The position numbers and the translations under genes were made by a program. The notes under the pieces are model-generated. The model had not been told where the DNA came from. It ran no database searches and saw only the letters and a list, made by a program, of their open reading frames with translations. A stretch of 40,266 nucleotides of DNA from positions 1 to 40,266 of IMG/VR virus record IMGVR_UViG_3300032225_000732. One strand, given 5' to 3'. The DNA comes from a virus. Its lineage: Duplodnaviria; Caudoviricetes. Below, in pieces: positions 1 to 40,266 of the stretch. Position 1 is the first letter of the stretch. The number at the start of each line of letters is the position of its first letter.

Positions 1-123
1 ACCCTTGCTGCCGTTGCAGGTGATACAAGCGCCACAGAGGTTCTCTGGTACGGTCAGGCCGCCCAGCACCTTGGGGATGATGTGGTCAAGCGTGGCGCTA
101 CGGGGGCCAAGCTGCTCGTTGCA
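1..123. repeat. Terminal direct repeat (copy 1), likely circular-assembly overlap
   Basis: 1-123 identical to 40144-40266; an ORF reads through the junction. Confidence 0.95.
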
Positions 124-234
124 GTAGGCGCAGCAGTAATCACTTCGTAATAACACTGCATCACGCCACCGCCGCTTCGCCTCCTTCCTCGGTATCAGCG
201 TCGTCCCATCGATCTGATGATCCACTGTTGGCAT
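1..234 (-). CDS. HNH endonuclease, 5' part (continues across the circular junction to stop at 40057-40059)
   Basis: Manual translation MPTVDHQIDG..RRWRDAVLLRSDYCCAYC..ATLDHIIPKVLGG..ENLCGACITCNGSKG; CxxC..DH..N..CxxCN HNH signature; 106 aa from ATG 234 (alternative GTG 225); absent from the ORF track. Confidence 0.88.
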   Translation of the reverse strand, partial: MPTVDHQIDGTTLIPRKEAKRRWRDAVLLRSDYCCAYCNEQLGPRSATLDHIIPKVLGGLTVPENLCGACITCNGSKG

Positions 235-391
235 CTGGCAGGGGGAACATTTCGATGTCAAGCGACAGCAGATCTTCTTCGTTCCCTATGAACTCAGAGA
301 TTCGTGCGTACACGTCCGCTGGCAACTCCTCCGGATCACTGTCCGAACGAATCACCACCTTGGCGGCGATCTCGAACAGGTATGGTTGCAC
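161..391 (-). CDS. Small acidic hypothetical protein
   Basis: 76-aa ORF preceded by TAGGCT -10 hexamer at 413-418. Confidence 0.6.
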   Translation of the reverse strand: MQPYLFEIAAKVVIRSDSDPEELPADVYARISEFIGNEEDLLSLDIEMFPLPDANSGSSDRWDDADTEEGGEAAVA

Positions 392-453
392 GGAGCAGTT
401 GCCGCTGCTACCAGCCTAGCTGGCGGCGGCAAACGTAAAGAAATGCAACAATA

Positions 454-506
454 TTGCCAGACGCGCCGTCTGCGGTGTATTCTGTTTCTACGGGAGGCAA
501 CTCCCG
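454..506 (+). promoter_or_regulatory. Sigma70-type early promoter with 5' hairpin
   Basis: TTGCCA(454-459)-18 nt-TATTCT(478-483), then CGGGAG-GCAA-CTCCCG (491-506). Confidence 0.6.
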
Positions 507-523
507 CCATTAAATCCAATCCA

Positions 524-682
524 ATGAACATCACACACGCTTCCACCAAGGCCGACATCATCGACGCATCCTGCGAGGTGATCGACACCCAAGCCGAGCA
601 GATCAACGACCTCAAGGAACGCCAACTGATCCTCTGGACCATCGTTGGCATCCTTACCGTGCTGCTTGCATTCGGCGCCTAA
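524..682 (+). CDS. Early hypothetical protein, coiled coil plus C-terminal TM helix
   Basis: ATG 524 ends a TCCAATCCAATG motif; MNITHAS..LILWTIVGILTVLLAFGA. Confidence 0.7.
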   Translation: MNITHASTKADIIDASCEVIDTQAEQINDLKERQLILWTIVGILTVLLAFGA

Positions 683-688
683 CTCCAC

Positions 689-709
689 GGGGCACTTCGG
701 TGCCCTTTT
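689..709 (+). terminator. Intrinsic terminator-like hairpin
   Basis: GGGCAC-TTCG-GTGCCC followed by TTTT; short U-tract, so possibly leaky. Confidence 0.65.
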
Positions 710-726
710 CATTACCATCCAATCCA

Positions 727-906
727 ATGACCTACTACCGCTGCGAATGCCTCGCTGAGGATCTGATCAACCGTTACATCGCACCCAAAACTGGCTGGGA
801 CAAAATCAAAGAGGAAGACTTCCAGCGCCTTGCTGACCTAATCTCAGATAAAGGCGCATGGGCAGGCTTTTGTATGGTGAAAGCAATCAGCAGCTGGATC
901 GACTAA
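727..906 (+). CDS. Early hypothetical protein
   Basis: ATG 727 ends a TCCAATCCAATG motif. Confidence 0.6.
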   Translation: MTYYRCECLAEDLINRYIAPKTGWDKIKEEDFQRLADLISDKGAWAGFCMVKAISSWID

Positions 907-908
907 CC

Positions 909-1079
909 ATGACCTACGCACTTTTAATTGATGCCATCCAAGTCGGACCATTCACGACCCACATTGCCGCCACGGTCTTTGCCGAGCAAAACGGTTTTGA
1001 TGACTACTCAATGATTGAGTTGTACGACCCCGCAGAAACGCCGGGTCTGATTCGTAGGCTGACGGAGGTGGCAGCGTGA
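909..1079 (+). CDS. Early hypothetical protein
   Basis: MTYALLIDAIQVGPF..; tightly packed with neighbours. Confidence 0.6.
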   Translation: MTYALLIDAIQVGPFTTHIAATVFAEQNGFDDYSMIELYDPAETPGLIRRLTEVAA

Positions 1080-1240
1080 CTAACCTCTCCCCCGCTGCAC
1101 AGGACGTTCAAGAATTGATGAATGCTTGGAACACCATTGTCACAAATGTTCGCGCACAATTTCCAAAAGCAACTAAAGAAAACATTTACCAATTTTCTAA
1201 GAATGCTTTTTATCACTCATTGAACTGGAAACCCAATTGA
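1076..1240 (+). CDS. Hypothetical protein (54 aa, starts MTNLSPAAQ)
   Basis: GTGA overlap upstream and TTGA overlap downstream; manual translation. Confidence 0.5.
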   Translation: MTNLSPAAQDVQELMNAWNTIVTNVRAQFPKATKENIYQFSKNAFYHSLNWKPN

Positions 1241-1665
1241 CCGACCCTGACGACCGTAAAGGTCAAATCTGCACAAAATGCGGTGTTGGCAATTACCAAG
1301 AAACCAATATTTACGATGACTGGGACGGAGTGCTTCACTGCACCAACAAAGAGTGCAACCACGAGGTAAAAAGGTACAAGTGGAAAGACAACCCTCCGCC
1401 GAAACCTGAAAAAGTTAAGCTATCGCCCGCCGCGCAGACAGTGTTTTACGCATTCAACAGTAAGTTTGATTGGATTGAGGATGGTGTGCCTGGGTTGCAA
1501 TTCAACGCTATTGCCGCCGCCCTTCGCGCTGCTGCGAATGAAGTGGCACCCGAAACACCCGAATCTGAGCTAGACGACCCCGACATGCTCAAGGGCATCT
1601 GGAGTGAGCGCCGCACCATCCGCGAAGAGCTTTTAGCTATCGCCGACGAGCTGGAAAAGCAGTAA
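1237..1665 (+). CDS. Zinc-ribbon plus LSPAAQ-type helical domain protein
   Basis: CTKC..CTNKEC, then LSPAAQ..IAAALRAAA..ELLAIADELE. Confidence 0.65.
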   Translation: MTDPDDRKGQICTKCGVGNYQETNIYDDWDGVLHCTNKECNHEVKRYKWKDNPPPKPEKVKLSPAAQTVFYAFNSKFDWIEDGVPGLQFNAIAAALRAAANEVAPETPESELDDPDMLKGIWSERRTIREELLAIADELEKQ

Positions 1666-1671
1666 CTTACT

Positions 1672-2187
1672 TTAACCTTTGCTCGCCGTAACGCCAAGAT
1701 CGCAGTTGTAGCGGCCGGTTTGGGCATATGTGCTTTCTGGTGTGCCTGACACCAAGATAAATTTCATCTGCCCAATCCGCATTCCAGGCCAAATCGGCAG
1801 CGCATTTAGCCGCCTGCTGTTCTTCAGTTCCATGGTCAGCCGTGACCCGTACCAACCTGGATCGCACCAGCCAGCCTCGGCATGATCCCAACCATCACGG
1901 GCACGGCTTGACTTAAGCACAAACTGCGCACCGACATAATCCGGCAGGTGGAAGATTTCCCTGGTTTCAGCAAGGAAAAATTCACCTGGCTTGATCCAAT
2001 ACGGCTGTTCTTCGCTGTAGTTATGAATGCCAGTGATCTCCAATTCACGCGTGCCGGTAACCTCGATCATGATCCGATCACCAAGCGTTACGTCTAGTGA
2101 TGCTGGGTTGAGGTGTGCTTCAACGTAAGGCGACACCATCTCCCGCATTTGGCAGAGGCGGCGGATCTCGTGGTCAGGAATCAGCAC
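1672..2187 (-). CDS. dcd: dCTP deaminase
   Basis: NPASLDVTLG, KSSRARDG, AGWCDPGWYG..LTMEL, PGMRIGQM motifs of the trimeric dCTP deaminase/dUTPase family. Confidence 0.9.
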   Translation of the reverse strand: MLIPDHEIRRLCQMREMVSPYVEAHLNPASLDVTLGDRIMIEVTGTRELEITGIHNYSEEQPYWIKPGEFFLAETREIFHLPDYVGAQFVLKSSRARDGWDHAEAGWCDPGWYGSRLTMELKNSRRLNALPIWPGMRIGQMKFILVSGTPESTYAQTGRYNCDLGVTASKG

Positions 2188-2212
2188 AGATAAAAATTAA
2201 GCGCACCGCAGC

Positions 2213-2896
2213 CTAAGCGATGATGCACCATCCTGAGCTGGGTCCATCGACCATCCAACGCGGCTCGAAGGTCTTGTAGTCGTAGTGTTGTTTGGCGCCA
2301 AAGGTGCTGCCGTACTCGCCGGTTGCAACGTTCATAGCGCCCCATGGATCGTGGACGATGTAGCCGGTAGCGTCGTACCCAATCATGCACAGCCAGTGGC
2401 CGCCACCTGATGGTGCTGAAGCTGACCCATGGTGCAGAAAACCAGCAGGCACCGGCTTGCCTGCGTCAATCTGCTGCTGCACTAAAGCGCGATTGCCGTT
2501 GGTCTTGAAACGCGCTGAAACACCGTAATGCTGTAACGCCTTGATCTGCACCGTCGAGTTGGTCGTGTCTCCGATCGTGAACACCGTCTTGATGTATTCA
2601 TCATCCGAGTGGATGACACCCGGCTTGAGCGTCATCAGCAGCATGGCGCAGCTTGAGCTGAAGCATGTCCGCCAGGCGTCGCGGTAGTTGTCCCGCTGGC
2701 TTTGGTACGGCGTAGGCAGTGGGTTGGTTGCCTGCTGTTTACCAGCCTGGCTCCAGGTCTTAAACCACGCTTGCTCGCGGCCAAGGATGTGCGGGTTGGC
2801 GTTGTTGATTGCCTCCTCCAGTTCGGAGATGGCGGCCATCTGGTAAGACAAACCTTTGTAATACTTGCAAAGGTCAATCAGTTTGATGCTGCTCAT
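2213..2896 (-). CDS. Endolysin, C39-like cysteine peptidase
   Basis: YQSQRDN..TCFSSSCAM (Cys), GGHWLCMIGYD (His), HDPWG; lies downstream of membrane genes. Confidence 0.8.
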   Translation of the reverse strand: MSSIKLIDLCKYYKGLSYQMAAISELEEAINNANPHILGREQAWFKTWSQAGKQQATNPLPTPYQSQRDNYRDAWRTCFSSSCAMLLMTLKPGVIHSDDEYIKTVFTIGDTTNSTVQIKALQHYGVSARFKTNGNRALVQQQIDAGKPVPAGFLHHGSASAPSGGGHWLCMIGYDATGYIVHDPWGAMNVATGEYGSTFGAKQHYDYKTFEPRWMVDGPSSGWCIIA

Positions 2897-3153
2897 TGGT
2901 TAGACCACGGGGATTGAATGCGCATCTCACCGCCAAGGTCGCGGCTGTCGCCTGTTTGCAACTCGTCGTTAATCGGCTGCTCGGTGTAGATCGGCTTTGG
3001 CTTCTGGCGTTCGATCTCGCAATCAATGACAGCCGCAGCTTCGGCTACAGCAACGTCAATCTTGGCGGGCAAGGTGGTCTCAAACTTCTTACGTTCGATG
3101 TACCGCTGTACCCGCTCAAAATCTGATCGCGTATCAAACTGCCAGATCAGTCC
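2893..3153 (-). CDS. -1 frame extension of the holin-like gene (predicted 133-aa fusion, 3293 to 2893)
   Basis: 86 open codons after A AAA AAG with no early ATG; its TGA overlaps the endolysin ATG (ATGA). Confidence 0.65.
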   Translation of the reverse strand, partial: GLIWQFDTRSDFERVQRYIERKKFETTLPAKIDVAVAEAAAVIDCEIERQKPKPIYTEQPINDELQTGDSRDLGGEMRIQSPWSNQ

Positions 3154-3293
3154 TTTTTTGGCTTCAGTGCCTTAAGGATTTGAAACACCAGTTGGATGAT
3201 GCTGTTTGCTTTCAATTTGGGATTGAGACCAATGATTTCGGATGCGGCTGCAACAGCAATCCAAAAGATTGGATTGGCAAGGATAGCTTCCAT
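3147..3293 (-). CDS. Holin-like small membrane protein (48 aa)
   Basis: MEAILANPIFWIAVAAASEIIGLNPKLKANSIIQLVFQILKALKPKKD; hydrophobic with basic C-terminus, upstream of endolysin; absent from the ORF track. Confidence 0.7.
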   Translation of the reverse strand: MEAILANPIFWIAVAAASEIIGLNPKLKANSIIQLVFQILKALKPKKD

Positions 3294-3318
3294 GACTGGA
3301 AAGGTGGTTTTGCCCAGT

Positions 3319-3561
3319 TTAGCGCCGTAGTTCCAGCTTGATCAAGCGGACATCATGATCCATAACCTTGTCTTCAACGTCACTAAGCTTTTTTTGGATC
3401 AACTGCTGGTTGCTGAGCACGTCGTCCAGCTTGGTTGGGACGGTGTAGCAAAGATAGAAGATGCCAGCACCAGCGCTGCCGACAGCAAGGACAACGATGC
3501 CAGCCAAAGCTTCTTGACGGACGCCGCGCCAAAACCCTGGTTGTGGTTCAGGGCTTGACAC
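3319..3561 (-). CDS. Lysis-cassette membrane protein (TM plus coiled coil)
   Basis: TM segment ALAGIVVLAVGSAGAGIFYL, then heptad-like region. Confidence 0.7.
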   Translation of the reverse strand: MSSPEPQPGFWRGVRQEALAGIVVLAVGSAGAGIFYLCYTVPTKLDDVLSNQQLIQKKLSDVEDKVMDHDVRLIKLELRR

Positions 3562-3585
3562 GGCGAGCAGTTAGGTACCCTTATT

Positions 3586-3723
3586 TTAACCCTTGCCTTG
3601 GCCACGACGCTTTTTACGGCCATGGTTTGGGCGTGAGCGTTTGCCTTGCCCTTGGTTAGTAAGCTTAGGTCTACCCGGCTGGTGGATGATATGTGATGCA
3701 CCAGCTTTTGCGCGTACTGCCAT
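3586..3723 (-). CDS. Small basic protein (45 aa)
   Basis: MAVRAKAG..RSRPNHGRKKRRGQGKG; TGATG overlap with upstream ORF. Confidence 0.6.
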   Translation of the reverse strand: MAVRAKAGASHIIHQPGRPKLTNQGQGKRSRPNHGRKKRRGQGKG

Positions 3724-3815
3724 CAGTCCTCGTCGTAGTTAGGTGGAGTTATCGCGATCAAGCTGTATCCCATGAGATATAGGCATATAACGATGCAAAA
3801 AACTAATCCAATCAT
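3723..3815 (-). CDS. 30-aa single-TM microprotein
   Basis: MIGLVFCIVICLYLMGYSLIAITPPNYDED; ATGA and TGATG overlaps at its two ends. Confidence 0.5.
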   Translation of the reverse strand: MIGLVFCIVICLYLMGYSLIAITPPNYDED

Positions 3816-4312
3816 GAGGATGGTATTTCAGGCCAGTTGATGTTCCAGGGAAAGCCTACCTGGCTAGTGACATCGCGAAGTTCTTGGCGATAGGCGGCCC
3901 AAGCTTTTGTATTAACGGGCGCATCAGCGAGTTGTGTCCAGTCACTTTCAGCTAAGCGCGCATTGCGATCAATACGAACTGATTCGCCTTGATTAGCGTC
4001 TTTGGCGCGACAATACTGCTCGTATTGTTCAGCTTCGGTGTGGACCACACCATCGGTATCGGTGTAGTCGGTAAAGGTTGGGCCAGCAACATACTTGGTA
4101 AACCATTGACCTTTGACCTTGACCGCACCATCCCGCTTGCTGTACTGGTACGGCGGGATGATAGTAGCTTGCGGACCTTCAAGCAGTTGGTCGTAACCAA
4201 AATCTGCAATGATTTCGGCAGTTAATATATCTGGAAACGATGTATCTGGATGCTCGAAACGGAGTTGGTCATCAGTGACGACAAGACCTGTGGTGCGATT
4301 CCGAAGTTCCAT
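3812..4312 (-). CDS. Tail fibre assembly chaperone-like protein
   Basis: C-terminal RNARLAESDWTQLAD..WAAYRQELRD..WPE motif; follows fibre genes. Confidence 0.75.
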   Translation of the reverse strand: MELRNRTTGLVVTDDQLRFEHPDTSFPDILTAEIIADFGYDQLLEGPQATIIPPYQYSKRDGAVKVKGQWFTKYVAGPTFTDYTDTDGVVHTEAEQYEQYCRAKDANQGESVRIDRNARLAESDWTQLADAPVNTKAWAAYRQELRDVTSQVGFPWNINWPEIPSS

Positions 4313-4316
4313 GTGC

Positions 4317-5324
4317 TTAGGCTATGGCAAGGTAGATAAAACTACCACCACTTGCGTTGATGGTAGTGAATGCAGTTGAAGTTATTTCAAAACCAAGAGA
4401 ATATGGATTAAGATAGTTGGTATTGGTGACTTCTGCAGCAGTTAAATCAGGTAATAGGTAAGGATCGTTTGAGCTACTAATTCCACGGGCTGTATCCCAT
4501 ATAAACCAGTTACTTGTGCTATCGGTACGTTTAATCATTATAAAACGAGCACCTGTTGTGAAACCGCAGTCAATTTGCATCCCTGTGCCATTGCCTGTGT
4601 ACGTTCCACAGTTAATTACATTAGCAGTTCCACTAGCTCCAAATCCTCCAGCATTGTGAGCAAAGATATAAGCAACGTAGGTACCACCAGAAGCATTCAC
4701 CGTTGTGGCTGTACCAAGACTAAATACACTGCTAGTTGGGGATGTACTATTCCATCGAGTAGCGCCAGTTGCTTTTGCTGCTGTTGTATTGAGTACTAGA
4801 TACTCCGTATTTGCAATGCCACGGTGATAAATTTGCCAGGCTGCTGCAGTGTCAGTACGTTTTACAAGAATGCAACCAGGCTGGCTGCCAAGGTCATGAG
4901 CAATAGTGCGGTTAGCACCTGTACCCGTATAAGTTACAATATCAAAAAATTTTGGTGTTTCTCGGAATGTCCAAGATATAAAAGTATTACCGTTAGCATT
5001 ATTAGTTTCGTTAGTACCCGTAACAGCAAAACCAGTAGAATTAAAAGAATTAACGCCAGAAGTGTCAGCTTGTTGACCTAATGGTTCACTCGAAACAAGC
5101 GTATAATTTGCGCCACGAACTGTATCGGTAAGAACATGTGATGCTGTTGCACTGCCACGATTTTTAATCCAGACTAATCCACCCTTACCACTTAAACTAA
5201 TTCCATTTGTAACAGTTTGAGTGCCACCATTACCTGTATAAAGAAAAGGACTGAATACATCTGTTGCATTTATAACAGCGCTACCAGCTGAACCCATTAA
5301 AAGTGTAAAAGTGTTTAAGTCCAT
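4317..5324 (-). CDS. Tail fibre-associated structural protein
   Basis: Three YTGNG/YTGTG..(W/L/M)(I/V)K-R repeats; Thr/Gly/Ser-rich; in tail module. Confidence 0.7.
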   Translation of the reverse strand: MDLNTFTLLMGSAGSAVINATDVFSPFLYTGNGGTQTVTNGISLSGKGGLVWIKNRGSATASHVLTDTVRGANYTLVSSEPLGQQADTSGVNSFNSTGFAVTGTNETNNANGNTFISWTFRETPKFFDIVTYTGTGANRTIAHDLGSQPGCILVKRTDTAAAWQIYHRGIANTEYLVLNTTAAKATGATRWNSTSPTSSVFSLGTATTVNASGGTYVAYIFAHNAGGFGASGTANVINCGTYTGNGTGMQIDCGFTTGARFIMIKRTDSTSNWFIWDTARGISSSNDPYLLPDLTAAEVTNTNYLNPYSLGFEITSTAFTTINASGGSFIYLAIA

Positions 5325-5329
5325 GTAGT

Positions 5330-6259
5330 TTAAGTAGTGTAGTTAATCAAGCTTGCGGCACGCCATCGAGTTCCACCATCGTCGGTAATAAACATGAATA
5401 AGTGCGTTTTACCCGTGGTTAGAGTTGGCGTTACGCTGCCTGGCCACTCTACACCGCTAAACCACGTGACGGTTCCACTGGTATGGGTCAGTTCCAAGGT
5501 AAAGGCATAGGCTCGACTCGATGGAACATTACTAACTGTGAAGGTGCTCGAACCTGAAATTGTTTTGGTGAAATAGTTGCCAGTGCTGCAATCAATGTCG
5601 AGCGCTGAAACTGCTGTTAAATTGCCGCGATAACTGCCATTTACATAGATAGCTCCTGTAAAAGTAGGACTTGGAAATGACGAAGCCCAGTTAAGGATTC
5701 CACTGCCGTCGGTCTGCAGTACCTGTCCGTTTGTGCCATCAGCACTTGGAAGTGTCAGCGTAAAATTGGTGGCGATGGAGCCAGGTGCCTGCAATGCAAT
5801 CCAATTGCTGCTGTCTAGGTCAGCAAAACGCAAATCGCTTTGACCGTTGAGCGTAAGATTGCTGGTGAGTGTGCCACCAGTCAATGCCAGGTAGGTGTTT
5901 GCTGCGGATGCCGTTGTCAGGTAACCACTAATGCTGGCACCAGAAGGGATGGTGACTGAGCCAGTAAATGTCGGGCTAGCTAGCGGCGCATAGGTGCTTG
6001 CAGCAGTGGCAGTGCTGAGTAGTCCAAGATTTACCGCTGTAACGTCACCAATTGTGATCCATGCCGAGTTTGCAGCATTGCGGATTTTTAACAGTGCTGG
6101 ACTAACTCCGGTATCAATCCACTTCTGGTACGCATACGTCGTAGTTGGGGCAGTCGAACCAGAATTTTGGCTGACAACTGCCGCAAGGATAGAATTTAGT
6201 TCTGTGCGAAAGCCGGAACCGCTTTGATTGGCAATCGAATAGTCTGTTGCTTGTGCCAT
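5330..6259 (-). CDS. Tail fibre protein
   Basis: DYSIANQSG..RTELNSIL N-terminus, APLASPTFTG, LTLPSADGTNGQVLQTDGSG fibre motifs. Confidence 0.75.
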   Translation of the reverse strand: MAQATDYSIANQSGSGFRTELNSILAAVVSQNSGSTAPTTTYAYQKWIDTGVSPALLKIRNAANSAWITIGDVTAVNLGLLSTATAASTYAPLASPTFTGSVTIPSGASISGYLTTASAANTYLALTGGTLTSNLTLNGQSDLRFADLDSSNWIALQAPGSIATNFTLTLPSADGTNGQVLQTDGSGILNWASSFPSPTFTGAIYVNGSYRGNLTAVSALDIDCSTGNYFTKTISGSSTFTVSNVPSSRAYAFTLELTHTSGTVTWFSGVEWPGSVTPTLTTGKTHLFMFITDDGGTRWRAASLINYTT

Positions 6260-9200
6260 TAGGTGATCTGTCTACCGTGGCCAACGGCTTGGTAGTCGAA
6301 TACTTTCGATATTGTACTGCCTCCTTGCTTAAAAGTTATGGTAAACCCGGTGCGGCTGATACTGGTCAATGCAAAATCCTCAGTATGGGCCATGTCCCTT
6401 GGCGTGATAGTGATGCTGGGAACCGTGTAAAAAGCAGTTGGGAAAGTGACTGTATAGCTACTGGTTCCACTTGTCAAACTGCTCTGGGTTTCGGTGCGAC
6501 GCTGCAGTTGAACTACAACACCAAGTTCCTGAACAGCAACATTTTCGTTTTGGTTGCTGGTGGTAACTGTAAGTCCGAACTGAAATCCTCTGCCACGGGT
6601 AGTGCTATTTACAAATGGCTGCCATGAACTCCAGGTAGGAGAACTGCTAGGATTGGTATTAGTGGTGCGAACGTACATACTACAATTGGCTTGTCCGAAA
6701 ACAGCACCATCAATATCAGTCCAATAATCTATATCTTCTACGCGACTATCCCAAAGATTACCAGGCTGGTAGGAACGTGTTTTCAAGATGTTGCGCAGAT
6801 CAATATCGTAAACAGCGCCAAGGTCTAGTGTTTCGTTGAATTGATAACTGCCTGAACTTATGGGACTTCCCGTCAGGATCAATCCATTTTCGCCAGAACT
6901 GTAGGCCATAGATGTAGAAGTACCGTTAAATGGTGGACTATTATCTTCCTCCCGATACTCTTGAGCAAGGTATGTATCCTGTGGAGATGGTAACCGTGCA
7001 ATTACACTTGCAGTACCAGCTGATTCATTACCGAGACTATCAACAGCGCGAATAAAATAAATACCTTCAAGTAATGGAACAATCTTGCGAGTGGCATTAC
7101 CTGGAATAGCAGGAACAATATCATTGGATTGCCCCCAGGTAGCTGTTCCATCAATTAAAGGACAATGGCGAATGCGGATCTGACCTCCAATGCGCACGTC
7201 AATATCCTGTGCTTGAGGCCAGTACAATTCTGCGCTCTTATCATCAATTGGCGCAATAAAGAGATTTGGGATTGTTGCTGGTGGTGCGGTTTTACCAATA
7301 GCATTAAACGTTAGCAATGCTGGCACTGATGTTTTTAGTGTTACCGAGACTGCTGATATTTCAAAGTTGTATCGCCCAATGCCTGTGTTAAGAATTTCAA
7401 AATCTGGCGATACAGATTCAGCGATGACCCAGTTATTGCTACCAATGCGGTACCTAATTTTATACGAAACGCTACGCAGATTTGATTGCCAACTAAGAAT
7501 AATTTTTGAGAGGACTTGTCCGCTATTTTCGTATAACAGTTCTTTAGCAGTTAAGTTTGTGGGCGTAAGAGGTGCTTCATTAAGATTGCTGATGTCCCGT
7601 GTTGTCAAAGGAATGTCGCGCTCGACGTAGTTATACTTGCTTGGATTATATGATAATGCTGTTACGACATAACTAGTTTCGTCTTGTTCGACAACAGATA
7701 GAACGCGAAAAAGCTGTGTTTCAATACTGCTATCTTGATAAATCCAGATACTACCCGATTGGGGAGTGTCACTGAAAGCACTGGTAACGGTAAATACTGC
7801 ATTATTACGGCTGCTGATTGCTCTACTTTCAATTGTTCCATTAGGTAAAACAACTGAAATAGTAGAACTAGACCCTGAAAAGCTTATTGATGATACATCA
7901 TCCGCCGTAATAGTGGTAGGTGTTGCGCGAATGATGCGGCCACCTGTACGCTCTCCAGAACGTACAGGATCAGCAACTTGAATAATTTGTCCTGGACGCA
8001 CTAAACTACCGGCATCAATTCCAGTAGTAAAGCTGCAGGTTTCGGATTCATTTTGTGCTGTGTATAATAACCATTCCCCTACTCGGCGGGCCTGTGATCG
8101 GCTAGTACAGGCAAAAGCGTCAAGTTCAGTTTTAATAATTCCATAATTACTAATTGCTTTTTGATCTTCTACAACTTCAAATGCAGCATCTCGTGTACCA
8201 TTAATATCAAAATATTTAACCACTGCAACTGTAGCACGAGTTTTTAATGCACTACCTGCGTAGGAAAAACCAGCTGGGCTTACATTACTGGTATTGAATA
8301 GGTAGGTTGGGTCTGCTGGGCGATCCTGGGAAATTGAAATAGAACCAGCACTCCAAAAAGGCATGGCACGAAAGATTGACGCCATCTGGTTAATGACGTT
8401 ATAAGCCTCATCTTGCGTTTGAATATTAACGTTGCAAGCAAAGCGCGGTTCTCCGCCACCTTTGCCATCGGAAACTATAGTGCCAGCATATTGACTGGCC
8501 GCAAAAAAACTCCACTTATCTAAAATGCCGGCGTCAATATGATTACCTGTTCCATAGCGTTTTGATGTCAGCAAATCCCATAAACACCATGCAGGATCCG
8601 TTGTCCACTGTGCTTGTGCAAAAGTACCATTCCATGTGCCTCCATATGAAATAGCTCCATTAACTGGGTTAACTGTAGCATTACTTGGAATCGCAACTTT
8701 TAAACCTCGAATGCGATATTTACGTGATGGAATATTTCCAAATTGTGTGGCGTCTACACGGATACCAGCCAGAACACTGTTTGGATACCGCAACCGGGAG
8801 TATTTAATTTCAGTGTACGAAGTCCAGACAAGCTCTCCATTTTTCAGTGTAGATGCAAAATCAGGTGTTAATCGAATCACTCGGACATCAACTGGCAAAC
8901 TTCCTGTTAATGCAAAACGTATTTCCCTTTGGTACAAATCAGTTGTTCGGCCATTAAAACTGTCAGTAATTACTCGTACAAAAGCACCACCGTTATACGA
9001 TACCTCTACAGCAAAATCAATTAAAACACCTACAATATCACCATTATCTAAAAACTCTTGCATCTGTGGAGTAGACAGAGTTAAGCGAATAGCGTTAATG
9101 CCAACACTGTTAATTGTGCGTGTAATTGGAGTATCAGGATTTATTATTACACCAACGCTATATTCGGATTGAATTGTTCCTGATAAAGGGATGGCTTCTT

Positions 9201-9471
9201 GGTTTTGGGTACCATAGCGTGTATAGACTTGGACATTTTGAAAGTTATAATCGCTAGCTTGCGCAATATACGGATTTGCACCTGCTCGCAGAATTGGCGT
9301 ATCGTCAAGAAAAATATCTTTGAGTTTGGCAATATTATATTCGTTGGAGTCTCGTGTAAAATCTTTTGCGCTTGGAAAACCTTCAATTTCACCTTCACAC
9401 AGTAGATCAATAATTTCAGAATATTGAACTGAATCAAGATCATCTGGAGCTCTAAATGGTGTATAGCTCAT
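6259..9471 (-). CDS. Central tail tip / host-specificity protein (lambda gpJ-like)
   Basis: IIDLLCEGEIEG, WTTDPAWCLWDLLT..RYG, EPRFACN, FnIII-like region; M-L-K-I-J synteny. Confidence 0.9.
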   Translation of the reverse strand: MSYTPFRAPDDLDSVQYSEIIDLLCEGEIEGFPSAKDFTRDSNEYNIAKLKDIFLDDTPILRAGANPYIAQASDYNFQNVQVYTRYGTQNQEAIPLSGTIQSEYSVGVIINPDTPITRTINSVGINAIRLTLSTPQMQEFLDNGDIVGVLIDFAVEVSYNGGAFVRVITDSFNGRTTDLYQREIRFALTGSLPVDVRVIRLTPDFASTLKNGELVWTSYTEIKYSRLRYPNSVLAGIRVDATQFGNIPSRKYRIRGLKVAIPSNATVNPVNGAISYGGTWNGTFAQAQWTTDPAWCLWDLLTSKRYGTGNHIDAGILDKWSFFAASQYAGTIVSDGKGGGEPRFACNVNIQTQDEAYNVINQMASIFRAMPFWSAGSISISQDRPADPTYLFNTSNVSPAGFSYAGSALKTRATVAVVKYFDINGTRDAAFEVVEDQKAISNYGIIKTELDAFACTSRSQARRVGEWLLYTAQNESETCSFTTGIDAGSLVRPGQIIQVADPVRSGERTGGRIIRATPTTITADDVSSISFSGSSSTISVVLPNGTIESRAISSRNNAVFTVTSAFSDTPQSGSIWIYQDSSIETQLFRVLSVVEQDETSYVVTALSYNPSKYNYVERDIPLTTRDISNLNEAPLTPTNLTAKELLYENSGQVLSKIILSWQSNLRSVSYKIRYRIGSNNWVIAESVSPDFEILNTGIGRYNFEISAVSVTLKTSVPALLTFNAIGKTAPPATIPNLFIAPIDDKSAELYWPQAQDIDVRIGGQIRIRHCPLIDGTATWGQSNDIVPAIPGNATRKIVPLLEGIYFIRAVDSLGNESAGTASVIARLPSPQDTYLAQEYREEDNSPPFNGTSTSMAYSSGENGLILTGSPISSGSYQFNETLDLGAVYDIDLRNILKTRSYQPGNLWDSRVEDIDYWTDIDGAVFGQANCSMYVRTTNTNPSSSPTWSSWQPFVNSTTRGRGFQFGLTVTTSNQNENVAVQELGVVVQLQRRTETQSSLTSGTSSYTVTFPTAFYTVPSITITPRDMAHTEDFALTSISRTGFTITFKQGGSTISKVFDYQAVGHGRQIT

Positions 9472-10163
9472 GCTGTTACCTTTTCAGTGCTAATACCACT
9501 AGATATCACAATACTACCCACTATGACCTCACCGTAGACAACGGGCACGGGTACACCCTGTCGGCTTACATTCTGAACTCCACTAAAACTATACGAACGG
9601 CGTGGATCTGTTTCACCATCCTGGCTTACTACATTGTTCCCTCCACCTCCACCTCCACCTCCACTTGAAAAACCTAGATTTAATTTTGGCGTGGGAGTTA
9701 TTAGTTGCGCAACGCCTCCAAGAACAAGTGATGCCCCAATTGCACCAATGGCTCCTGCAGCAACTCCACCAATAATTCCTGCACCGGCGCCGCTAGCAGC
9801 CAACCCTGCACCTAAACCCAGGAATCCCCCTACTGCTGGACCAAGCACAATTGCTGCAGCGATCAAGCCAATTCCAATTAGGATCTTACTAACTCCACCG
9901 CCAGCACCAGCAATCACTGGAATAATGCTGATCACCTCACGCTGTCCCGTGGGCAAGTGTAGTTCACCTGGGTCCTTGCCCAGTTGTAATGCCCGGCTAC
10001 CTACACGCACTTCGTAGTATTGGTCGGCCATGTGCTTTTCCACCTGGGGGAAATTAGCCAGTAGAAAACGCACTGCTTCGGCTGCGTTTGCAACCTGCGC
10101 TCGAAACACCTTCCGTTTCAAGAACCGAGCTAATGCGCCATAAACACGGATCGTGCGCAACAT
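9468..10163 (-). CDS. Tail assembly protein (lambda gpI-like)
   Basis: IRVYGALARF, IIPVIAGAGG, SYSFSG..QGVPVPVVYGE. Confidence 0.88.
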   Translation of the reverse strand: MLRTIRVYGALARFLKRKVFRAQVANAAEAVRFLLANFPQVEKHMADQYYEVRVGSRALQLGKDPGELHLPTGQREVISIIPVIAGAGGGVSKILIGIGLIAAAIVLGPAVGGFLGLGAGLAASGAGAGIIGGVAAGAIGAIGASLVLGGVAQLITPTPKLNLGFSSGGGGGGGGNNVVSQDGETDPRRSYSFSGVQNVSRQGVPVPVVYGEVIVGSIVISSGISTEKVTA

Positions 10164-10164
10164 T

Positions 10165-10872
10165 TCAGTCCATCCTGCTGCTATGGCGCAGAAAACGCCC
10201 GGTCGCCTTTAAATAATACCCCCCGTAGACGTCTCGGCTACTAAGACGTTCGGTTGCGTGGTGCAGGATTTGCTGATCACCGAGATACACAGCGCAGTGA
10301 TTTAACTTTGATGTCCCTAGAGCCATAAGGATTGCGTCGCCATACTCCAAGTCATCAAAACCGATCTCGATGAATCCGGTTGCCTTCCAGCTGGAATCGA
10401 ATAGAGGATTCTGCGTAAAATCCATCAATCTCGCTGGTCTTGGCCAGTCACGTAGTTCGAGCTGCCATTCCTCGGCGTACCAATCGCGAACGAGAGTCCA
10501 GCAGTCAGTAACGCCCCAAACCCATTCGCGGCCAATCAGTGGGGCTTTATAACCGCTTGGTTTGATCTCGTTCCAGATATCGACGTGGGGACTGTAGATG
10601 TGCCAAGGGACGCCAGTGCGCTCGCAAGCAACAAGGTCAGCTTGGCTGGCTTGCGGGCTAGTAACCGGATGGCTGTGGACTACGCCAACAATCTCTCCAG
10701 CATCTTCTGCTGCAGCCCAGTCCGTAGGATCAAGGATAAAAAAATCTTGATCTGTTGCCAAGTTTTTACAAGGCCAGTAGCGCTCTCGGCCTTTGATGAC
10801 CACCACCAAACCACATGCCTCGCGACTAAGGTCAGCCGATAGATGCTCAACAGCCTTTATACGCCAGTTCAT
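10165..10872 (-). CDS. Tail tip assembly protein (lambda gpK-like; JAB + NlpC/P60)
   Basis: EACG..VHSHP..SQAD (JAB); GVTDCWTLVRD..NHCAVYLG..ILHH (NlpC/P60). Confidence 0.9.
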   Translation of the reverse strand: MNWRIKAVEHLSADLSREACGLVVVIKGRERYWPCKNLATDQDFFILDPTDWAAAEDAGEIVGVVHSHPVTSPQASQADLVACERTGVPWHIYSPHVDIWNEIKPSGYKAPLIGREWVWGVTDCWTLVRDWYAEEWQLELRDWPRPARLMDFTQNPLFDSSWKATGFIEIGFDDLEYGDAILMALGTSKLNHCAVYLGDQQILHHATERLSSRDVYGGYYLKATGRFLRHSSRMD

Positions 10873-13748
10873 ACGTACTGCTGGCCAACACCAGGGAAAG
10901 ATCCGAATGGTAAATCTACATTAGTACCAAACCGTGCTTCACAACTGCTCAACCGTTTGCCACATACATCGAAAAAATCACTTGGGGCATTTGTCGGGAT
11001 CTTGGGCTCTACATTGCTGTAGTATCCGGCATTCCAAATTGCAATATTATTAACGTCGTATTGCACAAGGTTTCCATCGTCTTGCAGGCTAAGAATTCCA
11101 GCTGAACTATTAACGCCATTGATGCGATACTCGCGGCCAACAGTGCTGATTGTCCCCAATGGGTGGGTGCGGAATGGGTTACCTGCTGATGTAGTTAGTG
11201 AAACATTAACAAATTCGTCTAAATACCATTTTCCAGTGCTTGTAACATAGATTTCGCTGTTAAATGTCCATGACCTAGCCTGGCCGCTGTAGTGACCCGC
11301 TGGCAATGTGTAGTTTGCGGTAGCGTTAAATGTTAATCTAATCGTGCGTGTGCCCAGCGTAAAAGTGCGCGATACTGTTCTAGTTTGTCCAGCTTGCGTG
11401 ACAGCACTACCAAAAATTTCATACAGGAAAGCGTGTTGTCTGTTATCCCCTGTTTGCGCTGGGACCTGTGGCTCTGCAGCACTTGAGTAACCACTCGTAA
11501 ATGTTGTAGAGCCTTGAGTGGTAACGGTAAGTGTTCCAGAATCGCTGATTGCAAGTGTTGAAACAGGAAACACAGCTGTGCCAGGTTCCGCTGACCTTCC
11601 AGTTGCTGTGCTCCACAATCGTGTTTCAGCGTATGTTATAACTGATGGCTCTACGCTACTTGCCGTATTAGTCCGCCATAGCGCTGTATTATCAGTAGCA
11701 TATAATACAAGATCGCCAGTATTTTCTAATTTCCAGCGGTACCCACGCCACTGGGAATAAAGCTGCCTATTGCTCCACCAAACCGCATTATTACTGGTGT
11801 TGTATAAAACCAAATTGCCATCAGCTTGAAAATAAGCATAATGAGCATCTGTGTATGCAGTTCCGCTACTCCATACAGGTGTATTGTAATTTTGCTCTGC
11901 TGTGCCTCCTGTACCTTTTCTATAAAGAACCAAATTGCCATCAGTTTGCATTGTTAGGCGGTACCAGCCATTGGCTGAATACAGTGTTTGCTCTTTATAG
12001 AGCTTGCTGCTTTCAGTGTTTGTTGCGAGTATTTGTCCGGTACCAGTTGGGAAATTGGGTGCGGGTGATGTTACTGTTGTTGAGGCATTATTTGTGCCGT
12101 TGATTACAAGATTGCCATCATTCAACAGAGAAAGTTGTTTGCCTGTCCATTGTGGATAGGATCCTTTATTGCTTTGCCATACTGGAGCATTGGCAGCAGT
12201 GTATAGCACCAGGTTTCCATCACTCTGGAATTGTGCGTAGGTAGCATTGAGGCCACCAGTGCCAGAATTCCAGATAGCTATGTTGTAATTTTGATCGGCC
12301 GGACCGCTGAAAATTGTGCCTTTGCTATAAAGCACTAAATTTCCATCGGACTGAAGAGTCAGTCGATACCAGCCGTTGGGTGAGTAGAGATTCTGACCAA
12401 TTGTTAATCTGCTGCTACTTGAGTCTCCAGCAGTAAGAAAACCTGGGCTGGTTGGAAAATTGGTCGTTGGTGTAAAACTTGTGGGTTGCAAATACGAGCC
12501 AGCATTCCAAATAGCCTGGCCATCTGAATACCTGTAAAGTACCAGATTACCATCCTGCTGAAAAATGGCCTTGCAGGCTTCAGCTGTATCAGTAAACCAT
12601 ATCGGTTTGTTTGCTTTGTTGTAAACAACGAGTTTTCCGTCCCGTTGCATCAACAACCGGTACCATCCATTTGCAGACGTTAGGTATTCTCCTGGCCATA
12701 ACTCACGGGTACGAGGAGCCGCATCCGACTGTACTGAACTTGTGCTCGCTTCAAAATTCTGCGCTGCAACAAGCTGCAAATTGTCCGCATCGCCTTGTGG
12801 ATAAACCTCAGGAGTAAGATTGACAAATGTAAGATTTGAAATTGACGCTACGTTTGGCGTATTTGAATTCCACGTGGCTTTATTTGTGCCATCATATAAA
12901 ACAAGGTTGCCATCTGTCTGATACTTAAATGTTGATACCCCCGCATTACCAGTTAGCGTACTCCAGACAGCTTTGCTGGCTTTGTTATAAATGACAAAAT
13001 TGCCATCCTCCTGCATTAAAGCGATATACCAGCGGTTCGGTGAGGTCAAAAATTGATTGGGGCCGATTATGGTGCCAGCTGTGATGTTGCTTGTTCCAAC
13101 TGCGTAGTTGGGAGCGGTTACAAAGTTTGCGGCTACGTCGTTCTCATCAAAGGCGGCAGTACCCGTGTATCCACATTCAGGGCCACGATATTTCCACTGG
13201 CAGATGCTGCTGATACATTGACGACCTGGTAGCCTGACATTAACCAAATCAATAGCTGTGGCTAACTCAAATTCAATGTAGTCACGATTTTCAGCTACTT
13301 TACGATCTACTGCATAGATTTCCCGTGGTGCTTCGGCTGTCTCATCTGGATTACCAAACGGGTTTTTATTCTCTGGAAAATTAACAGCATCTAGGTACCT
13401 TGCACAGGTGCGAATCCTGATGACCTTGGCACCCATTAAGTCATTGCCTGGTGTTATACCATTGACATTAAGAAGTACCGATGTGACAAAGCTAAATAGA
13501 TTGGCAACTCGTAACATGGGACGTGGCAATTGAGTACCGTTGTACTCAAAACCAGAAACTTCAATCGGAAAACGTTGATACCTATTTCCTGCCCAAACAA
13601 TATCGCCATTGGCTTGGCGCATATTAGTACCAGAGTGAAACCGGTAAATCTCGTTGCTGCCATGTAACTCAATTCTTGTGTGCAGCTCAAAAAGTTCAAT
13701 AATGGCTGAAGGTGCCAGTGACTGAAGTTCTGAAATAATAGACGTCAT
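10869..13748 (-). CDS. Minor tail protein gpL-like with four inserted bulb-type (GNA) lectin domains
   Basis: gpL N-terminus (IIELFEL..PIEVSGFE..PRP..CQWKYRGPECGY) and C-terminus (DVCGKRLSSC..RFG..LPFGSFPG); 12 QxDxNxVxY-like motifs between them. Confidence 0.88.
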   Translation of the reverse strand: MTSIISELQSLAPSAIIELFELHTRIELHGSNEIYRFHSGTNMRQANGDIVWAGNRYQRFPIEVSGFEYNGTQLPRPMLRVANLFSFVTSVLLNVNGITPGNDLMGAKVIRIRTCARYLDAVNFPENKNPFGNPDETAEAPREIYAVDRKVAENRDYIEFELATAIDLVNVRLPGRQCISSICQWKYRGPECGYTGTAAFDENDVAANFVTAPNYAVGTSNITAGTIIGPNQFLTSPNRWYIALMQEDGNFVIYNKASKAVWSTLTGNAGVSTFKYQTDGNLVLYDGTNKATWNSNTPNVASISNLTFVNLTPEVYPQGDADNLQLVAAQNFEASTSSVQSDAAPRTRELWPGEYLTSANGWYRLLMQRDGKLVVYNKANKPIWFTDTAEACKAIFQQDGNLVLYRYSDGQAIWNAGSYLQPTSFTPTTNFPTSPGFLTAGDSSSSRLTIGQNLYSPNGWYRLTLQSDGNLVLYSKGTIFSGPADQNYNIAIWNSGTGGLNATYAQFQSDGNLVLYTAANAPVWQSNKGSYPQWTGKQLSLLNDGNLVINGTNNASTTVTSPAPNFPTGTGQILATNTESSKLYKEQTLYSANGWYRLTMQTDGNLVLYRKGTGGTAEQNYNTPVWSSGTAYTDAHYAYFQADGNLVLYNTSNNAVWWSNRQLYSQWRGYRWKLENTGDLVLYATDNTALWRTNTASSVEPSVITYAETRLWSTATGRSAEPGTAVFPVSTLAISDSGTLTVTTQGSTTFTSGYSSAAEPQVPAQTGDNRQHAFLYEIFGSAVTQAGQTRTVSRTFTLGTRTIRLTFNATANYTLPAGHYSGQARSWTFNSEIYVTSTGKWYLDEFVNVSLTTSAGNPFRTHPLGTISTVGREYRINGVNSSAGILSLQDDGNLVQYDVNNIAIWNAGYYSNVEPKIPTNAPSDFFDVCGKRLSSCEARFGTNVDLPFGSFPGVGQQYV

Positions 13749-14086
13749 AGATCAACTACCTCACGAAATGTTGCCGTAATTGACCATGCTCCAGGTGCAA
13801 CTGCAGATAAATCCCAATCCTGACAAATAAATGAACCAACTACACCGTTAGGCGTAAGCCAGTTGAAATTTTCTGACCCACCACGGGCATCAAGAAATCC
13901 GGTAATTTGATCTTTGACTACAGTGGTCACATTATCAAATGAAACACTCCATGATTTTAAGTCCGTGTTTAATCCGTAACGGATCCGTTGTTCGTATCCA
14001 TCGCCAAACTGCATACCTCGCACAGTTGGCTTACTGGTTTCCTGTGCTCCGTAGCTTGGAACCCATATAAAAGTTGTGCCAGCCAT
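13745..14086 (-). CDS. Distal tail protein (lambda gpM-like)
   Basis: FGDGYEQRI..GLN, FLDARGGSENFNW, ITATFREV. Confidence 0.9.
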   Translation of the reverse strand: MAGTTFIWVPSYGAQETSKPTVRGMQFGDGYEQRIRYGLNTDLKSWSVSFDNVTTVVKDQITGFLDARGGSENFNWLTPNGVVGSFICQDWDLSAVAPGAWSITATFREVVDL

Positions 14087-16284
14087 CAGCTTAACAATCC
14101 ACCTGGGCGTTTTTGCTTAATCAATTCTGCCTGAACAGCAGTGGAGATTGCAAGTCCCAATTGCCTGCTTTGTGCTTGATCACCTTGCACGCTAGAGCCG
14201 CTGGCATCTACGTTAACAGTAACACTGGTGCTGCCGCCGCCAAGGGCGTTGTTTGGCACGATGCTGCCGCCATGCTTAGGCGTGAACAGCTCGGGGCCAC
14301 GTTCGCCGACCATGTAAGACGATCCAGCGCTGACTGGGCCGCCTATGGCGCGTTTGCCAAGGCCACCAGTTAAGAAACTGAAAAAGCCAACTCCGTCATT
14401 GCCTGCCAGGCTGGTCAGAAGTTTCATGATGCCACTTGTAATTAACTGTCTGGCAATATCTTTTAGCACTTGAGCTGCTGATTCACCAAGACTTTTGGTC
14501 CCTTCAACTGCGCCAGTTATTGCATTTATCACTCCTCCTGTAATTGTTGTACCAATTTGATTGTAGATAGCATACAGTTGATCTGCCTGTTTTAGTTGCT
14601 CTTGTAATTTTTCGTTTTTGGCTACAATTGCTTCAACCTCTTTCTGTTGCAACGTGGGATTGTCCCGCATGATTTGCTGAATAAGCAAGCGTTTTTGATA
14701 TTCTTGTTCCGTGCCAGCAAGTTTAGCTTTCAGCAATTCCCCTTCTTGAATGTGCGGGCGTATTGCGGCTTCAGCCTGCTTGGCTATTTGTACTTGATTC
14801 AAGATCAATTGTTGCTGCGTGTCCCTCTGCGCAATTACGACATCTTGCAGCAATGTTTGCTTTTTGGACTGCAACTCTTGTGGTTTTAGCTTTTCGTATT
14901 CAAGTTTTGAAATTTCCGCACTAATTTGTGCCAGTTTTTTCTGACCTTCTAAACGGATGGCAGTCTGCTTGTCGTTTACTAAGTTAGCTTCAAATATTCT
15001 GTTGTCTATGCCGTAAATTTGTTGTTTCAAATCGCGTTGAATCGCAAGGTCACCAAGTGAATTTTTGAGGCGCAATGCCTCTTCTGCTGCTTTTTCGGCT
15101 GCTCTTTCAGCATCGGATTTGCCTTTCTTTTTCTTGCCGCCGCCAGTTTCGCCAAGCAATGCAGGCACGGCAGATGGCTTAAATACATTTGACTGAGCTT
15201 TGTTAAGTTGCTGCTGTGCTGCTAAATTTTGCTGGATTTTCTGTTGGATAACTCCCTGTAGCTGAACGGCGCGGCTAGCATTTGGATCCTCTGCGCCAAT
15301 CCGTTGTAGGACTGTCTGATAATTTGCCAAATACTGTAAATTTTGCTGGATGCCAGCTTTGTTCCTCTGACTGCTGACTTGACCGATACCTTTGGCAATT
15401 CGGTCTACACCTTCAGAGGTTGCTCCAAGATTGATTGCTCCAGTAGCACCAGCAAGATTTCGTGCAAATCCACCGCCACGGCCTGCTGCTAATGCGGCAT
15501 TGATCGCATCAACTACTTGAATAGCTTGGGCAAAAATTGCTTTTAATGCAGGTGTCAGTACAACACCAATTGTTCTAGCAAGCTGCTCTACTCCATCGGT
15601 TAATGTGCTGAATTTTCCTTGAAGTGTGTCACTCTGGGCAATTGCACCATTTGCATATTTGCCACCAGCATCTGTCAATCGCTTAACTGCAACTTCAACA
15701 GCTTCTGCGCTAATGCGACCTTTGCTGAGCGCTTTCTGGAATTCCTCACCAGTCAGACCATACATCTTGCGCAATTCATCCTGTAGCGCAACACCACGCT
15801 CTTGGAATTGCAATAATTCTTCGCCTTGCAAACGGCCTTTTGCCTGCACTTGGCCATAAGCCGTGGCTAGACCTTGAAGCTCTGCACCAGTGGCACCAGC
15901 TACATCAGCAAGCCGTCTAGTGGTTTCAACAACTTTGTCGCCTTCAACTCCAAAAGCGTTAAGACGCTTGGCTGTGTCGATTAGCTCTGTACTGGTAAAT
16001 GGCGTGACTGCGCCAAGCTGCTGGAGCTCTTGAATGATCGATTTGGCCTGCTGGACGCTACCAGTCAGAACCTGAAGACTTCTTGTCTGTGTCTCAAGCT
16101 CTGCTGTTTTAGCAAAAACAAACTTTAATGCTGAAACAACAGTAAACGCACCAACTAAACCAGTTACAGCATTTTTAACTCCATCAACTGCGCTTGCAGT
16201 TGCCTTTGATGCTGCACTGACCTGATTCAGGTTTCGTACAGCACCCTGACTATTGACTTGAATATCGACTGAAGCTACTGCCAC
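14086..16284 (-). CDS. Tape measure protein
   Basis: TPFTSTEL, AYGQVQAKGRLQGEELLQFQERG domain; helical middle; C-terminal RAIGGPV..VGERGPELF. Confidence 0.92.
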   Translation of the reverse strand: MAVASVDIQVNSQGAVRNLNQVSAASKATASAVDGVKNAVTGLVGAFTVVSALKFVFAKTAELETQTRSLQVLTGSVQQAKSIIQELQQLGAVTPFTSTELIDTAKRLNAFGVEGDKVVETTRRLADVAGATGAELQGLATAYGQVQAKGRLQGEELLQFQERGVALQDELRKMYGLTGEEFQKALSKGRISAEAVEVAVKRLTDAGGKYANGAIAQSDTLQGKFSTLTDGVEQLARTIGVVLTPALKAIFAQAIQVVDAINAALAAGRGGGFARNLAGATGAINLGATSEGVDRIAKGIGQVSSQRNKAGIQQNLQYLANYQTVLQRIGAEDPNASRAVQLQGVIQQKIQQNLAAQQQLNKAQSNVFKPSAVPALLGETGGGKKKKGKSDAERAAEKAAEEALRLKNSLGDLAIQRDLKQQIYGIDNRIFEANLVNDKQTAIRLEGQKKLAQISAEISKLEYEKLKPQELQSKKQTLLQDVVIAQRDTQQQLILNQVQIAKQAEAAIRPHIQEGELLKAKLAGTEQEYQKRLLIQQIMRDNPTLQQKEVEAIVAKNEKLQEQLKQADQLYAIYNQIGTTITGGVINAITGAVEGTKSLGESAAQVLKDIARQLITSGIMKLLTSLAGNDGVGFFSFLTGGLGKRAIGGPVSAGSSYMVGERGPELFTPKHGGSIVPNNALGGGSTSVTVNVDASGSSVQGDQAQSRQLGLAISTAVQAELIKQKRPGGLLS

Positions 16285-16310
16285 GGATCGGCCACTGCTA
16301 TTGCGTAAGT

Positions 16311-16493
16311 CTACCTGCTACGCTGCTTGGCTTTGTCCATTTCCTCGCGTTCGCGTTTGCCTTTCAGCTCGTAGTACGCGGCAAAGTGGATGAACTCCGC
16401 ATCCGTCAGTTCCTGCCGAAGCCGACTCACCGTCATGCCTAGCTCGGTGGCTAGGAACATTTCAAAGTAAAGCCAGCTATCGGCCTCTAGTCG
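16311..16493 (-). CDS. gpT-like -1 frameshift extension of the tail assembly chaperone (gpGT)
   Basis: After A AAA AAC (16493-16499) the -1 frame reads RLEADSWLYFEMFLATELGMTVSRLRQELTDAEFIHFAAYYELK..SR* with TAG at 16311-16313. Confidence 0.8.
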   Translation of the reverse strand, partial: RLEADSWLYFEMFLATELGMTVSRLRQELTDAEFIHFAAYYELKGKREREEMDKAKQRSR

Positions 16494-16843
16494 TTTTTTG
16501 CTTCTTCCAGCGACTCAGGCGCACCAAGGCCAAAGAGAAACAACTCCAGTTCGTTCAGTACCGACTCGGGCAGTTCGCGTTGCAGCTTGGCAGCATCGGC
16601 GGATGCAAATGCTTTGGTGCCGTTTTCTAGCTCAGCCATGTGGCACAGCATCTGGGTGCTGATGTCCAAGGCTTCCTCGGATCCAGCCAGGCCAGATGCA
16701 CGCTTTCGATCAGCGCGGGTAATTGGTTTGAAGTACAACGACAGCACTACGGTGCCATCTTCCTTCTTGATGTTGAATTGACGCCGCTGGTTTAGGTCAA
16801 AAGCCCCGGTGAGTAGATCAACGGGGCGTGGTGTGGCAGGCAT
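16487..16843 (-). CDS. Tail assembly chaperone (gpG-like)
   Basis: Between tail tube and TMP; ends EEAKND on a slippery heptamer. Confidence 0.8.
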   Translation of the reverse strand: MPATPRPVDLLTGAFDLNQRRQFNIKKEDGTVVLSLYFKPITRADRKRASGLAGSEEALDISTQMLCHMAELENGTKAFASADAAKLQRELPESVLNELELFLFGLGAPESLEEAKND

Positions 16844-17265
16844 TAGATCGAGGTAGTAATGGCACCGTTCATGGTGAAGTTAACCGTCACCATTTCCAGT
16901 TCGCCAACCGTAGCACCGTAATCAGCAGATGTGATCACAATGGCACCGGTAATTTTCTTGCCGCCGGTTTCATCAAGGTACAACTCAACGTTGGCGTTGC
17001 CTTCGTCAGTTGCTACGTTGACATCCCTGAGCAGGTCAAGTTTGTCACCAGCGCTAGGTGCGTCATACATGATTTCCATGCTGCCGCTGCCTGCGATCAG
17101 ACCGCCGATGTTGGCTTTGTAGGTTGCGCCTTGGGCAGTCGTCTCCATGACATCCTTTTCCACGGTCATAGACCAGGAACGCACAGCAGCAATTTCGCTG
17201 AGTGCCGCACCAGAAGCATCCTTATCAAAAAAGATGGTGCCTTGTTCGCCGCGATAGAAAGCCAT
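16843..17265 (-). CDS. Major tail tube protein, paralogue 2
   Basis: RSWSMTVEKDVMETTAQG..IGGLIAGSGS..ITSADY; position in tail module. Confidence 0.8.
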   Translation of the reverse strand: MAFYRGEQGTIFFDKDASGAALSEIAAVRSWSMTVEKDVMETTAQGATYKANIGGLIAGSGSMEIMYDAPSAGDKLDLLRDVNVATDEGNANVELYLDETGGKKITGAIVITSADYGATVGELEMVTVNFTMNGAITTSI

Positions 17266-17267
17266 GA

Positions 17268-17687
17268 TCAGATCGTCGAGGTGGTGATGGTGCCAGTAGT
17301 CACGAAGTTACAGGTGATAACCTCCAACTCGCCAACAGTGGCGCTGTAGTCGGCAGAAGTGATCAAGCCAGCAAAGCTGATCTTCTTGGTGCCGGTGGTG
17401 TCAAGGAACAGCTCGAAGGTTGCCACACCTTGATCGGTTGCGGTGTTAGCAGCCTTGATAAACGTGCTGGTTTCGTCGGCGCTGCTGGCTGTGTACATCA
17501 GCTCAACGCTGCCAGAACCGGCGATCAGTCCACCGATGTTGCTCTTGTAGGTAGCACCCAGGGCGGTGGTTTCCAACACGTCTTTTTCAATGGTCATCGA
17601 CCACGAACGGGTGGATGCAATGGTGGTGTTAGCAGAACCGGCATCGTCAAATTTGACTGAACCTTGTTCGCCGCGATAAAAGGCCAT
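17268..17687 (-). CDS. Major tail tube protein, paralogue 1
   Basis: RSWSMTIEKDVLETTALG..IGGLIAGSGS..ITSADY. Confidence 0.8.
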   Translation of the reverse strand: MAFYRGEQGSVKFDDAGSANTTIASTRSWSMTIEKDVLETTALGATYKSNIGGLIAGSGSVELMYTASSADETSTFIKAANTATDQGVATFELFLDTTGTKKISFAGLITSADYSATVGELEVITCNFVTTGTITTSTI

Positions 17688-17689
17688 GA

Positions 17690-18115
17690 TTAGAGATCCT
17701 CGAAGGTTTCAAAGGTCATTCTGACCTGAGTTTGGAAGTACCCTTCGGGAGACGGCGTGGCCACCACCTCTGGGCCAGTTGGGGGATCAAAGCGAACCCC
17801 GGATACGACAATTCTATTGTAAAGGTCTCGTACTCTTTTGCCGACGGTGAAGTTGGTGCCTGGGCCAACACCTTTAGCGGAAAAGATATTTACAACGATG
17901 ACACCAATGACGCTGTTGCTGGCGCCAGCCGTGCTGCCCATGGTCATGTAGTTGTTAGTGCCGAAACTGACGGTGCATTGCACCCAAGTGCTGCCTGGTA
18001 TGGGCGTGTAGGCCACGTTATGAAACACCACTGGTATAACTGGCGCAGTAGCCAGTTCAGTGGCAAGCCTGCCTTCGACGATGGCGCGTATTGCGTTGAG
18101 ATCTAGTGCAGCCAT
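17690..18115 (-). CDS. Tail terminator protein
   Basis: VVFHN..WVQCTV..GVIVVNIF..GVG; immediately upstream of tail tube. Confidence 0.7.
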   Translation of the reverse strand: MAALDLNAIRAIVEGRLATELATAPVIPVVFHNVAYTPIPGSTWVQCTVSFGTNNYMTMGSTAGASNSVIGVIVVNIFSAKGVGPGTNFTVGKRVRDLYNRIVVSGVRFDPPTGPEVVATPSPEGYFQTQVRMTFETFEDL

Positions 18116-18564
18116 TAGCCTTGCCTCCCGATGGTGTCAGCCAATTGCCTAGCACGATTGGTCATCTGCCGGGCAATGATGTCCACCCAGCCTGGTGCTG
18201 CTTGTTTGGACCAGTTTTGGTAAGCCAAGCGTTCAGCATATGGCAAAGAGTTATGAATGGAATATGTGTTGCCAACACGCTCAGTACCAGGTGTGTAGTT
18301 GATGCCTGTCGGAGGTGTTGGTGCTGGAGTTGCCGGTGGTGATGTTTTGCCCCTGTTGGCTCCTGTTGCAGCTTGCTGCGCCCCAGCATCGTAATTTCCA
18401 GTGGCATTTTCCCCAATTACCCAGCTAGCACGAAACCGACCTGTATCAACTGGGCTTTGGGATTTAACTTCTTGATCCGTTTCAAGCACCACCACACGCA
18501 TTAGTTGGTTCATCTGTTCTTCACAGAAGTTACCAATACCGCCGATGTTGATGCGTCTTGCCAT
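18115..18564 (-). CDS. Neck / tail completion protein (HK97 gp10-like)
   Basis: SPVDTGRFRASW, NSLPYAERL..WSKQAAPGWV. Confidence 0.8.
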   Translation of the reverse strand: MARRINIGGIGNFCEEQMNQLMRVVVLETDQEVKSQSPVDTGRFRASWVIGENATGNYDAGAQQAATGANRGKTSPPATPAPTPPTGINYTPGTERVGNTYSIHNSLPYAERLAYQNWSKQAAPGWVDIIARQMTNRARQLADTIGRQG

Positions 18565-18566
18565 GA

Positions 18567-18923
18567 TCAGGCTCGAAGGACCAGTTCGTAGGTGATTGCC
18601 TGGTTGTCTTGCTCGATGGTCTGCACGGTGATGATCTGGTGCGACACGGTGCTGATGATCACGCGGTCGGCGGTGCTTGGCGTTACGGCTAGGTCGGTTG
18701 CCGCGATGAACAACCGCTTATCACCGGCTTGGATTAGCTCGTTAACCTCACGGGCGTTCACATCTTGTAACACGCCATGCAGGCTGTAGTCGGTTGCCGT
18801 CTCTGTTACAGCGCCTGTGGACGCGTTGTAGGCGCCGCTGGTGACCCGCCTATAGGTCAACGCACCACCAAACTTACCCATCAGCTTGGAGGCGGTCTTC
18901 TGTAGCGAAGAAGCAAGTGCCAT
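18567..18923 (-). CDS. Head closure (head-tail joining) protein
   Basis: KFG..YNASTG..LIQAGDKRL..YELVLR; synteny. Confidence 0.7.
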   Translation of the reverse strand: MALASSLQKTASKLMGKFGGALTYRRVTSGAYNASTGAVTETATDYSLHGVLQDVNAREVNELIQAGDKRLFIAATDLAVTPSTADRVIISTVSHQIITVQTIEQDNQAITYELVLRA

Positions 18924-19150
18924 TACGCAAAGACTCGGTACGGATTGGCGGGTTCTACAAGATAATCATCCCACCCATCAGGCAACACGCCAGCAAAGTT
19001 GACGTGGAAGCCAACTGTGTCAGGAATTCCACCAATTACGTCAATCGCGTGGCCGTGGGTGTAGGCAGTCAGGGTGTCGTCAATCAAAAACCCAGCCTCA
19101 GTGGCAGCAGTGGTCCAGGTGGATTCGTCGGGGAAGCGTAGGAAGTTCAT
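18923..19150 (-). CDS. Hypothetical protein coupled to the fibre gene
   Basis: Translational overlaps on both sides; GFHVNF..PANPYRVFA. Confidence 0.65.
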   Translation of the reverse strand: MNFLRFPDESTWTTAATEAGFLIDDTLTAYTHGHAIDVIGGIPDTVGFHVNFAGVLPDGWDDYLVEPANPYRVFA

Positions 19151-20463
19151 GGTTGGGTGATCTGCTGAAGGGTGGTGTCGGTGAGACGGGTAGGCCAGTA
19201 GATGAGACGCTTGATGATGCCATTTTGATAGTTATTGGCTTGATCATTGCCAATCAAAAGCTGAGTAACAGTAGGCAGCGTGCCACTGGTGTCAGTAACA
19301 GCACTGCCGTTATCACTTGCCATTGCAAAATTATTAACTGCATATCCAATGGCAGCCCTAGTTTCTGTATTTATTGAAATAGTTCCGCCATCAAGATCAG
19401 CTTGCGTAGCGCCACCATCAACTACAATAAATTTAGGATCTGTTGTACTGCTGTAAAGATTCATCCGCTCATTGGCGGTGCCATCGTTGAATGTAGCGAC
19501 GCTTCTAGTGCCACTTGCTGGTGTCCTGTATTGGGCAAATAGCGAACCTTCGTTGGCATTAAACCAATTATTAAAGTTCGACCCGGTAATGCTGGCCACA
19601 TCAGCAGCACGGGTTGCAGTGGTGCCAGTTGTTGGGATATAGGACGTCATAAACGCACCAGCCTCAAACTGTGCGCCCCATAAGTACAAGCCAGATGACC
19701 CGCCTGTGTACGTTGTCAAAACACCAGATGTCATCTGGAAAGAAATTGAAGAAGAAGCTGATGAAGTCGTACAGGTTGCAGTACAACTGATCCGCACCCA
19801 ACCGTTTGCATAAAACTGAAGCGATGTAGCAACAGGACTATTGGTCGGAGTAATTACACCCGTAGTTAAATCAAATCCAGCGGCCACTTGGGTGGTGAAT
19901 TGAGCAGATGGAAAGAAAAGTCGAATGTTACGCGTTGGGGACACGCTGGTGTTTTGCTTGACCCAAACACTTAACGTGTAACTAGTTCCAGCAGTAACGC
20001 TAAAATTGCTTTGCAGAACGTGGGTGTTGGTACTGGTGTCTTCAGTCAGCAGATCAGCAGTGGTTGTTCCATCTGGTGCTGTCGTTTGATTGGTGGTCAG
20101 CGTAGCTCTGGTAGTAGTCCAGCCAGTACTGAAATCAGCGCTAGCGGTCACCAGATTGGTGCGGGCTTCTTCCACCAGCAAACCAAGACTTTCACCCGTT
20201 GTTGGGTTGTGGTCGAAGCGGGCCTCATTAGTGGTTGCTGTTTTAACTATTCCATCTGATCCTGTGTATGTGGCAGAGCTGGCGCGGGTGAAAGTGACAG
20301 GACTGCCGCCGCCATAAGCATCACCTAACGTCTTGTTGTCCGCAAACCGTAGGTCAAGACTTGGCAGCGCACGCGCTGTCTTCCATAGCGCATTGCGTGC
20401 CCAGCTGCCAGCTAATGCGCCACCGGGGACAACGCTAGTCCGTGATGCGCCTAACGCCCGCAT
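19147..20463 (-). CDS. Head/neck fibre-like structural protein with carbohydrate-binding-like domains
   Basis: TFTRASSATY..ARFDH..GLLVEEARTNL, WGAQFEAG..TSYIPT..ATRAAD motifs; Thr-rich beta composition. Confidence 0.7.
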   Translation of the reverse strand: MRALGASRTSVVPGGALAGSWARNALWKTARALPSLDLRFADNKTLGDAYGGGSPVTFTRASSATYTGSDGIVKTATTNEARFDHNPTTGESLGLLVEEARTNLVTASADFSTGWTTTRATLTTNQTTAPDGTTTADLLTEDTSTNTHVLQSNFSVTAGTSYTLSVWVKQNTSVSPTRNIRLFFPSAQFTTQVAAGFDLTTGVITPTNSPVATSLQFYANGWVRISCTATCTTSSASSSISFQMTSGVLTTYTGGSSGLYLWGAQFEAGAFMTSYIPTTGTTATRAADVASITGSNFNNWFNANEGSLFAQYRTPASGTRSVATFNDGTANERMNLYSSTTDPKFIVVDGGATQADLDGGTISINTETRAAIGYAVNNFAMASDNGSAVTDTSGTLPTVTQLLIGNDQANNYQNGIIKRLIYWPTRLTDTTLQQITQP

Positions 20464-21023
20464 CAGAGACCAGCCTCAAGTGCGCTGATACGCAGTTCAA
20501 CTGTGCTAGCGCTGACAGGTGTGTAGGCACCTTTGGTTTCGATCTCGACGTAGAGCGTGGTGCTACCAGTTGCCATTTTGATCATCCGACCGATGTAGTC
20601 AGTTTGAGCGTAAAGCGTGCTGCCAAAGTCCACAGGCGTTGGGATGTCAAAGAACCCCACATAGTTGGTGCGGTCGCCACTTACCAAATCAAATACAGCA
20701 TTGTCAGCAATTGCCGTGGGAGCTGCGTTGTAAAGATGCACTCGAAAGTTGGCCATTCCGCTAGGCACTGCGCTATCGCTAAAAATCAACGCAGCACTCT
20801 GAATCAAGATATAGCCACTATTGGGCCCCATATTGCTGAACGTCAGGATCGCGCTGCCACCCGTGTCACCCACCACATCACCAGCGGTATAGGCCGTCGT
20901 ATTGCTTGGCCGGGTGATCGTCACCGTAGACCGGAAACCAGCACTAACAATGCCTGCGGCATAGGTGCCATCCGTTCGGCGCCTTGCAAAAATCTCATCA
21001 CCGCCGGGCGAAATTAGCGACAT
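20463..21023 (-). CDS. Virion structural protein (hypothetical)
   Basis: TRPSNTTAYTAGDVVG; beta-rich; in neck module. Confidence 0.6.
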   Translation of the reverse strand: MSLISPGGDEIFARRRTDGTYAAGIVSAGFRSTVTITRPSNTTAYTAGDVVGDTGGSAILTFSNMGPNSGYILIQSAALIFSDSAVPSGMANFRVHLYNAAPTAIADNAVFDLVSGDRTNYVGFFDIPTPVDFGSTLYAQTDYIGRMIKMATGSTTLYVEIETKGAYTPVSASTVELRISALEAGL

Positions 21024-21026
21024 GGT

Positions 21027-21590
21027 TCAGCTCCTACGAATGGCAATGTTGCCTGGTCCACTGATTCTAAGCCCTGTTAGGTATCTTTCCATCATTGGTG
21101 GCACCTTATCTACGCCAGCTTGTGGACTGTTGGTATTCAGGCTGACGCTGATGGGGCCGATGCTAACGCTGTTGTAATCCTCAAGACCACTTAGGCCGAG
21201 GCTATCAGTGTTGTTGTTGAGGTAGACGGCCAGCACCACCTGGGCTTGCTTGATCTGTGGTGGGATCTCACCGTCAGTGAAATAGTCGGTAGTAATGCGA
21301 AACGGGAAACCGGTTGCGTAGGTATTGATGTATGTATCAGGCTTCCGTACTCCAGTTCTAGGCCATTGCATTGACTGGGTGTCAGTAGCGCGAGCACCAA
21401 GAAAGCGTTCACGGTCCAACCTCTGGGCAGCGGTGTACAGTGCGCGGTTTTTGGCATCTGTGGTAGCAGTGCCCCATGCGGTCACGTCCGCATCAAGCAC
21501 CAAACCATCAACAATGGCTTGCGCATCAGCCAGCGTCAGGTAGGTGTTCGCTGTGCTTCCGCCGATTGTTGCGACGAGGACGATTGCCAT
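21027..21590 (-). CDS. Head-tail adaptor (DnaT-like family)
   Basis: ANTYLTLADA, QSMQWPR, IPPQIKQAQ..LA motifs. Confidence 0.78.
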   Translation of the reverse strand: MAIVLVATIGGSTANTYLTLADAQAIVDGLVLDADVTAWGTATTDAKNRALYTAAQRLDRERFLGARATDTQSMQWPRTGVRKPDTYINTYATGFPFRITTDYFTDGEIPPQIKQAQVVLAVYLNNNTDSLGLSGLEDYNSVSIGPISVSLNTNSPQAGVDKVPPMMERYLTGLRISGPGNIAIRRS

Positions 21591-21714
21591 TGACCGGCTC
21601 GGTAATTACTTCAGGTGCTACTTCTACGGTAGCTGGCTCTTCAACGGGAAAAGAGGCCACCTCGTTAGAGGCAGCCTCCAGTTCACGCATTCGCCGGAAA
21701 GCGAATAAACCCAT
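21526..21714 (-). CDS. Small hypothetical protein
   Basis: MGLFAFRRMRE..; TGATG-coupled to upstream gene. Confidence 0.5.
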   Translation of the reverse strand: MGLFAFRRMRELEAASNEVASFPVEEPATVEVAPEVITEPVNGNRPRRNNRRKHSEHLPDAG

Positions 21715-22097
21715 CAGGAACGGTAGAAAACAACCGTAGAAGCGGTTGCAACCCGACCAGTGAAGGTACCGCCGCCAGCTGCTGGGATAGCAGCAGCGCC
21801 AACCACAGTGACGCCAGAAGCGCCAGCAGTCAGGGTGACGGTATAGGTAGACGCTGCCAAGTTGACAACATTCATCTCAAAGGTCTGACCGATCTTGGCT
21901 TGAAGGCCAAGTTCCGCGATAATCGCTGCGCCCGTGGGAGTGGTAAGCGTGCGGTTGGCTGTAGGAGTCATCGTGACGATGCTCGCAACTGCCTGAGGTG
22001 CGGTCAGTGTGGTGTTGGCATCAGTAGCTTCCAGAAGAAGCTTGCCGGTGGAGTGGCGACCAAAAGGAGGCGTTTCCAGTTCAAAAATCGAAGCCAT
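21714..22097 (-). CDS. Putative capsid decoration protein
   Basis: Directly after MCP, AGGAGG RBS; Thr/Ala-rich. Confidence 0.6.
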   Translation of the reverse strand: MASIFELETPPFGRHSTGKLLLEATDANTTLTAPQAVASIVTMTPTANRTLTTPTGAAIIAELGLQAKIGQTFEMNVVNLAASTYTVTLTAGASGVTVVGAAAIPAAGGGTFTGRVATASTVVFYRS

Positions 22098-22112
22098 GGT
22101 TAGTTCCTCCTA

Positions 22113-23114
22113 TTAGTAGTTGGAAGTAATGGTGGCGCGGACGATACCAATGTTCTTGGTTTCGTACACTTTCGACCAGTTACCAACTGTTGCCAGTTGT
22201 GCCTGTGTGGGGTTGGTGGTTGTCACCGCCCACTTGGCGCCAACAGGGTGGTACACGTTGTGCCAGTCAACAGCCATCGCATCAGATTTGGCCAGGATGT
22301 CCCGGTCAGTTTCAGTACGCAGTGCTTGCTGTTCGCCAGTAGCGATAGCGCCGCTGGTGAAGAAATAGCAAGCGTAGTTGGTGCTGCTGACGGTGATATC
22401 GTCAGAAACGATTACACGCAGACCCATGTACACGGGAACGGTGTTGTCGCCACCGTAGGCAGCAGCCATGGAACCGCCACCGAAAGTGGTGGCAGTGCCG
22501 CGAGCATCAGCAGTGCTGACGTAATCGATGGCTTTGCGCTCAACCAAGTCGTAGTAGCAAGCACTGTGCATGGCGATAGCAGAAAGCTTGTCGCCTTGAT
22601 CGCCAAGCTTGGCGCGTGCTTGTGCAACTTGCTTGGGACCAAGTGAGGTCATGCCGCTAGTGGCAAAACGCAGCGCGTCGAAAGCAGGTGAATCAGAACC
22701 GGTCAGGCTGCCAAACACACCTTCAAGAGCCTTGTACAGGTCTTTCTGCTGTTGGTTGGCGATGTATTCACCAACTTTGGCGCCGATAGCGGCCATGGGA
22801 TCCGAACCAGCCGCAAGGGCAGCGAGGTCACGAGATTCAAATGCACGACCACGGTGCAGAATCACGCCAACTTGGGTGTCAGCGGAAATCTTGCCAGGAA
22901 TCATGCTGGTGGAATCAGTCAACACTTCAGCGTCGCCACTGAGGTTGGCTTTCCAGAAAGGAACTTTTACGAAGTCACCGCCCTCGGTGGCATTTAGTTC
23001 CGCCATGGGTTGAACAACACCAGATGCCAGGAATTGGTTCCGAGCGGTGGTCTGCTCAATCACATACGGAGTAAAAACCTCAGGAATGATGACATCGGAG
23101 CGAAGAGTCGCCAC
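22113..23114 (-). CDS. Major capsid protein
   Basis: DVIIPEVFTPYV, GGDFVKVPFW, SDPMAAIG, ETDRDILA; 333 aa after scaffold; GGAG RBS. Confidence 0.9.
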   Translation of the reverse strand: MATLRSDVIIPEVFTPYVIEQTTARNQFLASGVVQPMAELNATEGGDFVKVPFWKANLSGDAEVLTDSTSMIPGKISADTQVGVILHRGRAFESRDLAALAAGSDPMAAIGAKVGEYIANQQQKDLYKALEGVFGSLTGSDSPAFDALRFATSGMTSLGPKQVAQARAKLGDQGDKLSAIAMHSACYYDLVERKAIDYVSTADARGTATTFGGGSMAAAYGGDNTVPVYMGLRVIVSDDITVSSTNYACYFFTSGAIATGEQQALRTETDRDILAKSDAMAVDWHNVYHPVGAKWAVTTTNPTQAQLATVGNWSKVYETKNIGIVRATITSNY

Positions 23115-23194
23115 GGTGTTTCTCCAAAGAACGTTTTGTGCGTGGTGGGCGTAACCCAGCGGCTCGGCGTAACCTTGCTGCTAATGCGTACAGC

Positions 23195-23872
23195 TTAGCG
23201 GTTGGCAGCTGCCTTCAAACGATCGTACATATCACGGTCAGTTTTGTATAGGCGTGATTGCTCAGTGAGGTTGAAGTTATCTGGCGTGAATGGATTTTTC
23301 ATTCCAGTGATTTCAGCATTGCTGCTGCGACCTGCTGGTGCGCCACTGCCTTGTGGCCTAGGTGCTTTCTGCATCCAGTTAGGAAGTGACTTGGCCCATT
23401 CAGCAACAGGTGTGCGTTGGTAACCATCGACCACAACGACTGTGCCATCTGATTCACGTTCGATTTGATCACTGCTGAGTTTGCTTTTTAGGACGTAATC
23501 AGGATCATGGACAATTTCTGCCAATGCAGTCATGGCAGGCGTCATTAGTTCTAGTTCACGGATGCGATTTTCTAGTTCAGTGATGCGTTGATCCTTTTCA
23601 GCAGTGGCTACACGAAACTGTTGTTCCAGTGCTTGCCGTGCTTCGCCGTACTTGCCCTGCTGTTCAAGTTGTTGTTGCTCGTAGTTACGTTTGAACTCGA
23701 TCAACTCATCAACATTGATGCCATCTGGGACAGCAGGTGCCTTGGCTTTATTTTCCTTGAGCTTGGCGATCAGCTCATAGTTTTTGCGTTCCAGTGCCTC
23801 AATACTGCGTTTGAGGGCATCTGTATCGTCGCCACCAGTTACCGTAGGTTCCTGGATCACATCGTCAGTCAT
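23195..23872 (-). CDS. Capsid scaffolding protein
   Basis: Coiled coil, GSGA linker, C-terminal NPF..FNLTEQSRLYKTD; upstream of MCP. Confidence 0.8.
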   Translation of the reverse strand: MTDDVIQEPTVTGGDDTDALKRSIEALERKNYELIAKLKENKAKAPAVPDGINVDELIEFKRNYEQQQLEQQGKYGEARQALEQQFRVATAEKDQRITELENRIRELELMTPAMTALAEIVHDPDYVLKSKLSSDQIERESDGTVVVVDGYQRTPVAEWAKSLPNWMQKAPRPQGSGAPAGRSSNAEITGMKNPFTPDNFNLTEQSRLYKTDRDMYDRLKAAANR

Positions 23873-23920
23873 GAAATGCCCGTAGGGTGTTCACGTTCAG
23901 TGTATGACAGCTTTGCAGTC

Positions 23921-24118
23921 GTGGCCAAGCGCGAGTGGAACACACCGATTCGGGAGCCTTGGAACCCGGTGATCAAGGAAGCGCTTCATGGCGTGGACAA
24001 CCATGTGCGGCTGTATCTGGCCACGGGTGACGTGTGGCACCTCAAGCAAGCAGGCTTGTTGCGTGGCTATGTAGTGGCGCTGAAGGAATGGATCAATCAG
24101 CAAGAAGTCACCACTTAA
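23921..24118 (+). CDS. Small hypothetical protein on the opposite strand within the head module
   Basis: GTG start; MAKREWNTPIREPWN..YVVALKEWI; fills the gap between minus-strand genes. Confidence 0.55.
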   Translation: MAKREWNTPIREPWNPVIKEALHGVDNHVRLYLATGDVWHLKQAGLLRGYVVALKEWINQQEVTT

Positions 24119-24380
24119 CCTTGTTTGCCCAATAGGCAGCAGACATCTTGCCTTTGGCGATGTTCTGTGCATGGCGTGCCTTAAAAGCATCACGCCTTGC
24201 TTTGTCAGCGTCTGATTCGTTTTTCCGTGGTGGGCTGCCGCTCACACCTTGTTGACCAAAGCGAATCAACTTGACGGTTTCACCATCTTTTGCCAGTACG
24301 GCATGGGACTTGTCTGGATGTTTTGGCGTCCGCTTGGGCTTGTTGTACCCGTCAAATTGCTCGCCACGATACGTGATCAC
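24108..24380 (-). CDS. Small basic phage protein
   Basis: KLIRFGQQG..FKARH..SAAYWANKVKW. Confidence 0.7.
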   Translation of the reverse strand: MITYRGEQFDGYNKPKRTPKHPDKSHAVLAKDGETVKLIRFGQQGVSGSPPRKNESDADKARRDAFKARHAQNIAKGKMSAAYWANKVKW

Positions 24381-24547
24381 TTTTTCTTCTTTGGTTTGCG
24401 TGGCTTGGCGGTTTTAGCAGCTGCCTTGAATGCTGCTGCACTGGGGCGACCTTCTTCGCCATGGTGTGCCATGCGTTCATGACTACCGGATTCAATCCGC
24501 TTGCGCTTGGCATTGATGTTGGCGTAAAGACCAGGTTTCTTAGGCAT
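24377..24547 (-). CDS. Small basic protein (56 aa)
   Basis: MPKKPGLYANINAKRKRI..AAAFKAAAKTAK..KKKK; overlaps at both ends; absent from the ORF track. Confidence 0.65.
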   Translation of the reverse strand: MPKKPGLYANINAKRKRIESGSHERMAHHGEEGRPSAAAFKAAAKTAKPRKPKKKK

Positions 24548-24741
24548 CACTTCATACCTTTTTTCTTGGTGGGCTTCTGCGTCTTGCCTGCTTCGCTTAG
24601 TGCAATGGCAATTGCCTGCTTACGACTTTTCACCTTGGGACCTTTGCCGGGGCCTGGCTTGCCGCTTTGCAGTGTTCCCCGCTTGAACTCCCCCATCACC
24701 TTTGCCACTTTTTTGTCGGCTTTCGTCGGTTTCTTGGCCAT
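24547..24741 (-). CDS. Small basic protein (DUF6496-like)
   Basis: KVMGEFKRGTL..KVKSRKQAIAIALSEA. Confidence 0.7.
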   Translation of the reverse strand: MAKKPTKADKKVAKVMGEFKRGTLQSGKPGPGKGPKVKSRKQAIAIALSEAGKTQKPTKKKGMK

Positions 24742-24913
24742 GGGTAAGAGATTCCGTGTGTCCTAATGGTAGGCCGGACTGATCAACCCATTGGATGGTG
24801 CCGTCTTCCACCTTCTGTAGCCGTGCGACTACAACAGCCTCGCCAACTGCGACCTCAACCCAGTCGGAATGAACACGACCGTCGAGGTAGTAGCGGATCT
24901 TAGGGTTTGCCAT
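24620..24913 (-). CDS. Hypothetical protein
   Basis: 97-aa ORF overlapping the end of the minor head gene; low-complexity tail overlaps next gene. Confidence 0.5.
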   Translation of the reverse strand: MANPKIRYYLDGRVHSDWVEVAVGEAVVVARLQKVEDGTIQWVDQSGLPLGHTESLTHGQETDESRQKSGKGDGGVQAGNTAKRQARPRQRSQGEKS

Positions 24914-26210
24914 ATCGTTGCTGTAGCTGCTTCAACGTTACTTCGCTGCCGTCTTCACGGACCATACGTGCTAAGGCATCACGCGAGCCAACCTTTTTGA
25001 TAATCTTGTTGAAATACGCCGCACGAGTTGAACCGAGCACTTCAGCCTGGTATGCCATCGGTTGTTGCTTGAGCCACTCGCCATAGTTGAGGCTGCCAGA
25101 CACAGGACCATCTGCTGATGCACGCCTGCTGGGTCCAGTGCCCCAGTCTGGTAGTGGGATACCAAGTGCCTGGTAATCAATAATCGGGATAGTGGTGCTG
25201 CGGCAGTTGAAGTGGACAGGTGGTGTGGGACCGTCGCCATACTTGAATTCCCGGCCATCAAGTGATCGGCAGATGGCTGAAGTGCGACCGTCAAGCGTAG
25301 CGACGTACCTGTACTTGCCGGTAATGTCTGGATTGGCGCGGTAGACCTGCTGACTGGCTTGGTTGCTGACATCCTGCACACTGGTCCGCACGATGGTGAG
25401 CACCTGATTGTTGGCCATCTTGGTGACCTCACCACCAGCCAGTACACGTTGCCGGACTGACATGGCCTGCTGCCCAAAATCAAGGTTGCCCACCAAGCGT
25501 CGTGCGATCTGTGGCGTTGGTTCGCCGGTAAGGACGCCGTTCCGCACCACGGTGTTGAACATCTGCGCTTGCGACTCAGCCAAGCCACGGAATGCCTTTT
25601 CAACGATCTGGCCATTTGGCAGTGTGATGACTGCACCTTGACCAGCGGTGAGGTTGAAGGCGCCAGTACCTGGCAATGTGAAGTTGATTGCGGTTGGATC
25701 GACGCTGACCACAGTGGCAGCAAAGTTTGGCGCCACCTGCACGGTCTGCACCATCTGCAAGGCATCCACCTGCGATGGCAGCAGCTCACGCGCATCAGCC
25801 ACGCCACCACGAATGGCCAGCCGTATCTGATCCGTGATGAACTGCGTTTGCAACTCAGCCAAGCCTTGCAGTTCCTGAGATACCAATGCCGTGCTGGTGC
25901 CTGCCCAGGTGTCCAGCGATTCCCGCAGTTGGGCAAGGATCACCCGCAGGCGCTGTGCCTGGTAACTGGCAGGGGACACGAGGCCACCACCTACTGTAGC
26001 TACGCCCATGTCAATACGGCGCAGGTCATCCACTGCACTGAGAATCACGTCGTTGTATGCGGTGACCACTTGGTTTGCCACGGCGTTGCTGTAGCGGTTC
26101 AGATCAATCGCATTGCGGTAAATGTTCGCAACAGGATCGTTGCGGTTGATCCGCCGCTTGAACTGATCAATGTCAAGCAGCCGCTGGGTGACGCCGCCGC
26201 TGTAGGTCAT
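24900..26210 (-). CDS. Minor head protein (Mu gpF / SPP1 gp7-like)
   Basis: YVATLDGRTSAICRSLDG..PPVHFNCRST; after portal. Confidence 0.88.
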   Translation of the reverse strand: MTYSGGVTQRLLDIDQFKRRINRNDPVANIYRNAIDLNRYSNAVANQVVTAYNDVILSAVDDLRRIDMGVATVGGGLVSPASYQAQRLRVILAQLRESLDTWAGTSTALVSQELQGLAELQTQFITDQIRLAIRGGVADARELLPSQVDALQMVQTVQVAPNFAATVVSVDPTAINFTLPGTGAFNLTAGQGAVITLPNGQIVEKAFRGLAESQAQMFNTVVRNGVLTGEPTPQIARRLVGNLDFGQQAMSVRQRVLAGGEVTKMANNQVLTIVRTSVQDVSNQASQQVYRANPDITGKYRYVATLDGRTSAICRSLDGREFKYGDGPTPPVHFNCRSTTIPIIDYQALGIPLPDWGTGPSRRASADGPVSGSLNYGEWLKQQPMAYQAEVLGSTRAAYFNKIIKKVGSRDALARMVREDGSEVTLKQLQQRYGKP

Positions 26211-27649
26211 TGCGTGCTGAGATCCTCAGGAATCATCTGCTGATCTTGCTGCTGTTGCTGGTCCTGCTGCTGCTGACCGCCATTCATCTCGATCAGGCCG
26301 CCGTTTTGCGTGGCCATCAGTTCTTCCTCAACCTCGAAGTCATCACCAAGCACGTCGCCGTTGGCCAGTTGCTCCAGCAGCGTCTTCTGGCTGATCACAC
26401 CAGCGGTGTAAGTCTGGAGTAAAGCAAGCTGATCGGCTGGTTCAAGCCGCGCACCAACGAAGTCGCGGTTCACGATGCTGTTACCCACCTGGGTGATGTT
26501 GAGGTACTCGGCATGGAAGCGCAGGCAGTTGTCAATCGTGTCCTGCACCTGCTGGGCGATCACCATCATGGTGCTGTCACCTTGGCTGCGGTCAATGCGC
26601 TTGGCCTCGGCAGTTTCAGCGGATAGCTTCTGGCCTAGGACAGCGGACAGACCCAACTCGTTGATCTGACCAGCAAGTTGTTCCAGCCGCTTGAACTGGG
26701 AATCGTAAGACTTGCCAGCAGGCTCGATGTACTCGGCGCGGCCATCAGCAGGGAATGCGATTGCTTCACCAGGGCCAGCGCTGACTTCTTCGGCTGCTGT
26801 GGGGAACCCGTAGAACGCCAGCATCGGAACGCCGCTGATGTGCAGCATGTTGTCCAGGTCGGATTGGATCTGGTACGTCTTGAGGTTCAGCTCAGCGATG
26901 TCTTCCATTGGCGGGCGTGATTCAAACATGCCGACGCGGTTGGAGTAGGCCACGCTGAACGGGATCTCACTAAGGCTGGTAGTGCCTTCATCAACGATCT
27001 CCCAGCTTGCCTTCTCGCTGCGTTGATGCAGCTCAAACGCACCAGGCGTCAGCACGCGGATTTGTTCCACCTGCTTTTCGCCATATAGACCATCTGCGAC
27101 CACGATGCGCTCCATCAGCCGCAACTGGGTCAGCTTCTGGGCGCCTTCACTCATCTCGGTGCGCCAGCCAAGGATGTCCCGTGGCGTGTAGGTCACCCAG
27201 TATGGCCGTCCATTTTCACCAGCAGCAGGAGCATCCACAAGGACGCCAGCGTGGCCATAACGAACCATTTTGCGTCCAAGTTCATAGGTCCAGATGTTGA
27301 GATCGTTGCCTTGTAGGTCTACGTCAAACAGTTGCTCACGCACCACATCGGACACCTCTTCAAGGCGTACCGGCTTGCGGGTCAACATGCCAGCCAGCAT
27401 CCGCTCAAGGCGCTGGTAGTACGGCGGGCAAACGCTGCGTGCTAGGCGGTTGTCATATGACTCGTCTTCCTCGCGTGGTTCCTGTGGCAGGTAGCGGCGA
27501 TGCTTGCGGCGCATCTCGTAGGTGCCACCCATCAGATCCTCGATCAGGATCCAGTGGGGCTCCATGTTGGCCCAGGCACTGTTGGGATCGTTGACCGCCG
27601 CAACTTTGCGGGTCAACTGCATGTTGTATGGGTTGAAGCCGGAATACAC
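26207..27649 (-). CDS. Portal protein (DUF4055-like)
   Basis: YLPQEPRE..YDNRLARS, DVDLQGNDL, PPMEDIAELN, ETAEAKRIDR; follows terminase; poly-Gln tail. Confidence 0.88.
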   Translation of the reverse strand: MYSGFNPYNMQLTRKVAAVNDPNSAWANMEPHWILIEDLMGGTYEMRRKHRRYLPQEPREEDESYDNRLARSVCPPYYQRLERMLAGMLTRKPVRLEEVSDVVREQLFDVDLQGNDLNIWTYELGRKMVRYGHAGVLVDAPAAGENGRPYWVTYTPRDILGWRTEMSEGAQKLTQLRLMERIVVADGLYGEKQVEQIRVLTPGAFELHQRSEKASWEIVDEGTTSLSEIPFSVAYSNRVGMFESRPPMEDIAELNLKTYQIQSDLDNMLHISGVPMLAFYGFPTAAEEVSAGPGEAIAFPADGRAEYIEPAGKSYDSQFKRLEQLAGQINELGLSAVLGQKLSAETAEAKRIDRSQGDSTMMVIAQQVQDTIDNCLRFHAEYLNITQVGNSIVNRDFVGARLEPADQLALLQTYTAGVISQKTLLEQLANGDVLGDDFEVEEELMATQNGGLIEMNGGQQQQDQQQQQDQQMIPEDLSTQ

Positions 27650-27676
27650 GATGCAGCGCCGCTACTTTCTTACAAT

Positions 27677-27811
27677 CTACTGCGGGAGAACGCGGTCGAT
27701 TGTAATTCGTGCCTGACCGGTTGAATCCACCTTGATCACTTGGTGCTTGCGTGGCTCGTCACCCTTGGGCTTGAGCGCACGACCAACAGCGGTAACGATG
27801 GGGCGGGTCAT
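27677..27811 (-). CDS. Small hypothetical protein (44 aa)
   Basis: MTRPIVTAVGRALKPKGDEPRKHQVIKV..; ATGA overlap. Confidence 0.5.
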   Translation of the reverse strand: MTRPIVTAVGRALKPKGDEPRKHQVIKVDSTGQARITIDRVLPQ

Positions 27812-27963
27812 GCTGCTTCCTCTTCGTCTTCTTCGCCCACGGTCAGGATGTCTAAGGCGATGCGCTGTTGCGTGAGCTGCAACGCGCCAAGCAGTTCGAT
27901 AGCAGTCAGTTCTTCGGCACTGTCAACGATCAGGTCGTCCAGCGCGTCTAGGAAGGCTTCCAT
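27808..27963 (-). CDS. Small acidic protein (51 aa)
   Basis: ATG ends a TCCAATCCAATG motif; MEAFLDALDDL..EEDEEEAA. Confidence 0.65.
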   Translation of the reverse strand: MEAFLDALDDLIVDSAEELTAIELLGALQLTQQRIALDILTVGEEDEEEAA

Positions 27964-27988
27964 TGGATTGGAGTGGTGCGGTAAAAGG

Positions 27989-28858
27989 CTACCGCATGTT
28001 CCGGGGCAAGCGGAAGCCTTTACCGCTAGAAAGCAACGTGTTCTTTTTGCTTTTTGCACTGCGTAAAAATTTGGCTGGATTTGAATAAAAGTCGGTGGCC
28101 CTTCTAGATGTTCCGACTGAAGCTGCTCTGTTTTTTCCTGTATAAGATCTTCGTTCCTGTGTTTTGGCGTAATTAGCGTTTGCTCTGTTTACACGCCTCA
28201 TGGTTGCCACACGCGCCTTGGCAGCTGCGACTGAAGCTTTTTCTTTGGCCTCTTGCTTAGGAGTGCGCTTTGGGCGCGTTGAAGTCATATTGCTTTGCAC
28301 CTGCAATTTTTGAAGCCTTAAACCAGCTGCATTCGGACCAGCTTCTTTAATTTTTGCGTTAAGTGTACGAAGTTTTTGATTTTGAACTTTGCGGATATTT
28401 GCATTTACGATTTGTTGGCCAGTCTTGGGGATTCTTGCCGCCCGTGTTGGCTTAGGTGTTGCTGTCCTGTTTGCCAACTTTGCTGCTGCTCCAGGGTTGC
28501 GCTTAAGACCACCTTTCACACGCATGGCACCGCCAGAAGTAGGCAATCCGCTACGGCGTATGGCTGCTTTGTTGGCAGCATCAGCAGCTCGTGATTTAGC
28601 TGCAGCAGCTTTGCCGCGTGGCGTTTTATAGCCTTGCCCTTCACCACCAAACTTGACTGGCATATTGACGCGACCAGATTCGGCACTTGCTGCAAATGCT
28701 TTGGGTCCAGTTTTGCGGCTTTCTTTGGATGGAATAATGCGCTTTTTTGTTTCGCGTGTCTTACCGCTGGCAGTCTTCAACCGCCCGCCACGAGCTGTAG
28801 CGCCAGTGCCGCCTGATGCAAAGCGGCCTCGGTTGTCGCGGGAGTAACGGCGGGCCAT
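27989..28858 (-). CDS. Highly basic low-complexity protein
   Basis: MARRYSRDNRGRFAS start; K/R/A-rich over 289 aa; between terL and portal. Confidence 0.7.
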   Translation of the reverse strand: MARRYSRDNRGRFASGGTGATARGGRLKTASGKTRETKKRIIPSKESRKTGPKAFAASAESGRVNMPVKFGGEGQGYKTPRGKAAAAKSRAADAANKAAIRRSGLPTSGGAMRVKGGLKRNPGAAAKLANRTATPKPTRAARIPKTGQQIVNANIRKVQNQKLRTLNAKIKEAGPNAAGLRLQKLQVQSNMTSTRPKRTPKQEAKEKASVAAAKARVATMRRVNRANANYAKTQERRSYTGKNRAASVGTSRRATDFYSNPAKFLRSAKSKKNTLLSSGKGFRLPRNMR

Positions 28859-28883
28859 GTACTTACCAGATCATTCGCGCAGT

Positions 28884-30230
28884 CTAATAGAGCCTGATAC
28901 CCGTTCCTCTGCCAGCACCAGCGTGTAGCGGGTTGAACTCACGCCAGATGAGATAACCCAGCGCGTCGTTCATGTGGTCGTAGCCAGCATCTTTGTCGGG
29001 ATCGCCTTTCTCGGTGTAACTCTGAAGCTCAAGGCACTCAATGGTCTTGACGCATGATGCAGCGATCTTGAGTCTTACTTCCCCTTTGCCATTCTCCAGC
29101 AAAGCCTGAACAGCAGCCACCCGATCCCGGACAGGAGGATTAGCCTTAGGTGACTGGTTAGACATGCCATAGCTTTCGAGAATAGCAATATCGGTTTGTG
29201 TTGCGTTTGTGCTGCGGTTGCCGCCGCTGGCGTCTGGGTAAACGTAGATCTTGTGATCTGGGTAGTGGGCCTTGATCTTCTGGGCCAGTGCGTCGGTGTC
29301 ATGGGCACCGCTGATTTCGTCCACCACATATAGGCTTTTGCCAACGCGTACAGCGATCACAGCAGACATGTTGCCCACGTTGAAGTCCACGCCGATCCGC
29401 AACGGTTCGCGGCTGATGTCCGGACAATGTACGGACACATGCTTGGCGCGATCAAAGCGGTCATATACCTGACCTGTTGTCAGGTTGACGAACTCCCCGT
29501 CGAGGTAAGCCTTGAGTAGCTGCGGGTCATAGTTGGCCTGCATCCGCTCGATGAAGTCAGGCGGCAGGTATGGGTTGTCCTGCGTCCGCATCCTGATCAG
29601 CCGCCGATCCTCCCGGCCCTTGCCATCTTCACTGGCGAAGGTCTGCCACATCCAGCGGAAACCTTCCGGCGTTGAGGCGGCTGCAAACTGCCGCACATTG
29701 CCGGAACGCAAGCGGCCAAGGATCTTGGGAAATGCCTTGTTCGCAATGGCTGGGTTCACCGTGTCGATCTCGTCAGCCAGGATCCAGGCGCCGTTAATGC
29801 CGATGATCCGTTGCCAGTTTTCAAAGCTGCGGCACAGGATCTTGGTATCCCCGCCGGGTAGGTGCAGGTTGTACTCAGGCAGCGGGGAAGCGCGGAAAGT
29901 GTACGGGATGTCGTACATCTCAAGGAAGTCATCAAAATCGCTTTGCCAGATATCGCGAATCAGTGGACCCGTGGGCTCCATGACCACGCCGATGAAGCCT
30001 TGGTTGGCCATCGCAAGATGCACAGCCTTGGCGCACAGTGCCCGCGTCTTACCGGCGCCGTAGCCAGCGGACACGCCAAGGATGCTAGTGGTCTGGTCAT
30101 CAACAAATGCAAGCTGCCCAGGGTGGAGGTCGCTACGGATGCGTTGCAGCACGTCATCCATGCCATCGCCAGCTTTGACTAGGAAACCAAGCAAGGGTGA
30201 CGGCTCAACAATGCCGGTGAGCAGGCTCAT
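28884..30230 (-). CDS. terL: Terminase large subunit
   Basis: Walker A AGYGAGKT, Walker B ILADEID, STPEG, nuclease GVDFN..DHMNDALGY. Confidence 0.95.
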   Translation of the reverse strand: MSLLTGIVEPSPLLGFLVKAGDGMDDVLQRIRSDLHPGQLAFVDDQTTSILGVSAGYGAGKTRALCAKAVHLAMANQGFIGVVMEPTGPLIRDIWQSDFDDFLEMYDIPYTFRASPLPEYNLHLPGGDTKILCRSFENWQRIIGINGAWILADEIDTVNPAIANKAFPKILGRLRSGNVRQFAAASTPEGFRWMWQTFASEDGKGREDRRLIRMRTQDNPYLPPDFIERMQANYDPQLLKAYLDGEFVNLTTGQVYDRFDRAKHVSVHCPDISREPLRIGVDFNVGNMSAVIAVRVGKSLYVVDEISGAHDTDALAQKIKAHYPDHKIYVYPDASGGNRSTNATQTDIAILESYGMSNQSPKANPPVRDRVAAVQALLENGKGEVRLKIAASCVKTIECLELQSYTEKGDPDKDAGYDHMNDALGYLIWREFNPLHAGAGRGTGIRLY

Positions 30231-30553
30231 CCGTTCAGGTCAAAGCGAAGCAGCCGGGCCTGAGTTTCCACAGCTTTGATGGCGACGCCGATGTTGCCCC
30301 GCTTCCGAGCTTCACGTTCGCAATCCTGCAAGCGGGAAAGGGCACTAACAAACCATTCATCGCGGTTTTGATCGGCCACCTCTTGCTGAAGTTTTCTAGC
30401 CCTTGCAATGTAATTTTCAGCCTGACGCTCGCTTATATCCCACTCCTCCGCACAGTGACGCACAATTTGCGTGCGGCTATATGCCTGCAAAAGAAGATCG
30501 TAGACCGTATTTACACGGCCATCGACTTCAACGTTGGTTCCTTTCTTTGCCAT
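30227..30553 (-). CDS. terS: Terminase small subunit (HTH)
   Basis: ATGA overlap with terL; HTH-like WDISERQAENYIARA. Confidence 0.7.
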   Translation of the reverse strand: MAKKGTNVEVDGRVNTVYDLLLQAYSRTQIVRHCAEEWDISERQAENYIARARKLQQEVADQNRDEWFVSALSRLQDCEREARKRGNIGVAIKAVETQARLLRFDLNG

Positions 30554-30606
30554 GAATACAGGTTAAGGCATGGCCCGAAAGGACGGCCAAGGGCAGTAAC
30601 CGAGCT

Positions 30607-30792
30607 TTCCCACCTTCCCACCTTCCCACCTTTTGCTTAGGAGCTACCCGCAACCCATGCACGTATCCCCTGTATCCCCTATATACCCTATTACTACTAC
30701 TCTTATATAAAGGTAGGATAGGTAGGAAGGATAGATAAGGCATTGCGCTCACTGGATTTTTGACTTTCCTACCTGTTTTCTGAAGGTAGGAA
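30607..30792. repeat. Iteron-like repeat cluster (putative replication origin)
   Basis: TTCCCACC x3, GTATCCCCT x2, AT-rich core, AGGTAGGA x2, TTCCTACCT/AGGTAGGAA inverted pair. Confidence 0.6.
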
Positions 30793-32883
30793 GAAAACCC
30801 ATTTGAGGCAGCCATCAACGGTGGTGCGTTTTCTGACATATCCGAGGTCGCGGAGGATGTTGCCCACCTGCATCTGGTCAGAGCGGGTCTGGCGCTCGAT
30901 GGGTTTTTGGATCGCTTCGGCCAGCAGGAGGCCCGTGGTGATGACTTTGGGGCGATTGTGAGGCGCTCTAAGCCATGCGTCGATGGGGGCCACCCAGGGC
31001 GACTCCACGAGGTAGGTGGTGTTTTCGGTTTGGACCTGTGACTCCTGGTCAATGGTGAGGATGGAGGTTTCACCGGCGCGGTATGCGGCAACTGCTGCGG
31101 CCCAGATGGCATCGCGTTCAATGAGGAGGTTGGGTACGTCAATGGGGTTCTGAAGGGTGCAGGTGACGGGTATGACCCAGAAGCGTCGGTTGCCGGTTTC
31201 GTCGACCAGAAAGCCGCTATCGCGGTTGGTAGAGCCAACGATGATTCCCCGGCGTGGGAAGGCTTCGGTTGCCTTGCCGTAGGGCACGCGGAAGAGATCG
31301 GTGGATTGAGAGAGGAAGCTTTTTATCTGGCCTGCGTGCTTCTTGCTGACGATGGAGTCCAGCTCGGCCCATTCCATGATCCAACTGCGGTGAAGAACCA
31401 TGAGGTCGTCTTTGCTGCTGATGTCGCGGAGTGCATCGGAGAAGAAGGGGCCACCGATGGCAGACCAGAAAGATGACTTGCGGGCACCTTGGTCACCCAT
31501 TAGGACGCAGGCATGATCGTGTTTGCAGCCGGGTTGAAAGATGCGACGCACTGCTGCGATGAGTGTGCGCTTGATCATGTGGTCGTAAAGGGTGGGTTGA
31601 GGTTCGGCGGCGTCTGCTGGGCGTAGGTAGGTAGACGCGAGGCGATCAATGTATGTGGGTTCAACCTGGGCCTCGACGTGTTCGAGGTAAAGACGAACTG
31701 GATCGTATGAATTTTCATGGGCAACTTTTACGAGGCAATCAAGAGCAATATCCTTGGATATTTTGTAACCCATTTCCGACAACTGGAGATAGAAGTGCTC
31801 GATATTTTTCGCTACTTGACCTTGAATTTCAATTTGTTGGGTGAAGATGTTGTAACGAAATTTTGACTCTTCATTGCCTTTTGGACGGAGCATGTCTAGG
31901 AGTTTGTTGGCTTCTAGTTTTTCAAGTTTGAACTTATCATTGTCCTTTTCTTTTGTGGGAGAATTTGTATCGGATGGACGGAGCACCGGCTCAGTTGGTT
32001 TCGACTGGCTGAGTTTTTCCTTTGGCCGCCAACCGTCAAGTTTGGCAAGGTTGCAAAGACGTTTGATGGAACGGTTGCCGCCTGGCTTGAAGGATTTCCA
32101 GTGAGTGTCGCAGGCTTTAGCCTCCCATTTTGGTGACTGCTTTGACCAGTTGTCCCATTCGGTAAGCAAGGAATCGTCTACGGACTGGAGACACTGACCA
32201 ACCTCGATCCACTCGTCGTAGTCATTGGCACGTAATGGGTTGAGAGCGTCCAAGTAGATAAGTGCCCAGTCTTTATCAGTGCGATCGGTGCGGCGTGAGA
32301 TTGGTGCTGGCAGGAGCGGCGTTGGTTCTGGTGTGGGCAGTTGGAGCATCTGCTCAATGAGCGCGAGCGGTGCCTCGGCCAGTGGGAGGTCAGTTGGTGC
32401 GCGACCTTTTAGCCAGCGGTAGGAGCCAGTGAGCGGATGGCTACCTGCGACAACGGATTGACAGCCGGTCCAACGGAGTTCGAGTTGTTCGACGTTGCCG
32501 TCTTCATCGTATTTGCCGGACTTTATCTTGCGTGTCTTGATCTGGTCCCAGTATTGGTCTGGGACGGTGTAAATGATTTGGAAGCGACCATTACGGCCAG
32601 AGGTAACGGCCCAGGATTTGGGGAGGTCACGGCTTGGAGTGCCGATGGATTCGAGGACCTCACCGGCTGAGATGCCGTCGTGATCGACAAAGAGAAGGCC
32701 GCCGGATTGTGGACCAGCGATGACGCCAATGGCATGGGCACGACCGGCTTCGATCTCAGCGGTGAGTTGCTGCTGGGTAAGTGGGTTGTCCTGCCACTTG
32801 GGTTGGTAGGGGCGTTTGGCGTGACCGACGGCTACGTAAGCCCAGGTTGATGGCAGGGCGTTTAGTTGATCTATGAGGCTCAT
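30769..32883 (-). CDS. Bifunctional primase-polymerase + PriCT + VirE-type helicase
   Basis: LLFVDHDG..TSGRNGR..QSVVAGSHP (Prim-Pol); YDEWIEVG..WDNWS (PriCT-2); GDQGARKSS, WAELD, GSTN..DETGNRRFW (VirE). Confidence 0.9.
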   Translation of the reverse strand: MSLIDQLNALPSTWAYVAVGHAKRPYQPKWQDNPLTQQQLTAEIEAGRAHAIGVIAGPQSGGLLFVDHDGISAGEVLESIGTPSRDLPKSWAVTSGRNGRFQIIYTVPDQYWDQIKTRKIKSGKYDEDGNVEQLELRWTGCQSVVAGSHPLTGSYRWLKGRAPTDLPLAEAPLALIEQMLQLPTPEPTPLLPAPISRRTDRTDKDWALIYLDALNPLRANDYDEWIEVGQCLQSVDDSLLTEWDNWSKQSPKWEAKACDTHWKSFKPGGNRSIKRLCNLAKLDGWRPKEKLSQSKPTEPVLRPSDTNSPTKEKDNDKFKLEKLEANKLLDMLRPKGNEESKFRYNIFTQQIEIQGQVAKNIEHFYLQLSEMGYKISKDIALDCLVKVAHENSYDPVRLYLEHVEAQVEPTYIDRLASTYLRPADAAEPQPTLYDHMIKRTLIAAVRRIFQPGCKHDHACVLMGDQGARKSSFWSAIGGPFFSDALRDISSKDDLMVLHRSWIMEWAELDSIVSKKHAGQIKSFLSQSTDLFRVPYGKATEAFPRRGIIVGSTNRDSGFLVDETGNRRFWVIPVTCTLQNPIDVPNLLIERDAIWAAAVAAYRAGETSILTIDQESQVQTENTTYLVESPWVAPIDAWLRAPHNRPKVITTGLLLAEAIQKPIERQTRSDQMQVGNILRDLGYVRKRTTVDGCLKWVFFLPSENR

Positions 32884-33122
32884 GGTTTGATTGTTTCGAC
32901 ATTGAAGCCGAGGAGGGAAAGTTCCGCGTGGCGGTATGTCTGGATCTGGGAGAGGCGGCCATCTGAGGCTTTGACTTCGACGAGCTTGAGTTCGTCGGGC
33001 TTTAGGAGCATGAGGTCCGGCCAGCCGGGTTTATTGCATTGGATGACTTTGAGCACGTACCAACCTTCAGCTTCGTACTGCTTGATCAGCTTCTTTTGAA
33101 AGGATGCCTCGGTCTGCCGCAT
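32880..33122 (-). CDS. VRR-NUC domain nuclease
   Basis: EASFQKKL..GWPDLML..VEVKA..GRLSQIQ; start taken at ATG 33122. Confidence 0.82.
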   Translation of the reverse strand: MRQTEASFQKKLIKQYEAEGWYVLKVIQCNKPGWPDLMLLKPDELKLVEVKASDGRLSQIQTYRHAELSLLGFNVETIKP

Positions 33123-34332
33123 AGTGCGCAGTGGTGTAATTTTGCTTATTGCGGACCTGAGCGTAGACCCGTGGCTCGATGCCGCGTGCAGCAAAAATGA
33201 AATGGACACGGTTGGCGCGATCACGACCGAGGTAGCTGGCGCGGTCCCGGCCTTGGAGGTAGGACAGGGCGGAGTAGTCGATGCCGATAAAGATGAGGTC
33301 ATCGGCGGTGGATAGGTTGACGCCTTCGCGGGATGCCTGGACTTGACCGATGTAGGTGGCGGATGGGTCGGCGTTGAAGGTTTCGGGACTATCGGTGCAT
33401 GTATCGGAAAAGACCTTGCGAAGCATGTCGCCTTCTGCGTTGAAGCAATAGAGGATGGCCAGCTTGTGACCTGCGAAGTGATCGCGGATGTAATGGGCCT
33501 TGGAGCGATCAAAGATTATGGGGCCATGGGCTTCAGTGATGACGGTGCCGGAGTAGATCTGGCGGAGCTTCGACATGGCTTTTGCTCCGGTGTCTGCTAG
33601 GACACTGCGGCAATCTGGGCGACCGATCACACCGTCTTTCATGATGCGGCGGGCAAGGCGATAGGTGCGTGGTTTCATTGGTACTTGGTGGATTTGCTCT
33701 TCGATTTGAGTGGTGAAGCCTGCCTGCTGCTGGGTGATTGTGACGGTGAGCGGCTGGATGTCGGCGAGGATGCGGGCCTCGTCGGCGTTGCTGTAGTCGT
33801 TGACCTGTTGACCGGTGCCGACGTACTTGGTGCCGATGGAAACGTATCCAGCTTTTGCCCAGTCGTAAAAGGTGCGGTAGTTGGACCAGCGGGTTGGGCC
33901 TAGACGGAACTGGTGGTAGAGCTGGCTGTAGGACTCCGGCGATGGTGTGCCGGACATGAGGAGCAAGTACCTGAAATTGATGGATTGTAGATCGTGCCAG
34001 CGTTTAGAGGGTTTGGGATAGGCGCCGACGCTGTGGGCCTCGTCAATGATGAGGAGGTCGTAGTGGCGACCAGCACGCTTAGGCACCTGCTCGTAATTGG
34101 TTACCTCGACTTTGGCGGTAAGGCCGAGGGCGTCACGGTCTGCCTCAATGGAGGCAATGGCCTTTTTCTTGGTGACGATGAGGCAATTGAGCACGCCAAG
34201 GCGGCGGGCACTTTCAAGGGCGGTGAAGGTTTTGCCGGTGCGGACCTCTCCGCGCAGGTAGGCGATGCGGTGCTGGGTGAGGATGGCCACGAGGTCGCAA
34301 GCCGCCTGCTTTTGATAAAGACGAAGTTGCAT
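33067..34332 (-). CDS. Superfamily 2 (DEAH, SNF2-like) helicase
   Basis: LRLYQ, VRTGKT, IIDEAH, MSGTP, EGVNLS, QGRDR motifs. Confidence 0.88.
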   Translation of the reverse strand: MQLRLYQKQAACDLVAILTQHRIAYLRGEVRTGKTFTALESARRLGVLNCLIVTKKKAIASIEADRDALGLTAKVEVTNYEQVPKRAGRHYDLLIIDEAHSVGAYPKPSKRWHDLQSINFRYLLLMSGTPSPESYSQLYHQFRLGPTRWSNYRTFYDWAKAGYVSIGTKYVGTGQQVNDYSNADEARILADIQPLTVTITQQQAGFTTQIEEQIHQVPMKPRTYRLARRIMKDGVIGRPDCRSVLADTGAKAMSKLRQIYSGTVITEAHGPIIFDRSKAHYIRDHFAGHKLAILYCFNAEGDMLRKVFSDTCTDSPETFNADPSATYIGQVQASREGVNLSTADDLIFIGIDYSALSYLQGRDRASYLGRDRANRVHFIFAARGIEPRVYAQVRNKQNYTTAHYAADRGILSKEADQAVRS

Positions 34333-34336
34333 GGGG

Positions 34337-34382
34337 TTGCAATGGGTTGCCTGATGGTATAGGCTTTAGGAGTTCCACGCAA
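34337..34382. promoter_or_regulatory. Overlapping divergent sigma70-type promoters
   Basis: +: TTGCAA(34337-42)-17-TAGGCT(34360-65); -: TTGCGT(34382-77)-17-TACCAT(34359-54). Confidence 0.65.
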
Positions 34383-34388
34383 CCTGCC

Positions 34389-35231
34389 ATGGATAACGCC
34401 ACATACCACGCCCACGCAGCCGTTAGCAAGAGCCACCTTGACTTGGTGGCCAAAAGCCCGCTGCATTACTGGTCCCGGTATCTGGACCCAAACCGCGTGC
34501 CGCAGGAGCCTACTGCCGCAATGGCGATCGGATCTGCTGTGCATACGCACGTCTTAGAGCTTGACCAGTGGGATTCCCAATACGTTGTGGCACCCGCCGG
34601 AATTGATCGGCGCACCAAGGTTGGCAAGGCTGAATGGGACGTATTCCAAACAGCCATCGGCACCCGGACGGTGATCAGCCGCGAGGATGCAGACCTTGTA
34701 ATGCGGATTGGACGATCAGTGCTCAGTCACCCAGCTGCTGCTTATCTGCTTGGCTTACCTGGTAAGGCAGAGACCACGCACATGTGGACCGATGCTGGCA
34801 CTGGCCTTCAATGCAAGTGCCGCCCGGATTGGCTGCTTGATGACGGCAGCATGATCGTCGATCTCAAGACCACCGAGGATGCCAGCGCAAAGGAGTTCCA
34901 GCGGTCAATTGCAAATTGGCGCTACCACGTTCAAGCGAGCTGGTATCTCGACGGTTTACAGCACGCAACGGGCAAACGCCCTGAGCAATTTGTTTTCATT
35001 GCCGTTGAGAAGAAGCCACCGTATGCCTGCGCGGTGTACGTTGCAGACCCGCAGATGATTGAGATTGGAAGGGACACGGCACGCCGCGACCTTGACAAGC
35101 TCAACGTATGCAAGGCTGCCGACTACTGGCCTGGGTATAGCGACTGCATTGAGCAGATCAATCTGCCGCCGTGGATGCTGCCCAAGGTTGATGGAACATT
35201 ACCAACTCCCACCGAGATTGAGATGTACTAA
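34389..35231 (+). CDS. RecE/exonuclease VIII-like PD-(D/E)XK exonuclease
   Basis: YHAH..VSKSHL, GSAVHTHVLE, CKCRPDW..IVDLKTT, YHVQASWY; start taken at ATG 34389. Confidence 0.88.
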   Translation: MDNATYHAHAAVSKSHLDLVAKSPLHYWSRYLDPNRVPQEPTAAMAIGSAVHTHVLELDQWDSQYVVAPAGIDRRTKVGKAEWDVFQTAIGTRTVISREDADLVMRIGRSVLSHPAAAYLLGLPGKAETTHMWTDAGTGLQCKCRPDWLLDDGSMIVDLKTTEDASAKEFQRSIANWRYHVQASWYLDGLQHATGKRPEQFVFIAVEKKPPYACAVYVADPQMIEIGRDTARRDLDKLNVCKAADYWPGYSDCIEQINLPPWMLPKVDGTLPTPTEIEMY

Positions 35232-35818
35232 TGACAAATCATTTACCAATGCCACCATACGATGAATTATCTAAATACTTAAAATATGATCCGCACATTG
35301 GAGTTGGAATTTGGCTTGTAAGGCTAAGCAGCAGGGTACGAACTGAAACAGTTGCGGGAACATTAGCTCCCAGTGGGTATGTACTAATTAAATATAAACA
35401 GAAAATTTATAAAGCCCACCGTTTATTTTGGTTTTTGCAAACTAAACATGATCCCGCGCACTTAACTATTGATCATATTGATAAAAACAAATCAAATAAC
35501 AAATTTTTAAATCTAAGACTTGCAAATAAAAGCCATCAACAACATAATAAATTTAAGCCCCATAATAATGTAAGTGGGGAAAAAGGCGTTTGTTGGCTTA
35601 AAGGTAGACAAAGGTATCAGGCCTATATTAAAATTAATGGAAAACAGACGCATTTAGGCTATTACAAAATTTTTGAACAAGCAGTAGCTGTTCGTCAAGC
35701 CAAGGAGCTTGAACTTTACGGTCAATTCTCACCACTACATCAATTAAACAATGACCAACAACTCATCCTTAACAACAACGACCAACAACTCTGTCTTCTC
35801 GGGCATCAGAGCCTTTGA
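35231..35818 (+). mobile_element. Free-standing HNH-AP2 homing endonuclease gene
   Basis: YKAHRL..TIDHIDKNKSNN..NLRL plus AP2-like GVCW..YQAYI..HLGYY; strongly AT-rich relative to flanks. Confidence 0.85.
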
Positions 35819-36419
35819 AGATGCCCAGCGCATTGCGAAGGCTTTGGCCAGTAGCACGCTGATTCCACCGCAGTTTCAAGGCCAACAGGGTTTTGCAAAC
35901 TGCTTGGTGGCGCTTGAGATTGCAGGACGGATGAACATCAGCCCGTTTCTGTGTATGCAGCATCTGCATATCATCCACGGGCGCCCCAGCTGGAGCAGCG
36001 CTTTTATCATCGCCATGGTCAATGGTTGCGGCCGGTTCACGCCGTTGCGGTTTGAGGTTAGCGGTGAAGGTGACAGCTTAGCTTGCTATGCCGTTGCCAC
36101 TGACATCAAGACCCAGCAGGAGCTGAAGGGACCGACCATCACGATGACGATGGCCAAGAAGGAAGGATGGGCCACAAAAAGTGGATCCAAGTGGATCACG
36201 ATGCCGGAGCTGATGATCAGGTACAGGGCCGCTGCATTCTGGGGTCGTTTGTTTGCTGGTGATCTGCTGGTTGGCCTCCAGACGCAGGAGGAGGTTATCG
36301 ACGTGGAAAGCGTCAAGGTTTCTGTTGGGATTGACGAACTCAACGCAAAGGTTCAGGCTGCACCAGTTGTTGAACCTGAACCGGCCAAGCCGGTTGAGGA
36401 ACCTGATGATCTCTTCTGA
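35751..36419 (+). CDS. RecT-like single-strand annealing protein
   Basis: NCLVALE..MQHLHIIHGRPSWSS, SKWITMPELMIRYRA; paired with RecE-like gene. Confidence 0.75.
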   Translation: MTNNSSLTTTTNNSVFSGIRAFEDAQRIAKALASSTLIPPQFQGQQGFANCLVALEIAGRMNISPFLCMQHLHIIHGRPSWSSAFIIAMVNGCGRFTPLRFEVSGEGDSLACYAVATDIKTQQELKGPTITMTMAKKEGWATKSGSKWITMPELMIRYRAAAFWGRLFAGDLLVGLQTQEEVIDVESVKVSVGIDELNAKVQAAPVVEPEPAKPVEEPDDLF

Positions 36420-36597
36420 ATTTCTGACTGATCTGCAACTTGCTGCGCGGTGGCATCTCCACCGCCAGACGTTGATCAGGTGGCGGTCCAGTAACACTGG
36501 GCCTGCCTTTACCAAGATCAACGGTCGCGTGCTCTATCCCCTGGCCGAGGTGGAGCAATACGAAAAGGCCAACACCATCACACCTGACAACCAATGA
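36406..36597 (+). CDS. Excisionase/MerR-like winged-HTH DNA-binding protein
   Basis: FLTDLQLAARWHLHRQTLIRWR..GPAFTKINGRVLY. Confidence 0.8.
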   Translation: MISSEFLTDLQLAARWHLHRQTLIRWRSSNTGPAFTKINGRVLYPLAEVEQYEKANTITPDNQ

Positions 36598-36971
36598 CTT
36601 TCAAAGCAAACGGCGCACTGTTCAAGAACACACCTGAGAAGCTGCAAGAGCGCTTCAAGGATCGCTACGACCCCAGCCGCAACTACCCAGCGTTTGATGG
36701 CGTCTTCAGCATCAAGGAAGATGACCGGATGGCGTTTGCCAGCTACGTCATGAACGCCAACCCAAATGATCGCGGTGAGATTCCCATCAAGATCAGCGGC
36801 TGGACCAAGCAGGCTGCTAGCGGCCAAAACTACCTGAGCCTTGCCTTCGAGCCTGATTACAAAACCATGAAGGCGATTGAAGAAAAGATGGCAGCGTCTG
36901 GTGCAGCTGACAGCTTGGCCAAGGCAACGGGTGGTGCTGTGGTTGAGATTACCGAGGTTGATCTGTTCTAA
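36594..36971 (+). CDS. Putative ssDNA-binding protein (DUF736-like)
   Basis: GALFKN..PAFDG..ISGWTK..NYLSL; acidic C-terminus EVDLF. Confidence 0.6.
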   Translation: MTFKANGALFKNTPEKLQERFKDRYDPSRNYPAFDGVFSIKEDDRMAFASYVMNANPNDRGEIPIKISGWTKQAASGQNYLSLAFEPDYKTMKAIEEKMAASGAADSLAKATGGAVVEITEVDLF

Positions 36972-37174
36972 GGCTTCATCAGCAGCAGCTCTAGGCGAGC
37001 AATCTCATTTGTCGCCTGCTGGAGCAATGCCTGTTGTAAGTTCCAAGAACGGTAGAGCGATGCCGCAAGTGGCCCGACGTTTTGGGTAATCTCAAGACGC
37101 CGGGCCATTACCTCAATTTTTAGTTGATCCTCGGTTGCAACCCTTGGAATCATCCACTGCCCGAATTGTTCCAC
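36968..37174 (-). CDS. NblA-like two-helix protein (tentative)
   Basis: TEDQLKIEVMARRL..ASLYRSW..QQALLQQ resembles the NblA pattern; GTG 37174 or ATG 37198 start. Confidence 0.45.
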   Translation of the reverse strand: MEQFGQWMIPRVATEDQLKIEVMARRLEITQNVGPLAASLYRSWNLQQALLQQATNEIARLELLLMKP

Positions 37175-37206
37175 TTTTGAGGAGCAGATTGCTCCCATGA
37201 TGCCCG

Positions 37207-37509
37207 ATGAATTGCCCGAATTGCCGTAGCAAGAACCACCGGATACCAGTGACCAACGGGCACCTGCCTAATGAGGTGGTGCGCAAACGGGTATGCAGTG
37301 ACTGCAACACGCTGTGGTTTACGGTCGAGGTGCGTGTGCCGGACTACGCCATTGGCTGGTCTGATCACCACCAGCACAAGCCGGTGCTGCGGACTTCGAT
37401 CACGCTGGAGCCAAGCTTTGTCGAGGCTGCTGACGTGATGGACAACCTAGCCAAGGCCAATGCCGCCATCCAGAAAAAAGCAGCGCTTAAGTACGGTGAA
37501 GATTTGTGA
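37207..37509 (+). CDS. NrdR-like zinc-ribbon protein
   Basis: MNCPNC..VVRKRVCSDCNTLWFTVE; no ATP-cone recognised. Confidence 0.7.
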   Translation: MNCPNCRSKNHRIPVTNGHLPNEVVRKRVCSDCNTLWFTVEVRVPDYAIGWSDHHQHKPVLRTSITLEPSFVEAADVMDNLAKANAAIQKKAALKYGEDL

Positions 37510-37516
37510 CACGCCA

Positions 37517-37568
37517 TTGACCCACGCCGCAGGTGGTGTATAGTACCGGGACAGGAGCAAGCCTCCTG
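37517..37568 (+). promoter_or_regulatory. Sigma70-type early promoter with 5' hairpin
   Basis: TTGACC(37517-22)-16-TATAGT(37539-44), then CAGGAG-CAAGC-CTCCTG (37552-68). Confidence 0.6.
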
Positions 37569-37589
37569 CATCCAATCAAATCCAATCCA

Positions 37590-37733
37590 ATGATTAACAA
37601 TCCCATCATCAACCGCCTTGCTGTGATCGTCCTGATGTTTGCGGTCTACGCAGCAGGCGTCAGCGGTGGCCGTGAACAGACTGTGCTCAGTGCTCAAGGT
37701 GAACCCGTCTGCCAGCAGGTGCTCAAGCCATGA
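37590..37733 (+). CDS. Early small membrane/secreted protein
   Basis: ATG ends TCCAATCCAATG; N-terminal hydrophobic helix. Confidence 0.6.
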   Translation: MINNPIINRLAVIVLMFAVYAAGVSGGREQTVLSAQGEPVCQQVLKP

Positions 37734-37906
37734 CTTTGCGCAACTACTATTTTCGCATCCGTGACGCCAACGTCTACGAGTGTATCAAAGCCACCAGCTG
37801 GCTTGAAGCCAAAGCCATTGCCACCGAGGAATGGCTGCCCTACTGGAACCAGATTGAATGGCTCACACCTACTGACCACCATCAAGTAAAACTCCCCAAT
37901 GTCTAA
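37730..37906 (+). CDS. Hypothetical protein (58 aa)
   Basis: MTLRNYYFRIRDANVYECIKA..; ATGA overlap; absent from the ORF track. Confidence 0.55.
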   Translation: MTLRNYYFRIRDANVYECIKATSWLEAKAIATEEWLPYWNQIEWLTPTDHHQVKLPNV

Positions 37907-38126
37907 CATCCAAGGTGCGCTGCTCCTGTGGCGCGAAGACGACCACGCTCGCTACGGCGAAGGCATCAGCCGACCCGTGCCTAAATCCCGGACCAAGTTG
38001 TACACCTTGATCGTCTACAAGTCCGGCTCAATGCCAATGACCATGACGATGCGTGCCGAAAACAAAGCAGCGGCGATTACCTACGCCCAGAACCGCTGGC
38101 CCAGTGCAACAGTAGAAGCGATGTAA
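37899..38126 (+). CDS. Hypothetical protein
   Basis: 75-aa ORF, tightly packed. Confidence 0.6.
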   Translation: MSNIQGALLLWREDDHARYGEGISRPVPKSRTKLYTLIVYKSGSMPMTMTMRAENKAAAITYAQNRWPSATVEAM

Positions 38127-38419
38127 TGACCAAGATCTCCCCGGAGGCTGTCCGCGACATCCTTCTATCGCCTGAGACCCACAAGATCATGGCTGAGCGG
38201 CATGGTGTTTCTCGTCAAACCGTTGAGCAGATACGCTTTGGCGTAGGTCATAAAAAGTTATTTCCTGAGATCCCTCGGCGAAATTCCTTTACACAGCATT
38301 CCTGTGAATACTGTGCCTTGTGGCTCAAGGGCAAATGCTCCCTAGATTTTCCAGAACCAGCACAAAACCTTTTCTTTGCTGGGGAATGCAACATCTTTAC
38401 TAAAACATCCAATGATTGA
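38126..38419 (+). CDS. HTH + 4-Cys domain protein
   Basis: MAERHGVSRQTVEQIR (HTH); CEYCALW..CSLDFPE..C. Confidence 0.7.
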   Translation: MTKISPEAVRDILLSPETHKIMAERHGVSRQTVEQIRFGVGHKKLFPEIPRRNSFTQHSCEYCALWLKGKCSLDFPEPAQNLFFAGECNIFTKTSND

Positions 38420-38588
38420 TCACCTGAACCGCCTTCAAGCACTGGTAAGTGATTCCGGCCTGTTCAATGCTGGCCGTGAGCATGAACGTGAACACATCAA
38501 GGCTTTGATCCGTGTCCGCATGGATCAACTGCACCACAATTCGATAGCGTGGCAGGAGTGCCGCAACCTGTACAACATCATCAAATGA
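38412..38588 (+). CDS. Hypothetical protein
   Basis: MIDHLNRL..AGREHERE..; operon packing. Confidence 0.55.
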   Translation: MIDHLNRLQALVSDSGLFNAGREHEREHIKALIRVRMDQLHHNSIAWQECRNLYNIIK

Positions 38589-38848
38589 AGCAAGCCGACC
38601 TAGACAACCGCCGCCACCAAATGATGGAAGCGCTCTATGCACGCAGTGGTCGCACCTGTAACACCTATACGGGATTGTGGGATGAATTTGCCCATGACCT
38701 TGCCAACAACACGCGGGATGTCGAGTATGAGGAGCTTTTCAATGCTGTTTGCCTTGCCATGAGCGACACCCAGTCGGTGCTGGTGGAGAAGCACGCGCAG
38801 CAAGCTATCCAGGTTGTCCGCCTCTATATCCTAGGCAAATGGGCCTAG
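38585..38848 (+). CDS. Hypothetical protein
   Basis: ATGA overlap; MEALYARSGR..TYTGLW. Confidence 0.6.
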   Translation: MKQADLDNRRHQMMEALYARSGRTCNTYTGLWDEFAHDLANNTRDVEYEELFNAVCLAMSDTQSVLVEKHAQQAIQVVRLYILGKWA

Positions 38849-38878
38849 TACACTGCTGTAAGTCTTCACAAAATCAAC

Positions 38879-39127
38879 ATGAATGAACCCTTTTTCAAGT
38901 CCTATCTTCTTAGTCGTAACTTTCTGCTTGAGGACATTAAAACCCTTAACAATGCAGAGCTGGACACTCTGAATATCGAAACCATGGCTGCCCTTGAGGA
39001 AGCGCGGTATCAGTACGCACGAGTGGATGACAAGACCACAGCAGAGGCTGGGCCAGTCTTTGCTCGGATGAAAATTGCTGGTTACTTTCAAGCTGCGATC
39101 AAGTTGGAGCTGGAAACTGATGACTGA
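38879..39127 (+). CDS. Hypothetical protein
   Basis: Preceded by TACACT -10 hexamer at 38849-38854. Confidence 0.6.
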   Translation: MNEPFFKSYLLSRNFLLEDIKTLNNAELDTLNIETMAALEEARYQYARVDDKTTAEAGPVFARMKIAGYFQAAIKLELETDD

Positions 39128-39335
39128 TCTGATAAACCATCCACCGCATTACAACGACGGATCTGTCGAATGCATCGACGCAATCGAAGCGCAGCTGACG
39201 TCAGAAGAGTACAGAGGCTACCTGAAAGGGAACATTGCCAAGTATGTCTGGCGTGAGCGGCATAAAGGCGGGCCAGAATCACTGAAGAAGGCACAGTGGT
39301 ATTTGAACCTACTTATTGGCCACCTAGAACCATGA
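39120..39335 (+). CDS. DUF3310 protein (T7 gp1.7-like nucleotide kinase family)
   Basis: INHPPHY..ECIDAI..GNIAKYVWR..KGGPESLKKAQWYL. Confidence 0.85.
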   Translation: MTDLINHPPHYNDGSVECIDAIEAQLTSEEYRGYLKGNIAKYVWRERHKGGPESLKKAQWYLNLLIGHLEP

Positions 39336-39568
39336 GCGCCCCATTTCTTACTTGGCTTGAAAACTGCGCTGTGCGTTTTTTGATGTCAAGCCCACGGGTT
39401 GGTTTTATTGCAGTCAAGCACCACAGCTTCAACCATATGTACGTTGTGCAAGACGCAACAGATCCTCAGGTTGGCGCAATTATGCATGAGCTGACTGAGC
39501 CACCTGAGCCGCTGTCGATGCAGCTAGAACGGTTGTATCACGAGCCAGCGTATGGAGAAAGTGAATGA
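39332..39568 (+). CDS. Hypothetical protein
   Basis: ATGA overlaps at both ends. Confidence 0.55.
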   Translation: MSAPFLTWLENCAVRFLMSSPRVGFIAVKHHSFNHMYVVQDATDPQVGAIMHELTEPPEPLSMQLERLYHEPAYGESE

Positions 39569-39945
39569 TTGTTCTCTACAGCGGCAGGGTAATTGTTGAA
39601 CGCTTGAGGTTGTCCGACAACTGGCGGGCCAAGATTCGCTTGCCAGGTCGTCCTGAAACAATCCTTGACCTCTGTACGTCAGACGTGCGAGAGGCATACA
39701 TCCGTGCGCAGTACCACTATCTGGCACTACGCAAAAACCAACCAATCGAAGAAATTGAATCCGAATTTCATGGAAAAGCCAAATGCTGGTCTTGTATCCA
39801 TTGGTTACCACGCGGCAACGAATGCAGTCTTGGGTTCCCCGAGGCACGGCAGAATGGGGGGCGCTTTGCCGCACGTTGCGGATTGTATGACGATGGAAAG
39901 GAAGGTGCTGGAGCGAATGGACCGGGGCGATGGCCGCTGGATTGA
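39565..39945 (+). CDS. Hypothetical protein with 4-Cys domain
   Basis: CWSCIHW..CSLGFPE..C. Confidence 0.6.
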   Translation: MIVLYSGRVIVERLRLSDNWRAKIRLPGRPETILDLCTSDVREAYIRAQYHYLALRKNQPIEEIESEFHGKAKCWSCIHWLPRGNECSLGFPEARQNGGRFAARCGLYDDGKEGAGANGPGRWPLD

Positions 39946-40063
39946 ACTGTTAGATCACAGTTTTGGCGAAGAACCGCTCTATCGTGCCTGCGGTCAAAAC
40001 GGTGCCCTTTGCCGGTACACCAACGATCTTTGGCAGGCTGAGATTTACGTGCAGTATTACTGA
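39887..40063 (+). CDS. Hypothetical protein
   Basis: MTMERKVLERMDRGDGRWIELL..; converges on the HNH stop. Confidence 0.5.
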   Translation: MTMERKVLERMDRGDGRWIELLDHSFGEEPLYRACGQNGALCRYTNDLWQAEIYVQYY

Positions 40064-40266
40064 GTAAGCCACGAATCAATGGCTTCCTCGCGGGTCACAT
40101 TGTAAAACGCCTGGCCGCGAAACCACTCGCGCCAATCACGGTGACCCTTGCTGCCGTTGCAGGTGATACAAGCGCCACAGAGGTTCTCTGGTACGGTCAG
40201 GCCGCCCAGCACCTTGGGGATGATGTGGTCAAGCGTGGCGCTACGGGGGCCAAGCTGCTCGTTGCA
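40057..40266 (-). CDS. HNH endonuclease, 3' part (gene starts at 234 across the junction)
   Basis: ..CITCNGSKGHRDWREWFRGQAFY..IDSWLTQ* with TAA at 40057-40059. Confidence 0.85.
   Translation of the reverse strand, partial: CNEQLGPRSATLDHIIPKVLGGLTVPENLCGACITCNGSKGHRDWREWFRGQAFYNVTREEAIDSWLTQ
40144..40266. repeat. Terminal direct repeat (copy 2)
   Basis: Identical to 1-123. Confidence 0.95.

What the first reader, a model, noticed from the sequence alone, without database searches (positions are those of the whole stretch)
2893..3293. Candidate programmed -1 frameshift in the lysis cassette: one holin-like gene, two products
Seen: a 48-aa hydrophobic ORF (minus strand, 3293-3147) ends CCA AAA AAG GAC TGA, placing A_AAA_AAG (3153-3159) just before its stop. 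The -1 frame is open for 86 codons (GLIWQFDTRSDFERVQRYIERKKFETTLPAKIDVAVAE..DLGGEMRIQSPWSNQ). It has no ATG until 10 codons from its end, fills the whole 250-bp gap, and stops in an ATGA overlap with the endolysin start. Weak stems (CTGATC/GATCAG or ATCTGG/TCAGAT) lie just 3' of the slip site. Known: A_AAA_AAG is an efficient bacterial -1 slip site (dnaX, IS3 family). Phage frameshifts are best known in tail chaperone and capsid genes, whereas holin/antiholin pairs usually arise from dual starts or separate genes. Inference: a short holin and a ~133-aa long form are made at a fixed ratio, and only frameshifted ribosomes reach the endolysin start. This could be a recoding-based lysis timer that also sets endolysin dose.
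Basis: partly seen in the sequence, partly recalled or inferred. Interest (0 to 1): 0.85.

Follow-up and report, generated by a model that had tools for sequence, protein, structure and literature searches.

The report
Conserved frameshift in cyanophage lysis gene
In many viruses of cyanobacteria, a tiny membrane-protein gene next to the cell-wall-cutting enzyme ends in a conserved "slippery" sequence that likely makes some ribosomes shift frame and build a longer second protein, a trick known from phage tail and capsid genes that our searches did not find described for this kind of lysis-region gene.

Summary
The holin label and the "lysis timer" remain inference.

- Motif: of 161 non-redundant related loci, 131 carry the -1 extension and 129 of these have X_XXA_AAG (AAA, CCC or GGG) 0-1 codon before the stop. 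The 20 loci with neither extension nor motif are natural controls.
- Selection: dN/dS is 0.12, and 0.16 upstream of any start codon. No start codon is conserved.
- Second family: a related small membrane gene joins the same extension through NNA_AAG in 10 of 10 cases.
- Stand-alone form: other cyanophages encode the extension as its own gene with its own start and membrane anchor, so the shift likely supplies that anchor.
The endolysin does not always follow the extension.

Verdict: a new use of a known recoding mechanism, untested in the lab.

The parts
3147..3293 (-). 48-aa small membrane protein (frame 0 product): hydrophobic helix, turn, amphipathic helix, Lys-rich tail; holin-like; PHROG 22542 (unknown function)
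   Evidence: hydropathy peak 1.78 at residues 3-21, hydrophobic moment 2.21 at residue 31, net charge +3
3153..3159 (-). slippery heptamer A_AAA_AAG (predicted -1 shift site)
   Evidence: conserved or replaced by C_CCA_AAG / G_GGA_AAG in relatives
3147..3152 (-). one spacer codon (GAC) and the frame-0 stop (TGA); the fixed distance of 0-1 codon is the only conserved 3' feature, a candidate stimulator
   Evidence: 126 of 129 have one spacer codon, 3 have none; no conserved structure or SD
2893..3153 (-). -1 frame extension, 86 codons: long helix, Pro-rich linker, conserved C-terminal motif; member of a cyanophage-wide family (weak hits to PHROG 3316 and 22672)
   Evidence: dN/dS 0.12; alignments A2 and A4; AlphaFold helix 10-52
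2213..2896 (-). predicted endolysin (N-terminal module plus C39 peptidase-like domain); its ATG overlaps the extension's stop
3319..3561 (-). 80-aa protein with one predicted TM segment and a likely coiled-coil tail; alternative holin candidate in the same cassette
   Evidence: hydropathy peak 2.07 at residues 19-37; no named family
3586..3723 (-). 45-aa very basic ORF (PHROG 516, unknown function), upstream in the same gene run

Best explanation
The 48-codon gene ends in a conserved slippery sequence at which ribosomes likely shift -1, so it is predicted to give mostly a short membrane peptide plus a minor 133-aa form in which that peptide likely anchors a cyanophage-specific helical domain to the membrane, both probably acting in host lysis. 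Shown from sequence: the motif, the open and selected -1 frame, the lack of its own start, and the strict pairing of motif with extension. Inferred: two tRNAs re-pair one base back (tRNA-Lys moves from AAG to AAA), probably helped by the pause at the stop one codon on. The share is likely low, a fraction of a percent to a few percent, as in lambda G/GT. The purpose is likely a fixed many-to-one ratio of a holin-like peptide to an accessory lysis factor. Cyanophages without the shift encode that factor as a separate gene with its own hydrophobic N-terminus. Coupling to the endolysin start is probably a side benefit, not the main purpose. Odds by step: frameshift used 0.9; products act in lysis 0.7; short product is the holin proper 0.45.
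For: (1) In 161 non-redundant loci, 129 of 131 with the extension have X_XXA_AAG (AAA 122, CCC 6, GGG 1); 20 have neither. (2) A further 100 loci: 36 of 37 adjacent family-1 cases have the motif (CCC 21, AAA 14, GGG 1); the one without it has a GTG start over the stop and its own anchor. None of these junctions repeats the first set. (3) 122 of 123 x-Lys-Lys ends use NNA AAA AAG against 9.9 expected from codon usage (kin, so not independent). (4) AAA, CCC and GGG + AAAG are the three best -1 motifs in E. coli (PMC4066793, passages). (5) A second small-membrane family has the extension in 10 of 70 loci, all 10 with NNA_AAG + one codon + stop. (6) dN/dS 0.12 overall, 0.16 upstream of the first ATG/GTG/TTG, against 1.4 and 2.5 in the other frames. 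(7) The codon over the stop is ATG or GTG in 0 of 129 loci. (8) Stand-alone homologues with their own start and anchor exist, e.g. S-CBS2 gp48 (hhalign 91.8%). (9) The next gene belongs to the endolysin group in 134 of 159 loci. (10) 38 of 41 picocyanobacterial genomes show no tRNA-Lys(CUU) by a BLAST-based look.
Against: No protein-level or ribosome data. No conserved 3' structure or upstream SD, and the bare motifs gave only about 0.3% in E. coli, up to 3.7% with good context (PMC4066793). No named holin family is hit. The extension is dispensable in some phages: 20 loci lack it, and no homologue was found in 18 of 20 records searched, including both records at least 90% complete (loose first look, many fragments). 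Stand-alone homologues in T4-like cyanophages sit beside UvsW, nrdB or thymidylate synthase, not lysis genes. L208 has a broken heptamer with an intact extension (it keeps GTA_AAG), and L261 uses a GTG start. Three of 41 host-family genomes do have tRNA-Lys(CUU).
Confidence: 0.65

Rival explanations
1. One reading: the shift exists mainly to deliver ribosomes to the endolysin start, so the shift rate sets endolysin dose and lysis time.
For: The extension's stop overlaps the next start in 127 of 139 frameshift loci. L035, L036 and L138 keep the heptamer and the overlap although the extension has shrunk to 15-18 codons. When the extension is wholly lost, the frame-0 stop often takes over the overlap (10 of 20; e.g. 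L040, L042, L130, L160). SD-like pairing upstream of the next gene is weak (12% at -4 kcal/mol or better).
Against: Overlaps are common here anyway: 8 of 25 neighbouring pairs overlap and 15 of 25 lie within 5 nt. The extension is under protein-level selection and exists as a free gene. It is followed by terminase small subunit in T7-like phages, by a non-endolysin gene in 9 of the 10 family-2 cases, and by an opposite-strand gene in S-EIV1.
Confidence: 0.15
2. The frameshift is real, but the short product is not the holin. The 80-aa upstream gene is the holin, and the short/long pair is an outer-membrane or thylakoid-disrupting accessory (disruptin-like), or a membrane factor outside lysis.
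For: The short product is small, cationic (+3) and strongly amphipathic, like phiKT gp28 (bioRxiv 10.1101/515445, abstract). Cyanophages PSS2, P-HM2, P60, S-CBS4 and S-PM2 are listed as spanin-less (PMC6139136, passages), and the first four carry an extension homologue. In S-CBS2 and S-CRES3 the pair has no annotated endolysin within the 1.5-1.8 kb fetched.
Against: It has a TM-grade hydrophobic segment and only a modest charge. It lies directly before the endolysin, or in T7-like phages at the position of the T7 holin gene (T7 gene order recalled).
Confidence: 0.3
3. No fusion: the downstream frame is a separate gene made by termination-reinitiation at the CTG/TTG that overlaps the stop.
For: CTG or TTG overlaps the stop in 104 of 129 loci. 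True separate-gene versions exist (S-CBS2, L261, L461). Coupling and recoding can be interchangeable (PMC3711429, passages).
Against: 25 of 129 have CTA, GTA or TTA there, which are not starts, and 0 of 129 have ATG or GTG. Reinitiation does not explain the codon bias at the motif or its switch among three shifty forms. The versions with a real GTG start lack the motif.
Confidence: 0.06
4. The fusion arises by RNA polymerase slippage on the A run, not by the ribosome.
For: A6 run in most loci; lambda-type products would look the same.
Against: C_CCA_AAG (27 loci), G_GGA_AAG (2) and TCA_AAG (9) have only three A's, and the motif is always in the codon phase needed for tRNA re-pairing.
Confidence: 0.03
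5. Assembly error or a decaying, once in-frame gene.
For: A few in-frame fusions are on record (P0019, P0003, P0120).
Against: The same phase holds in more than 160 loci with a median extension identity of 39%, with purifying selection and no indel at the site. The listed in-frame records each rest on one contig.
Confidence: 0.01

Closest known systems
Lambda gpG/gpGT tail assembly chaperone frameshift (PMC5009743, passages)
   Same: Low-level -1 shift near the 3' end of a short gene gives many short and few long molecules that share an N-terminus; X_XXA_AAG class motif.
   Different: This gene is a membrane peptide in the lysis cassette, not before the tape measure gene. The window has its own separate G/GT-type site at 16499-16493.
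Bacterial NNA_AAG and X_XXA_AAG shift sites: dnaX, IS3 family, IS1222, Bacillus cdd (PMC4066793, PMC5009743, passages)
   Same: The same motif set, including the hexamer form seen in family 2.
   Different: No conserved SD or stem-loop/pseudoknot here; only a stop 0-1 codon on. That geometry matters in pea enation mosaic virus.
Alphavirus 6K/TF (PMC5009743, passage)
   Same: A small hydrophobic membrane protein and a -1 transframe form with a hydrophilic C-terminus, from one gene.
   Different: Eukaryotic RNA virus, no homology; here the short product ends right after the site. An analogy only.
Holin/antiholin pairs by dual start (lambda S105/S107; recalled)
   Same: Two membrane proteins from one lysis gene at a set ratio.
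   Different: Those differ by two N-terminal residues; these would differ by an 86-residue C-terminal domain that also exists as a separate gene.
MS2 lysis gene, once proposed to be switched on by a frameshift in the coat gene (passage and reference titles in PMC10885494 and PMC5009743)
   Different: RNA phage; a later title in the same reference list attributes activation to termination at the coat gene; no conserved fusion domain.
phiKT gp28 disruptin (bioRxiv 10.1101/515445, abstract)
   Same: Small cationic amphipathic peptide in a spanin-less phage.
   Different: The 48-aa product has a TM-grade segment and lower charge; sequence homology was not tested; no frameshift is mentioned in the abstract.

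Membership tests
Bacterial programmed -1 ribosomal frameshift | Slippery motif in frame 0 within the overlap of two ORFs | tested here: met
Bacterial programmed -1 ribosomal frameshift | Motif conserved beyond what the protein needs | tested here: met
   122 of 123 against 9.9 expected; three heptamer forms and a hexamer form
Bacterial programmed -1 ribosomal frameshift | Downstream frame is coding yet has no start of its own | tested here: met
   dN/dS 0.16 upstream of the first start codon; no conserved start
Bacterial programmed -1 ribosomal frameshift | Stimulator: upstream SD or downstream stem-loop/pseudoknot (common, not universal) | tested here: not met
   pseudoknots and long-range pairs were not searched
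Bacterial programmed -1 ribosomal frameshift | Host reads AAG with tRNA-Lys(UUU) alone | tested here: inconclusive
   38 of 41 host-family genomes show no CUU gene, 3 do; actual host unknown
Bacterial programmed -1 ribosomal frameshift | Fusion protein detected | not testable with these tools
   needs a reporter, MS or ribosome profiling
Holin | Small protein with at least one TM segment and a charged C-terminus | tested here: met
   hydropathy 1.78 over 19 residues, Lys-rich tail; simple scale, no topology predictor
Holin | Next to an endolysin gene | tested here: met
   134 of 159 loci
Holin | Homology to a described holin family | tested here: not met
   Pfam, PHROGs and NCBIfam give only unknown-function families; the Atlas gives only hypothetical clusters
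Holin | Timed, lethal permeabilisation of the inner membrane | not testable with these tools
   needs a complementation assay
Dual-start holin/antiholin | Two products from two nearby start codons | tested here: not met
   one aligned start in alignment A1; the predicted products differ at the C-terminus
Tail assembly chaperone G/GT | Located between the major tail and tape measure genes | tested here: not met
   lies before the endolysin; a separate site fills that role at 16499-16493
Spanin (i/o or u) | Lipoprotein signal, or N-terminal lipobox with a C-terminal TM segment | tested here: not met
   no Cys in the 48-aa product; extension hydropathy peak only 1.16
Disruptin (phiKT gp28) | Cationic amphipathic peptide of about 56 aa that disrupts the outer membrane | tested here: inconclusive
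   size and amphipathy fit, charge +3 only; activity not testable; homology not tested

The most novel reading that the evidence does not exclude
Cyanophages, long listed as lacking spanins, use an unrecognised lysis factor: a membrane-anchored helical domain found in sipho-, T7-like and T4-like cyanophages, which breaches an extra barrier (outer membrane or thylakoids) or tethers the endolysin. A large group of them makes this factor by grafting it onto the holin through a stop-stimulated -1 frameshift, which fixes the holin-to-factor ratio and passes ribosomes to the endolysin. It would be the first holin gene with a recoded second product.
Probability: 0.3. Interest if true: 0.9.

Novelty: new variant of a known kind. 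Interest (0 to 1): 0.76.

Why it matters
Phage frameshifts are known mainly in tail chaperone and capsid genes. This would be a third widespread class, in lysis-region membrane genes of abundant freshwater and marine cyanophages, including cultured ones (S-CBS1, S-CBS3, KBS-S-2A, S-EIV1, S-B28, 7B11-B, WH11-B). Their records annotate the second frame with inconsistent starts or miss it. It would add an example of -1 recoding on cyanobacterial ribosomes with no apparent RNA stimulator. It also points to a specific candidate for the open question of how spanin-less cyanophages finish lysis. Natural fused, separate and deleted versions make the function directly testable.

Tried and rejected
- RNA stimulators: a mild folding excess 3' of the site (mean z about -0.6 to -0.9 against synonymous shuffles) does not peak at the usual spacing. 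Three of four clades show no conserved fold; one shows z -3.4 with SCI 0.21. No SD signal upstream.
- Named families: none for either product. PDB sequence search found nothing below E 0.25. The Atlas was blank or hypothetical only.
- Folding P0019, a database in-frame fusion used as a stand-in for the long form, gave a low-confidence model (pLDDT 57), not used.
- Complex prediction of the extension with the endolysin N-terminal module returned no answer; it is no evidence either way.
- Trees of the short gene are poorly resolved: 12 changes of the frameshift state, at least 4 forced, with trait columns removed; 10 and 4 with them in. No origin or order is claimed.
- The RNA run X20 covers only parts of the region as contigs and shows nothing about expression. 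The small-share runs were not used for habitat.
- The promoter scan found nothing. Earlier scan findings: none.
- Literature: ten searches listed no paper on a frameshift in a holin gene or in this cyanophage gene, judged from titles and abstract starts. 'Holin' occurs 0 times in the held text of PMC5009743 (first 300,000 of 449,034 characters), PMC10885494 and PMC3711429. Their supplements were not read, and subscription journals, which may include the original genome papers of these phages, are not in the library.

Full report
Setting. The window is a whole virus record of 40,266 bases with direct terminal repeats. Of the 16 annotated phage records that match the 48-aa protein, 14 are Synechococcus phages or cyanophages, so the host is inferred to be a picocyanobacterium. 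On the minus strand the order is: tail fibre assembly gene, a 45-aa basic ORF, an 80-aa TM protein, the 48-aa ORF, a 250-base gap, a 227-aa predicted endolysin, dCTP deaminase.

Observation. The -1 frame is closed by TAA four codons upstream of the heptamer, so it cannot start inside the short gene. It is the only such site in the window; the chance level is 0.045 per genome in 200 shuffles. No indel is listed at the site in contigs of four runs.

Conservation. Loci came from searches with the short protein, the extension and their alignments. Of 265 loci, 257 had a hit to the short-protein profile and 256 a complete ORF; these collapse to 161 by exact junction sequence. Of the 161, 131 carry the extension in the -1 frame, and 129 of those have X_XXA_AAG one codon (126) or zero codons (3) before the stop: AAA 122, CCC 6, GGG 1. 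Twenty have neither motif nor extension. Ten have the motif without a profile hit: five are T7-like phages with a divergent 47-62 aa extension, one is cut by the contig end, one has an internal deletion (34 aa), and three are reduced to 15-18 codons. The two exceptions are L208, which keeps GTA_AAG, and L261, where a GTG start overlaps the stop. A later set of 100 loci gave 38 adjacent cases: 36 family-1 with the motif (CCC 21, AAA 14, GGG 1), one family-2 already seen, and one without a motif that has a GTG start and its own N-terminal anchor. Part of the sample was retrieved with the extension as query, so the share of loci that have it is inflated; the pairing of motif with extension is not affected.

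Is the motif selected? Among extension loci ending in x-Lys-Lys, 122 of 123 use NNA AAA AAG, against 9.9 expected from the window's codon usage. The five extension-less loci with Lys-Lys near the end do not use it. These are kin, but the 127 extensions aligned have a median identity of 39% and fall in 19 clusters at 70%. The tree needs at least 4 changes of state (few columns). The three heptamers seen are the three most efficient in E. coli (PMC4066793, passages). A second small membrane family (weakly related: hhalign 39.5%, E 3e-4) has the same extension in 10 of 70 loci, all with NNA_AAG + one codon + stop (TCA 9, GTA 1). None of the other 60 has that arrangement; three have AAA_AAG directly before the stop. 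NNA_AAG hexamers are a described low-level class (PMC5009743, passages).

Is the -1 frame a gene without a start? dN/dS is 0.12 over 48 disjoint pairs (3,655 codons) and 0.16 over the 1,019 codons upstream of the first ATG/GTG/TTG; the other frames give 1.4 and 2.5. In 116 of 129 loci no start lies upstream of the site in that frame, and in 96 of those none appears before codon 15. The codon over the stop is CTG 97, CTA 20, TTG 7, GTA 3, TTA 2, and never ATG or GTG. Gene callers give it scattered starts.

Stimulator and rate. The one fixed 3' feature is the stop. In pea enation mosaic virus a stop one codon after the heptamer is needed for shifting (PMC5009743, passage), so I infer the stop as the likely stimulator; this is untested. 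Bare motifs gave about 0.3% in E. coli and up to 3.7% with good context, so a low share of long product is expected. In the family of a Cyanobium genome, 40 of 41 genomes hit tRNA-Lys(UUU) and 3 have a second gene confirmed as CUU. The same paper notes that a CUU tRNA does not preclude such motifs.

What the extension is. AlphaFold gives one confident helix (residues 10-52), then a Pro-rich linker and short strands (pTM 0.39). The fold search's top dozen hits included proteins of several Synechococcus phages. Following them showed stand-alone genes. S-CBS2 gp48 follows the same small membrane gene with a GTG start and no motif. S-CRES3, PSS2 and S-CBS4 have it near that gene; S-CBP2, P-RSM6, P-HM2, S-B64, S-CREM1 and B23 have it elsewhere (tblastn E from 6e-20 to about 1, so the distant ones are tentative). 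P60 and DSL-LC07, whose short gene has no shift, carry it at another place. Sixty-two of the 100 later loci are stand-alone. The stand-alone forms I read begin with their own hydrophobic or Trp-rich amphipathic segment. I infer that the domain needs a membrane anchor and that the shift supplies one.

Lysis. The next gene falls in one endolysin group in 134 of 159 loci. Five of its seven representatives hit lysozyme, glucosaminidase, M15 or C39 families, and two hit nothing. In T7-like phages the gene sits between tail fibre and terminase small subunit, the position of the T7 holin (recalled). It has one TM-grade segment and a basic tail, but no named holin family matches, and the 80-aa neighbour is a rival holin. 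Against a lysis role for the extension: the myovirus copies lie among replication genes, and 18 of 20 records lacking the extension at this locus showed no homologue elsewhere (most are fragments). For it: several cyanophages that carry it are listed as spanin-less (PMC6139136, passages); one record has the extension's C-terminal part fused to a lysozyme-like sequence (P0152, read by eye), and L144 runs in frame into the endolysin.

Coupling. The extension's stop overlaps the next start in 127 of 139 loci, and three shrunken extensions keep both motif and overlap. But 8 of 25 neighbouring genes in the window overlap anyway, and the next gene is not always an endolysin. Coupling is possible but is unlikely to be the reason for the shift.

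Comparison and novelty. It works like lambda G/GT and resembles alphavirus 6K/TF by analogy, but belongs to neither family. Ten searches and three recoding papers read by passage gave no holin or cyanophage case; supplements and subscription journals were not seen. Papers seen: passages of PMC5009743, PMC4066793, PMC6139136, PMC10885494, PMC3711429, PMC13704836 and PMC3931495; the abstract of 10.1101/515445; the rest as search listings only. Verdict: a new variant of a known kind, well supported by comparative evidence, with function still inferred. Interest 0.76.

Noticed in passing
window 16499-16493 (minus): A second predicted -1 site, A_AAA_AAC + one codon + TAG, at the end of the 118-aa ORF before the tape-measure-like gene; the -1 frame is open for 62 codons to 16311. 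It looks like the classic tail chaperone G/GT shift and has the same motif-codon-stop spacing.
   Followed up: partly
L231, L237, L244, L195, L199, L265-L344: A second family of small membrane proteins, often beside endolysins, joins the same extension through TCA_AAG or GTA_AAG in 10 of 70 loci.
   Followed up: yes
L351 (S-CBS4) about 1420-1720: The annotated gp062 appears to be in the wrong frame; another frame encodes an extension-family protein right after the lysozyme.
   Followed up: partly
L144:1632-2603; protein P0152: The -1 frame runs in frame into the endolysin in L144, and P0152 joins the extension's C-terminal part to a lysozyme-like sequence. Either could be an assembly artefact.
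   Followed up: no
L353:1282-1701, L501, L506, L511, L533: S-CREM1 gp30 and similar stand-alone homologues have a basic N-terminus, a hydrophobic stretch and a conserved Cys, like a lipoprotein signal but not matching the usual lipobox (recalled pattern); B23 gp333 and P0203 lack the Cys.
   Followed up: no
window 3586-3723 (minus); L350 about 1220-1360: A 45-aa, very basic ORF (PHROG 516) lies upstream of the cassette; a similar unannotated ORF lies between the small membrane gene and the extension homologue in PSS2.
   Followed up: no
window 2729-2896 (minus): The endolysin's N-terminal ~56-aa module is shared by endolysins with different catalytic domains and has no Pfam family.
   Followed up: partly
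L392, L393, L394: Three picocyanobacterial genomes carry a tRNA-Lys(CUU), in two cases right beside the UUU gene; such hosts might lower the shift rate.
   Followed up: no
window 3388-3395 (minus): An A7G run inside the 80-aa gene reads CAA AAA AAG in frame, which is also an A_AAA_AAG; it lies mid-gene and its conservation was not checked.
   Followed up: no

Follow-up and report, generated by a model that had tools for sequence, protein, structure and literature searches.

Sequence and model evidence for bulb-type lectins nested one within another in gpL, a tail-tip protein of an uncultured siphovirus

We describe a tail-tip protein gpL in which, as read from its sequence, four bulb-type lectin domains (D1 to D4) and an unnamed domain X lie one within the next, in the order gpL[D1[X[D2[D3[D4]]]]]. 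The protein is encoded in the window analysed here, the whole stretch of 40,266 nucleotides from an uncultured virus (IMG/VR record IMGVR_UViG_3300032225_000732), and its putative segments are collected in Table 1. The nested lectin architecture of the original prediction is borne out by split profile matches, a model of D1, a predicted complex of D2 and homologues that are contiguous where an inner layer is absent. The four lectins had been taken to sit directly within each other; the nesting stands, but X lies between D1 and D2. From the predicted models we consider it likely that the five nested domains fold between the Cys pairs as one out-and-back arm, which would serve as an accessory adhesin for host-surface sugars.

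The virus is a siphovirus related to the Synechococcus phages S-H1 and KBS-S-2A, and picocyanobacteria are its likely host. Its gpL gene lies in an M-L-K-I-J operon, between gpM (a plain protein of 113 aa) and gpK-gpI-gpJ. The likeness to lambda gpL (PF05100; 8iyk chain L) extends to the hub domain (phmmer E 2e-24), the four Cys and the gene order M-L-K-I-J. However, lambda gpL has 232 residues and no insert, its Cys being given as 173/182/205/212 in PMC10721106, whereas the Cys of the viral protein are found, as predicted, at 183/192/929/936, the stretch from the second to the third being longer by about 710 residues. The C183/C192 and C929/C936 pairs are 737 residues apart, compared with about 31 in S-H1.

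Table 1. Features of the gpL gene and its surroundings in the window. Residue numbers (aa) are those of gpL; segment assignments are predicted. Pfam cut-offs are 25 bits for PF05100 and 32.4 bits for PF01453.
Feature	Position	Strand	Basis
Gene block in lambda order: tape measure, gpM, gpL, gpK, gpI, gpJ	6259..16284	-	Order common to related loci
gpL gene (ORF, 959 aa) with complete nested insert	10869..13748	-	PF05100 168 bits/2 stretches; PF01453 96.9 bits/4 stretches; phrog_18
gpL N-terminal part, aa 1-208: hub domain I, then C183/C192, the first Cys pair (13173-13202)	13125..13748	-	Match to lambda gpL 8iyk_L
D1 outgoing, aa 209-299: opener, lectin subdomains a+b (W262, W293)	12852..13124	-	Structure match, motifs, profile
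X first strand and loop, aa 300-324	12777..12851	-	Strand E300-312; adjoins X body in one-lectin homologues
D2 outgoing, aa 325-422: subdomains a+b (W384, W414)	12483..12776	-	Complex model, Trp, profile
D3 outgoing, aa 423-552: three motifs, without final Trp strand (W493, W524)	12093..12482	-	Profile 16-117/128
Outgoing linker strand D3 to D4, aa 553-560	12069..12092	-	Strand E557-562, low pLDDT
D4, aa 561-701: sole contiguous lectin, innermost in sequence, predicted arm tip	11646..12068	-	Profile 10-128; missing in three-lectin forms
Return linker and D3 last strand, aa 702-722 (W712, closer)	11583..11645	-	W712 in 16/16; LlpA/pyocin L1 alignment, indirect
D2 returning, aa 723-762: degenerate third subdomain and closer	11463..11582	-	Complex score 0.82; clearer motif in three-lectin forms
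X body, aa 763-880: long beta strands with a single helix	11109..11462	-	pLDDT 77-93
D1 returning, aa 881-918: closer, preceded by third subdomain with motif 889 and W905	10995..11108	-	Structure match, profile
gpL C-terminal part, aa 919-959: C929/C936, the second Cys pair (10941-10964)	10872..10994	-	Cys pair invariant in alignment; aligns to F-pyocin hub 25vf_7 C-terminus

Order of the segments in the sequence

Twelve QxDxNxVxY-like motifs had been claimed for the insert, and we recover the exact form Q.D.N.V.Y at eight sites (246, 277, 397, 466, 508, 601, 641 and 889) and the four degenerate copies at 368, 542, 675 and 735. The openers at 212, 329, 428 and 563 and the closers at 698, 719, 757 and 912 are likewise present where they had been placed. 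None of 5000 shuffled versions of the insert contained the exact motif. The opener pattern and the closer pattern [WF]-x7-9-EP are each found four times, compared with a shuffle mean of 0.16 for either, and four were reached in 0/5000 shuffles, although this control is lenient because both patterns were defined post hoc from the same sequence.

An independent view is given by a module profile of 128 positions, built from 11 contiguous lectin modules that occur at another site in other gpL proteins. On the outgoing side, profile positions 10-93 match gpL 218-299 (D1), 22-90 match 351-417 (D2) and 16-117 match 443-557 (D3). On the returning side, positions 97-128 match 730-760 of D2, weakly at 0.8 bits, and 88-128 match 875-915 of D1. 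D4 takes up the entire module, 10-128, in the single stretch 569-701 while D1 to D3 match in pieces, in agreement with the claim that D4 alone is contiguous. The out-and-back order of the three core Trp per lectin is kept in 15-16 of the 16 four-lectin proteins, except at position 750, which is W in 11 and F in 5 of them. A split non-lectin segment had been noticed at about 300-325 and 765-880; this is domain X (aa 300-324 and 763-880), which is contiguous in one-lectin homologues.

The nested layout recurs in a further 15 full-length proteins, which have 937-969 aa and 54-94% identity, and the lectin repeats of the insert are only about 60-76% alike in DNA. It is therefore not an assembly artefact.

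Predicted folds of the split domains

D1 and D2 are each predicted to be built from two distant segments. In the AlphaFold model, residues 219..911 align as a single lectin with gastrodianin 1xd6 (Z 17.8, 109/110 aligned, rmsd 1.4 A), as expected if D1 folds from discontinuous pieces and receives its third motif at 889. When the parts of D2 (327-424 and 722-762) were predicted as a complex they scored 0.82, the best of 3 controls reaching 0.02, although likeness to solved lectins may drive this score. At least 99% of the contacts agreed between runs and the partner pLDDT was at least 85; the mark used for such scores is passed by 116 of 157 solved complexes and by 2 of 215 mismatched pairs. 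The corresponding motif is better preserved in three-lectin forms, and together with this the predicted complementation agrees with the claim that the third motif of D2 is supplied after D3. For D3, closure by a late strand within 702-722 is supported only indirectly: W712 is present in 16/16 proteins, and in structural alignment the segment falls on the strand by which the N-domain is completed in LlpA and pyocin L1. The assignment of D3 and D4 to the beta-prism II fold comes from the profile and the tandem-lectin alignments.

The MAFFT alignment led by the viral gpL (P0001) spread the one-lectin forms over the repeats, and the one-lectin homologue P0123 was folded as a substitute, with 116 sequences. 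Its range 215..467 matches the Marasmius lectin 4tkc (Z 18.0, 117/118 aligned, rmsd 2.1). Its residues 10..508 cover 198 of the 232 residues of lambda gpL (Z 16.1, rmsd 6.3 A), with pLDDT <50 at the Cys; only at this rmsd does the match extend to the C-terminus. In the viral gpL model residues 6..165 match 8iyk_L (VIA Z 9.1, 134 aligned, rmsd 4.5), and the four-Cys region has pLDDT <50 at 164-209 and 919-959, with the ends of D1 close together. The outgoing and returning chains are predicted to run side by side at the junctions; at a pTM of 0.48 the placement of the domains relative to each other and the shape of the arm are not fixed by the model.

These models bear on two other readings. There is next to no probability that the lectins are tandem or circularly permuted repeats, each made of contiguous sequence. 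Pfam does give merely 4 B_lectin stretches, but a single fold is completed by segments that lie 600 and 300 residues from each other, and the joints of the insert are precisely where shorter homologues are contiguous, so that this reading is contradicted at the level of models. We also find it very improbable that the returning segments swap between three gpL subunits, or that D3 and D4 swap strands reciprocally in the manner of LlpA and snowdrop-lectin dimers, which would give a compact cluster and no arm. Exchange of the last strand is reported as common in bulb lectins (PMC3585409, PMC3916391), and our models are of monomers only, at a pTM of 0.48. Yet the monomer model closes D1 in cis, and by sequence gpL does not show the reciprocal exchange of LlpA: there is no Trp-bearing strand between D3 and D4 and D4 alone matches a complete module.

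The nested arm can also be set beside solved lectins. The monomeric bulb-type (GNA/MMBL, beta-prism II) lectins 1xd6 and 4tkc share with the insert the fold (Z 17-18, rmsd 1.4-2.1 A), the QxDxNxVxY motifs and the three core Trp, but three of the four gpL domains are interrupted by others and a lectin is both host and insert. The tandem MMBL proteins LlpA, pyocin L1 and SCAfet are similar in that their first domain is completed by the chain's last strand, as proposed for D3, and in the two-stranded linker between domains. Their exchange is reciprocal between two domains, whereas that of gpL apparently runs in one direction, and what D1 and D2 lend is an entire subdomain.

Homologues, domain X and the history of the insert

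A survey for gpL proteins with zero to four lectin units yielded forms with 0, 1, 3 and 4, but the two-lectin form was seen neither among 232 listed proteins with both Cys pairs, drawn from word-based searches, a HMMER scan (best 150 listed) and a cluster look-up, nor in the loci listed by contig scans. The shorter forms are contiguous exactly at the joints where an inner layer is missing. For instance, three-lectin forms lack D4 and have a contiguous D3 followed by the third subdomain of D2. All four Cys are kept in 116/116 one-lectin homologues. In S-H1 and KBS-S-2A, relatives that have been cultured, gpL is plain, with 233 and 235 aa, and one of 50,697 records of cultured phages matched the insert, over 26% of its length. 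D3 and D4 cluster together with support 96/96 and are probably a duplicated pair. The gpL tree gives no direction, gain or loss, for D4 and does not place the three- and four-lectin forms within the one-lectin group.

Domain X is present beside the lectin in forms that have one, three or four lectins, and it turns up again in gpJ-like proteins that have none. Among the matches listed, no gpL combined a contiguous D1 with the absence of X between its Cys pairs. X has no Pfam match at E < 0.1 and no PHROG family common to more than 1 of 26 members. Its best matches to PDB sequences have E 0.012 and 0.21, fold searches with the models of gpL and its homologue gave no match confined to X, and the Atlas matches (feature scores 0.76 and 0.79, TM up to 0.54) are all below the bar. 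By profile, the gpJ-like proteins P0135, P0147 and P0149 carry two X bodies. That X is nested in X in these three is no more than a visual impression; the profile of the first X strand missed that strand even in P0001.

A second, unrelated domain is nested one to three deep in other gpL proteins. We tentatively propose, with somewhat less than even confidence, that aquatic lambda-like phages use gpL as a general platform for display, with arms that are anchored in a loop and extend like a telescope. Bulb lectins (1, 3 or 4 copies) and the second domain, a small beta-barrel (1, 2 or 3 copies), would each have inserted recursively into themselves between the two pairs of Cys. The length and valency of the arm might tune reach through the picocyanobacterial polysaccharide coat and help to set host range apart from gpJ, and X could be an unrecognised insertion-tolerant tail-tip fold common to gpL and gpJ-like proteins.

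Proposed role and relation to known systems

Lambda gpL is described as a trimer with its Cys domain at the outer surface, and gpL as the counterpart of a portion of the hub protein of T5 (PMC10721106). By analogy, the viral gpL would be a trimer with the Cys domain outside the tail tip, and a virion would bear three arms, which together hold 12 lectin domains with 24 motifs intact. Individually weak sites would sum to avid, reversible capture on LPS or another surface polysaccharide, before engagement by the side fibre or gpJ. Because a chain inserted into an internal loop has to come back to its exit point, the arm would lengthen by taking up a new copy in a loop of the last domain.

In each of the four domains the middle sugar motif, with its Gln and Tyr, is preserved intact in 15-16 of the 16 four-lectin proteins. 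It is likewise intact in 99 of 116 one-lectin proteins, and 6 of these 116 are without any intact motif. Sites D2c and D4c are intact in 0/16 four-lectin proteins, D3a in 6/16 and D4a in 5/16, and therefore some lectin domains may be spacers. It seems unlikely to us that, in a real nesting, most lectins are a structural stalk and only the tip or X binds the host. The two sites dead in 16/16 and two more in most homologues would fit, as would the company that X keeps with the lectins and in lectin-less gpJ-like proteins and the loss of sites reported for one of two LlpA-type domains (PMC3585409), but the middle motif is preserved well beyond D4 alone. Pyocin L1 is reported to bind LPS polysaccharide, and its same motif serves D-rhamnose (PMC3916391). 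Mannose should not be assumed as the ligand of the gpL lectins because pyocin L1 prefers D-rhamnose.

A side fibre and a chaperone for it are encoded by the virus as well, and so the lectin arm need not carry host specificity. Across the one- and four-lectin loci that hold a whole gpJ, this protein is 54-66% identical over its full length (40% in locus L074) while the arm varies. The separate side fibre and the conserved gpJ, like the plain gpL of S-H1 and KBS-S-2A, could also suit an arm that holds the virion near hosts through non-host polysaccharide (gels, particles or mucilage) and has no part in adsorption. We give this only a slim chance, since the tail tip is reported to lie near the cell wall in adsorption, which suits host contact (PMC13243795), and modules inserted in Dit are described as binding the host to which the main receptor-binding protein also binds (PMC7291167).

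Our preferred reading, an accessory host-surface adhesin, resembles the evolved Dit and Tal of siphophages, where carbohydrate-binding modules inserted in structural tail-tip proteins are presented as accessory, lower-affinity adhesins (PMC7291167). That account deals with modules that differ in fold from the lectins, present singly or as two, in phages of Gram-positive hosts and carried by Dit or gp27-like Tal instead of gpL, and its description of them includes no nesting. The original prediction called nested insertion an unusual way of building; it is uncommon, but has a precedent in Si3 of the cyanobacterial RNA polymerase beta-prime subunit, reported as a recursive insertion of largely homologous small domains over six levels (PMC13114784). 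Si3 is built from hybrid-motif domains in an enzyme and is neither a virion protein nor a lectin. Nested insertion and tail-tip sugar-binding modules are each already known, and our literature searches gave no description of self-nested bulb lectins in gpL.

To our knowledge, receptors and adhesins of picocyanobacterial siphoviruses are poorly known. The gpL arm is a defined, expressible adhesin candidate, and its natural 0-, 1-, 3- and 4-lectin versions would allow reach and avidity to be compared. The arm suggests that a structural protein without a free end can grow a long multivalent appendage through nesting, which in gpL is seen with two unrelated domain families. The lectin series also offers a clear-cut example from nature of how a protein nested over six levels, with one fold as both host and insert, folds and evolves. 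Database sources name the arm-bearing proteins minor tail protein L, and the lectin arm has thereby been missed by annotation.

Sequence and predicted fold of the lectin insert

The nested architecture of gpL, a lambda-type tail-tip hub protein, is very probably real and is well supported. Within its 959 residues Pfam reports two stretches of PF05100 and four of PF01453. The original prediction placed four bulb-type lectin domains (D1-D4, D4 innermost) inside each other between two Cys pairs, and its description of the sequence was accurate: the pairs are at 183/192 and 929/936, the four openers and four closers (short first and last marks of each lectin) are in place, and eight sugar motifs of the QxDxNxVxY type are intact and four degenerate. 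The gpL of phage S-H1 has 233 aa, with Cys pairs beginning at 174 and 205, and that of KBS-S-2A has 235 aa. In 5000 shuffles of the insert the exact motif arose 0 times and four openers or four closers were never reached, these patterns having been fitted by eye beforehand.

A less circular test used a 128-position lectin profile from 11 other gpL proteins, each bearing a single uninterrupted lectin downstream of the Cys pairs. This profile recovers the nesting that had been proposed, with D4 matched whole (profile positions 10-128 at 569-701) and D1-D3 in split or incomplete pieces: D3 minus its end (16-117 at 443-557), the outgoing two-thirds of D1 (10-93 at 218-299) and of D2 (22-90 at 351-417), and last thirds at 730-760 (97-128, 0.8 bits only) and 875-915 (88-128). 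By their sequence, the pieces match up bracket-wise as gpL[D1[X[D2[D3[D4]]]]], X being an unnamed non-lectin domain to which the searches assign no family or fold. Two copies of X each are also found in P0135, P0147 and P0149 (~1400 aa), which are probably gpJ-like, with a weak PF13550 match in P0149.

The full gpL was modelled by AlphaFold2 with 20 sequences (mean pLDDT 70.5, pTM 0.48); most insert blocks reach pLDDT 70-94, loops and linkers are lower and gpL parts are poor. In this predicted model D1 superposes on monomeric gastrodianin over 109/110 residues (rmsd 1.4 A, Z 17.8). The alignment runs from model residue 219 to 911 and therefore D1 closes across the insert, in agreement with the proposal that it folds from discontinuous segments; a second fold search gives much the same alignment. 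The lectin is split again in P0123, a homologue with one lectin whose model from 116 sequences has pLDDT 81.5 (lectin match: Z 18.0, 117 aligned, rmsd 2.1). Against lambda gpL this model superposes 198/232 residues (model 10 to 508) at rmsd 6.3 A. Its Cys region has low confidence, and convergence of the four gpL cysteines is plausible.

When its two parts are modelled as separate chains, D2 reaches a complex score of 0.82 versus 0.02 for the best of 3 controls; the mark for this score is attained by 116/157 solved pairs and 2/215 mismatched pairs. At least 99% of contacts recur between runs, the partner has a pLDDT of 85 or more, and the interface includes residues 327-329 and 759-762. Lectin halves can pass this modelling test by resembling lectins of solved structure, and the returning piece might be accepted by any two-thirds lectin; we assign it to D2 because 881-918 already closes D1. 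For D3, the candidate last strand contains W712, kept in 16/16. LlpA and pyocin L1 align to model residues 434..716, ending at their residues 251 and 226, and the pyocin L1 N-domain alignment likewise stops at 226 in the P0123 model. The LlpA N-domain is completed by residues 245-253 (PMC3585409). Indirectly, sequence and models suggest that D3 is completed by the late strand carrying W712. Strand pairing at the junctions (candidates in the model: 209-211/916-918, 300-312/869-880, 326-328/761-763, 424-427/723-726 and 557-562/702-707) and the shape of the arm are inferred.

Homologues and other insertion sites

A homologue search gave 2566 proteins from 7994 candidates, with 15 full-length four-lectin forms among the 120 matches listed. 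We scored lectin heads between the Cys pairs of 232 collected proteins having both pairs. Four heads are found in 33 (17 being near-copies from a later cluster look-up), three in 5 (3 near-copies) and one in 116; in 11 the lectin lies after both pairs, and 67 have none scored, including 8 of one-lectin size with a head below the score cut. The series of zero to four nested lectins that had been envisaged is thus present except for the two-lectin form, found in 0/232. A further three-lectin form is known as DNA (locus L095). Three-lectin forms have an unbroken D3, followed by the last third of D2 with a clearer motif (iE 1.6e-5), and in one-lectin forms X alone splits D1.

In the lectin tree, which rests on 69 columns and has weak deeper forks, D3 and D4 group (96/96) and D2 is separate (95/96). 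A tree of the gpL core from 57 selected rows unites three- and four-lectin forms (100/99), and settles neither gain versus loss of D4 nor the link to one-lectin forms. We infer growth from one to three to four lectins.

Nesting between the Cys pairs is also seen with an unrelated small barrel-like unit (weak PF12195/PF16190 matches, under the cut-off). Split matches to a profile of one unit show a single copy in P0229 and P0269 and two nested copies in P0227, where a complete unit is enclosed by positions 1-16 (weak) and 15-73 of another; in P0235 the nesting is three layers deep. Inserts occur at two further sites. After the second Cys pair, P0102, P0111, P0159, P0161, P0162, P0165, P0167-P0169, P0214 and P0221 carry the same lectin module, contiguous and with the same W..EP closer. 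The other site is in the N part near residues 122-130 (P0102, P0228, P0229, P0296, P0340 and locus L082, ~5983-6975), with inserts up to ~440 aa, one carrying a LamG domain. Non-lectin repeats follow the second Cys pair in P0193, P0200, P0202, P0203 and P0260, where short strands bunched at the end suggest, by eye, nesting; P0260 has a SUEL-type lectin match below the cut-off.

A putative accessory adhesin

Between the second and third Cys the insert would stick out sideways, giving three arms per virion. An internal-loop insert would have to return to its starting point; tandem copies would crowd close to the anchor, and insertion into a distal loop would lengthen reach, leaving two-stranded linkers. 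Of 16 four-lectin proteins, 15-16 keep the middle motif of any given lectin intact and none keeps the third motif of D2 or D4; four-lectin proteins have 5-9 intact motifs each, a pattern that fits selection for some sugar sites in each domain. In pyocin L1 the same motif serves D-rhamnose of LPS, with mM affinity for free sugar (PMC3916391), so valency would matter.

We read the arm as a likely accessory adhesin, since a conserved gpJ and a side-fibre module are also encoded by the phage and cultured relatives have a plain gpL. By analogy, this would match evolved Dit proteins, in which the inserted modules attach to the same host at lower affinity (PMC7291167). Taken jointly, nested architecture and adhesin function seem to us a good bet.

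The gpL C region is described as variable (PMC13243795), and recursive domain insertion as uncommon (PMC13114784, PMC2662426); cyanobacterial RNA polymerase offers a six-level example (PMC13114784). In mostly non-subscription papers we found nothing on such a gpL under bulb or mannose-binding lectins of phage or cyanophage tails, nor on nested or Russian-doll insertion in this protein type. Each ingredient (gpL, bulb lectins, module-decorated tail tips, nested insertion) is already known, and the homologues form a clear natural series.

The virus and its genome

The whole window represents a siphovirus genome, its head, neck and tail genes lying on the minus strand. Its terminase and major capsid protein are 72-79% and 61-75% identical to their counterparts in S-H1 (a Synechococcus phage), KBS-S-2A (a cyanophage) and the Prochlorococcus phages P-HS2, MED4-184 and MED4-117; further matches drop to 45% identity or less. 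This makes a picocyanobacterial host likely.

Features of the gpL region and of other genes in the window
Feature	Position	Strand	Observation
gpL	10869-13748	-	959 aa; between gpM and gpK-gpI-gpJ homologues
dCTP deaminase and endolysin genes	1672-2896	-	Side by side; endolysin is C39-peptidase-like
Side-fibre module	3812-6259	-	Past gpJ; 309-aa fibre-like protein, DUF7483 protein, tail fibre assembly chaperone
Likely tail assembly chaperone pair	16311-16843	-	118-aa ORF and 67-codon open frame
Tail-tube gene	16843-17265	-	64% identity to neighbour over 130 aa
Tail-tube gene	17268-17687	-	
438-aa protein	19147-20463	-	Between head and neck genes; phrog_5939 'tail protein'

S-H1 has counterparts of both tail-tube genes. 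In the likely chaperone pair the 118-aa ORF stops just past an A-AAA-AAC run and the 67-codon frame overlaps and comes after it, a layout which we take to resemble a G/GT programmed frameshift. The 438-aa protein has a weak carbohydrate-binding-module match (PF02018, E 0.007) and is possibly a second adhesin or a head decoration.
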